64,000 nt of DNA from Stylophora pistillata (lineage: Eukaryota), in the NCBI RefSeq assembly GCF_002571385.2, contig NW_019218071.1, positions 62,001 to 126,000 of the forward strand. The letters are read 5' to 3'. The translations under genes were made by a program, and so were the position numbers. Shown one piece after another: positions 1 through 64,000 of this stretch. The notes beneath the pieces are model-generated. The model was not told the DNA's origin and ran no database searches. It was given only the letters and a program-made list of their open reading frames with translations. Positions within the stretch are counted from its first letter, which is position 1, and every line of letters begins with the position of its first letter.

Positions 1-1072
1 CTCATAGCTGGGTCATATATTGTCATCTGTTATTCAAAGTTTTGCTACCTTTAAGTTTTGTGATGCCAAAAATTTTGTTAGGTTGTGATGACCAATTATT
101 GTACATGACTGCTTTTTTACAATGAGATTTCCCTTTTTCATGATGATATATTGCAATGGAATTAAAGCTTCAACATAGTATCTTTGACCCTACTTCTTAT
201 ATCTGATATATAACCAAGATTTTTGCTGATTCTAAGAATTCCTTTCAGTACTTATATGTTGTTACGCATCGACCAAAACATGTCATAGTGAATTGTGATA
301 CATTATTTTTTAGCATAATTATTTTCCAGAAAAAATGGAAGGTTTCTTTTTATGATGCTGTATTTTTTAGATCTTTATAAGTGTTTTGTGCCTCAAAATT
401 TTTGTTACAACATTTAAATTAGACCCCAAAAGTGACTACCTTTGGGGATAGATTCTTGTTCAATTTACTGATAGGGATTTTTCATACATGAAATCAAACA
501 ATCCAAGAGTGTGAGTATCTGCATTTCATGCTGATGTAGCATGATAAGTGAATATTATTTTGTTTTGTATTCTTTGAAGAGGCAAGGACCCACTTTGCTA
601 GACTTGATACAACCCTTAGGTTTACTCGGTAAATTATTTACTACGTTTTTTGATGAAGTTGAAGGAGAAGTAAATTCCTAGGAAGAAAATCTAAGAAGTG
701 TGAAAGGAAATAATAACTCAAAATTTGACATAAAATTCCTCATATCATTTCTTCATAAGTTATAATGGTCTTTTTTCAGTATTGCAGAAGCTTAACATGT
801 ACATGTTTGTGTTTTATGCTATGAGCATGTAAATGAATTTTGAAGTGGAAATTTTGTTTCAACAAAGAACCAAACTCGTAGGTGTCTACTATTACATATA
901 TCTGATCCAGTTATCTTATAGACTTGCATACAAGCAGTTGCTTGTAGTACAATTGTTGTAGAAGGTAGCCACTTGTTTGTGTTGATGAACATGTTTCCAA
1001 ATTTGGGGGGGGGATGAAATATTTTGCTGTAGTTTCATTAAGTTTATTGTAACCCAAGTCATTACGAAAGTG

Positions 1073-2260
1073 TACGGTGGCCCACAAGTGCACGCCGAAT
1101 TCTAAATCTCCACACCGAATTCTAAATCTCCGCACCGAATTTTAAATCTCCACACTGAATTCTAAATCTCCACACCAAACTCTAAATCTCTACACCTAAT
1201 TCTAAATCTCAACGCCAAATTCAAATTGCTCACACCGAATTCCAAAGATCTGGGAGACTGGACCGAGTATTGTTTCATCGAATTGGCATTGCTTTGGCCC
1301 AGGGCGTTTAGTAGCCCATCTGCCGTTAGAATGTCTTTCAACATTTTCTGTAGGTGGTCAGGCAAGACCACGGTTTCGATCCTAATCTTGTGGATCTTGT
1401 CAGTTGCCGATTAACTAAATAGACTGGTAGAGATTCATTCTCGGTATCAGTCACACATGAGGTGTTTCACAACCATTTCATACTCACTAGAAGGATCGAA
1501 AATGCTTTGTTTCTATTGACTCTTACTTTTGGCCAATTGTGTGTACGCATCCATGATCCTTTCTGTAGGGGCATAAGTTGTGTTTTTCATATAGGCTAAG
1601 ATGCAATATTTTGAGCAGATACTGCAATGTTTTTGCAGGGAGAGAGTTTCCTGCACTTGGTTTAGTGTTGTTCTTCAATTATTACTCTGTTTTCGGGGCA
1701 ATATATTGCTTAGTTTTAAGTGAAATTGATGTTTTTGCAGTTTAATGTTCAATGTTATTCATTGATGTGGATTCCATGGTACTTTTGCAAAAAACACAAA
1801 ATAACTTCATACTCATACCCCTCATTAAAGTAATACTTTATCAGTAGCTTTTTGAGATCAAGCTCGATACTGCAGTTGGAACAAAATCGGTTAATAGATA
1901 TCGTTGTGCCACAGTCATCACATTTTAACGGTACTGTTCTAGTCGCCATTTTCTTTTCCCCATAATTCAATTCGATGAAACAATACTCGGTCCAGTCTCC
2001 CAGATCTTTGGAATTTGCTGTGAGCAATTTGAATTCGGCGTTGAGATTTAGATTTCGGTGTGAGCAATTTGAATTCAGCATTGAGATTTAGAATTCGGTG
2101 TGGAGATTTAGAATTCGGTGCGGAGATTTAGAATTCGGTGCGGAGATTTAGAATTCGGTGCGGAGATTTAGAATTCGGTGCGGAGATTTAGAATTCGGCG
2201 TGGAGATTTAGAGTTCGGTGTGGAGATTTAGAGTTCGGTGTGCACTTGTGGGCCACTGTA
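1073..2260. mobile_element. Non-autonomous foldback DNA transposon, IS3EU-like, with 20-bp tandem arrays in long TIRs
   Basis: Ends TACGGTGGCCCACAAGTGCAC...GTGCACTTGTGGGCCACTGTA. Perfect 6-bp TSD AAAGTG (1067-1072, 2261-2266). Inverted arrays of GAATTCTAAATCTCCRCACC. Internal ORF fragment 1949-1755. Confidence 0.85.
1755..1949 (-). pseudogene. Truncated N-terminus of a transposon protein (CxxC..CxxC zinc ribbon plus Clr5/HTH-like start)
   Basis: MATRTVPLKCDDCGTTISINRFCSNCSIELDLKKLLIKYYFNEGYEYEVILCFLQKYHGIHINE*, with the ATG in an aaaatggcg context just inside the right TIR; domain assignment is from memory. Confidence 0.55.
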
Positions 2261-2430
2261 AAAGTGGATGTCAAAAGTGCACTTTTCAAAGTATCTGTTT
2301 GCTTGTGAAAGTGAATAGGGAAAGTGAATAGGGAAGTTGAATAGGGATTTCAGGATTACATTAAGAAGATTTCACAGAAATATGCTGTGTGAAGGGCGTC
2401 ATAATTCAATTTCTGCTTGGTCTCTTTTAG

Positions 2431-5400
2431 ATCATGGCTCACCAGATCCATGGGGGCATACTGGTCAGCTTGGTCCAGGATCCTATTCTGGTTCAGCTGG
2501 CTCCTACAGCAACAGTTATGGCATGCATCCAAGAGATAGCATGGTGGGTTGCACAGTTTAGTTACATGTACAATCACATTTTTGTTGGGTTGATTTGGTT
2601 TTGATTTAATTTGTTTACAATGTAGGGTTTTGTTTGTTTATTTTTAGAGTGATGTTCGTGGTATTCCCGTTTCAGCATTAGCAAAGGGTCCAGCTATTCA
2701 CCAGCCTAGGGTGGGCACTGTTTATGGTGTTAGAATGCACATTCATCATCTCTGACCAGCATTGTGCTGATTACTTCCTCTTACCGGCTTGAACACAAGC
2801 TTAGCTGGCTGTAATCATTGCAAAATTGGGGTAGACACATAATATGCTGGTGCCACTTAAAGGGTTTCATTGCTGTCAAATAACATTAATTTTAACATGA
2901 CCCTTCTTCCTGTGATTTATTAGCATGTGGGTCTTGCTCTTTGGTTTGTTTTCCTTTTGGCATCTCTCACCTTAAGTCAAAGTGTTGTACATGTGAGAAG
3001 TGAGCATCAAGCTGTTTTGAACAAGGAAATCATTCAATGCTGTGGGCCTGTCTGACTCTTAACTGATCACGGGCTTTTAACACTTCAAAACCTACATTGA
3101 TTTAACATACATTTACTTTTCTATGCTGATTTTTGATTGTCAACTTTACACCTTTAGTGCAAATTTTTAATTTATCATGGAGTAGAGAAAATTTGATGAG
3201 TTTGTGGTGCAAGTGTGTGGTATCTTTCTGTAACATAGCTGTATTCATCAAGCATAATTTGTTAATTTAAAGCCTGCTATTTGCATTCCAAACCATGAAA
3301 CGTCCTATCTATGAAACATGTTATTTTCTATTAACTGCTTCTTCAAAACTTCTTTGTTCATTATAGACTTTTAATTGTGTATCTTACATTCTATATGAGT
3401 ATCCAAAGTCTGAAATATTTCCATTAAATTTTCAATTATTACATTTTTTTTAAGTATTTTTGCATTTGCTGAATGAATCTAATTTTTGAGCTAATTTTTT
3501 GCAACATCAGTAAATGTAGTCGTTACCTTAAAGGTAGAGTGCTTTATCTACAGAAGCACATTTGTGGATACTTAGGATTTGTATTGCTTCAGCTAAGCTT
3601 TTCCACTACATCTTCAAATTCCACAGGGTTACCATCACTTGGGCCATGGTGAGCCAATGGAGAGACTGTCGAGTTTACCACCAATGACATCATTTAGACA
3701 ATCAGGAATGCACCATGGTCAATCATCACCCTATCTTCATTCTTCAGTGTCACCACCTCTAAATGGAAGTGATCCAATGGGTATGGTCTCTGGTTTAAAA
3801 CCAATCCCAGGGCTCAACACTAACTTTTCAACTTACTGGCCAAGTGGCTCATGAAACCTTAGATGGTACGACAATGTCAGTTTGTTTACTAGCCAAACTG
3901 GTTAGTGGAAATCAAAAACTGCCAGCCAAAATCGAATTTCTACTAGTCTCTGGCTAGTGGGCCACTGTTAGTGTCGAGCCCTGTAATCCTTCAGTTGAAA
4001 ATGTACCATAATTCAAGCAAGAGAGCTCAAGTTTTTTAGGAACAGCTGATTTCTTTTTATAGTCCTAGTTGTCATTTCCTCGGAACTTGTACTTAAAAGT
4101 ATGCTGCAAAAAGAGAATGATCTTTTTTTCCAACTACTTAAAGATGATCATTCAATTAATTTTCCCAACTAACAGAGCCATGTTTTTCCTGCTTTCAAAG
4201 GGAGGGTCCCTGCTATTGAAGGAATTTTGGGAAGGGGGCAGTGGAGGTATAATATTGTAGATTGGCTTGTGGTTGCTTTAGTAATTAAAAAATTTCCTGA
4301 CAAAAAATCTGTACAGGAGGGCCTCTGTGAAGTGAATATTTAAGTTTAAAGAAAGGCAAAAAAACTTTTTTGCTAGTGGTGCACTTCTTCGTGTGGATTC
4401 AGGGCACCATATTGTTTTCCTTTTTTCCGTTCTTGTGATATATCAAATTGTTACTTTTTTATTGCAGCCAGTCACAGCTCTAGGGCACCCACATCTGGTT
4501 CACAAACTGGAGACACACTAGGGAAGGCCCTAGCATCTGTAAGTGGACAATCCTGTTTGAGGATGTAATTTAAACAGCCTTACAATTTACTTAGGAAAGC
4601 TGAAAGAATAATTTGCTGCTTGCTAAGTTGTGATTGTCAAAAGATAGTAGAGAGTTTTAGATTCACGTTTGGTGTGTTAACCGCGAACCTTAAACCGCAG
4701 TTAGCGGTTTGAAGGTAGGAGTAATTAATCAACCGACCTCATCAACGGATCTTACATCTTCGGCCCTACGTTTTTGAAGCATGCGCTCCATTCGCTCCCT
4801 GCAACCTCCTCCCTTCCGTTTAACGAAGTTTCCATCATCACTGAAGGCTTCACTGAGTCTTTGAGCAACTTTTTTCCCACTCGGCCGGTTGTTCGGGTCT
4901 GTGGTAACTTGCTTGTCTCGCCAAATGTAAGTCTTGTTCCACAAGCGGCCAACGAAATGGAAGCATACTTGAGAAAAATCAAGAAAAACAGCGATATGTT
5001 TTTCGTGCTAGGGTTCCATTCGATTTCGAATTAACAAAAACCGGCACAGAAATGTTCACTGGTCCCAAAATCGGAAGTACCATTACACGTCTTTTTTATC
5101 AAAACAAAAGTAGTGCTCCGCCATCTTGAATTACCGACAGGATGAAAGTCCTTCATTTAAACACAAAATGTGGCCTAAAGTTTGGTTTTCTACCGTCCCA
5201 AACGCATGGGCCAAAAAGAAAATACCTCAAATGACATATATTTACGGGACATACCAAAGAACGTTCGAATAAGAAAAAGAAAAGCGCCGAGAGAGTTGAC
5301 CTACCTGAAAATGCCTTTTCCGAAGTTGAAACGTGAACCGCTAACGGCAAACGTGACAGCTTGTGTCTGGTCACGTGACTTGTAGCGGTTTGGGGTTACA

Positions 5401-8400
5401 CGTTGTAAGAAACAAACGTGAATCTAAAACTCTCTAGTGTTTAGTGTGGTCTCTAAATCTGAAACTGTTTATAAATATGTCTTAAAAGATTGATTGTTCT
5501 CAAAGATTTACCCAACAGACAATGGTGGGTCATACTCATCAAACCCAACAACACCAGTAGCATCTCCTCCTCCTCCATTGGCCACTGTGAGCGACAGACC
5601 TTTATCAGGTAAGATGTTGTTACCTAGCCTTACCATTTCTGCAGTTTGTTTAAAGAAAATGGTATATGTAGATTGTGATTCAATCGCAAAAAAGCCACTT
5701 GAGGAAGATTGTGAATAGTCACCGGGGTCTGTCATGAACCTCTGAATTTGTTTTATTCTGTCTAACTGTATACCTGTTCCACAACAGTTGCTTTAGATTT
5801 TATTGGTAGGCAGTGTTCATCCTAATTTTAATTATGACAGGTAAGGGAAATTTTCAAGCTAGTAGAGCAATCTTTTTTCCTGTAGCAACTTTAGGTGATC
5901 ATTATAGAGGTTCTACAGTCAGTTAGTTTTAGTGGTTACTGCTTGTAAAGGAGAACACTTTGGCTTTAGAAGAAAAATAGATCTACCTTGATTTAACAAT
6001 GTTGAATTGATGTTATTATAGCTGGCTCTGGAGCTTCAGGACATTCTTCAAGCTGGGGAAGAGCTAATCAACCAACGTCGCCTCCATACGAGAGTCATCT
6101 GCATTCTCTTGTGAGTTGGAGTTTGTCATAGCACTGAGTGAATGATCAATCCTTAATGAACACCCTATTCTCCATACTTTTCTCTATGGATTTCCTGAAG
6201 TGCTGACTGGGTGAATGTGTTTAACAATTCAGATTTCCTTTAGTTTAGTAATCATTTCCTTTCTTCTTGTGAGGTCAAAGTGTTATTCAGGGGTGAAAAA
6301 TGAGGTGCTAGTCACTCATAGAGATCAGAGGATAAAATATCTTGTTCATTTAAGTTAAGTGATTAAACAATGGTTCATCAGGGTAGACAAATGCTAATGT
6401 AAAAAAATGAAGAAACAAAAAGGGCACGAGAATGATAAACATGACTTTTAAGAATTTGTGTTAAGTTTAATTCATTAGCATACATTACTTAACACCTTTC
6501 CCAAAATTAGTGTGTCTCATCAAGGAGATCGCTCTTTTTTCGTTCTTACTTAGACATGTTGATTTTACATTACAGCAAAGCAGAATGGAGGAGAGGCTTG
6601 ATGATGCTATCCATGTTCTGCGCACCCACGCTGAAGGTAGCCTCCCTCCTGGAATGTCACCAGTAGTAGCTGGAAGCTTGCTGAGTGCTGCAGCAGCAGT
6701 AGCAGCAAGTGCAAGTGGGGTTCAGGGTGTAAGTTATTCAGCCTCTGTGGGAAGTAGTGGTGCTTCAGCAGTAGCCATGGATCAGATGGTAAGCCAGAAG
6801 ATTCTGAACTACACTCCCATAGCTGCAGCTTTTTTTTGATTATGAGAGTGGGCCCCTGCAATTCTAGATCATCTCAAAGCAAAAGTCTGTATACATTTAA
6901 ATGTGCATGGGATGCCCTCCCCTCAAAGATGTTATAGTGAGGCAGGGGATACATGATAACACAGCCTAGAAAGTAAATTTGTCTAAGAAAGGTACTATTA
7001 TTAGTTGAACTAGTTACACTAGGCTAGCCTTAAAAGTAAAATTGAACAGCTAGAGAAATGTTGTCACATTATTTGAAAGTATTGTGTGCGTTGAAGTGAA
7101 AGTTCTTTAACTGTTGTTAGGTTAGAAAAATAAACTCGAAAATAGTGAATTATCTGTTTTACCTGTACTGGTAATTTACAAAGAAAAACGGTAAAAGTAC
7201 GAAAAGTTAGGATATCTCAGTCATTTCCTCAATAAGTAAGCTACAAGAAACTGTTGAAAACTAAACTGCACTTGATAATCTTTGTTGATGAAACTCTGTT
7301 ATTCTTTAGAGTGGTGGACATAGTGGAATGGAAGATGATCCAGGAATGGCGTCACCAAGTACCCTATCAAGTAGAGGAGCAGGTTCACAAATGTCCCCCA
7401 GTAACTCAGAGACCAGTGAATCAAGATGTATGTACATTTCGATGTATTCTATCAGTAATCGGGATTTCTTTCTTTGGCAGTGGTTTTTTGAAAAGAAACG
7501 ATTTGATTTGTTGACAAAAATGTCGAGGTGGTTGTAAGAAATTTGACTCGCCGTAGAGGAAGACATTTTTTTTCAATTCAACCTCCCAAAAAAATTCACG
7601 TGCATAAGGCGACTGAAAAGCACATTCCAGAAATGTTACTTCAGGCTCTCACTTTACAAAGACAACGTACCATCCTTTTTTTTTAGTTCAACACAACCTT
7701 GGTTATGTTGATTAAGAGAAAAAAGCCTTCTAAGCTACTCTGATTTGACTGGTCATCATAACTATATTGATATATTCACACTGGACAGATGAAAATATTA
7801 TCATCTCCGTGCAGGTTGGATGTGTAAGGGAAAATTCTAGTTTGCTTATAATCATGGATTAAGTAGGTTGTCTTTCTGCTCTGTCAGATGGTTCTAAAAT
7901 GGACACAGGGGGTGACAGTGCAAAGAGCAACAAAGACTCGTCATCAAAGCAAGATATGAAAACTAATGGTGATTTGGCGGAGGATAGAGACAAGAGGGAT
8001 TTGATTGTGGATGATGATGATGATGATGACGATGATAAATTGACAGAAGATGGTGGTGTTGATGACAATGGCCGAGTCAGGGTTGTCAGGGAACAAGAGC
8101 GGAGATATGCAAATAATGCCAGGGAAAGGTATGATCTTGAAAAAGCGTACGCACAGGCAGGATGAAGCAGTGGTACATTAGAGTCTGATACCCGGGTATC
8201 TCTAACTACTTATTATCTAGATGGCTGAACCCATGTCTGTGAGACCAAAACTGAAACTACTAAATACCAGCATACTGTAAATTTGTGTGGTGATCTTGTA
8301 ATGGTTCTTTTAGCAACGGTTAGTTCAAGTTAAGAAAATTATTACTATTTTAGCATACCAAAAAAAAAAGGGGCAATTTGTAAGGCGGGTGTATGATAAC

Positions 8401-10630
8401 TCCAGTCTTTCAAGCGTCTTTAAATGTAGACCATTTCAGACTGAAATTTCGATATTATTCTTAATGGCTTTGGCTTGAAATTTTATGTACTGGATACTTA
8501 CACCATGCTTTTTTTATGGAATCATTAATTAGGCTGATTGTTATTGAAGTCTTCATTTTGAAGATAAGCCTTTTTACTCGGTACATCTGCAATGCCTAAC
8601 ACATTTGGTCCCCAGGAGGAGGTTGGAAGGCAACAGTTTTCCAGTGTTTTTCTTTTTATGGTCTTCTTTCTCAGAAAAGTTGAAAACTTTTACCGAGTGT
8701 GGCCTATGCCTGAGGCTTGATAAATTTTTTAGCACCAAAAATTACTGTGCGCACTTGTCTCACGCAACTGAAGACAAAGTTTTTCGCAAACCAAACAAAC
8801 ATTTTCCAAGTGCGTACGGGCTCTAAGTAACATTTTCACAATCACTGAATGATGCAAAAATAAAACGTTAAGCAGACCCTGCACTGTGTCAGACTATACG
8901 TAGAGAGAGAGTCCACTTCCATGAAGTACTTAAGTTGTTAAGCTCTCGAAATCTCCACTTCGTTTTCACCTGAGACTTTTTAATCCGGTGGCGACATTTT
9001 TTATAACCGCAAACTAGTGTCGATCGTAAAAGGCTCAAACCATTGCGACTCTCCAGAATCCCAGCAAGAGACAGGGAAAAAAAAAAAAAGATCCCAGATC
9101 GATTTGATATTCAACAGTCCAATTTTGTGCTCTGCACCTTGCCTTAACAGGTTGAGAGTTCGAGACATAAACGGAGCCTTCAAAGAATTGGGAAGAATGT
9201 GTATGATGCATTTACAGGGTGACAAATCCAACTCTAATACTAAACAGACTAAGGTGAGATTCTAAGCTTACTCCCCACAAAACTCTTTATTACAGGATGA
9301 GGGTTCGAGACATCAACGGTGCCTTCAAAGAATTGGGCAGAATGTGTCAATTGCATTTAGAGAGCGACAAACCCCAGACCAAGGTAACAAAAAAGACAAA
9401 TTTTGTCACTTCCAAAGGTTGACTCTTTCTGTCATCTCCCTTTGCAAGTTTCTGGTCAGTTTTTATTCAGTGACCATGTCACAGAGTAATTGAACGTTGC
9501 ATGTCACTCTCCAAGATGCCCTTGATCTCCAGGACTGATACTACCACTGTGTTAAGGAGGCTTCTTTGTTTGTTATATAGATCTCGTAAAGGCCTTGACT
9601 GATGGGAACGAATAACATATGCAGCGTGAATTTGCAAATGCTTTCACTAGCACCTCAGCTTGTAATCATACCCCCCCTGTTGTAAGTGTGTATCGTTATG
9701 ATCGTTAATTTTCTCACATATGGCTTTGTCCCACAGCTTGTAATCCTTCACCAAGCAGTATCAGTTATCACAAGTTTAGAATCGCAAGTACGAGGTAAGC
9801 TGCGAGTGATTTCTTGTTGTCTTCTTTGTTCTGGAACGGAGAAAGAGGATAGGTTTAGGGCTTGGTGAGGATGAGGTTTTCCTTTACCTATGAGTCAGAT
9901 AATTATGAAACCAAACTAAGCCCTTTTGATCAAAGCCCTTGAAGCAGCAATGAACTGTAATCTCCACCGGCTGGCAGTTTAACCATTTAAAACATTTTCG
10001 GCTTTTCTTAGAGCGAAATCTCAACCCCAAGGCAGCTTGTCTTAAAAGGCGCGAAGAGGAGAAAGGTGAAGAGGAAGCCCCGGAGAAAAGAGCTGTACCG
10101 GGAGTGGACAAACCCTTTGACACCTCAGGGGCAGCAGCAGGGCGTGGGAGAGGCAGACGAGGAAGAAGGTCGTCAAGAGGTGGGTGGGAGTTTAGTCAAG
10201 TCGCCAACTTGGCGGAAGTTCAGTTTCGTAGCAAACCGTTTTGTTCGTCGTCTATTGTGAATAGTTTGTGATGGAAATATCGCCTTGTCGGACGAAAGAG
10301 ATAGATTGACGGACTAACTAATCGACCGACCTATGAATTATTATCAGTTTTCTCTGTTACACAATTCCTTCCAAATCTTTCTTTCACGTTTGATGTTGTA
10401 AGTTGAAGGTTTAAAGGGATGTTCGAAATTTTCATGACCAGTTTTATTCAAATGCATTTTCCTACTCTTAGTTTAGGAGTAACATCTGATGTATCAGTTA
10501 GCAACAACTGATATCATATTTCATTGCTCTAAAAGGGGCCTATAACGGCGAAGGCCGAGGAATGCCATGTGGACCACTGAACGGCTATGAACCAAAGGAC
10601 CATGGAGATCCACCCTCCTTAAATGCGTGA
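2431..10630 (+). CDS. TCF12: Class I bHLH E-protein (TCF3/TCF4/TCF12, daughterless family); multi-exon, 5' exons lie upstream of the window
   Basis: Phase-consistent GT-AG exons: 2431-2543, 2648-2710 (tentative), 3627-3780 ([11 protein letters not shown]), 4468-4538 ([13 protein letters not shown]), 5506-5608 ([18 protein letters not shown]), 6022-6110 ([11 protein letters not shown]), 6576-6788 ([18 protein letters not shown]2-like), 7310-7427, 7888-8128 ([11 protein letters not shown]), 9151-9253 or 9296-9383, 9737-9794 ([19 protein letters not shown]), 10012-10179 ([18 protein letters not shown]), probable last exon 10536-10630. The motifs are diagnostic of E-proteins; the paralog symbol is nominal. 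Confidence 0.95.
3808..3983. mobile_element. MITE, hAT-like termini
   Basis: 17-bp TIR CAGGGCTCAACACTAAC / GTTAGTGTCGAGCCCTG (1 mismatch); no clean 8-bp TSD. Confidence 0.6.
4649..5436 (-). mobile_element. Non-autonomous PIF/Harbinger-like element retaining a Myb/SANT-like fragment
   Basis: TIR AGAGAGTTTTAGATTCACGTTTG / CAAACGTGAATCTAAAACTCTCT. 3-bp flank AGT on both sides (or TA if the ends are 1 nt inside). ORF 4944-4729 reads [35 protein letters not shown], like a trihelix/Myb-SANT fragment. Confidence 0.7.
9151..9253 (+). CDS. E-protein bHLH helix1-loop exon, copy A ([34 protein letters not shown])
   Basis: Flanked by ttaacag and gtgaga, 103 nt (3n+1), in frame with the flanking exons. 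Confidence 0.9.
9296..9383 (+). CDS. E-protein bHLH helix1-loop exon, copy B ([29 protein letters not shown])
   Basis: Flanked by ttacag and gtaaca, 88 nt (3n+1), same phases as copy A; absent from the ORF track. Confidence 0.92.
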
Positions 10631-12486
10631 CAAGAGTAAACAAGGAACAAAGTTTTTAATGGAACAAAGCTATCAGAGTTTTATGTAATTTACAGATTAA
10701 GTACTAAATACAGCAAAATAAGTTTAGAATAAGAGAGAGAAAAACGAAAATCTACAAAAAGCGACTTCGTCCATGCGAACCATTTACCACTGCTATCTTT
10801 CTTACGCGGCTCGAACTGAGTCTACTAGGTTGATAGTTTTTTGTTTTGTTTGTTTTTTGTTTGTTTGTTTGTTTTTCCGTTCTTTTTTCTCCTGTGCGTG
10901 GCTCCATGGCGTATATAACGCAAGAAAAAGAGCTTGTCAGCAAGTAGCTTATGTTATGTTAAGAGCTTAACTTGATAACCAGTCGAAGATTGCCATGCGA
11001 TGGTCAAAGTCTTCATCACAGTCAGATATTCTCCACACCTCAGAGTCAATTCTTGCTTTTTGTACCTAAATGCTGATTTGATAATTAGATATACATATGT
11101 CGTATTGCCATCCTCGAGTTCGATTCAGGAAGTCTTATAGAAGAATTCTGCTTTAAAGTTGTAAATAAAAAAGGAATCCCGTATCGTCCTACTTTCCATC
11201 TTAGTGTGATGTAAGCTACCCTCTTCTGATGAGGCCAGGGGTTAGCATCAAGGTTACATATCTTATGTGCGGCGTTCCAAGTTCAGAACAACCTCGTGAT
11301 GTTTTCCTCATTCCTTCTCCTACACTGAATGATTTCAACAGCATTTTCATCGCGCCATGAGGTCTGTGTTATTCTTGGTATTCCTCAGAAGAAATAGGCG
11401 TTTACTAATCTATCCATTTTACATTTCACTAGGCAACTAAACATTTTAGATGATATTTTTATGAATATTACTGGTTACTACTTAGAATAGAAATCGCCGC
11501 AAGTTATTAACGTCATCACCCAGACACTGCTTTTGCACTGCTTCGTTCATCATCGAGGACTCCTAAAGCAACGCTCTTTCTCCCAGACTTCTCTCTGCTC
11601 TTATTATATTAGCTATCAAGTGCTCAACTTTTAAAGAACGAGTGAATGCATCTCACTCCATTTATCGCGATGTATAATGAACACTCGGACAACCTTGGCT
11701 GTTTAATTTGCAATTTAGCGAGAGCTGTGTTTTGGTGATAATGGTAACCTAGTAGGTCTTTCAGATCTCATTGTAAAGGCATTTTTTCTGACAATCGTAT
11801 AGACACTGATGTACATAGAATTAAATACTGATCAGTCAAATAAAAGCTTAACTTACAGTAAGTTTTCTGCAGTGCTTAAATTTGGGTTTAAGAAACATAC
11901 GTAACCTCGTTCCCAGGGCCTTTCATCGGGAAACAAAAATCGACACTACATTCAAAAACGAAATGTTTTTTGAAAAATATCACCTCTTCGGAATTTACTA
12001 CTTAATAGCATGTGGATTTCTTCTCTTTCAATGAAAATTTATAGAATGATAACAAGACTATGGATTGGCCGCAATTGACCCATGGGAAAAAGAACGTCAC
12101 AAACTGAACGAAACAGAGTGGGTGAGGGTTGCAGCACTGGCATGAGATCGCAAGGACTCCGCTGGAAAACACGTCTGACAGATTTCCTCAAACGCCTTCC
12201 GCACCTTTATATCCAGAAGATGAAATTCATTCCTCATCTGCGGTGTGCGCACTCCGATTGCATTGCATTGTGGAAACGTTATTTTCAATATGGCGATAAA
12301 AGCGGCGGAAATCGGCAGATTTTTACTGAATATTCCGTAAAGTTAGCCCGTTTCTTTTTCCTTTCACTACGGGAAAACGTGATTTGATATATTCTTAAAA
12401 TGTAGAAGTATTTTTCGCGTATTCTATCGTTCTCAAGGACAAACGCAAGCACTGTTTTTTTAGCGTGTAAGTTGAGACCGGTTTTC

Positions 12487-23900: not shown

Positions 23901-24117
23901 TACTTAGTTCTATTTTGTTTTCTTTCTCAGGAAAGGTTCCATGTTACTGCAAATCGACGTTGATTCGGTGAATGGCGGACTCAAGTTGAATCCTGATTTC
24001 TGTGTGGATTTTGGAGAAGAGCCATATGGCCCAGCTCTCGCTCATGAAGTGCGTTATCCGGGGGGAGATTGCTCCTCTGATATATGGCTGAGTGAAAGCA
24101 GATCTGCAAAGTTGTAG
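14809..24117 (+). CDS. SELENBP1: Selenium-binding protein 1 / methanethiol oxidase, 11 exons, 482 aa
   Basis: Exons 14809-14821, 15801-15970 ([25 protein letters not shown]), 16562-16632 ([12 protein letters not shown]), 17875-17989, 19771-19891, 20577-20756 ([19 protein letters not shown]), 21076-21254 ([11 protein letters not shown]), 21925-22003, 22494-22615 ([23 protein letters not shown]), 22936-23147 ([23 protein letters not shown]), 23931-24117 ([13 protein letters not shown]). Total 1449 nt, all phases consistent. Confidence 0.97.
14929..15081 (-). mobile_element. Penelope-like element terminal remnant carrying a minimal hammerhead motif
   Basis: Flanked by the direct repeat CTGAACTAA (14920-14928, 15082-15090). 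Minus strand reads GCT-CTGACGA-TGGGATAACGCTC-GAAACGTC-TGC. Same family as 16648-16889 and 26517-26673. Confidence 0.65.
15041..15068 (-). ncRNA. Minimal type I hammerhead ribozyme core (partly degenerate)
   Basis: CUGACGA..stem II..GAAACGUC, matching the minimal PLE hammerhead architecture; mismatches in stems I and II. Confidence 0.5.
15495..15582. repeat. 43-bp tandem duplication
   Basis: gagttatgatgggccataacargtatgaaaatwcggcgtagtt twice, 2 differences. Confidence 0.9.
16648..16889. mobile_element. Penelope-like remnant with inverted (hairpin) configuration
   Basis: 13-bp TSD TAGTCTTACTATA (16635-16647, 16890-16902); arms about 16711-16790 and 16807-16886 are inverted; the hammerhead core is mutated. 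Confidence 0.7.
17019..17241. mobile_element. Abundant MITE with TTAACCCT-like ends (piggyBac-like)
   Basis: ctaatttctccttacaatattacccctgaatcacacattaaggtc...gttagggtgcaaagggtt; related copies near 6160-6300, 34335-34440 and 35990-36170. Confidence 0.6.
17478..17605. repeat. Imperfect (ATT)n microsatellite
   Basis: Direct inspection; it produces the spurious poly-N and poly-I ORFs. Confidence 0.95.
18391..19643. mobile_element. Foldback DNA transposon, IS3EU-like, with CpG-rich 20-bp palindromic tandem arrays; centre is an assembly gap
   Basis: Ends TACGGTGGCTCTCAAGGGCCATCCACC...GGTGGATGGCCCTTGAGAGCCACCGTA. Perfect 6-bp TSD GTTATG. Inverted arrays of TATCGCGCGATAGRACAACT at about 18493-18721 and 19258-19553. 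Confidence 0.88.
18722..19257. other. Assembly gap (N)
   Basis: Run of N. Confidence 1.
20192..20350. repeat. Long imperfect palindrome (MITE-like hairpin)
   Basis: caccgaatcaaaatatggcgtccaatttgaatt...aattcaaattggacgccatatttcgattcggtg. Confidence 0.8.
20372..20508. other. Assembly gap (N)
   Basis: Run of N. Confidence 1.
21460..21890 (+). mobile_element. tRNA-derived SINE
   Basis: Head GCCGCCTGGTTAGCTCATGTTGTAGAATGCCGGACT..GAGGGTTCAAGCCC has A/B-box-like motifs but no acceptor stem; about 350-nt body ending in ggatatggcgctataaaaa and an AT-rich tail. Confidence 0.75.
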
Positions 24118-24599
24118 GCTCAGCCTTGGAAAATCCTGGGATCATAAGTTTGTAACTTGTACCCGATTGTTTCTGGAAACCGTAATATATTTGAATGTTA
24201 GGACAAAAAAATAAGTCGTTCACTGGATCTAAAAATGTTAAAGTCGAATAAGTTAATGTAGAGGGCAGATCTAAACTGCGCAATAATGTTAAAGTTCACA
24301 TTTATTCCTCAGTGAAGGTGCACTTTTTAAGAAATTGCAATAATTTTACTCACAATGTAAGAGCATTTTGTTTTTGTTGTGAACCCAACACGTGCCCAGC
24401 TCAGACGAGATTTGTTTCTTGAAATTAGGCAACGCTTCCCTTACAAAAGTCTGAAAATTACTTTAGTCTTCCCAAGAGAATATATACCCTTGGTTATCTA
24501 TAAAGTCCTTTGGCGCGTCGTTGTCCTTTGTTCTGTAATTTGCTTAGTTTTCAAATCTTTTCTCCCACAATAGACTTAGTGCTTTTCGTATGGAATTAA

Positions 24600-26224
24600 G
24601 GTTACTTCCTACCTTCAGAGGCCGAAAAAATCGTTTTTTTTTTCTTTGGACTAGATTGAAGTTAGACATTTGAACTAACGTTTACAAAAAAAAAAAATAA
24701 AAGTTAATCAATCAGGAAGGTGTCATAATCTCGTAATTGGGCGAACCCCCAGGGGGAATGTTCGCGGCAATTTTTATGTCGTTTGCATATTTTGTTTACA
24801 TCGCGCACTTGACAAAATTCACACGTGGAAGTTATCTGCACGTGGAAAGTCTTTTCTCATGGATAAAACACATAACTCAAAATTAGAGAGGAGTCCTTAG
24901 GTAAAGAAAAAAAAAAATAACAGACCCAAAGATGAGAGAAATGGCAACATTTTGTCAAAAAAAAATTCCTTGCTGAAAGCGACAAAGGCTCTTGGTTTGG
25001 CCAGGAGCCTTCGGCAAGTTCGGCATCTGCTGAAGATCGGCAGCATTCGATTATCCTTGGGGCTAGCAGCTTAAAAATTAAAGTCAACACCACAGAAGGT
25101 TGTAATTAAGACTCTTCGTCGGAATCTGAGGAAACCGATGGAGAAAAGAAGAATGCGACAGATTTACCCTTTCTGCCGCGGGTTTTTCCTTCGCCGACTT
25201 TGTCCATTACTAAACGAGCAACAGAGCAAGATAAAAACGTGACTGCTGCACAATACTTTTCCCGGGAAAATCTTGATCCATTGTCATTGACGCCAGGAGG
25301 CTTCGTCTTCTCATTGGTTTGCGGTTTCAGGAGGCGAGATAATCTCCTGGTGTGGCGCTAGTTGTTTAGAAGCTAAAATCTCGCGTTTGATTTTGAGAGG
25401 AATACATCCACTTTGAGTAAATTTATAGGGTGTGTAGATTTGACCGATTTTCGTGAAATTTCGCCAAAACAATCCTTACATGATGACGAACAAAAGTGTG
25501 TCAGGAAATTTTGATATTTGAAATATTTTTGACGTGATATCCATTTACGCAACACGCCTCGCATATTTTTTGGTACTCTTAACTTTCCATGCGAATATCT
25601 AGGGTGCTTACCATTTGGCCAAAAAATTCGGAAATTTCGGTTTGAAGTCAAACTGGTTAGGTAATTTTCCGGAAATTCCTTTCGGAAATTGTGGAGTACC
25701 TTGAGAGGTACTCCTCTTTTTCCATTCGGAACGGAAGGTCATAAAATTCCGTTTCCAGGCCTTTCCGCTTGGGTTGCCTTGGGTTGGAGCGGGACGAAAC
25801 GCCTGATGGATAAATGGTAAGCTCAATCTCATCCGGTTGGTCCATGGATACTCCCTTACCTTTATGCTACGGTTACGCCAATCAGATTTTTCTTACAAAT
25901 GGTAAGCACCCCTAGACAACCGATCAGAATATCGGAAAAGCCGACACACTTTTGTTGAGTGATGCTTTGTGAATGAGACTGTGCAGCCATTTTTCTCGTG
26001 CCGCGGGATCCGATACTCGATAAATTCAATAGAAGGACCCTCGGTCGTTTCACGCCTTACCGGCTCCTGACACTTCCTAAATGAAAAAATCGCCTAAATT
26101 ATATTTTCATCGTAAACTGCATTTATTAAGCATTGTTTTGATGTATAGTTTGTTTGGGTTTTCTTCAAACTTGCGCGCGTACGAATATTTTCCCGAAGGA
26201 CACACGCGAAGGTAGGAAGTAACC
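24600..26224. mobile_element. Non-autonomous Kolobok-like DNA transposon
   Basis: Perfect 17-bp TIR GGTTACTTCCTACCTTC / GAAGGTAGGAAGTAACC with TTAA on both sides (24596-24599, 26225-26228); GG..CC ends favour Kolobok over piggyBac. Confidence 0.8.
25602..25911. mobile_element. Harbinger/Tourist-like MITE nested in the Kolobok-like element
   Basis: 16-bp TIR GGGTGCTTACCATTTG / CAAATGGTAAGCACCC; 3-bp TSD CTA. Confidence 0.85.
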
Positions 26225-26516
26225 TTAAGCGAGGAAAATTGAATCAAGAGAAATAAACCGTTATATAATTCACAAAAGAGAACAGCGGGTTTCCTTTCAT
26301 TTTTCGACTTGTTTTGTTCGGCCCACACGGGAGCCTGTGTTAAAAATTTGAGTCACAAATCCCTATCAAGGCTCCAAGGCGCGTGCGGCTGCGTAAATTT
26401 TACAATGCACATTAAAGGCATGTGAAATCAGTGTGAAGCAATTACATTTTTCTGTGATTGCTTTTCAGCTGCGTCTTACAAGCACATGCAATTTGTAGGA
26501 AATGATTACTGTGCCC

Positions 26517-26528
26517 AAATGAATAAAT

Positions 26529-26566
<38 letters not shown>

Positions 26567-26673
26567 AATTTGGTAATATCAACCAAGTTGAAATTGTAAA
26601 TTGGCCAACGTAAAGAGCCTAGTTTTAACTCTTTACGGTGGCCAATTTACAATTTCAACTTAGTTATTACCAA
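26517..26673. mobile_element. Penelope-like remnant with inverted configuration
   Basis: Shares gtttctaaagaaactgtggtgctgcgt and tacggtggccaatttac with the other copies; TSD ATTACTGYGCCC (26505-26516, 26674-26685). Confidence 0.65.
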
Positions 26674-28334
26674 ATTACTGCGCCCGAAGGCTAGCATTAG
26701 ATGTGCCTGGGCGCACATTCAAATGCGTCTGGTTCCATTTTCAAAATCTGCAAACAGGATGTTTTTCTTTCCCTTTTTGCGATGGTGCCTTGCGAAAACA
26801 AGATTTTCGAAAGAAATGTTTGTTTCTTCACGTTAACTTTTCTCGTAGAGCTTTTCCTATTGGAAAAGTTCCTATTGGAAAAGCTCTACGAGAACTATTG
26901 ATTCTCCTTGCGTTCAAACAGATAGGTGCTTACCGCGCGCGCGCGCAAGATGTCGCATGCCCTTTAAGCGCATTTTTTTGAAATGAATCAATAGTTGTTT
27001 CATGGAGTTAACGGATATTTTACACAAAAAATGATGAAGCGTGGATCTTGCTATCCTTACCGGCTAAGAGACCGGTTTAAAGAACTTTTTTTTGTAAAGT
27101 GATGTCAGTGTAGCTCACCGAAGATGAACCGACGTTTTAAATGCCTTTTAGAGTTGAGGTCTTGCGCCACTGGGTGACGCGGAAGATGACGCAACAATAA
27201 AGATGCTTTGTCGTCATAACAAAGCAATCAGGAAATAATGAAGTTTTCGAGCGGTGTTGATTTTCAAAGTGTTTACTGCCATGTTAATTAAGCACTTCAA
27301 TACGTGAAAATTGCAGGAAGAAAGTATCATCACCTGAATATTTGCGGCAAAATGTGTCGAACCGGTTTTCCAAGTGCAGAACCATTCACAAACTGGTGTC
27401 AGCTACAGGCTTCAAGTTACTGACCGCAGTCAATAAGGTGAGATTTTTCACGCGTAACTTGAGCAAACTAAATTTTTTACTGTGATGCGTCTGTTTTGGC
27501 ATCTTTTTAGACTGCTTTCTCCAGCTAATTTCGACAGGAGAATGTGCACTGAGTGAGTTAACTGTGTCGGTTGTAACGTTTTGTAGTACCCATGTATGCT
27601 TCAATCAGCGCTCGTAATATTTTCGCGTTTGAAAAAAAAAATTGTTACAAGTACTTAGTATAGATTTGGCTTAGTACCACAGGTCTGTCCGTAGAAGTCT
27701 GCCTCGCTCAACACTCATAGTTTTAAGCAAAGACAAATTCGAGGAGTAAAAAAAAATTCACCAAACTCGTTTAACCAGTGTTTTTATTTACAATAAAATA
27801 CAGTGCCTTCATTAAAATGCAGCGCCGAGAGCATGCGTTGACCGTTCAACACGAAGGCGCGCTATATAAGGAAGTCTTCGCTGGGAAGACCGTGGCTCAT
27901 TTGTATTGTTTACTTCCACCAGCATGGTGGCATGAGGTAACGTGCGAACCACCTACTTCGATCTCAAATTTACCGCCACAAATAAAGACAGTTTCCATTG
28001 GAGAAAGGAAATACAAATCTCAAAAATTCTTGTATTGTGATGAAGACATAAAACAATTTTGAGGAATGCGCCCGCTGTTCACTGCTTTGGAGTAGCTGTA
28101 GCTAAAGCTGACTTGACTCTAAGAGTTCTACATCACACGACGATTGATTGACAAATGGTCCAGTGGGACCTAAGGCTCGTTTTATAGCGCGCCTTCGTGT
28201 TTAAAAAAATTGATTCAAAATGCATTTAATGTACGCCAAGTCTCCAAAACAATATTGGCCTCTAAATTGAACTTCTCTTCGCTGCAGACTGGTTTGTCTT
28301 TTAGTCTCAATACTTTCTTGTTCATCTGTTCTCG

Positions 28335-31300
28335 TCACGGCTCGTCCTAGCAAAGTAAACGGAATAGTCAACGAAGCACTTCTTATTGCAAGGATATCAT
28401 TTCTTATTTGTTTGTTTGTTTGTTTTTCACACCTTGGGCTTTAAACATGTCGAGGAATTTTGGGTGGGCCAATATAATTGGGCTAGTGAGCGGAATTGGT
28501 ACATAAATCGTAGTTTCTTTCACCAAAACAAAAATTCTAAACTCGACTGAACAAACTCAGTGTTAACACGCGAGTTGTAGTCATCCCTGGACATCTACCT
28601 GTAATGGGACCAACCTGTCCATTAGTGAATTCGACGCGACCCAGTTTCTCTGAGTATTTTGGATTAATGAGCGTAGGTTTTGTTCTTTTTAGACTTGACT
28701 CTAATAGCAAGTTAAAACCTACCTTTGTGGAAGCGCTAGTTTCGTCAACAGGGCTCGGTTGAGGAGGTTTGTAAAATGGATCGCGAGTCTGCATTAGTTC
28801 CATTAACCTTTGATAAGATCCGTTTTCTGGAGTGAATAGGTTTCTCTGCAAAGCGAGACATGGCTAAGAGTAAAAAAATGCACAGAAAGAAAACTGGTTT
28901 GCACGGTTTAGGATAATCAGATAACTACCATTGTGGCAAAGTCTTGAATTTCCTTTCTTCCCGTTGCCGCGACTATAACCCATTTCCGATTTACCCTGGT
29001 GCCTCATATGATTATTAGTTTTCAAATGCAAATTAAACTAATTCTCAAACGAATGATTGCGCACCAGGCCTTATGTTGAAAAAGAGGCCAAAGGTAATCC
29101 GGAAATAGCCTATTCATCCATCGAGATGCTGCTATCACTTCCCTCTAAATTATCGAAGTTGAGATGAATCCCATGTCTTTGCTCCAAATTCTGAATAATT
29201 AAAAATTATTACATGTACGCGCGCTGGATATGAGATGGTGGTAAACAGCCAACAAGGCGCCTAGCGCTGAGTTACCAATCTCGTATCCAACAAGCGCAAA
29301 TGGAAAAACTGATTTATCAAATTTCATACAATCCTGAAGGTTTGGATATTTGGAGCCTTTTTTCAGTTCTACAACTTACAGTTGGGGCAAAGCAATTTCA
29401 TATAGGGCGATTCGGAATATGAGCTGATAACAGGAGTGAAGTGAACCAATCAGAAAACAAAAAATCTAAAATCGGAATTGAAATTTAATAATATCGGATA
29501 GTGTCTAAACTCATACTATAAGCAAGTATCGCAGAATAGCGCTGTGTTACTCACACTCAGTGATAACCTCATAAGTCCTGTTGGTTTTCCCACTAAGGAT
29601 GTCACTTCTGCTTGTCTTTGTATGGAAATAAGAAAAGCCTCCACTCCGATTTCACCACATTTATTGCCTAAAACGTGGAAAAAAGATAAAACAATCAATC
29701 AATAATTGACAATAACAAATACCAGAAATGAAAAACAATCTCAGCAAGGAAAATTACCCATTGTTGGTATCTTTTTAAGCACTAATTCTGTGTGAGTAGA
29801 AAAACTTACGCGACAAGTTGAGGTTGATAAGAGCTCTGTTTCCTGGGATAATAATTTCGCCACCCTCTTCCTTGATGGGGTTTTCCAGGAGTGGATTAGG
29901 GAATTCTACAACTTCAGGTTGCTGTAAATAAGCAAATAAAACCATTTATGTGACTTATCTTTAAGAATTTTTCAGTAACATTGATCATTATATAATCAAC
30001 TAAGAGAGCATTCAGTGACCTTCTCTTGATTCAACAGAATATATTATTTGTAGGTACATGGAGAAATACATGTAACTGCAAATGACCTACCTCTTGTTCA
30101 GGCTGTTGCACTTTTTTATCACCTTTGGTTGTATTAACTTTTTTCCCTTTACCAACGCTCTTGTTGACAGCTTCCGTAGAAGCAACTAGATGAAAATAAC
30201 AATGGATTAACTTAAAGTTACCGTTTAATTTATTTCTTCTAAGTATATATACACTATCCGTGCTTGCATGACAACATAATTATAAAAACTATTTTCCAGT
30301 CTTACTTACTTTTCTTAGCCTTGTCCGTTTCTTGCTTTTTTGTATCCTGCAAAGCAAACAGTATATTAAGTTCTTTGATATAAAATGTGACGACAAAAGA
30401 AGTGAAAGGAGCTAATTAAACAACTCTTAACTCTGTAGTTTACAACCCACGTCAATATTTTCCATCCTTCTGCCTTATTCTATCCATCCCCATGTTTGCT
30501 ATTTCATCAAACTAATAATCCGTGCAGTTTCTTTAATCTAAGTTCATCACCGATCATTGCCCTCATCACCTTTCATGCCATAAAAATCTCGAAGTCGTGA
30601 CCTAATTGTCGACTATTGAACTTGCAGCTGACTTCTCAGCTTTGTGCCAGATTCTCGATAAAACAATCTGAGCATTAACCTTCGGAGATTTCTTAGGCGA
30701 GAAAGAAATGAGATGGCAGAAAAATATTCGATAATTTACAAGTGCAAAGATGTTTTCTTTGCGCTCAAGAGAAGTTGAATGAATAACGAAGGTTCTCCTA
30801 TCTGGGTAAATGTTTACTATATTTACTGTAAAACTGAACAGTTATTTGTTTCTTTAGCTTAAATAATATCACAAAAAAATTATCATAGAAGTTTTAAGTG
30901 TGCACACAAGCCTAGTTGTATATTCAGTGCAGGAAAAAAAATGTGAATGAATGCCAGTCCCTCTGGAAAGGATACTTGTATAATATGTAAAACCTCTTCC
31001 AGACAAAGATGAGGGACACTGCGTGCGTATTACACGACATAGGCTAATTGTGTTGCGATTACTAACAGTAAGTTTTGCTGCTGTTGCAAATGTTACTGCA
31101 AGTCGCGAGGAATGACGAGAAGGCTAAAAGAGAAAATTTGAACAGCACTGATGATGCATGGAAGTTGTTGTGAACCGATATGAAAAATCATATTAGTTGG
31201 TTAGCGTTATAAGAAAGTGGAGGTAAACGATTCTCCGAATTCCCAAACAAGGAAGTTCATTTTGTTTCAAAGTTGAGTTTCTTCACTGACTTTGTACAAC

Positions 31301-34300
31301 ACAATATCGTCGTAAAGGCAACACTCAAATTTCAACTCCCCGAAGACCTGTATTAACTATTTACGAAGCATTATAAGTCCAATAAAACACTGGATCTTAT
31401 ATCAACAAAGCCCCTCCCGTCGATCTACAGCTTAGCACAGAATGTAAACCTCACCTTCTTCTTCTGGGCGTCCCTTTTCTCGCGGCTCTTTTTGTCTTCC
31501 TTGGACATGTGGGTACTAAAGAAAGATAACTAATAAGTGGTTGGATATTTCACAACCAGGATCGCAAGATAAATTCTCCTCCCTACTGCCTTCCATGCAT
31601 TTCTTATAGACCTTGGCTCTGAGATTTTGGTGTTAAATCAAAGAGTAGGTTAATATACATTTTTGTTTAAATAGAATAAGAAAGATGGTAAGTTTTGAGG
31701 TCGATAAAGAAATAAAGTAAGATATTTTTCGTCCTGTCACGTTCCTTTTTTTTCGTCTTGCCTTGATAGTATTTTTTTTTCTTTTTTTTGTTTTGCTCTC
31801 AGTACCAGTCTGCTTATCAGTGTACCAATGTTACGGAGCGAAAATACATCCTAGCGACCTCTGGTTGTACCTGCCGCTTACCACCCTCCTTTTCTGTGTG
31901 AACCTTGTTATTCGGATCAGATTTATGGCCCGCGCGCTTTGCGCTTGGGCCATAGATCCAAGCGCAAAAAACGAGGTTCCGTAACTTAAAGTACGGCCCG
32001 AGAAAAACGGGCACAGTAAGATAATTATTTATCATAAATCTGGGTTTAAATGGAGGAGGAAGACTTCAATTCCAATTCGACCAATCGAAGTGCACCTACA
32101 AACTGAGAGTTACAATAAGAGTGTATAACTGTCAATCTCAGAGTCCGCGTGTTAACCAATACACTACCGCATCTTCTCATCTTCAAATTAAGCAGCACTT
32201 TTAACAGCCTTCAAATCTCTGATTACTTTGCAAATATAATTTATCAGAAAACACTCACCCACTACGAACACTGGCTGGCCTGTCCTTTGAACCACCGGTT
32301 GGAGCATTCAAATTTCTTGAAGGACTCCCTGCCTATAGATGGTCAATAAAAACAAGGAGATCATTTAGTCTATCGCACATCGCACATGGTTGAGACACAA
32401 CTCTGACTAAACTAATAAATTACAAACTTACTTCTTCTGGAGATTTTTTAGAAATAAGAAGTCTTCTTGCCACAACTTCCTCGTGAGAGAGAGCAAAGCT
32501 TGAAAGCACCTAAAAGGAAAAGAAAAACATTTAACCAGAGTATGAGACAAACTGCTTTCAGTAAATGTAGCCAAGTTATGAGCATGTCGTTAAGTAAGAG
32601 ATGTACCGGCTAATCATTGTGGTTTCAAATTTAAAGTAGGCTTAATAAAGGAAGAAGAAATTCACAAACGAAAGCAGGTACATTTGGCTTTTAGGGCGTG
32701 TCCAGGCATAAGTTTCATGCTCTATGCTTCAGTTGTCAGTACCAGATGTTCTAATAAATGCTAACCTAAAGCTAATGTTAGGTAGGTCATATTTGATTGC
32801 TTACTTTGCTTACTTTGCATAGTACGCACGTGTTGTTTGGCTTGATTGCAGCTTATTACCAGGCTTTAATTTCATCCTTAGGCAAACACCACCCATGCAG
32901 GTATCAAGATCCTCATTAGAACATGTTTGTGTAAGTTTTATCATAAGCTACATGTAGATTCTGTAAAGAATACAAGGGACGACTATACTCTTCACTCACC
33001 TCTGCTAATTTAGATGCTCCATTGTCACCGATAAGATTGCTTCCAAGATTAAGAGACAGCAGAGTTCTATTCATTCTTAATCCCTGACCAAAGAAGGAAA
33101 ATGTTTGATTGGAGCCATTTGACATCCATCGTTATTATTGTAATCAGTTTTTGTTTAGTGATCAAAAGATTGGTAACTTACATGACTATCAAATGCTCTC
33201 TTTCAGGAGCAACGACTAAATGCTAAACTGAATTACAAAGCTGTGCACAACTCTGCTTTTGTTGCATGAATCTTCTGCAGAAACCCCACACCTCCTGGAT
33301 GGTAGGCTACTTTACTCTAGTTACCCTCCTCCAATATTCTGCCACATTTCTAACAGTTTGATGGCTTTAATTTATACTCCAGATGGAGAGAGTCACGAAG
33401 AGGGGGGAGGGGGGGGGAGGGGACAGTTTTGTGAGGACATGATCCCCTGCAACTTAAAATTCCTAGCCCCATGTTTCAGGCACAGATCATAATGTAATCC
33501 ACGCCAGACACAGTCATCCTTGCTTACCTTTGCTATCCAGGAAGCTCCTTCACAAGTTATTTTGTTATAGCATAAGTTCAAGGTTGTCAGTGACTTGTTG
33601 GCTGTCAATGCTCTCCCAATCATCCTTGCCCCCATATCATTGACGTAGCAGTTCCTTAAGGACAAGTTCTGTACCCTAAATTTTTAAGAAGATCATAAAA
33701 TTGATAAACCGATGTATCCAAACATCAAATAATTCAAGAGTCAATGGGTAACTACCTTGCGTTGAACATTTGTACAGGGCACTGAAATTTACAGTTTAAA
33801 AATTGGGTAACTGTGAAGAACAACTCCCTGAATGAACCCGTTGGCTAACAGTCTGCTGACAGTTGGATAACTGTGGGCCAAGTAATGGCCAAAAGTCTTC
33901 CAAAAGTCGGCCAACAGTTTTAAGTACACAATTACCAATAATTGTTCAAATGGATGCTGTGTATCATTCGGTCACATTTATTACATGTTTTCCACTCGCA
34001 TTTTCAATGACTACACATATGACATGTGCATGTATGACAATATTATTGATTAGACAAGTGTACTGTGTAAAAGTAGTTTCCTGACTGGTGTACCTGAACT
34101 AATGACCCATAAATTACATAATTTCCCTGCTCTGGCTGTCTTCACCCTCCCCAAATTAAAGATTTTAGTATCAAATTCAAAATTAGATATAGTTTTCTAT
34201 CTTTAGCTAACGTTAAGTAATTTTTCATCATCATTGAGTGTTCTTTCTTCACCCCCACCCCCCACTGGTGACTGAATGATCATGCAAAATTTCTCTTGTC

Positions 34301-37300
34301 TTCCTACATGTACTTGTGAGCCTCATACCAAATTTAACCCTTTACTACCAAATATCAGAACGCAAACTCTGCATACTGCTCATTATACATTTCCTCATAT
34401 GCTGACAAGGAGAATTTGTTAAGAAATAAAAAGCTTTTTTAGTTGTTTTTAGTTGTAAATAAATGTAATAATAAATACATTATCTGTGACTGTAGCCAGT
34501 TTTAAAATTACTTGTTAATAACCATTACAAAAATTCAATAAACTTACGTGCTCTCTTCACCGAGAAAGATCCCATATCTTTGAAGTGTTACTGGATTGTT
34601 GTCCAGACACAGTGTTCTACCAGTAAGAAACAAAAAGAGTTGAAAATGATGTTTCTGCTACCTAATTATTCAAATTATGTCAGGCCTTTGGACTTTAATA
34701 GTGTACTTTTGTTTGACTTAATCTCACCCTGTCTGGTGTCAGAGAACTTCATTAAGTACAAGTTAAAAGAAAACTTAGGTATAAGTTAAATTATAACATA
34801 ACCAATTAACAAATGGTAAACACCACAGCGTACACTATTGAGTTATGGATGCACGCGGGAGGTTGCTAAGCACGAAAGAAGCGAAAGAGTCGCTCGAGGC
34901 GATAGCCGAGAGCGACTCTAGCTTCTTGAGTGCTTAGCAAACCTCCCAAGTGCATCCATAACTCAATAGTGTACGCTGTGGTGTTTACCATTTGTTAATT
35001 GNGTATAAAGCGATATCCTTACAACTCTTCAGTTTATTAATAGGCAAACTCACTTCTGAGCTACAGATCGCTCTGAAGTAGCTTCACTCTGCTTGATTAT
35101 TTCAGCGTTAAGCTTTTTTAGAAGTCGAGAAAGGGGGTCGCACTAACGATTCCGATGTTTGAATTTGACTTAAGTCCTGTCTTGACATCATACGTATGAG
35201 ACGTGCTGTAAGTGCCCTTTTGTTCTTACAAGTCACCACTGTGGTTTTTGTGGTGGCCGAGGCACCTTTTGAGATCAGTCAGGCCGATGTCCCAATTGAA
35301 TGTCCTGCCTCAAAGCAGGTCGTACCTTGCCGGATGACCTTGATAACAATATTGCGTGATGTTCTACTCCGTACCAAACTCTGGTCGTTGAAACAAAGAC
35401 ACAAAGCCTCCGGACTGTAAGAGTGGGGCAGGCAGGTTCCGTCTAAGGTCGCATTCTGACAACAAATATCCAATAAAATAAAGGGGTGAGAAGGTTTGAA
35501 CTCCTACCTCAGTAGGAAAAGCGCATAGCAACTGAAGAGTGAAATGAGTTAGAATGTTTGTAATGTACGTGATATTTTGATGAACTAAATGCAAATTATT
35601 TGATCGATAATGATTCCTTAAGCTGTCGGAAAGTGGACAACTGAGTGTAAAATGAAATTAGTAATGAAGTAATGATTAACTAAGCTCATCACGTAAGCTT
35701 CGAGCTCCTTGAAGACGATCAGCATTAAGAGGCGACATTTGCTCTCGGCTATCGCCTCGAGCGACTCTTACGCTTCTTTCGCGCTTAGCAAACTCCCATG
35801 TGCATCCATAACTCAATAGTGTATGCTGTGGTGTTTACCATTTGTTAATTAAAAATAAAAAAACAAAATTAACAAATTAAATACACTGTATCATTTTGAG
35901 TGCCAAAATCAGGAATACATGTTAATTTCATTACTGCATCACTTGTTCACACTTGTATCACACTTTCCTTAGATAAGACCTAACTGTTTTATTCACTCTT
36001 TAACTCCCAACACAATACCAATAATATCAACGATAGAGAAAAAGTAACAGTTCGGAGACTTAATTGGCTGATCCAATACCTAATTCTCCAAACTAACATC
36101 ATAACAATTGTACAGTGCAGCAGACAGAAAGGAGAATCACTAAAGTGATCTGGGGGGTGAAAGGGTATTAAACTAGTAAAATAAAACAAATGAATGAATT
36201 CAAAACATGGACATTTATCTTACATACCTGAGACTGGGAAGATGGCTGATAATGTGAGTAGCTAAAGTGTTCAAACCATTGTCCTGAAGGCCAGTGTTCC
36301 ACAAACTATGGTCAAGAAATTATTATGTTAGTAGTAAAGCAAGTAATTTACAGATACAATCTACAGGATTGTACAGTATATCTGACATTAAGTGCACATC
36401 ACAATAAGATATATTGACAAGATTTTCTTAATAAGTGTTCCCTGTCACTTTTTTGAGGTACATGTACTAAGCACCAACAAAAATTTGTTTAAATACTTAT
36501 AATATTTTCAACCTTTAAAGAGTGCTTATTCCAAGTGGGCAACTATTTCAAGGTGGGTATACTGAAATCGAGCATTAATTTGCTCTATATTAGATAGTTT
36601 TCACATGACACCATAGTAGCCACATTAGTAAAACCGTGAAACAATTAAAAAAAAATGGCCATGTTGGTTTCCAGGCCAGGATTTGAAACCCAGTTCTCAT
36701 GTAAAATGTTTCTTTGATTCCAATAAATTTACAAAGCTGCCCACCATGAGATTGAAAACATCCTATTTCTTAGTTCACATTTTCTTAATATTTCATTAAT
36801 CCAATTTACATAACAAGACAGCACATAACTTTTAGAAAATGTACTCACTCAATTGTAGTCAACTTTTCCAGGGGTGGTAAAGTAACAGTCAAGATATTTA
36901 AGATTCTGTCATCTATTTTCCAGCCTATATAAACAAAAGAACCAGACTGTAATTAAAGCAACACCCTATGATTAACAATTATTCCCCAAAGGCGAGGTGA
37001 ATATCGTCAAATAATCCCCGAGATGAAGTCGAGGGGATTAATAGTTTTCGTTTGAATTCGAAACTTGCCCCACTATCTGAACCCAGAGATGTAATAAATA
37101 TCTTGTTTTCTCCACTCACCTTATGGCCCGCACACTTCATACCTGGGCCATAAATCTGAGTAGAAAAAATTTCGTCTGTAACTCACACCACAGACCCCAA
37201 ACTTGGTTAGTAAGAGGTACTTATGGCCTTGAATATGATTCTAACCCACTCTTACTTGCACTAAGACACTGGCAAGTGTATTTCAAATCAAATGGCTTGT

Positions 37301-40300
37301 AACTGACTCTATAATCACTCAAGTTAAGGGTTATACAAAATTGTTGGTTGTTCATAGATTTATCTTAGGTTGTTCACTACACAAGATGATTAGAACTGCC
37401 ACACTGATACTAACAACTTAATATTTAAGTGTATGCATGGCATTTAACAAGAGTTATTTGCCCCTATTAAGACAACATACTGTGATGGAAAATATTTCAC
37501 ATGTGTGGGTTTGATAACAAGACATTGTAATCCTGATCAATAAAACAAGGCTGGCTGTTTAGTTGAATTGCATGGCAGTACTAAATTATGCAACTGTTAA
37601 TCAAAGTGTTTATAACAGCACTCTACCTGTGACATGAACTCTTACAGTGCTAGACCTTGAAGATTTCATGTCATGAAAACATCTAATGAAAAGATCTCTT
37701 TCTAAAACTTGGCTGTGAGAAAAAATGGTCTTTGTACCTTGATAGCCCTAGCTAATAAATTATCCTACACAGTACATACATTCACTTGGCTGTACAATAT
37801 TATAACTTCCATAATGCTAGGATAAACAACAAGTAATTTGCTCCATCTTGGAGCCAAAATCAAAACTGACAATGTCACAGACTAGGCTGATAGAGTAACT
37901 GAACAAAGCACAACTTTTTGTACAACAATATAACAACTTGATCAATTAGTAAATTTGTAATAATTATTGTAATTGTTTTTGGCAATCACCAGGTATGATC
38001 ACTGTTCAGTAGCTATAGCTTGAAATTCACAACTTTTAATTACTAGCAAGAGTATTACTGTTAAGACCCAGATAATTGGTTTTCTGCACAACATTTTCAA
38101 CTAACACAATACAATTTCAATACGTATTAAAATCAACATCAAGCTGTTGGTTTAAGGATCAAATGTTGAGCAATTCAACCAAACCAACAGTAAACAAAGT
38201 TTTTCACTTATCAGTAATTAATTTTCTTACTTCAGTGTTTAGCTGAAAAAAATTATACTTGAATAATTGTTTACAAGCAAAGTGCAAGATTCACTTGAAA
38301 AACTATAATTTTTTCAACCAACAATCAAATTTGTATTGAGCAAAATCGCCATTTTCTGATGAGATAAAGCATTCTTGGTCTGGAATTTCTGCTATGACCT
38401 CCATCCAAAGCACTTGCATGTAAGTATAATTAACATCATGTGCAGATTCCTTCAAGGAAGTGCTTTCTTCACTAAAAGCACATCTTTCAATTCTTTGATA
38501 AATCATGTTATTGCATTGTATGTGTCAAAAGCAAGGTCTTTGTGCATACTAATTAATTTGTTACCAATGAACATGCAAACATTCTTTTCAATAACTATTA
38601 ATTGTCATTGGACCACAAAGATCTCTTTTCTGATAAAATCATTACAAATTCATGATTTAATACATTTAAGATGTTGTTCAAATAGGACAAAAAATACAAG
38701 AAAGAAAGCAAAAGTTCCCACGGTCGTTTTCCTTAGGAGAACCCAACAACTGTAAACAGGCTTATGCTGATCATTCTTTGTGTAATCTTCACAACCACAC
38801 ATACATCTGTACCCCATAATTATCAGATCTAAAGACTCTGCAAGCAAATTACAACTAAACACTGAAAAAGCTCTTTAAATATTCATTATCATCAATGCAA
38901 TTATGAAAGGTATTACCCATTCAATCTCTCTTCTAACCAATTTAACAACTTGAAAAAAACAGCAAATTGACATAAAATACATTTTCTTTGTGTTAGAGGT
39001 TTGTCCAAAAGATTAATTTGACAATCCTGAAACAACTATCTAAAAATTAAAGTGAAATAAACTTAATGTTTGGAAATGTTTGATGTTTGGTTCATGAGCA
39101 AGGGTTTGAACCACTCCTGCACCCTGCACGTGAAACCATTTGAAAGGACCGACTTTGCAGCACTTTATTTACATCTGCAATCAAAAGGGTAAAATTGACT
39201 GCAAAATCCTTCCTTTTCATCCCTTTTTTTTTCATGAGGACTGAAATTTTTAATACTGTCAGTATAGATCTACATCATTCCATAAACAAAAAAATCCTTA
39301 TACTGAAACTTGCCCACAAAGGTGGTGTGGACTGCACACATGTGAAACCATAATTTCTCAAGAAGGGCTTCCATCAATTAACTAGTCACAGAAACTTCTC
39401 CAGCATGGTGATTACAACATCTGCATGCTTTGCTTTTAAGTACCAACATATACTCGTGATAGGGTAGAGTTTTCCCCTTCCGCCTGGACTGAAGAGACTA
39501 ATTTCCATCAGAAGTATTCATGGAGGTCTATCTGACCTAGCAGTTTGCTGGTGTGTACATTTTATACTATATAATACTCTTAGATAAAGACTGAGGTACT
39601 GACTGAAAGAAAACATCATTGCAGAGGTCAGTGGTTCGAATCCCGTACAGGCCTGAAATTTTTTTCAGGTCTGATTTTCACTATTGCTCAAATAGTGCTT
39701 TACTGCGAAGGATCGTGCTCATATACATAAATCCCATAGGTTTGGACAGATAGGTGTAAAATGGTCAACTTACAGCTTTTTTCTTAAGAGACCCTCAGAG
39801 ATCTACCAACAGACAACCCATAAAAAGTGATCAGAATGGGAGTTTGACATGTCAGTGAGAGTGTTCTAGTGGATAATGTCCAAAGGATCATGTAAAAAGT
39901 AGAGTAATGCACACACTCTAACTCAGATCATGACTGTACCTTGAAGACTAGAGAGCTGTTTTGAAACTTTGAAAAAAAAATACTAAGTTGCAACAAAAAT
40001 CTAGTAGAATTCAGGAAAAACTAATTGAGTTATACATCTCCAGTTATTAACTATCATGGTTATTTTTTTATTTTTTTTTTTATTTTTGCATATTCATTTG
40101 CAGTCTTGATGACCAATTGCCCATTTTACCCAAGATCCAAGAACAGATCTGGAGACAAATTTTAATTATTTGATTTTACTTCAGAGTTCTGTTTAATTTG
40201 TTCAGCAAACATGTATGTGCAATGAATTTCCCCGTAATTTCTCTCTTATTGCCTTCTTCCTTCCAACTTCCATTTCAAATTTCTGAGCTAAAGTGAAATC

Positions 40301-41858
40301 ATAAATTATCGGAAAAACTGCAGAGTCTGAACATGTAAAGTGTTTGATATAAGTGTTCGTCTTTCAAGAAAGAAAACTATTCCCTTCAAATTTCATCTTC
40401 AATCTAAATCATGAAAGTTAACATTACTCAATGAACTGACTTGGACAATTGAGAATCAACAAATAATGTGGAAAATTCATGGGAATTTATCTTTTTCTCA
40501 TGTTCTTATGCTGTAAACAGAAAAATATCAAGGGAATGCATCTGCCAAAACCCGCATATTGTCAACAAATCGAGCCACGGCAACATTCAGTGCAGCATTA
40601 AAGAATACACCTTTGTCTGAGTTTAACCCTTTAGGTAAAGTGAATTGCAAGCACGGTGCATGCATGGAGAGATGTCAAAGATCCCCCAATTCATATACTT
40701 TAGAATATTTTCAATAATATTCGATTTGCGTGATGTGCATATTTCCAAACCTTGCAAAATGTAAACTTATTGTCAAAATGCGCAATTACCTCCATACCAC
40801 ATAAACGTGCTCAGGTAATCTTCCTCTTCCTCTTCAATTTCTATGGCGATCGAAAGCCGACCTCCACCGCTTCGGTCAGCTTTCTTCAGAGCGCGCTTCA
40901 TTCGTGTAACGGAGCGTAACGTAGCAAACATTGTGATCTCAAATAAGAAATTGAACAGCCGTCAAGCTGCGCTCCACAGCAGAATATGAGTCCTTGGCGA
41001 CCAAAATCTTCAAAAGATTTACCGTGTAAAACAAAAAGGCCTTTCTCCTTTTAGAGGAGTAAGTCAACAAAGTTGACGTGGGACAAATGAAGTCATTAAA
41101 ATGATTAGCGTCTTCAACAAGAGAAAATCAATAACGAAAAAGTCAATTGTCTTTAAGACCAGAAAAAGAAACGCGCCATTTTCAATAAAGAAACTGTCAA
41201 GGATGTCATTCACATGTATTAAAACTGTTTTTAATGTTGACCGACTCGATAAAGGACAGCGAAATTCGCACTATGATCACACGGAAAATTTGTACGTAAG
41301 TAGACATTTGTCTATGATAACATCCATAAGACGCTCGAGTTAAACTACTTTGATGGCACCATAAAGTTACGAAGAGGGCATAACACAAGAAGAAATATAT
41401 GCTATTTCCTCAACGATAGTTCGGCTGACCTTTCACTCAGATTTTTAAGTGCTAGGAAAAATTAAACGGCGACCTGACAGAGACTGTTTTGTTTACCCAA
41501 AAAGAATATCTGTTTGCACAACCTTACAAACTTTTAAAAGCTTATGAAAGCTCACAAACTATAAACAGCGGTAAAAAGGGGAACATACAGAAAGCGATAA
41601 GAGCATGGATTCTTGCTTTCAACCCAAAGCTCAATGTAAGTTAACACATCGAGTTATGTTCGACAGAAAACCCAAATCCTGAACTAACTGTACCAGGATC
41701 ACGAGGCAACAATACTTACCAAGTTCGACGGGCTGTTCTTCATTTTCCTTTACATTTTCCACTGGCGTTTTATCTCCTGCTCCTTTATCGGCAGAATTAC
41801 CACCTTTATCGGGTTTTTCTGTTTTATCAGCCTTCTCTGACGCTGTTTTCTTCGCCAT
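28335..41858 (-). CDS. LRRC71: Leucine-rich repeat-containing protein 71 (RI-like LRR, cilia-associated)
   Basis: Exons (approximate) 41858-41720, 36924-36849 (GWKIDDRILNILTVTLPPLEKL), 36305-36228 (LWNTGL), 34616-34548 (LCLDNNP), 33675-33528 (LSLRNCYVNDMGARMIGRAL), 33083-33000 (GLRMNRTLLSLNLGSNLIGDNGASKLAE), 32509-32431 (VLSSFALSHEEVVARRLL), short K-rich exons 32332-30091, 29922-29810 (IPGNRALINLNLS), 29666-29555, 28845-28723 (MQTRDPFYK), 28346-28335 (DEP*). Motif order matches LRRC71 as remembered. Confidence 0.88.
34804..35850. mobile_element. Element with about 110-bp TIRs whose left end forms a 197-bp hairpin
   Basis: 34804-35000 is self-complementary; 35742-35850 is the reverse complement of 34804-34913; TTAA at both outer ends; partial third copy at about 54880-54933. 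Confidence 0.7.
39617..39725 (+). mobile_element. tRNA-related SINE fragment
   Basis: gcagaggtcagtGGTTCGAATCCcgtacaggcctgaa: a B-box without a complete cloverleaf. Confidence 0.5.
40790..40931 (-). CDS. Candidate alternative first coding exon of LRRC71 (47 aa)
   Basis: ATG..GGAG|gtaatt, 142 nt, phase 1 like exon 1, so it joins the GWK exon in frame; GC-richer than the surrounding intron. Confidence 0.5.
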
Positions 41859-41880
41859 ATTTCATTGCTCAACAGTCATC

Positions 41881-41919
41881 CGCCATTTTGGTTTCTCTTT
41901 CCTTTGTCGTCATGGTAAC
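41881..41919 (-). promoter_or_regulatory. RFX X-box and YY1-like motif upstream of LRRC71
   Basis: GTCGTCATGGTAAC (41906-41919) fits the X-box palindrome; CAAAATGGCG (minus strand, 41890-41881). Confidence 0.6.
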
Positions 41920-43157
41920 GTTTATTCCCAAGGCTAAGAAATGGCAGCGGCATCTTCAACGCCCAACTTACCTTGGTGTCCCGTGAGTGAAAAATCCCGC
42001 CTGTGTCGGCTCAAAAGGGGAGTATTCTCACGCGCTCTCACTTAGAAAGTAGGTTTAACAGCTACATTTTGGAAAATAAGGGCCGAAAGAGGCCTGAATT
42101 CCTTAAGAACTGTACATTTTTTTCATCTCCGGCTCGTGCGGCATGGTTTTTACTGTCTCGCATTTTGAAAATATGTTCATGTATTGAAAATGGATTTAGA
42201 TCGCATTTTTGTTTCTAACCTATAGGGAGCCGCAAACATTTATGCTTTGACATGTGTCTTCGTCACGACCAGAGCTATCAAGGAATTTGTCAGTTCAGAC
42301 CGGCGTTTTTATGAAAACCCGCCACATCTATTTGGCAAGTTACCATTATAATTGGGACAAAACGGTTTTTTTTTTTCTTTTTCGGTGACCCTCTAACACG
42401 GGAAAAAATCTTCATAATCTTCTCGGTCAATTTTCAATTCATTAAATAAAACTTAAAAGCATCCACCCGCGCCGAATTTTAAAGAGCATAAACCAACCTT
42501 GTCTCTTTGAAATTATTCAAAAGGCACGCCAAATGTGAAAAAACTGTTCGGAAAAACTATGTCATTTTCCTCTAAGTTTACTTATAAAGTCTGTCCTGTC
42601 TTGCCTAGCTTGTCATACACGTTTCCACCGAAAGTTTTCGTTAATTTAAAAGTCCGTCATATTCATGAAAGCATAACGAACTCTTTATCAATAGATGACC
42701 TGCCAAGAAGCTGGTACTGGTGAACGCCATCACCTAAACAAGCCCATGGCTTTGATTATCTCGACCAATCACATTACGGCGTTGAATACAATGCAATGAT
42801 CTACGAAGGGGACGATGAAATGAAAATGTCGGAGATTTCCTGACCCAACAACAAAAAGTTCTATTGAGAAAAAAATGTTAGTTTGGAACTTATGAGGAAA
42901 GTCACCACTAAGACTGATCTGATGTAATATATCACCTGTGACGAAAATAACTCGCGCCATAAAGTAACCAGACTAAAAATTGTCATTTCAATACGAGTTT
43001 TGATTGATTTTACAATCTGTGATTTGGTTTAAAGGACTTAGGGGGAGAAACAAGAATACTGATCCACGATTAGGACTTGGCCGGGCTATCCGTCAGTTAT
43101 CGAGTTTAACTCGAAGTTGCACTGAGCTAGCTTTGTTTAGCAAGGAGAGATCCCACC

Positions 43158-46100
43158 ATGGTTTCTACTTGGTCCACCGACATAAGATGGTCTAAGCTTC
43201 GTCAGTTTGAATACGGAGAACCCAACAACCACCTCGGAGAATTGAAAAAATCTTTAAACACAGCTAGCGACGAAAGCGACGACGAATGGTTGGCTCAGCT
43301 CGAGAGAGACTACGCCACAGCGAAGAGAAATCATCGAGCTTATTGGACTTCTTTGGAGAGAGCATTGACACTAGCGGTTATCATCTTCATTATTATTACC
43401 ATATCTTTAGTTTTTGTACTAATATTTAAACCGTATAATATGGCCGTGGTATTCGGTGGCAGTGGACACAAACCGGACATCTGTGAGTCGCCAGGGTGCA
43501 TAGCTGCGACATACAGTATTTTAAATCATCTTGACAAAAACGTCAATCCCTGTGACGACTTTTACAACTTTGCTTGCGGAAACTGGTTCAAGAGCAGTTT
43601 TATTCCAACCGGGCACTCCAAATGGACAGCTTTTCATCGAGTTTCGGACAACAATCTGATAATACTGAAGAAACTTCTCGAGAACAAACAGCTCGGCTTA
43701 AATGGAAGTTCTACAGTTTTGACGAAAGTGCGAGATTATTTTGCTGCTTGCATGAATAAATCCGTGATTGAAAAACGAGGCGCAGACCCTGTCAAGGAAC
43801 TTATTCACTTTGTAGGTTCGTGGACGATAACCAACGCCTCAGAGGTTGGACCCTGGTCACCAGAGTCGTGGAATTTCGAGCAGGCCCTTAGTAGAATTCA
43901 CAGATTGAAAAGTATGCCTTTGTTTTATATGTTTGTATCGGCTGATGACCGGAATTCGAGCCAAAACATCATACAGGTATGAAACAGTGAAATATTTTTG
44001 CTTATAAGAGCAAAATTTTCTATCAATATTAATGACCTCGCGTCTTCTGTCTTCATTCTGTGGTCTAGGCTAATAACTAAGCTATTTAGAAAATTCATTG
44101 ATGAAAGATGCTCTATGACTATCACTCCTCTCCTTTCTCGACTTTTTCGACGAGCCAAGTGGCCCATAAGGCCGGCGCTTAACTCCGGTTTCCGTAGCAT
44201 AAAGCGACTAGGAGTATTTCTTCTCCCCACTGGATGGGATGCTAGTCCTTTGCAGGGTTACCCCCAGCATTAAATTCACCGATACCTATTTAAACACCTG
44301 GGTCAAGAGAGGCACTGTGAAAGTAAAGTGTCTCGCCCAAGAACACAACACAATGTTCCCGGCTGGGGCTCGAACTCGGACCACTCAATCCGGAGTCGAG
44401 CCGAGTCCGGAGCCACCGCACCTCTCATTTTCGACTTTACCAGCCCAAAATGGATTCTCACGAATGAGGTGCTGATGTGCAGGTCTCACGGTTTTACGTA
44501 CACTTTGTAGCCTGCGACTAAAATCTTGCCAAGTGATAAGATTGCAATTAAAACCTTTACGACGACAATTTAAGGAGGCTCAGGGAAACACAGGGTACCT
44601 TTCCTGTCGCTGGACTAACGCCTAAAACCCTCACTTTTTCAAGTATGTCGGGGTGGAGAAGTCAACTTTTAACTCGAACTTTTTCTATGCCTCCTTAGGT
44701 TCAGCAAGCTGGCATAACACTATCAGACAGAGATTATTACTTCCGGAATGAATCAGATAAGGTAAATATAAATTGACTTTCTGGCATGGGCAAATGCACT
44801 TCCAATTACTTGTGAAAGGGAAGTTAAAGTTACGGAGCATTTGTTGTACAGTCGAATCTTTGTGAACGTAACGGCAATTCGGAAAGAAGGAGAAGCGTCC
44901 GTCAACCTGTCTCGATCCCAAGCTGAAAATCGACATATCTAAGCTAAACATTTGATCTTCATCTTCAGTCCCCTTCTTTTTTGTTGATGTTAGTATTACT
45001 TAGTTCTCCATTAAAAAATAAATAATTTCCTTGGTAACAGTAAGTTTTTTTAGCCTAACGGTTACGTAATTGCTTGATTATATAGGTCTTGCAGGCGTAC
45101 AAAGAGTTCATGGTCAAGGTGTGTTTACTCTTGGGAGGTGAAATTAACAGCACACGGCATCAGATGGAGGAAGTGTTTCAACTCGAAAAGAAATTAGCCA
45201 AAATTTACGAACCAAAAGATCGACTCAGAAACATGGAGCAGATTTATCACAAAATGACGGTAGCTGAACTTCAGCAGCTTGCACCAGCGGTAAGAAACCA
45301 GATTCAGCTCCTCACCCTGCAAATAAGAAACTAGTTGTACTTTTTATCTCGAGGGAGGGGAGAGGGGAGTCGGAGGAGTTTGGGGGGGATCATATGTTTT
45401 TCAGGGGGGACGTAGGAAGGATCTGTCGTCTCTTGTAGAGTATAGAGTGCGGACTAAAGGAAATTGACTGTCACAGAGGGGGGGGGGGCATTACTGTGCT
45501 ACAGGACCCCAGGAGGAGGGGGACCAGGTCGTTATATAACAATAATGGTGTTTAGGAACCAGTTGTTGTTTATCGTCTGGAAGGGGGAGGATTTTGCGAG
45601 GGGTTCAATTGGTTTTCAGAGGGAACGGAGGCGGGATCAGTTGTCGCCAACAGAGTATAAATGGGAACTATTATGTAGAAAATTGGCGACCAATGTAAGA
45701 GGATCATAATAATATTACTATCAATCGTGACACAACCAAAATCTTCCGACCCTCTCCCCTTCCTCCCTAGGTAAGTTTTAGATAGTATACTACTAGTCCT
45801 TGTCAGAAGAAGTAAGGCTAACTACGTTTCCCTTTCAGCGGACAAGTAAAGCCACCTAAAGGAATTTCCATTGTTAAATTTCCATTTATTTAATATATTT
45901 TATTATATTACGATACATGTTTTATGAGGGTCTAAACGGTAGATATGAAGGATAGAAAAACGTTTACCCACGATTATGTTGAATCGGTGTTAATTTTTTT
46001 GTTCATTCTCCTCAGATTTCATGGTTGGATTACATGAATGCGATGTTTAGCAGCCCGGTCACTCATCAGGAGTATGTGGTGGTTTATACCCCAGAATACT

Positions 46101-49100
46101 TGAAAAACATGTCGAATCTTGTCATTAGAACGGATCGAAGGTAATGATGAAGTGATTTGATAATCAAACAATCGTTTTTTAAACTCACTCGAGTACGGCT
46201 GTAACAGCCTTAAGTGGAAGAACTCTAATGCAGATCGTTTTAACCTGAACTTCTTTACTATTTTTGGACAGCTCTTTACTGCTCCGTAACTGATAAAGGT
46301 GAAAAATTTCAGAAGTTTAACATTAGCGGTTTTCAAAACTTTCAAGCGATGACGACAAGTCTCTTAAATGGACGGGGGTAAGGGGAGGGCGGCCTAAAGG
46401 AAAGGAAAAGATAAATACTTTGTATTTAGTCTATGTCAACCAAAGCGAGGATGGGGCTTGCCGTCATAATTACCCTGCGCTTAATTATTAATCTGCTGAC
46501 AAGAGCTTATAGGTGAATCTACTTTGTGCTTTCAATTTACAGGATTTTAGCAAATTACATGGTTTGGCATCTCATCAAGCCCCTAATCGGGGAATTGTCC
46601 AAACCGTTTCGTGATGCTTCGCTGGAATTGTTAAAAGTTGAGAAAGGAGTGGAGACCGGGGCTCCACCTTGGAAGAGCTGTGTCACAAAGACTAACTCGG
46701 TCATGGGGTTTGCTACAGGATACTTGTACATTAAGGAAAGATCAGGAAAAAATGCGAAGAAACAGGTAGAGGATATACTCATCTATTAACATTTCGAGTC
46801 GTCCGTGCAACGTCGGAAAATTCCGTGCTTTTTAATAAAGTTTTTTTCCTTCCCATCCTATGTCATTTTTCACCCATTTAGACTGTGGAGAAATTCTCAA
46901 CTGAGTATCGAGATAAATCCGCGATTTCATTAGCTTTAGCCTCCTTCGCATTGTGACTGGTCAGGAAACTAAAACTAGCTACGTCTTCAATTGATCACTC
47001 GCGTTTTCTGCGCTTCATGCGATCAACTGCGCTTCAACGGCACTTCAACCGCACTTCAACTGCGCATCAACCGGATTCTTCTCGTCACTAGAGCTTGACC
47101 ACATCATGATATCTTCCCTTGCTTTGAACGGCCCCTGTGATATTCTCGGTTTTGTTCAGGTCACCCAGTTGAAAAGCGCTCTAGCTGAAGGTCGGAGATC
47201 CGATATCATGTGTAAATCACTTTAATTTAGACAATTATGGAATCTTTCAGCAGTAAGGTTGGGATATGATTTAATTTTTATCTCCTTGTTTTGCCTCAAA
47301 TAGGCGGAAGAAATGATAACTGAGATCAAAGGGGCTTTTAAAGCAAATTTACCCCATGTGAAGTGGATGGACGAAGAAACGAGAGAGAAGGCTTTAAACA
47401 AGGTAAAGTTGGATGTGTCAGAGCTCAAGATGCTACGAGTGTGACGTTCGAGGAACATTTTGATTTGCACTCACGAGTTAAAAATGTTTAACGTGTTCAG
47501 TTTCCTCTAAATGTCTAAAGCACAATAAACTCTGACATACTTTTTATTGCTAATTGCAGCATGACAGGACGGAAAACGCGTGCACTGTAAGTACCTCCCG
47601 TTGCCTCATACAAAGCCTTAGAAAACTTTTCTAAGGCTTTGTATGAGACAACTTGAGGTAGTTACGGTGCACGTGTTTTCCGTCCTGTCATGTTTAACAC
47701 ACTCGTTCAACAAATCGTCTCGAAAAATCAGTTACACAATCAACGCGCTTCATTTGCCCACGAGTTGCATATCGTTGAGCCTGATCCAGGCATTCAGTTA
47801 GCAGAACGGAGCGAATAGTGGCGGGAGAGCGAAAACGAGGGAGGCTTGGGTCGAATGACGTAAAAAATTAGGTGACTTGACCCAAACCTCTCTCGTTTTT
47901 TCACTCCTTCGCTGCTATCATGCTGTCAAGTGATTTACTTCTAACTGTACGGCAGGAACAGATTGCATATCCGTGACTAACGATAAAATGATTCTACTGC
48001 CATGTTCACTTCTTTTTCAGATTACGGCAACTTTCGACATGATCGGTTACCCAAAATGGATAGAAGATCCAGAAAAACTCGACGAATACTACGAAAATGT
48101 ATGTTTTGATATTAAAAGTTAGCATTTTAAAGGAACCTTACCTCATCGAAGGATATTAGGTTTGGCTGCATTTGAGGTGGGGTTGATCAATTCAACTTGT
48201 GATATTCATTAAAATGTGCATTTTTTTTCCAGCTCACAATAGATTCCGAAAAAAGCTTCGAGAATTATCTAGAGGCCAGACGATTTTTCCACAATAAGTC
48301 CATAAACAGACGACGAAAGCCAGTGGACAGGCGAGAGTTAGTGAAACTTTTCCTATGATTCTACCTTTGACATCATGGAGCGTTTTTCATTTTCGTTTAC
48401 AACCACACACATTTAGGCCTTTCACTTTACTCCAGCTATTACGGAATAGATAGCGAATATGGTGTCCAATCATATTGCAGCAATCATGATGAAACACTAA
48501 TTTGTGATATTGTTGCTTTTGTCAGATGGCATATGACTCCTGCCGACGTCAACGCTTACTATAACTCGCCAAACAATTACATAGGTAAGAAATCTTCAAA
48601 TTTGGCTTTTTTGTTGCTGACTAAACGTTTGCCTGGTTTGGGTAAATGCTTTGATATTTTCATCCTTCATTTCTGAGTTATGTTATTTTTCTTAACAGCT
48701 TTCCCATCAGGAATTCTTCAACCTCCATTCTTTGATCCGCAATTTCCACAGTAAGTTCTGTAGATCTTCTTCGTAGCATTTTGATTTCTATGGCGATGAG
48801 ATAATCGTCAGATAAGCTTTCCTTGAGCTTGCACACCGATTCCTTTGCATATTTTAGGCCATTGGCATTTATCTCTGTACGATATCTTACGAGAAGACAG
48901 GAACGAGTAAGACTGTAATCGGGTGGTCAGCACTGTAGGACATTATTCTCGAGTTTGTTTCCATTACAAAGTAAAATAGAAGATTTCACACTGAATATTT
49001 TTCATAGCCAATCTCGCAAGAAAAAAAAAGTGTTCGTAACCGTTTTTTTTTTATTCCTTGACCATGGGGGTGACTTTTGGTTCCACTCATTCTTACTTGC

Positions 49101-51790
49101 TTCCGGCAAGTTGTTTTGTACAAGTTGTGCGGTATGATCAGAAAGTGTTAACGTCCAACATTCTTTATCGCGGCGTAGGTCAGTTAATTATGGCGCAGTT
49201 GGAGTGGTAATGGGACATGAACTCACCCATGGATTCGACGATCGTGGTAAGTTTGTACGATAACCAAAACAGTCCTAGGGACACATTTAATAAGTAAACA
49301 CTTTCCTTACCATCAACTGAGGCCATGTCTAAACTCATAAATTGCATTGACTTCAGTGAAGATTCAAACTTCTATTACATGGCTTTGATGAAAATCATCT
49401 GAAATTATAGCGTGCGAGCGCAAGAGAGAGGGAAGTTGGTGTGCCTTTTATTTTCCTCCCACGGTTTAAGGAAAATGTTGTTTTTGCCAAGAAAAGGGAA
49501 TAATTTCGATATGACACCACGATAGCTTACAACGATAAACAGCTTGACATGGGGATTTATTATCACTTTTTTTCTTCTTTTCTTCTTAAAGTACGCTATG
49601 AGTTTATGATGTTATTTATCAATCAAACCATATTGCTCGCAGGTCGGATGTTTGATGAACATGGTAATCTGGCCAGCTGGTGGAACAACCAATCAGTGAA
49701 AGCCTTTCAAGAACACGCCTCATGTATGGTGAAACAATATGGCAACTTCACTGTTGCTGGAAAGAACGTAAGATTGTCATTTTTTCCTCTTATGTTTCTC
49801 TGTTATGTGGGAAAGTGCATGAAAGATTTATGTTTTAAAAGATAGCAACGAGTGAAAATTTTAATACATACTTGCATACAGCATCTTAAATTCTAATTTT
49901 ATATGACCTTATCCTTTTTCCTTGCCGCAGGTCAATGGAAAGCAAACACTTGGCGAGAATATAGCAGACAACGGAGGGCTCAAGCTTTCCTACACAGTAA
50001 GTTTGTTCCTCTGCATGGCTGAGCGGTGTTAGTTAGATAAAATACAGCAGGTTATGCATGAGCGTAATTTTCTCAATGCATATGCACAGTTATTGTTGCT
50101 TGGTCGAACACTGGAGATTTTATCCGGAATTTCTTCAAAATATAGGTAAAATCTTCTCAACAAAATTACCTTATGATGCTTCGAACCTTGAATGATTCAG
50201 AGGTCTTGCATCAATTCCTTCGCAGGTAGCCCAAGCTCGCACAAAGAGCCTCCGTTAAAATGCAAAGTAGTGTGTACGTTGCACAGTGGGCGAGATATAA
50301 GGATTTGTATGGGACTAAAACAGTCGCTCTCTCGGCCTAAAAATCTAACTAGTTTTTAATAGAAAAAAACAAAACACACAAACCTACCTCGCATAGGAGG
50401 TTTTTCCTTAAGTGATCGAGCCTTCTGGCCTGATTTAGGGCCGCTTAGCTTGGTGTTACTTCATCTGCTTTGCCCTCTATATTGGGATTGGGCTCGGGTT
50501 CCGATACGTCCATGCCAATTCCTCTTTTGTCGAAATGTTCTTGTTGATTCATTTGTAGGCTTACCAGAACTGGGTCGCGAAAAAAGGCAGAGAACTGAAT
50601 CTACCTGGCTTAAATTTCACTCCGGAGCAATTGTTTTTCCTTGGATTTGCTCAGGTAAACTAAAGGTTATCTCTCGGCTGGATTTCGAATCTGAAATTAT
50701 TATCAATGAAAACTTAATTTTTGAATTGATTAAAAGAGTGTAAGTCTAAATTTCACATTACAAGCTATACAGTTATCGAGCTTTGGAAGTAATATTATCA
50801 ATCATGTTGAAGTAAACTTGGCAAATTTCGGGCCTATTTCTGATATATGTGTTTCATACATGTGAACGTTAATATCAACTTTCCGTTTTAACTCTTCATT
50901 CCGGCCAGGTATGGTGTTCAGCAAGTTCAGACGGGCGGGCCCAGCATGCTTTGCTGACTGATGTACACAGTCCTGAGAAAGTGAGGTGAGTTATGGATAA
51001 ATGAGTCTCCGGGACAGTAAGTGTTTCTATCCCAGAGAACCGCTGAAATCCCTGGATGAAACGGCATTTCTTGAATTAAGACTTTAACATTGATTATCAC
51101 ACAATAAGTAAATGTAATAAAACTGCGTGGAGTCCAATTCGGTCTGTAATTATACGATTCATAACAAAAATTTGTTTATCACGGGTATGTTTACAGACTG
51201 AATTGGACGACGCGAAGTCTTATGACCGATTAATCAAGATTACAATTTCCGAGAAAAGAAGAAAATCCAAGCAATGAAAGAAAAGAAAAATTTGCATTAA
51301 AAGACTGACAATGATTTAGATAAACTACTTTGAATGTGATTGGCTGATGAACCGTAGTACCCGATAACAAACTTTATGATAACAACTTGGCAAGTGAATA
51401 AGTGGAAAATAGGAGTTTTATAATCCATTCATAATCAAAAAAATTGTAATTTTTATGATTAGTGCATGATATCGAACTTTTTATACTTGATTTTGAGTGA
51501 GAATCTTTGAGCAAGCAAGAGATAGGTATCCGGCATTAACGTGCGAATAAATGAATATCAAGTGGAAGGCCTTTTACAGGAATAACCCTTCTAACTGTAT
51601 GTTTCAATGCCTCTTCACGCATATAGCAGTGACACAGTTGACTGCAATAAATATTGAGAATAATCTAACCGTTATGACATTATTTTGTAGGGTTCTAGCA
51701 GCAGTTTCCAACTCAAAGGAGTTTGCAGAGGCTTTTAATTGTCCTGTCAATAGTTCTATGAATCCGATAAACAAGTGTCATGTCTGGTGA
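43158..51790 (+). CDS. Endothelin-converting enzyme / neprilysin-like M13 metallopeptidase (type II membrane)
   Basis: Exon 1 43158-43976 (TM helix; [22 protein letters not shown]). Further exons at about 44699-44761, 45086-45289, 46016-46140, 46543-46764, 47304-47402, 48021-48098, 48233-48336, 48526-48583 (VNAYY), 48700-48750 ([11 protein letters not shown]), 49180-49246 ([10 protein letters not shown]), 49643-49767, 49931-49996 (GENIADNGG), 50559-50654, 50909-50985 (HSP), 51691-51790 ([18 protein letters not shown]). Confidence 0.95.
44150..44420 (-). mobile_element. SINE with CORE-like segment
   Basis: Minus strand GGTTCGAG-like B-box region followed by gtgttcttgggcgagacactttactttcacagtgcctctc (MIR/CORE-like); a degenerate relative lies near 33290-33390. 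Confidence 0.55.
47560..47692. repeat. 133-bp near-perfect palindrome in an intron of the M13 gene
   Basis: catgacaggacggaaaac...tacaaagccttagaaaa-c-ttttctaaggctttgta...gttttccgtcctgtcatg. Confidence 0.9.
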
Positions 51791-52196
51791 TGCTTTAAAT
51801 TAAATGGCAATCAGGTTAAGAAGTCAATAGCAGTACAGCAATTCACAATTTCGCTGGTGACGTCGAATCACAGGTGCTGTGGTCCAAGGGTTCCACTAGT
51901 CCTTTGAAGAAGGACTTGCGGAAAGTAAACGGTCCTTGCTCCCACTTCCAAACACGTCTCGCGCTCATTGCCTTTCTGATTATTTTCCATGAGGCCACCG
52001 ATTCTCCAAATTCTGATCCCTCTTTAGACGGAGAGATGGCATATCAAGACTTGTTTTAAGACCCGACCTCCAGAATCGATTCAGATTTCAGACCTGTCGA
52101 ATTAAAGAAAATTTTGCCTGTAACATATATCTAGCTTATTTCCCATTCTCTCGGTGGCGGCACACACCGAGAAAGCTAAAGTAGGAAAGACCTCCC

Positions 52197-52859
52197 NNNN
52201 NNNNNNNNNNNNNNNNNNNNNNNNNNNNNNNNNNNNNNNNNNNNNNNNNNNNNNNNNNNNNNNNNNNNNNNNNNNNNNNNNNNNNNNNNNNNNNNNNNNN
52301 NNNNNNNNNNNNNNNNNNNNNNNNNNNNNNNNNNNNNNNNNNNNNNNNNNNNNNNNNNNNNNNNNNNNNNNNNNNNNNNNNNNNNNNNNNNNNNNNNNNN
52401 NNNNNNNNNNNNNNNNNNNNNNNNNNNNNNNNNNNNNNNNNNNNNNNNNNNNNNNNNNNNNNNNNNNNNNNNNNNNNNNNNNNNNNNNNNNNNNNNNNNN
52501 NNNNNNNNNNNNNNNNNNNNNNNNNNNNNNNNNNNNNNNNNNNNNNNNNNNNNNNNNNNNNNNNNNNNNNNNNNNNNNNNNNNNNNNNNNNNNNNNNNNN
52601 NNNNNNNNNNNNNNNNNNNNNNNNNNNNNNNNNNNNNNNNNNNNNNNNNNNNNNNNNNNNNNNNNNNNNNNNNNNNNNNNNNNNNNNNNNNNNNNNNNNN
52701 NNNNNNNNNNNNNNNNNNNNNNNNNNNNNNNNNNNNNNNNNNNNNNNNNNNNNNNNNNNNNNNNNNNNNNNNNNNNNNNNNNNNNNNNNNNNNNNNNNNN
52801 NNNNNNNNNNNNNNNNNNNNNNNNNNNNNNNNNNNNNNNNNNNNNNNNNNNNNNNNNNN
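52197..52859. other. Assembly gap (N)
   Basis: Run of N. Confidence 1.
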
Positions 52860-53114
52860 GGCTATTCCTTGTATTACTACTGTTATTATAGATTTTAAAC
52901 TTATGAAACCAGGACTCTAACAAGGGCGATGGAGCCTGTTAGCTGATTGATTTTTAATTCGTGAAACGCAGTGAGTTACAAACTACACCCTAATAACATC
53001 CCTACATTTGAATCAATAAAACTTACGGAAAAAAGGTCACAAAAGCTTGCGAGATCTTTGAGGGAGGTAATACTTCTCTCGTATCGACTTAAAAGACAGG
53101 TAAAATATTAATGC

Positions 53115-53395
53115 ACATTTCGGTTGAGTGTTGTCGAACCACTGAAACCAAAGTAATCACAACTACTAATCGGAAGAAAAGAAAAATTCCTTTAAAAGCC
53201 AATGAGAACTCAAAATGAAAACAAGATGCAAAATGCCTAAACCGCGGGAAAACACCTGCGACCCCGTCGTCATTAGTTTTAAATTCACATCTGATTGGTT
53301 GAGAGAGAGTCACCAGTCTTTTTGGACCAATCAGAGAGCGAATTGAAGCAAAAACAAAGCAACGCCAGATTACTTTCAATACTCAATTGAAAATT
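53115..53395. repeat. Dispersed MITE-like repeat
   Basis: ttgagtgttgtcgaacc..ctgattggttgagagag..accaatcagagagcgaa..actcaattgaaaatt; degenerate inverted relative at about 46890-47185. Confidence 0.5.
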
Positions 53396-56300
53396 TTGCA
53401 TTTTAGATTCTTTACACATAATACTTTGTCATCGTGTCCTATGATACTAGCATTTGCATTAAGTCTTCTGTAAAAGCTGATATTTACAAATGTGCTGTTC
53501 CCTTGTTATTTGGATTGTAGGGAAATCAAAGTATGACAAACGGGCAATTAATCACGTAGTAACATCTTTTGATTTTGTAATTTTCAACTTGCCTGTGCGT
53601 ATTATAACGTAATTTATTTACGCTTACCAGAGCTGACAACATTTGATGAATCCAACACTAACCATAATATAAATCTATATCAATACGAAAAATATTATCA
53701 TTTGAGTTCATGCTACATTATCAGGACTGATCAAATAAAAATTGCGTTTAATTTTGTATGTTATTTTAAATACTACACTGTTGTTAATCTGAGGACATTG
53801 GATACGGCTTATCTTACCAAATCACTCCCATGCAAAATGTAAAGCGATGCAATGCTGCTAGTGGAATACACCGACAACAAAAAAAGGATCGAATTAATAT
53901 ACTGACAAACTCAATACTAATTCTGTCTGAGGTTAACCCTTTTCAAGAGATCTCTACCCTCACGACTCCTCACATATGAGGTTCACTGAGTTTTATTTTT
54001 TTTGAAAGAGTCTTTATCATCTTTAATGAGAGACGGAAAATAATCCTGTGAATGGAAAAAAGGGCAAGGCAAATATGAGACACAGCGGGACCCATATTTA
54101 GCGGACGCCCTGTGTCAAAAAGCGGGTATGAAATTGATATCAACATAATCCGATCGTAATGTGCCGATAGGAGGAAAAATCAGGTACGATACACATAAAA
54201 GGTACTTTATGTGAACAATATTTGAAGTGTCGATGTTGTCCCTTCACAGTTTGCTATAACGGGTGGGTGGACGAATAATCACCAAAAGAAAGCCCTTTTG
54301 TGAAAAAAAAAAAAAAATCTGTACGTCATATGGTTTTCTATAAATGTTAATCTTTTTTTGAGAAACTGTCAAGTTCAAATAGTGATAGTTGCGTTGTAAC
54401 ACCAGCAGAACATCAAAGAGGCAGGTTGGAGCACATTCTACAAGCGAAACACACCCTCCGTTGCAAACCGCAACTGAATAAATTTGCTTTTGGTAACACA
54501 CCGAAACAGAACTTGAACGAAAAGATGTAAGATCGCAGAAGCTATTCGAAAACAATAAGCACTTTCTATATTAGATTAGGCACTGAAACGGGAGACGGGC
54601 GAATTACGTAAATAAATCATGTGTCAGGTATGAAATTTGACCACATTCGTCAACAGTCAATAAAATTTACATTAAGTTGGACACGTTGGTAGGATCCGGA
54701 ATAATAAACGCTTAGCAAATTAGGTTCGTGAAATCAAACTCAAAGAGTTAACAAAGATATTACACCTTATAAGCCGGTTACAAAATTCGCCAAAGTTGCG
54801 AAAAAACCCATGTTAGTCAAAAACGAAAATGGAACTGAGCATTGAGACCGAACAAACTTCTTTCTCCCCTCAAGATCCTAATTAACAAATGGTAAACACC
54901 ACAGCGTACACTAATGAGTTATGGATGCACGCGAAAGGATTGTAAACAGGGAGAAAAAGAGAAACCTCTGGAGCCAGGGTAGCTGTAAGTATCATCTTGG
55001 CTTGGTCCAGTCGCTTGCGATATTACCGCACGTCATCGAGATTTGATCAGTTTGAAGTAAAGAGCGTTGACTCATTTTTAAAACGGGTTTTTAGATTTCC
55101 TGGTGTTTATTCTCCTAACTTTGACACATTTTACCACCTCGTAATTAGGCTCAATTCTTTGGTTCAAGGATGTGCTTTAATTTCACTTTAGATCATGAAT
55201 AATTCTAAGCAAAGGTGTTCGCCTTGCACTGATTTGTTATTCGCCACGGTTCTTACTTTAACGTTTTATTGATGCTCTGTCACGTTTTATCTTTTGCTTA
55301 AGATTCTGAATTATTTATAATCTTATTTCAAATCGACCACAATTAAGTATTCAAACCTTCGAGAAGGGAAGATTTTCAAATTTGTATGAATAAAACCACC
55401 AATTTTAATTTGATAGCCTCGGGCAAAATTTGGTATGTCTGAGGTAAAATTTACGAAATAAGTTCACATTAGCTTTGTTATGTTTATGTTTTTTCTTTTC
55501 ATTCGATTCTAAAACGTTGATCTTTGTATCCTTTTCGTTTAAATTTGCGTTGAATTTCACGTTGAAAATCGAAGTGACCGCGTTGTTTCCTTCAATTTTA
55601 TTTGATATTCAACTTATGTCAATATCCACGAACCAATTCCCAAGGGGCTTGTGTAATCAGCACTTAAAATAAAGCTTTTAAAAACAGATGTTTGCAGCCT
55701 TCACCTTAACCAATAGCAAGACACACAAGAATGTAAGCGCTTTCAAATAAATCTGCAAAATGAGTTAAATTATGGTTGATTCAATAAATTTCTGTTGCCG
55801 ATTTAGTCACATTATTAAGACATGGTTTGTGTCTGACTAGAAAATGAAGGCCAGATACTTTTCTCTCCCGCTGAAAACTTTCTCTCAAATACATTTTCCT
55901 TTCAGTTCCGCAAGCGTTTTCAAATCAGCCTCACAAATTATATTCACTTATCAATTTTAATTTGACAGTTTTAAATTGCTGTTGGTTCGGAACGTTTCAC
56001 AGGCCGCAATGTATATACATAATGAGTCAACGTGTTGTCTCAGGGATTAAAATTTTCGTCGCGAGCTGTCAAAGTCAGATTTTACCAACAATCAATAGAG
56101 ACTAACAAGCAACGTAAATTTCCAGCCTTGGCGTCCTTTTACTTACTGATGGCTTTCTCTTGCAAATTTATGCCGGTGGTGAGTCAAAACATCCTTGCTA
56201 TTATTGAAGACTAATCTAATGTAACGTGCTCTTCGAGTGAAAACGGTAGTTTCGATCCAGGAGAGAGAAAAAGAACTTTTATGGTGTTGTGCTAAGCCAC

Positions 56301-57844
56301 ACAACATGCAAATAATGACATTCATGGACAGGAAGATGAAACTCAGGTGTTACCGATTGGCTAAAAATTAAATGTACGGATAGAATTATTTTTCTTCGGC
56401 CAGTTTGTATCACAAATTGTAACTCGACCTGATCTGTTTGCAATTTGGAATTTTTTCCTAAAACGTTAACTGGATTGAAAACGAAAGCCGGATTCTTTAT
56501 TTCAGCATGGACTTTAAAGGATTCGTGAGGCAAAATAGTTGTTTATTCTATTGGCATTGAATATCAAGTACAACATCAGATCGGAACAAGCATCTGATAT
56601 TTAAACCTTTTCATACCTTCGGCTATGTTAGATGTATTTACTTAGAGGGTACGGAAACTAGGTTATCTAACGATTACCCATGAATTCACTCGTAGAGGGT
56701 GTTGTCAAAAAGTAAATTAAAATGAATTCTCCGGCATGTTGAGACGGGAACGGATGAGAGGAGTGTGAAAAACGAAAAGATAAAGTTGTGGTTTTCGCAT
56801 AGGAGGCAGAATTTTTAGTTTGTAATTTCGTGCTGTATGCTTTTTGAGAAGATTTCTCGAATTTGTGTTAAGGAAACACTAGAGTACAGAGCATTCTCCA
56901 AGAGAGGAAATGCTTTACTTACTGAGGCGACGAAGTTCCCCTTTTAGCAAAAGATCTCACGCTGACAGGTGGACCTTCCATTAATGAATAATCGCACTAA
57001 ATCTTCAATGAATGCCGTGGAACGAGGCTCAAAAGATTGCAGAACCTAAAAGGGTTGCCTTCCAACGTACACAATTTTCTTTAGTACCTTTGTCGCGGTT
57101 TAGTTATGGCTGAGCAGTCGTTGATAAGAGTTTATTTTTTTTTTAATAAAAAATCTCCGCGCATATTTTTGAGACTTAATTGTCCCTTTTCCAAACGAAA
57201 GCGTCCCCAAGTTGGGCGAGAGTCATGTGAATCAAGAGTGAATAACACGGAATCAAAGTATTAACAGATTACAGCAAAAGGTTGAACGGTCGGCAAAGAG
57301 ATATTTTAATTATCGAAAAAAATTACAAAGACGTTTGTCACGGCTTAATGCCATATCGACGATAGCAGTGTTCAAGAAAATATCTTGATATTCTTTTGCA
57401 ACGGCTTTATCTCGAGGAATATTTCTGTAAAAAAAAAACCTTTTCGAATTTTTTGGTTGCTTCCAACTCTTTCATCGTGATCAATTCCTAAAATTGATAT
57501 TTAAGTTTTAGGATATTGCATGTTGGTAAAGAATGTCCGAAGTGAAAGAAACGTGACACATTTGACCTTTACCAAAAGAGGAAGACAGTGAGTATTATAA
57601 AATAACTGAGATAGTGTAAGCGCTATCATTGGTCAAAACATTTCGTTTAGTGCAGCGGTAAACCCCAAAAATGGAAGTTCATTTCATATAAGCAATTGAC
57701 CGTACTTTCTACTTGATTTACTAACGTAATAAATCACTTGAGATGTGTGGAGAACACTCGAAAAGCTTATGAATCACAAGTCGGAGGCAGTCAATAGCCG
57801 GTAAATATCAAGTAAGACAATGAAATATTTGTATTCCTTCCCAG

Positions 57845-58312
57845 CAGTGTTTTGGCACCAATCGTGGCAGCAGAGAGAAATATGATTCCACGCAATGTTC
57901 GGTTAGCGGAGACGGCTTATCCCTGGCAATGGTTGGAGAACCGGCAAAGTTCATCCTACGAACTTCGGGTCCGGATCTTCTTTACTTAGAGCTCCAAATT
58001 ACCCGAATCGTGAATAAAGGGAGTGAAACTTCGATTTACTTCTCAGAGCCAATTCCTGTCGAATACGAATGCTTGGGAGAAAATATTCACAGCGTGTGCT
58101 ACTACCCAAAAGAAGTAGGAGAATACCACGTGGCTGTCACATGGAAGGGAAGTCACGTGACAGGAAGTCCATTTGCTGTCAAGGTCGTTAAAAAAGTGAC
58201 TTTCCCGGATATGGATGACTTCAAAACAGAAGAACAAGATAACAAGGATGAGGTGTGGAAACTTAGAGACGACATCAAGTCATCAAGACGACAAAGGGAT
58301 AATGGGGTTTAA
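57845..58312 (+). CDS. Terminal exon encoding one filamin/ABP280-type Ig repeat plus a charged tail; upstream exons not identified
   Basis: Acceptor ttccttcccagcag; YDSTQCSVSGDGLSLAMVGEPAKFILRT...HSVCYYPKEVGEYHVAVTWKGSHVTGSPFAVKV matches the filamin repeat consensus. Confidence 0.75.
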   Translation, partial: QCFGTNRGSREKYDSTQCSVSGDGLSLAMVGEPAKFILRTSGPDLLYLELQITRIVNKGSETSIYFSEPIPVEYECLGENIHSVCYYPKEVGEYHVAVTWKGSHVTGSPFAVKVVKKVTFPDMDDFKTEEQDNKDEVWKLRDDIKSSRRQRDNGV

Positions 58313-59357
58313 GATGTGTGGTACGGGTTTAAATTTACTGGTTTACTGAAGTAAGGAGAGACAAATCCCTACTGTGGAGCAGGTTTAAGAGAATGAAAAC
58401 AGTCAACATGTTATAGCTTTGAATCTGGTAGCAAGGAAAACGAAAAGAATCAGGATAAAAAGATGAAATTTGTTGTTTTCAGCTGTAGCCGGATTACAGA
58501 AACTCATTAGCATGGTCACGAAGTAGGCAATTTTATCATCTGGTTTCTCGGCAAGATAACTTATGAGAATACGTACAAAAAAATAGGGCATTAAATCATC
58601 GATATTTGTGCAGTTATGAATGAGTCTAGTTATCTGGGTCTGACCTTCCTTACTTTCACCCCCAGGCCTCTTGCTCACTTTCCTTGACTTCCTTTTCCCT
58701 CCCCACATATATCTATATCTATATCCGAAAAACAAAATTCAGAATTTGACTTAAGAGAGCTGAGTGATATTTATGGATTGCTGTTTTGCATCAAAGAAAA
58801 CAAGGTGTTCAGAACATTTTTTGAAGGTAAAGTTCATTGCCAAGAAGGTTTGCTAGTAGAACAGCTTCAAAAATAAACTCCTTTTCAAAGTTCAGTCCTT
58901 TCTTGTTATTCGTTACTTATTGTTGACAGCTGCAGGAAAGATGTTTGGATTCAAAATGAAAAAGTGACGAGTTTTCAGACGTACCTTTTACAACAGGCGT
59001 ACAGCTGCAAAGCTGGGCGGGAAGGGTTTTCTTGTAAGAAAAATATGCGACACATTAAAATTGTACCTTTCTCAGTACCTTGACGTAACATTTGCTTTTT
59101 TCACCTTAGTGTCAAGGTATTCCCCGGCGATACCGGCTACTGGAGTTCAGAATATTCAAACTTTTTTTATTCAGATTCAAAGTAATCGGCACTCTCCAAA
59201 AGATTGCTAGTTTCTCCTATTAAAAATGGACCATCCAAGCAAATGCAATGTTTTAACAGATGCTGGTTAATGATAGATATATTTAAAATCTGGATACTAG
59301 TCTAAACTGGTGTATTGAAACTGAAACTCGACGACCTTAAGTTCCAGTTCCCTCTGG

Positions 59358-62272
59358 ATGAGAATGAAGCTTTTACTTTTTGCTGCCTTTTTGGCAGGGC
59401 CTGTGGGAAGGATTTACGGTAAGACTACACTACCTCGAGTTCTTTTCGAATTAGAAAAAAGAGAAGCCGTGGCGATAAAATAATCCCTGAGGCGACCACG
59501 CTGAGAGAATATCTTTTTCCGACAACATTCCTCTTCGATATGATTTAGCATTGATGTTTCATATTAATTACTAACCGTTTTACAGAATGTTTCTGGCAGA
59601 GTTATAGTCCTTGTGAACATTCACAGCTATGCTCAACTTCACGCAAACGTTATCTTATCCAAAAGACTCATTACCTTTTATACAGGATTTTACTGTAATT
59701 TCGATCGTAACCAATGTGGATTTGTGCAACGTCGAGATGACGAGTTCGATTGGACCAGGAAAAAGGGTGCAACATCCTCCGGGAGTACAGGTCCTTATTC
59801 GGACGTGAAAGGACGAGGTAGGTTTTTGTTAAGAAACGTAGTACAAACGCAATTACATTGAATTTTGTAGCCGAAAGATTTTATACACCTACCTAACAAA
59901 AGGGAGTACGAGTGTCGCTGAGGATTATTTCCTAAAGCCATGGGACAATAGCCGGCATATCGTTTATCTAGAGCTTAAAACTTGAGGTAGAGTTATTTCT
60001 TTTTATTTCTTTCGCGATGACTGAGTCTAATGGCCTATACCGATCACCAAATAAAAAAACACAAAATAGAGACTGTACTACTTGGAGATTTTAAGCATTT
60101 AATCTCAACACAGCAACCCAAACACCAAAAGACCACGAGGTCTTTCTCCCGCGCGACATAGGTACGCAATTCGTACGTAGCCCGAAAATAGGTACGCAAC
60201 ACGTGCGAACGTAAATTAAAATGGGTCAATGTGAATTTAGCCACAACGAGTCGCACTATTTGAAAGTGTCGCCATGAAACTTACAGAACTCCCAGGACCG
60301 ATGAACTCTGGTTTCTGGTTAAATAGCAACCGTACCATATTCAAGTGCAAAAACATTTCCGATGTGCAGATTATTCCTTATTTGTTCGAGTGAGTATATT
60401 ATCATTCTTTATGGTTTCACTTGTAGGTTACTACATGTACATTGAAGCATCGCGCAAAAGCAAGGATGATAACGCCAAGTTAGAGATTCTCCCCGGAATA
60501 GCTGCTGGAAAGACGTGCATCTCCTTTTTCTATCACATGCGTGGTGGCCAAATGGGAACACTACGGGTGCTGGTGGATGGAAAACAAGTTTTTGAGAAGA
60601 GCGGGCATCAAGGTTTCGACTGGCGTACAGCTCAGTTCACTGTTGAGAGAAGAGCTTCATCAGTAAATATATTTGCTTTCATAATTCAACCTGAAAATTA
60701 CTGTACTTTGCAGCGGTTATGGTGCTAAGGTCTCAGGCTGTTTGTAAATGAGATTAAGACCAAAAAAAAAATGTTCCTCCTACCTAAACTGAGAAATTTG
60801 AAGCCGACCAGCGAGAAAGTATTTGAAACTGATGAAGAACTCGACCAGCAGGGCGTAAAAAAAAAATGGTATCCTACCCCAGTTTAAACAAAACTTTAAT
60901 ACCCTATATCAAACGCTAATTTGAAATGCTACTTTTAATTCGTTTTAACAGATTGTGTTTGAAGGAATTGTGGGACGAGGCCACCAGTCAGACATAGCGA
61001 TTGATGAAGTGAAGATAGACAACTGTGGAGAGGGAGGCGGTGGCCAAGGTAAGTTCTTACTAATTTCATCTGTGCTTTGTTCCATTAAAACGGTCCTTCA
61101 ATCCTACAATACATGTGCGCATGTCAGTAAAATGAGCAAAATTAAAGCTTATCTGAATTAATGTAAAGCCAGCCCTCAACATCATTCTGTTCTCCGTGCC
61201 TTCGACAAACCAACTGTTTGGAAAAGTGAGAGAAGAAAAGGAAACATAGCTAAATAAGCTTTGAAATTTAACCACAACATTCAAATTATCTTTGACTGAG
61301 CTATCAATGATCATTGCGTACTTTTAATACGGACACAGAAAAAAAGGTTTTTTTTTCCATAGAATTATGACTTATCTATGAACGATGTATTAATAAGCGT
61401 TGAGAAAGTTGACATTCTCCAAAAATACTTTACTATTTGGTAATTTTAAACTTCTATAGCAACAATAAAACCGCCAGCACCTCAACCACAAACAGCCCGA
61501 CCACCGCTTCCACACACTGCGACCCCACCAACAAGTAAGTTCCGTTTTTATCATAAAAAACAGATTGAGCAAAACGCAAGGCTATGATAAATAACGAAGC
61601 AACAACACGCGGGATGGCTTCAGGAAGAGATCTGTTAATTTTAGGTGCGCGAGTTGACTTCTTGAAAGACACTTCTTGACGTAATCATCTTTGTGTTTGC
61701 GGGCCTCTTGTCATGTTCCCGCCTTTTTCAACGCCTCGTCGGGTAATTGCTATCTCCTTTTTTTCCTTTTTTTTTAAAAAAAAAAAAGCAATGATTTGGT
61801 GGATTGTTACTTCCTGGCAAATTTTTCCGTTATTCGCTTTTCTCTTTTTCTATTCTCTTAAAAATAAAGGCCCTTTATGGTGGCCCCGAACAGTATTTAT
61901 TGATAACTGATAATTTCAAAACGGGAAGATGCCCAAACTCGTTGCAGAAGCGCAAATGTCAGAGAAATAATCGAAACTTGTAGCATCATTATTTCAATTT
62001 GGTATTTGAAACTATTTTTAGTCATCTCGAGGGTGGCTTTTATTCTCTTTAACACTCAGACAGCTTTATCTTTCAGGTGAGTGTGGCTTCCGTCCTTCCA
62101 CCAGGATTGTTGGAGGTGAATATGCACCACCGGGGGCGTGGCCATGGCAAGCAATGCTGCGGTGGTCTCACACTGGGTATGTGTTCTGTGGTGGTTCCTT
62201 GGTTGCTCCTCAGTGGGTTGTCACAGCCAGTCACTGTGTTGCGAAGGCAGGTGGAGATCCCGTATATATCAG
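59358..62272 (+). CDS. Secreted MAM-domain trypsin-like (S1) serine protease, 5' part; continues beyond the window
   Basis: Exons 59358-59418 (signal peptide [15 protein letters not shown]), 59686-59817 ([19 protein letters not shown]), 60427-60662 ([18 protein letters not shown]), 60952-61048 (VFEGIVG..DIAIDEV), 61460-61534 (P/T linker), 62077-62272 ([25 protein letters not shown]). Confidence 0.92.
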
Positions 62273-62571
62273 GTAACATATGAAATAAGGACGGATCATG
62301 CAACTGGACATGAGGGCAGTATTACAGGCGTAAACTGCACCTTTCGGAATCCAAGAGAATTATAATGCATTGAATGAAATCTGCGAATTCTAAGATTACT
62401 TTCTTTCTTTGCTTTTTTCCTTTTCCCCTTACGGCTCTCCTACTTCGCGCATCAATGTATGTGCAATCAGGTCCCCGACTTTCATCGTCGACATTTCTAT
62501 CGATATGGAGTTGTTTTGATTCACGTCTTAAAAAGATTTTCGTCGATTATGAAAGTTTAATGAAAGTTTAA

Positions 62572-64000
62572 TGATATATTACAATATTACAATAGTACAA
62601 AAAACATGCACTTCCCGCAGAGGCTAGTCGAGGCGGGCAGTGTTTAATACGTATATTATAAAATAAAAAGATTTATAGAGCAAGAGATTAAAAATTCTAG
62701 ACAAATACATTTAAGTTACGGCAAGAAAACAGAACAAGCTGGGGTCTTATAGTTGTGCTATGAAAGTAGACAAATCAATATAATCGTCATATTTTTCGCG
62801 TCTCTGGAGGAGGAAATCATGAATTTTACTCTTAAAATTGTATTTTGATAGCTGGCGCATTTCACAAGACAAGCTATTCCAGATTCTAAAACCATTTCTC
62901 GAAAATGCCCTTTTTTGTATATCTAATCTTGAACTTTCAACAAAATAGTCGGTCGCCTCTTGAAGATGATCTTGTCTTATGGGGATGAATATTAGTATGT
63001 TAGGTGACAAATTATTGGATATGTCATGCATCATGATGGCAACTGATTTAAAGTAAAGCATATCCAAAGGAAGAAAACGAGAAGAAACAGAAAACGGGAT
63101 TGCATGAGATCGGTAGTCACCAAAGTACATTAAGCGAAGGGCTCGTTTCTGAAGGATTAGAATTTTATCTCTACGAATTTTTGCAGCTTGACCCCACGCG
63201 ACTATAACATACAACAAATAGGGTTGGATAAGTGACCTGTAAATGGGGTTTAGAGTACTAAGGGGTACAAAGTATCTTAATCTAGAGATAACGCCGATTG
63301 ATTGATTTATTTTGGATGCAATATGAGCAATATGGTGACCCCATGAAAGAGTTTCATCAATAAGCACTCCTAAGTATTTAATAACTTCCTTACGTTCTAG
63401 GGAAATATAACTGTTAGTGTGATGGTCAAAGATTCTCAAATTTATTTGATGATTCAGTTTTTTCTGTCTGGGCCGAAAATTACAAAGTTAGATTTTTTAT
63501 ATTCAGTGATAACTTGTTAGCGATTAAACCAATCGTAGATGTTACAGAGTTCAGNTGGAACTCCTGATAAGATTACTTCCTCCTTGGATATACTTTTAAC
63601 ACCAATTTGTGTTGTTTGTTGTTGACCTACTAGGTAAAAGCAAACCACTTGTTCACTATTCCACGTATTCCGTAATGATTCAGCTTTTGCAATCATATTG
63701 AATGGTCGACCGTGTCGAAGGCCTTCCTCGAGTCAATGAATATACCACACGAATACATCTTTTTGTCCAATGATGTTATTTTCAATTTGACTGATTATAC
63801 TCAGGATAGCATGTTCAGTAGATCGTTTCTCGCGGAAACCATCTTGTGAATCATTAAGTATATTACGTTTCTCAAGAAAGCATTTGAGACCATGTTACAT
63901 CATTTTTTCGAAAATACGATTAAAAACAGACAGAAGAGATCTAGGTCTATAATTAGAAGGGACAGATTCATCATCATTTTTGTATATTGGAATAACCTTA
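62572..64000 (-). mobile_element. Degenerate LINE (CR1/L2-like RT) in the protease intron
   Basis: Minus strand [24 protein letters not shown] near the window end, GFREKRSTEHAI, ORF 63439-62747 (IKYLGVLIDETLSW..LQKRALRLM..GFRIWNSL); frameshifts; 3' stem-loop cactgcccgc..gcgggaagtg at 62610-62643. Confidence 0.9.

What the first reader, a model, noticed from the sequence alone, without database searches (positions are those of the whole stretch)
9151..9383. Tandem-duplicated, mutually exclusive bHLH exons in a probable cnidarian E-protein: an independent E12/E47-like switch
Seen in sequence: two paralogous exons encode the end of the basic region, helix 1 and the loop. Copy A (9151-9253) is [34 protein letters not shown]; copy B (9296-9383) is [29 protein letters not shown]. 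Both have canonical splice sites and identical phases (3n+1), so including both or skipping both shifts the frame. Only 42 nt (9254-9295) separate them, and the branch-point candidates (ttctaag, cttac) lie under 20 nt from the upstream donor, the classic steric mechanism of mutual exclusion. In the first 52 nt the copies differ at 5 sites and 4 are synonymous, which points to purifying selection on both. Divergence is concentrated in the loop, and A is 5 aa longer. Both copies have G where E-proteins normally have E (DINEAF), so the duplication probably postdates that change. Established: vertebrate TCF3 makes E12/E47 from mutually exclusive exons covering the whole bHLH. Inference: here only helix1-loop is swapped, so this is a convergent switch that could tune dimer partners (Achaete-scute, Atonal, Twist, Id) or DNA affinity.
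Basis: partly seen in the sequence, partly recalled or inferred. Interest (0 to 1): 0.88.

Follow-up and report, generated by a model that had tools for sequence, protein, structure and literature searches.

The report
Alternative bHLH exons in coral E-protein
A stony-coral gene for a master partner transcription factor (an E-protein) carries two neighbouring versions of one small exon and puts exactly one of them into each mRNA; the same pair exists in a sea anemone, so this is an old cnidarian counterpart of the vertebrate E12/E47 switch, apparently of separate origin.

Summary
Exon A (9151-9253, 103 nt) and exon B (9296-9383, 88 nt) are paralogous. Both are AG/GT-bounded and 3n+1 long, 42 nt apart, and encode helix 1 plus the loop of the only E-protein gene found in this genome, which best matches Stylophora pistillata.

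RNA contigs from two independent studies show all four expected junctions (8128>9151, 8128>9296, 9253>9737, 9383>9737). No A>B junction and no skip of both exons was reported. By rough contig depth, A:B is about 1:2.

Both isoforms are already RefSeq models in Stylophora, Pocillopora, Montipora, Acropora, Orbicella and Oculina. I found no paper describing them.

The main correction concerns age. Nematostella has the same A/B pair (34 and 29 aa, 58-nt intron), and both its copies carry E, not G. The duplication therefore predates the anemone/stony-coral split, and the shared G arose afterwards.

An octocoral, a scyphozoan and Actinia show one exon only.

Most likely mechanism:
- A 42-58 nt intron too short to splice A to B.
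- Frameshift and early stops as a backstop.

The functional effect, on the end of helix 1 and on loop length (+5 aa in A), is inferred and untested.

Similar tandem bHLH exons appear in crustacean, mollusc, annelid and flatworm gene models, so the theme recurs.

The parts
7888..8128 (+). Constitutive exon encoding an acidic stretch and the basic region (...[15 protein letters not shown], ending with AG of the last Arg codon). It is the common splice donor for A and B.
   Evidence: Translation. RNA contigs cover 7888-8129 and join 8128 to 9151 and to 9296.
9151..9253 (+). Exon A, 103 nt: last basic-region residue, helix 1 and a 13-residue loop ([34 protein letters not shown]). This is the derived copy, with 5 extra loop residues.
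   Evidence: Joints 8128>9151 and 9253>9737 in runs X1 and X2. The identical protein segment is in RefSeq isoform X1 of Stylophora pistillata (P0294).
9254..9295 (+). 42-nt spacer between A and B (gtgagattctaagcttactccccacaaaactctttattacag). It carries A's donor, B's polypyrimidine tract and acceptor, and candidate branch points (ctaag, cttac) 11-18 nt from A's donor.
   Evidence: No 9253>9296 joint was reported. The homologous spacer is 42 nt in Pocillopora, 51 in Orbicella, 51 and 53 in two further coral assemblies, and 58 in Nematostella.
9296..9383 (+). Exon B, 88 nt: the canonical-type copy ([29 protein letters not shown]) with an 8-residue loop like other E-proteins.
   Evidence: Joints 8128>9296 and 9383>9737. 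The segment is in RefSeq isoform X2 (P0163).
9737..9794 (+). Constitutive exon encoding helix 2 ([19 protein letters not shown] + G). It is the common acceptor for A and B.
   Evidence: Joints from 9253 and from 9383, and on to 10012.
10012..10179 (+). Constitutive exon ([18 protein letters not shown]...). It contains the premature stop that is reached if A and B are both included.
10536..10630 (+). Last coding exon (...[31 protein letters not shown], then stop).
   Evidence: The loose end after 10180 matches 10537 onward. tblastn of P0163.
2427..7427 (+). Upstream coding exons of the same gene. Boundaries are approximate, from tblastn: 2427-2543, 2648-2710, ~3621-3821, 4467-4541, 5497-5607, 6060-6116, 6576-6788, 7310-7427. 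The first ~190 residues lie before the window.
   Evidence: tblastn of the Stylophora, Pocillopora, Orbicella and Acropora proteins against the window. The loose end before 7888 matches 7398-7427.

Best explanation
This is the single E-protein (class I bHLH) gene of a stony coral. The genome best matches Stylophora pistillata.

What it is. The exon encoding helix 1 and the loop was duplicated in tandem before sea anemones and stony corals diverged. Every mRNA carries either A or B. B is the canonical form with an 8-residue loop. A differs in three ways: the residue at the basic-region/helix-1 junction (L instead of M), the last two helix-1 residues before HL (MM instead of QL), and a loop 5 residues longer and rich in Ser, Asn and Thr.

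How exclusion most likely works (inferred):
1. The 42-nt spacer (42-58 nt in all species examined) leaves B's branch point under about 20-35 nt from A's donor. That is too close for a spliceosome to remove the spacer.
2. Both exons are 3n+1 long. Including both gives a stop upstream of the last exon junction, and skipping both gives a stop after 4 nt. Such mRNAs should be unproductive and open to nonsense-mediated decay.

What it does (inferred). The two isoforms are E-proteins with different dimer-interface and loop geometry. They therefore probably differ in partner preference, dimer stability or DNA-backbone contacts.

Shown versus inferred. Shown: the exon structure, use of both exons in RNA, no A-B or skip junction among the contigs laid, and conservation across Scleractinia and in Nematostella. 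Inferred: the steric block, decay of aberrant forms, and any functional difference.
For: - Exon anatomy and phases.
- RNA: joints 8128>9151 (contig depth 87 in X1, 342 in X2), 8128>9296 (141, 695), 9253>9737 (87, 369) and 9383>9737 (152, 717), all GT..AG, in two runs from two studies. No A>B joint and no skip joint. A plus B depth roughly equals the depth of the flanking exons.
- Frame consequences.
- Single locus in the genome.
- E-protein identity.
- Both isoforms are modelled in Stylophora, Pocillopora, Montipora, Acropora, Orbicella and Oculina.
- The same tandem arrangement stands in independent assemblies with spacers of 42, 51, 51, 53 and 58 nt.
- Nematostella A (34 aa...GDKTSTNSKQTK) and B (29 aa, MRVRDINEAF...KPQTK) lie in the same order.
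- The A exons, Nematostella's included, form one group with support 85/91.
- Across corals the changes are few and mostly synonymous: A has 1 synonymous and 1 Thr/Ser change, B has 3 synonymous changes (Stylophora versus Orbicella).
- Steric hindrance and mRNA surveillance are established ways to keep exons mutually exclusive: PMC3585155.
Against: - The RNA evidence comes from assembled contigs, which drop rare variants and give only rough depths. A low level of A+B or skipped mRNA cannot be excluded.
- The runs carry no library record, although the GT..AG joints and the more than 10-fold exon/intron depth ratio show they hold spliced RNA. Two poly-A runs labelled coral metagenome were blank.
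- The minimal spliceable intron length in corals or Nematostella was not measured here. A 58-nt intron might be spliceable, so in Nematostella the frame rule may matter more than the steric block.
- No tissue or stage data and no protein-level or binding data are available.
- Actinia shows only the B-type exon, which requires a secondary loss. A single N at L007:32889 may also hide sequence.
- With helix-1 columns alone the tree does not resolve A orthology. That orthology rests on the loop segment, the exon lengths and the exon order.
Confidence: 0.85

Rival explanations
1. One of the two copies is a non-functional duplicate. It would be a pseudo-exon spliced in as noise, or used mainly to make unproductive transcripts, so there is no real protein switch.
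For: Only contig-level RNA evidence is available. No protein or functional data exist. Actinia appears to manage with B alone.
Against: - A makes up roughly a third of the junction depth in two independent studies, and it is joined in frame on both sides.
- The A peptide is nearly invariant across the coral genera sampled (one Thr/Ser site, one Gln/Leu change in Oculina, one Lys/Arg change in unnamed coral sequences). It is also kept, with the same length and loop motif, in Nematostella.
- Nucleotide changes between corals are few and mostly synonymous.
- Neither copy has a stop or a damaged splice site in any of the six genomes.
Confidence: 0.05
2. The tandem copy is an assembly artefact, either a collapsed or expanded repeat or two haplotypes stitched together.
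For: The two copies are very close together and 86-90% identical over their first 52-66 nt (52 nt: 5 differences; first 66 nt: my hand count on the alignment).
Against: - The same A-spacer-B arrangement is present in five other independent assemblies.
- A contig at intron-level depth, which may be unspliced RNA or contaminating DNA, runs from the upstream intron into exon A. Another runs from exon B into the downstream intron.
- The two copies differ systematically in loop length.
Confidence: 0.01
3. The pair descends from a mutually exclusive bHLH exon pair already present in the cnidarian-bilaterian ancestor. It would then be orthologous to vertebrate E12/E47 or to the tandem copies seen in protostomes, and not an independent invention.
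For: - Tandem bHLH exon copies appear in gene models of crustaceans (Homarus, Hyalella, Darwinula, Cyprideis, Amphibalanus), molluscs (Magallana, Pinctada), an annelid (Lamellibrachia) and flatworms (Macrostomum).
- The upstream exon boundary (ANNARER | xRVRDIN) appears shared with protostomes, judged from where the second copies start in those read-through models.
- The segments are too short for a decisive tree.
Against: - In bilaterians the repeated unit is helix 1, loop and helix 2 up to QQVR. In vertebrate TCF3 it also includes the basic region. In hexacorals it is helix 1 and loop only, ending at an intron seen in every cnidarian locus examined.
- The 34-aa A-type loop occurs only in stony corals and Nematostella among about 40 E-protein segments compared.
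- The octocoral and scyphozoan genomic loci hold a single exon with no room or remnant for a second.
- Single-type proteins are seen in a hydrozoan, hemichordates, echinoderms and chelicerates.
- Each bilaterian group's copies carry their own signature: QPLTK in spiralians, [18 protein letters not shown] in pancrustaceans.
Confidence: 0.07
4. Mutual exclusion is enforced mainly by competing RNA base-pairing, as in Dscam (a docking site pairing with a selector in either exon), or by trans-acting repressors as in TCF3, and not by the short spacer.
For: - Helix-1 codons of both exons are unusually conserved at synonymous sites in the species that have the pair: Stylophora-Orbicella 3/30 against 18/47 in flanking exons (p=0.008), and Stylophora-Nematostella 8/28 against 26/47 (p=0.03). 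Comparisons with single-exon Actinia show no such difference. This hints at RNA-level constraint.
- An intronic element at 8937-8958 is 74-77% complementary to the start of both exons.
Against: - That complementarity is no better than the other chance pairs in the region (27 pairs found). It is not the best duplex even in the window, and no equivalent conserved partner appears in Pocillopora, Orbicella, a further coral assembly or Nematostella.
- The A-spacer-B region does not fold better than shuffled sequence (z = +0.96).
- The uniformly short spacer (42-58 nt) across the coral-anemone divergence (over 500 My by my recollection) is itself the conserved feature.
Confidence: 0.1

Closest known systems
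Vertebrate TCF3 (E2A) exons 18a/18b, which give E12 and E47
   Same: The same protein family (class I bHLH E-protein). Tandem-duplicated exons in the bHLH domain are used in a mutually exclusive way to give two isoforms. These differ at the end of helix 1 and in the loop (E12 MCQLHLNSEKPQTK versus E47 MCQMHLKTDKAQTK).
   Different: - TCF3's alternative exons cover the acidic stretch, the basic region and the whole HLH up to QQVR. Here only helix 1 and the loop are swapped, and helix 2 is shared.
- TCF3's exons are more than 1 kb apart, and exclusion depends on a conserved intronic silencer bound by PTBP1 plus hnRNP H1 sites in 18b (PMC6795145). Here the spacer is 42 nt.
- In TCF3 the two loops are the same length. 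Here they differ by 5 residues.
- The lineage and the inferred origin differ.
Alpha-tropomyosin exons 2/3 and other mutually exclusive pairs kept apart by steric hindrance, with nonsense-mediated decay as a backstop (as in FGFR2 IIIb/IIIc)
   Same: Two adjacent alternative exons whose intervening intron puts the downstream branch point too near the upstream donor. Frame-incompatible double inclusion or skipping is removed by surveillance. Both mechanisms are listed in PMC3585155.
   Different: - The mechanism is inferred here from distances and frames only. No splicing assay was done.
- The whole intron is only 42 nt, shorter than the roughly 41-nt donor-to-branch distance I recall for tropomyosin (from memory, not checked).
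RefSeq isoform models of cnidarian 'transcription factor 4-like / 12-like'
   Same: These are the very isoforms. Examples are Stylophora pistillata X1 (A, XP_022797668.1) and X2 (B, XP_022797669.1), with equivalents in Pocillopora, Montipora, Acropora, Orbicella, Oculina and Nematostella.
   Different: They are automatic annotations without comment. I found no paper noting the paralogous exon pair, its exclusivity, its age or the parallel with E12/E47.
Tandem bHLH exon copies in protostome E-protein (daughterless-type) genes
   Same: Gene models of crustaceans, molluscs, an annelid and flatworms contain two or three consecutive E-protein helix 1-loop-helix 2 segments. This looks like read-through across tandem alternative exons.
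   Different: - Whether these are used alternatively was not shown here. The crustacean RefSeq isoforms I could list all carry the second, daughterless-type copy.
- The repeated unit includes helix 2.
- The copies carry lineage-specific signatures.

Membership tests
E-protein (class I bHLH: E2A/TCF3, TCF4, TCF12, daughterless) | bHLH domain with the E-protein signature (ERRxANNARER basic region, [16 protein letters not shown] helix 1, KLxILHQAV helix 2, followed by [17 protein letters not shown]) | tested here: met
   Exon translations. Pfam HLH with E about 1e-10 on both isoform proteins of the best-matching species. PDB hits to E2A and TCF4 bHLH chains with E 1e-25 to 1e-15.
E-protein (class I bHLH: E2A/TCF3, TCF4, TCF12, daughterless) | N-terminal activation domain AD1 (LDFS motif) and overall collinearity with E2A | tested here: met
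   The Stylophora protein P0294 aligns over residues 2-652 with full-length E2A (8ubk, E 7e-48), including DKELSDLLDFS. That part of the gene lies upstream of the window. The window matches residues 191-715 of P0163, the B-type isoform of the same gene.
E-protein (class I bHLH: E2A/TCF3, TCF4, TCF12, daughterless) | Dimerises with class II bHLH proteins and Id, and binds E-boxes | not testable with these tools
Mutually exclusive exon pair arising from tandem exon duplication | Two adjacent, homologous exons of similar length and identical phase | tested here: met
   103 and 88 nt, both 3n+1. Protein identity 72%. The first 52 nt differ at 5 sites.
Mutually exclusive exon pair arising from tandem exon duplication | Each exon is spliced to the same upstream and downstream exons in mRNA | tested here: met
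   All four joints with GT..AG ends in two runs from two studies.
Mutually exclusive exon pair arising from tandem exon duplication | Transcripts with both exons or with neither are absent or rare | tested here: inconclusive
   No 9253>9296 or 8128>9737 joint was reported, and A plus B depth roughly equals flanking depth. However, contigs drop rare variants, so only abundant aberrant forms are excluded.
Steric-hindrance type of mutual exclusion | The distance from the upstream exon's donor to the downstream exon's branch point is below what a spliceosome needs | tested here: inconclusive
   The spacer is 42 nt here and 42-58 nt in five other genomes, so any branch point lies under about 25-40 nt from the donor. 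Neither the branch point nor the minimal intron size of these species was determined.
Orthologue of the vertebrate E12/E47 exon pair | The same duplicated unit (basic region plus the whole HLH) and presence in intermediate lineages | tested here: not met
   The unit here is helix 1 and loop only. Single exons are found in the octocoral and scyphozoan loci. The hydrozoan, hemichordate and echinoderm proteins show one type.

The most novel reading that the evidence does not exclude
E-protein genes have evolved mutually exclusive bHLH exons independently at least four times: in hexacorals, vertebrate TCF3, pancrustaceans and spiralians. If so, splice-switching of helix 1 and the loop in the common dimer partner would be a general animal way to re-wire bHLH networks. 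In hexacorals the loop would be the tuned element: 8 or 13 residues through B or A, plus a 28-33 residue cassette in anemones. The choice of exon would depend on nucleotide-level signals inside the helix-1 codons, which would explain their unusual synonymous conservation.
Probability: 0.3. Interest if true: 0.8.

Novelty: new variant of a known kind. Interest (0 to 1): 0.62.

Why it matters
E-proteins are the obligatory partners of the tissue-specific bHLH factors (Achaete-scute, Atonal, Twist, MyoD-type) and the targets of Id. Changing the E-protein's dimer interface therefore changes the whole network at once.

Vertebrate E12/E47 has been the textbook case and has looked like a vertebrate speciality. 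An old and conserved pair in corals and Nematostella, of apparently independent origin and with a different and simpler exclusion mechanism, gives two things:
- A second natural experiment on why this domain is splice-switched.
- A tractable test system. Nematostella allows CRISPR and transgenics, so exon-specific deletions are feasible.

It also matters for practice. Coral and anemone expression studies that treat this gene as one transcript will miss isoform changes. Ab initio gene models that read through both exons are wrong, and several such models are in the public databases.

Tried and rejected
- **Competing RNA structure (docking site and selector).** An intronic element at 8937-8958 is complementary to the start of both exons. 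It is no stronger than chance pairs, it is not the best duplex, and it has no conserved counterpart in four other genomes. The region folds no better than shuffles. Rejected as unsupported.
- **Recent gene conversion as the cause of the A/B similarity in helix 1.** Within-species A-B synonymous differences (4-7 of 15 codons) are no lower than between-species A-A or B-B differences (4-5 of 14). An A-specific ATA and a B-specific ATC codon are kept in both corals and Nematostella. No sign of homogenisation. A very short conversion tract at the G codon cannot be excluded.
- **Poly-A RNA runs X21 and X22 (labelled coral metagenome).** Nothing was laid. This is uninformative.
- **Genomic loci for Acropora and Montipora (the Complexa clade).** Three look-ups found no record. 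For that clade I have only protein isoforms, which do show both A and B.
- **Search for A-type exons in further anemones or other hexacoral orders.** The protein search with the Nematostella A region returned only the coral and Nematostella clusters. The absence of other taxa may reflect database content.
- **Whether crustacean first-copy exons are used.** The listed RefSeq isoforms all carry the second copy. Not resolved.
- **Joined (spliced) coding sequence.** Exons were searched by reference, and full-length comparisons used database proteins. The joined forms were built only inside a script to locate stop codons.
- **Complex or structure prediction.** None was run. It would not have distinguished the isoforms' functions.
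Full report
**1. What is in the sequence**

On the + strand the window holds most of an E-protein gene. tblastn of coral proteins places coding exons from about 2427 to 10630.

Around the finding the exons are:

| Exon | Coordinates | Encodes |
|---|---|---|
| Upstream | 7888-8128 | ...[15 protein letters not shown] + AG |
| A | 9151-9253 (103 nt) | helix 1 + long loop |
| B | 9296-9383 (88 nt) | helix 1 + canonical loop |
| Downstream | 9737-9794 | [19 protein letters not shown] + G |
| Next | 10012-10179 | [18 protein letters not shown]... |
| Last | 10536-10630 | C-terminus and stop |

- A reads [34 protein letters not shown] and B reads [29 protein letters not shown].
- Both follow ...acag and precede gt. 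Both are 3n+1 long. The spacer is 42 nt.
- In the first 52 nt there are 5 differences, 4 of them synonymous.
The one slip is that the downstream exon ends at 9794, not 9796.
- In the whole 398-Mb assembly the A peptide finds only these two places (E 7e-17 and 3e-9; the next hit has E 2.5). The gene and the pair are therefore single-copy.

**2. Is it used?

The sequencing-run search returned runs of the same organism. They have no library record but hold 60-80% of the words of a mostly intronic stretch.

I laid two of them, from different studies (2014 and 2025), together with two poly-A runs labelled coral metagenome. The poly-A runs were blank. The two unlabelled runs hold spliced RNA:
- Exon depth is 10-20 times intron depth.
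- Every joint has GT..AG ends.

| Joint | Contig depth, X1 | Contig depth, X2 |
|---|---|---|
| 8128>9151 | 87 | 342 |
| 8128>9296 | 141 | 695 |
| 9253>9737 | 87 | 369 |
| 9383>9737 | 152 | 717 |
| 9794>10012 | 327 | 971 |

- No joint 9253>9296 and no joint 8128>9737 was reported.
- The A and B branches appear as separate short contigs, each flanked by 26-29 nt of the common exons. That is the pattern expected for a bubble in a transcript graph.
- A plus B depth (228 in X1, about 1040 in X2) is close to that of the flanking exons. A is about one third of the total in both runs.

Caveats given by the tool apply. Contig depths are rough, and contigs drop rare variants. Abundant double-inclusion or double-skip forms are excluded, but rare ones are not.

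**3. Frame logic**

- Including both exons shifts the frame and gives a stop 280 nt after the end of the upstream exon. That lies inside exon 10012-10179, upstream of the last exon junction.
- Skipping both gives a stop after 4 nt (AG|C TTG TAA).
- A-only and B-only are open through to the natural stop.

**4. Identity of the gene and organism**

- The window matches the RefSeq protein 'transcription factor 4-like isoform X2 [Stylophora pistillata]' (P0163) at 100% in several exons, better than Pocillopora, Orbicella or Acropora.
- Both Stylophora isoforms hit Pfam HLH.
- The A isoform aligns end to end with human E2A (8ubk, E 7e-48), including the N-terminal LDFS activation motif. It also aligns with E47, E2A and TCF4 bHLH crystal chains. 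In those alignments the extra five loop residues of A appear as an insertion relative to E12/E47.

**5. Distribution: not a Stylophora oddity and not young**

A profile of the two exons searched against 1.8 billion representatives found coral fragments that read through A, the spacer and B. It also found a full-length Orbicella A-type protein.

Named hits and cluster members show both A-type and B-type RefSeq isoforms in:
- Stylophora pistillata, Pocillopora verrucosa and P. damicornis
- Orbicella faveolata and Oculina patagonica
- Montipora capricornis and M. foliosa
- Acropora millepora and A. muricata

By my knowledge of coral taxonomy, these genera span both major stony-coral clades.

The A peptide is almost invariant. 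It shows S or T at one site, Q or L at one site in Oculina, and K or R at one site in two unnamed coral sequences. B is identical in all named species.

*Nematostella.* Its isoforms carry either [34 protein letters not shown] (34 aa) or [29 protein letters not shown] (29 aa). In the genome these are two adjacent exons of 103 and 88 nt, in the same order, separated by 58 nt (L004: 19565-19667 and 19726-19813).

The features shared with corals are:
- Exon lengths and order.
- The A-specific loop pattern GDK-[ST]-x-[ST]-N-[ST]-KQTK.
- The B-specific initial Met and CQLHL.
- A spacer beginning gtgaga.
- A synonymous marker: ATA in A and ATC in B, in both lineages.

A nucleotide tree groups all A exons, Nematostella's included, with support 85/91. 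With helix-1 columns alone the grouping is unresolved, so the orthology rests on the loop segment and on the structural characters.

I conclude that the duplication predates the split of sea anemones and stony corals. That split is over 500 My old by published molecular clocks, which I cite from memory.

*Where the pair is missing.*
- The octocoral Dendronephthya has a single B-like exon in introns too small to hide a second.
- The scyphozoan Rhopilema also has one exon.
- Clytia proteins show one type.
- Actinia tenebrosa has only a B-type exon. This means a secondary loss, or sequence hidden at a single N at L007:32889. I did not try to fill it.

**6.

Both Nematostella copies have E in DINEAF, and both coral copies have G (GGA in A, GGT in B). 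The E>G change therefore came after the duplication and reached both copies. It did so either by parallel substitution or by a very short conversion tract.

G at this position also occurs in unrelated E-protein copies (Darwinula first copy, Macrostomum second copy, P0063, P0220). It is therefore a recurrent and tolerated change.

**7. The spacer is the conserved feature**

| Genome | A-B spacer |
|---|---|
| Window | 42 nt |
| Pocillopora verrucosa | 42 nt |
| Orbicella faveolata | 51 nt |
| Unnamed coral assembly (L011) | 51 nt |
| Unnamed coral assembly (L010) | 53 nt |
| Nematostella vectensis | 58 nt |

In all corals the spacer ends ...ataactctttattacag or a near variant.

The other introns around these exons measure 353-1022 nt in the window. 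Those I measured in the other genomes are 398-913 nt; for L011 I did not measure the flanks.

Candidate branch points for B's acceptor in the window (ctaag, cttac) lie 11-18 nt from A's donor. Close proximity of the two exons is an established cause of mutual exclusion, and mRNA surveillance is another (PMC3585155).

I take the steric block plus frame incompatibility as the most likely mechanism. Neither the branch point nor the minimal intron size of these animals was measured.

This differs from vertebrate TCF3. There the exons are more than 1 kb apart, and exclusion needs an intronic silencer bound by PTBP1 together with hnRNP H1 sites in exon 18b (PMC6795145).

**8. A hint of RNA-level constraint**

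I compared codons that encode the same amino acid, counting how many differ at the nucleotide level.

| Comparison | Helix 1 (A and B pooled) | Three flanking conserved exons | Fisher p |
|---|---|---|---|
| Stylophora-Orbicella | 3 of 30 | 18 of 47 | 0.008 |
| Stylophora-Nematostella | 8 of 28 | 26 of 47 | 0.03 |
| Orbicella-Nematostella | 10 of 28 | 26 of 47 | 0.15 |
| Stylophora-Actinia (B-type exon only) | 9 of 14 | 30 of 47 | 1.0 |
| Nematostella-Actinia (B-type exon only) | 9 of 15 | 27 of 47 | 1.0 |

The comparisons with single-exon Actinia show no difference between helix 1 and the flanks.

In the tree, all A and B exons of pair-bearing species group apart from the single exons, even from the anemone Actinia (80/92 with all columns, 91/95 with helix-1 columns). 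This fits splicing signals embedded in the helix-1 codons of both exons that are relaxed once the pair is lost.

The numbers are small and the tests were chosen after seeing the data, so I report it as a lead. A specific docking/selector pairing was looked for and not found.

**9. What the switch probably changes**

A and B differ at three places:
- The residue joining the basic region to helix 1: L or M in corals, V or M in Nematostella. E12 has L and E47 has V at this position.
- The two residues before HL at the end of helix 1 (MM versus QL). This is the same place where E12 (QL) and E47 (QM) differ.
- The loop: 13 residues versus 8, with Ser, Asn and Thr added in A.

Helix 2 is shared. From what I recall of solved E47 structures, which I did not inspect here, the end of helix 1 packs in the four-helix bundle. 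The end of the loop and the start of helix 2 (QTK) touch the DNA backbone.

The inferred effect is on partner choice, dimer stability or backbone contacts, and perhaps on phosphorylation of the A loop. Nothing here tests that.

The loop is clearly a hot spot for splice variation in cnidarians:
- Anemones add an in-frame cassette after A or B that again ends in PQTK. It is 28 aa in Nematostella (L004:20556-20639) and 33 aa in Actinia.
- Rhopilema has a +9 aa form.
- Oculina has a +4 aa form. Both of these look like alternative-donor products, judged from the protein models only.

**10. Relation to other animals**

The representative search also returned many gene models with two or three consecutive E-protein bHLH segments:
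- Vertebrate TCF3 read-throughs (E12 plus E47).
- Crustaceans: Homarus, Hyalella, Darwinula, Cyprideis, Amphibalanus.
- Molluscs: Magallana with three copies, and Pinctada.
- The annelid Lamellibrachia.
- The flatworm Macrostomum.

In these the repeated unit runs from xRVRDIN to QQVR, so it includes helix 2. The copies carry lineage-specific signatures. Spiralians pair a ...QPLTK copy with a canonical copy. Pancrustaceans pair a divergent first copy with a daughterless-type second copy.

All of about 40 segments outside hexacorals have 29 residues, or 30 in one case. The 34-residue A type is confined to stony corals and Nematostella.

Together with the single exons in an octocoral and a scyphozoan, this favours an independent hexacoral duplication. 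The segments are too short for a decisive phylogeny.

Whether the protostome copies are alternatively spliced was not settled. The crustacean RefSeq isoforms I could list all carry the second copy.

**11. Novelty**

Six usable full-text searches found the TCF3 literature and general work on mutually exclusive exons. None described E-protein exon pairs in cnidarians. A daughterless case in a butterfly concerns newly found, previously unannotated exons; I did not check whether they lie in the bHLH region.

The isoforms do exist as unannotated RefSeq models. The fair description is therefore: real, expressed, ancient, visible in databases, apparently undescribed, and a new variant of a known kind.

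The scan's earlier notes for this place only repeat the same first-reader finding.

**12. Verdict**

Three corrections apply:
- The dating relative to the E>G change is wrong.
- The pair is a hexacoral feature, not a coral-only one.
- The wider recurrence of tandem bHLH exons makes it one instance of a repeated theme.

Interest is moderate to high for bHLH evolution and for the evolution of splicing.

Noticed in passing
L004:20556-20639 (Nematostella); Actinia proteins P0189 and P0272: Sea anemones have an in-frame cassette exon after exon A or B. It lengthens the bHLH loop by 28 aa (Nematostella) or 33 aa (Actinia) and again ends in PQTK followed by gtaa, like the 3' end of exon B. It combines with either A or B in RefSeq isoforms. 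No equivalent joint was seen in the coral window.
   Followed up: partly
Proteins P0005, P0008, P0013, P0190, P0195 (crustaceans); P0187, P0238 (molluscs); P0192 (annelid); P0011 (flatworm): Gene models with two or three consecutive E-protein helix 1-loop-helix 2 segments suggest tandem, possibly mutually exclusive, bHLH exons in pancrustacean and spiralian daughterless/TCF12-type genes. Spiralian copies share a QPLTK loop signature across phyla. Use in mRNA was not shown. P0225 (Echinococcus) and P0420 (tardigrade Hypsibius) may be further cases but were not confirmed.
   Followed up: partly
L007:31596-31733 (Actinia) and L006:53384-53431 (Rhopilema): A second short exon ending in ...ANNARER lies downstream of the normal basic-region exon (Actinia TIKHRRFANNARER, Rhopilema SANNARER). 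It appears in some RefSeq isoforms. This may be an alternative or duplicated basic-region exon.
   Followed up: no
window 9151-9202 and 9296-9347, compared with L004, L008 and L007: Helix-1 codons of both exons are much more conserved at synonymous sites than the flanking conserved exons in species that keep the pair, but not in Actinia, which has one exon. This may reflect exonic splicing signals. Numbers are small.
   Followed up: partly
Proteins P0324 (Oculina X2) and P0200/P0285 (Rhopilema): Further loop variants: +4 aa (VTTK) after exon B in Oculina and +9 aa (VSSVHPQTK) in Rhopilema. They look like products of alternative 5' splice sites, judged from the protein models only.
   Followed up: no
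window 9002, 9077-9079, 9640: Differences between the RNA-run contigs and the assembly lie only in introns. T>G at 9002 is seen in both runs, a 3-nt deletion in the A-run near 9077 in one run, and G>A at 9640 in one run. No difference lies inside exon A or B.
   Followed up: no
window 7999-8041: A GAT/GAC repeat encodes a run of about nine Asp just upstream of the basic region. The reads tool skipped it as a repeat. Its length differs between coral species' proteins.
   Followed up: no

Follow-up and report, generated by a model that had tools for sequence, protein, structure and literature searches.

A conserved PTS1-type tail on one of two SELENBP1 paralogues of stony corals suggests a peroxisomal methanethiol oxidase

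Gene structure and transcripts

The window (the whole stretch of DNA analysed, 64,000 nucleotides of a Stylophora pistillata contig) carries a SELENBP1/SBP56 (methanethiol oxidase) gene, here called paralogue A. Table 1 gives its features. The gene is intact, and all of its introns are GT-AG. The 482 aa product showed 0 differences from P0125, whose source label is Stylophora pistillata selenium-binding protein 1-like. Exon ends of the model were snapped to GT/AG, and a neighbouring acceptor would give 481 aa instead. Pfam SBP56 (PF05694) was found above the cut-off in four of the five exons scanned, and the contig held nine PF05694 matches.

Table 1. Features of the paralogue A gene (positions in the window)
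Feature	Position	Strand	Evidence
Whole gene of paralogue A (SELENBP1/SBP56, methanethiol oxidase): 11 exons, 482 aa	14809..24117	+	Model, Pfam, identity to P0125, RNA contigs
Exon 1 coding part, start codon	14809..14821	+	Joint in 2/4 runs
Exon 2	15801..15970	+	Model, Pfam scan, contigs
Exon 3; His76/His77 = human His73/His74	16562..16632	+	Model, alignment, contigs
Exon 4	17875..17989	+	Model, contigs
Exon 5; His140/His143 = human His137/His140	19771..19891	+	Loose contig end at 17989 continues into exon 5
Exon 6; Asp191 = human Asp189	20577..20756	+	Pfam; loose contig end at 21075 continues into exon 6
Exon 7; Glu254 = human Glu252	21076..21254	+	Model, alignment, contigs
Exon 8	21925..22003	+	Model, contigs
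Exon 9	22494..22615	+	Model, contigs
Exon 10	22936..23147	+	Model, Pfam scan, contigs
Exon 11 coding part	23931..24117	+	Model, contigs
Terminal motif of the family, [10 protein letters not shown], containing Cys468 = human Cys466	24061..24090	+	Sequence comparison
Linker SESRS with a basic -5 residue; sequence differs between corals; pLDDT <50	24091..24105	+	Alignment, model
PTS1 tripeptide AKL + stop codon	24106..24117	+	Consensus (PMC6770196)
3' untranslated region	24118..24643	+	Spliced contigs; AATAAA at 24696

The 3' coding end of the gene (24061..24117, +) translates as [18 protein letters not shown], then stop. The original prediction, that the family terminal motif is followed by eight codons to AKL-stop, was borne out by this reading, by the intact gene and by the matching contigs. 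The tail SESRSAKL lies at 24091-24114 (+) and its TAG stop at 24115-24117 (+).

RNA contigs were available from four runs of four studies, of which one was recorded as polyA RNA and three were guessed to be RNA. In all four runs, contigs spliced 23147>23931 and then ran unbroken beyond the stop to about 24620-24640. The AKL tail is therefore the expressed 3' end. Introns 2-3 and 7-10 were seen in 4/4 runs and intron 1 in 2/4, and introns 4 and 6 were visible as loose contig ends that run into the adjoining exon. No joint within the last exon and no other transcript 3' end, either of which would have spoken against the prediction, was present in the contigs of the four runs; contigs drop rare isoforms, and a minor alternative end may exist. 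An origin of the tail from another 3' exon or from read-through of an intron was rejected, as the contigs of all four runs showed no other joint.

At the 5' end, an in-frame stop lies upstream of the start codon, and the model has no N-terminal extension (the exon 1 joint was supported in two of the four runs). The longer N-terminus of model P0123 was not supported, with exon 1 spliced as in the 482-aa model. No PTS2 pattern was seen at the N-terminus, which was judged by eye only.

Fold and copper site

The predicted model of paralogue A is a beta-propeller with a mean pLDDT of 90. The best structural match was 2ECE (TM 0.84, E 9e-49), to which the sequence also matched (E 4e-113), and the protein is 71% identical to a primate protein. 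Enzymes of this family break down methanethiol, a toxic sulfur gas. Methanethiol oxidase is described as copper-dependent, with H2S, H2O2 and formaldehyde as products (PMC13603461). Six human residues (H73, H74, H137, H140, D189 and E252) are given as required for activity in PMC10362175, and the role of C466 was taken from PMC10362175 and PMC13603461. Paralogue A has an equivalent of each of these seven residues (Table 1; human numbering carried over through a primate protein, P0031). The six copper/catalytic residues were invariant in 48/48 aligned proteins, and G225 and H329 (human numbering) were likewise present in paralogue A. Judged from its sequence, the enzyme looks intact.

The C-terminal tail as a PTS1

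The AKL-stop of paralogue A fits the strict PTS1 consensus [SAC][KRH]L, as given in PMC6770196. A broader PTS1 pattern is reported for 2,638 of 46,848 zebrafish proteins (5.6%; PMC8919083). All nine distinct coral tails matched the broad pattern, compared with this 5.6% background, which is more than chance would give. Position -1 of the nine tails was always L, position -2 was K (eight tails) or R (one) and position -3 was A (seven tails), S or T. Positions -8 to -4 drifted, with two to four residue types each.

Residues 472-482 had a pLDDT below 50 and no secondary structure in the predicted model. This is compatible with a free, probably flexible tail, low confidence being no proof of exposure. 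In PMC13603461, Cys466 is placed in a loop facing the cavity. Its equivalent lies only 14 residues before the end of paralogue A, which makes access of PEX5 to the AKL less certain.

Across all proteins fetched, 74 of the 98 distinct tails of 5-25 aa fitted the broad pattern (again against the 5.6% background), a count that is inflated, as the tails came partly from a profile built on such tails, many of them represent one clade and they are not independent. Tripeptides were swapped among PTS1-type forms (AKL, SKL, ARL, ANL, SNL, PKL, SKM, AKM, SKI and SRM). These data bear on an incidental match, in which the tail is kept for another reason, such as capping the propeller or binding a TPR or PDZ protein. 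Tail position 3 was mostly T (38/74) or M (29/74, one clade), and in a frog and a green alga VET also opened tails that lack a PTS1, as an incidental match would allow. Tail length, however, ranged between 6 and 18 residues, with the final three remaining PTS1-like; a cap would not track the PTS1 substitution pattern, and the tail is missing in vertebrates and in the second coral paralogue described below. We consider an incidental match highly improbable.

Two paralogues in stony corals

A PF05694 search of the Stylophora genome gave two SELENBP1 loci, paralogue A and paralogue B (G000:C963). Paralogue B is 78% identical to paralogue A and stops at SSDIWL, without a tail; its locus matched P0011 at 95-100% over ten pieces. 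A hidden PTS1 reached by stop read-through in paralogue B was rejected, as the frame beyond the stop ends in YI-stop. In cluster look-ups, both copies turned up in 12 named species of stony corals, of the genera Stylophora, Pocillopora, Orbicella, Oculina, Desmophyllum, Acropora and Montipora; Porites had one copy each in two species.

The signal was conserved in close relatives, a point on which the prediction had hinged: 12 of the 13 named coral A proteins ended in AKL or SKL and one, from Desmophyllum, in TKL (broad pattern 13/13, strict 12/13). Among the coral B proteins, 14 of 15 named ones stopped at DIW+1 without a tail, and one was truncated. In a tree built from 102 proteins after their tails had been cut off, A and B were sister clades (SH-aLRT 99 each, 95 together) and anemones lay outside the coral A+B clade. 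Hence, we infer that the duplication is older than the diversification of the stony corals sampled.

Paralogue A is, in our assessment, likely to be a peroxisomal methanethiol oxidase that is imported by PEX5 and stands beside a tail-less, likely cytosolic paralogue B. Peroxisomes import folded proteins. Paralogue A would fold in the cytosol and probably take up its copper there. PEX5 would then bind the exposed AKL and bring the protein into the peroxisome. There, methanethiol, or alkyl thiols related to it, would enter by diffusion and be converted to formaldehyde, H2S and H2O2, the last of which would be cleared by peroxisomal catalase. Paralogue B would serve the cytosol. With a tail on A and none on B, the coral would thus cover both compartments.

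Paralogue A might also be peroxisomal and carry out a different reaction there, such as oxidation of another thiol, disulfide formation or buffering of selenium or copper. Three substitutions made plant SBPs disulfide synthases (as cited in PMC13603461), and human SELENBP1 takes several alkyl thiols. A changed reaction is nevertheless very unlikely, as all six metal-site residues are kept and only six core columns were fixed differently between A and B (8 A versus 8 B proteins). Only one of these changes, V266T, altered a highly conserved column in every A protein.

Host peroxisome machinery

The components that import of paralogue A would need were sought in the Stylophora genome. A PEX5 TPR region was found as exons; a TPR exon, located via a motif, matched PDB 1FCH at E 1e-52. 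A Pex14_N domain was also present. The host genome holds two catalases, L013 (G000:C337) and L012 (G000:C27). Acceptor scans predicted for one catalase a candidate PTS1-type last exon with the end ASL, and for the other a best acceptor that runs straight into a stop, with no PTS1. That only one of the two has such a candidate is a point against the peroxisomal reading of paralogue A. As a side observation from these predictions, the two catalases may likewise divide by compartment.

Distribution beyond corals

The proteins compared were named proteins selected for tail comparison, and the set was widened by cluster look-ups and by a profile made from tailed ends, which is biased by design. A full-length search, whose ranking barely depends on the tail, gave PTS1-type ends in three of eight named animals that were neither vertebrates nor scleractinians: Glandiceps (AKL), Antedon (SNL) and Acanthaster (ANL). 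A search at the level of 50% clusters gave 29 new matches that reached the terminal motif, of which one had a strict and two had looser PTS1-type ends.

PTS1-type ends recurred in acorn worms, sea cucumbers (AKL), starfish and many molluscs. Of the selected named proteins, 10 of the 11 that came from hemichordates or echinoderms fitted the broad pattern (four strict), as did 16 of the 20 that came from molluscs (none strict; NKL, NKM, PKL, HKL, SKI and AKF). The broad pattern was absent from the selected named proteins of anemones (0/6), sponges (0/3), lancelets (0/3) and hexapods plus a horseshoe crab (0/9). The vertebrate proteins examined stopped at the family motif, and the single exception came from a frog (VETDK). 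Large clades, drawn mainly from JGI/merc sources, ended in AKM, SKM, AKL, ARI or SKI. One plankton clade lay nearest to arthropod clusters, with the Atlas entry 'commonest Arthropoda'; our guess is that these are copepods.

The same arrangement as in paralogue A probably holds for the hemichordate and sea cucumber orthologues (AKL), and starfish and many molluscs would have it with weaker signals. When tested in human reporter assays, PKL and SNL produced puncta; TKL was weak, and NKL stayed almost entirely in the cytosol (PMC6770196). The mollusc cases are therefore less secure. The weak forms NKL and TKL also bear on mussels and Desmophyllum, for which they would weaken the peroxisomal reading.

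Weak forms raise the question of dual location, with an inefficient PTS1 that leaves most of paralogue A in the cytosol and sends a fraction to the peroxisome. The AKL lies only eight residues past the family terminal motif, many of the non-coral forms are weak (NKL, NKM, ANL, HKL and SKI) and lineages in which one gene was found would need both pools. The corals point the other way: the tripeptide is strong in 12/13 named A proteins and a second gene without the tail is present, so a weak signal is not needed there. For paralogue A, we regard dual location as improbable and keep to import into the peroxisome.

The original prediction had proposed that this lineage may place methanethiol oxidation together with catalase in peroxisomes, and had pointed to DMSP, in which corals are rich, as a methanethiol precursor. 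The peroxisomal part gained support from a canonical, conserved and expressed AKL, a probably flexible tail and the presence of PEX5 and PEX14 in the host; a coral-specific or DMSP-linked explanation did not. The signal is no coral speciality, since hemichordates, echinoderms, molluscs and plankton clades have PTS1-type ends too. The link to DMSP is unsupported because the anemone Exaiptasia, which we take to be symbiotic, lacks the tail while the deep-water coral Desmophyllum, presumably without symbionts, keeps it (as TKL). A coral- or DMSP-specific adaptation is thus not supported by the distribution of tails. The signal was lacking in both named freshwater molluscs, but equally in the marine Nucella, Sinonovacula, Tachypleus and Branchiostoma.

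A second, independent duplicate pair is found in Saccoglossus: P0429 and P0476, whose tails (THTAKL versus THTADM) differ only in the last two residues. This pair parallels the coral split. It is also a ready-made control pair for targeting.

Two further tail types were observed. In a bivalve-like clade, short gene fragments (P0017, P0158, P0160 and P0161) diverged past the first tail residues, which suggests that the PTS1 (SRM/ARM) lies on an extra exon and could be alternatively spliced. In the SBP56 fragment P0076, the tail consisted of a hydrophobic stretch and then basic residues, which resembles a tail anchor.

Evolutionary history of the tail

The tailed proteins (42 of 102 rows) did not form one clade. 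Constraining them to one cost 739 log units (p-AU 2e-63), and a single ancient peroxisomal paralogue common to all phyla was rejected. The signal was therefore repeatedly lost or gained. The free tree of 102 rows had 12 tail changes; it was a quick LG+G4 tree in which deep nodes are poorly resolved.

Two histories had similar step counts: an ancestral tail lost in several lineages, or about six separate gains. The HKL-ending P0014 was sister to anemones plus corals in the 102-protein tree, the T at tail position 3 recurred across phyla and short stubs were kept in hexapods, all of which speak for an ancestral tail. Loss of a tail takes one nonsense change. Against an ancestral tail stand the poor resolution of the deep nodes and the non-PTS1 tails of the frog and the green alga that also open with VET. 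Ancestral retention with later losses is slightly favoured.

A wider scenario can be offered only tentatively, and we hold it to be somewhat doubtful. Methanethiol oxidase may have been peroxisomal in the cnidarian-bilaterian ancestor and may have remained so in stony corals, hemichordates and echinoderms as well as in most bivalves and in abundant zooplankton. In that case, the cytosolic form of vertebrates, insects and anemones would be derived, and the peroxisomes of marine invertebrates would be an unrecognised H2S source and an oceanic methanethiol sink.

Comparison with known systems and literature

Human SELENBP1, C. elegans SEMO-1 (Y37A1B.5), Roseobacter RdMTO and paralogue A are all PF05694 proteins of the copper-dependent methanethiol oxidase family and share the beta-propeller and the seven residues from H73 to C466. 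They differ in their ends and locations. SELENBP1, SEMO-1 and RdMTO are reported as cytosolic, whereas paralogue A has an eight-residue tail ending in AKL and a tail-less paralogue beside it. In the vertebrate proteins the chain stops at the DIW motif, and paralogue A continues for eight residues. It counts against the peroxisomal reading that homologues with a reported location (human, C. elegans and plants) are cytosolic or nuclear. The cytoplasmic reporter of C. elegans Y37A1B.5 had GFP placed after the ORF (PMC6812014), and any C-terminal PTS1 of the worm protein would therefore be hidden.

Paralogue A can be compared with peroxisomal oxidases imported through PTS1 and PEX5 and, in its chemistry, with yeast alcohol oxidase and copper amine oxidase. 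Like such one-carbon oxidases, paralogue A would release formaldehyde and H2O2, and a C-terminal signal would place it with catalase. Unlike them, it has a different fold and substrate, would release H2S and is an animal protein whose location is predicted only. Alanine:glyoxylate aminotransferase differs in compartment among mammals. It resembles the present case in that a targeting signal was repeatedly gained or lost within one enzyme family. The difference is that corals and one acorn worm divide the task between duplicated genes, with the C-terminal tail as the switch.

No paper linking SELENBP1 or selenium-binding protein to a PTS1 was found; papers behind a subscription, or supplements such as the peroxisome proteomes of invertebrates, could list the protein. 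Among the papers listed on methanethiol oxidase and peroxisomes, judged from titles and the beginnings of abstracts, none dealt with location. The main text of the SBP evolution paper (PMC10277263) contains neither 'peroxisom' nor 'targeting', and 'peroxisom' is absent from the accessible sections of PMC10362175 and PMC13603461. The PTS1-type end of SELENBP1 is thus a real, conserved and apparently unreported feature in several marine phyla, from which the compartment is predicted.

If the prediction is true, thiol oxidation and H2S generation would be added to the functions of animal peroxisomes, and in several marine phyla a well-studied 'cytosolic' enzyme would be assigned to a new compartment. 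Corals offer a natural pair of proteins, 78% identical, with and without the signal. The value of compartmenting a reaction that releases peroxide, sulfide and formaldehyde is thereby directly testable.

Neighbouring features in the window

No peroxisomal or sulfur genes were noticed among the neighbours in the window. The neighbours were an M13 peptidase (43131-51790), a filamin-repeat protein (57824-58309), a MAM plus trypsin protein (59568-62400) and a weak leucine-rich-repeat match at about 32900-33700 (-). Upstream, at 2300-10300 (+), lies a gene with a bHLH-like exon, E-protein/TCF12-like by eye; one exon was scanned and gave no Pfam match. Porites models that carry the label transcription factor 12 fall into clusters with paralogue A, and one of them ends in AKL. 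These models are probably annotation fusions that show conserved adjacency.

Open frames at 12618-13025 (-) and 62750-63487 (-) resembled retrotransposon remnants by eye, with no Pfam match. Intron 4 contains a 20-bp tandem array (18488-19558) in opposite orientation on either side of an N stretch. With its inverted flanks of about 150 bp, the array resembles a non-autonomous element.
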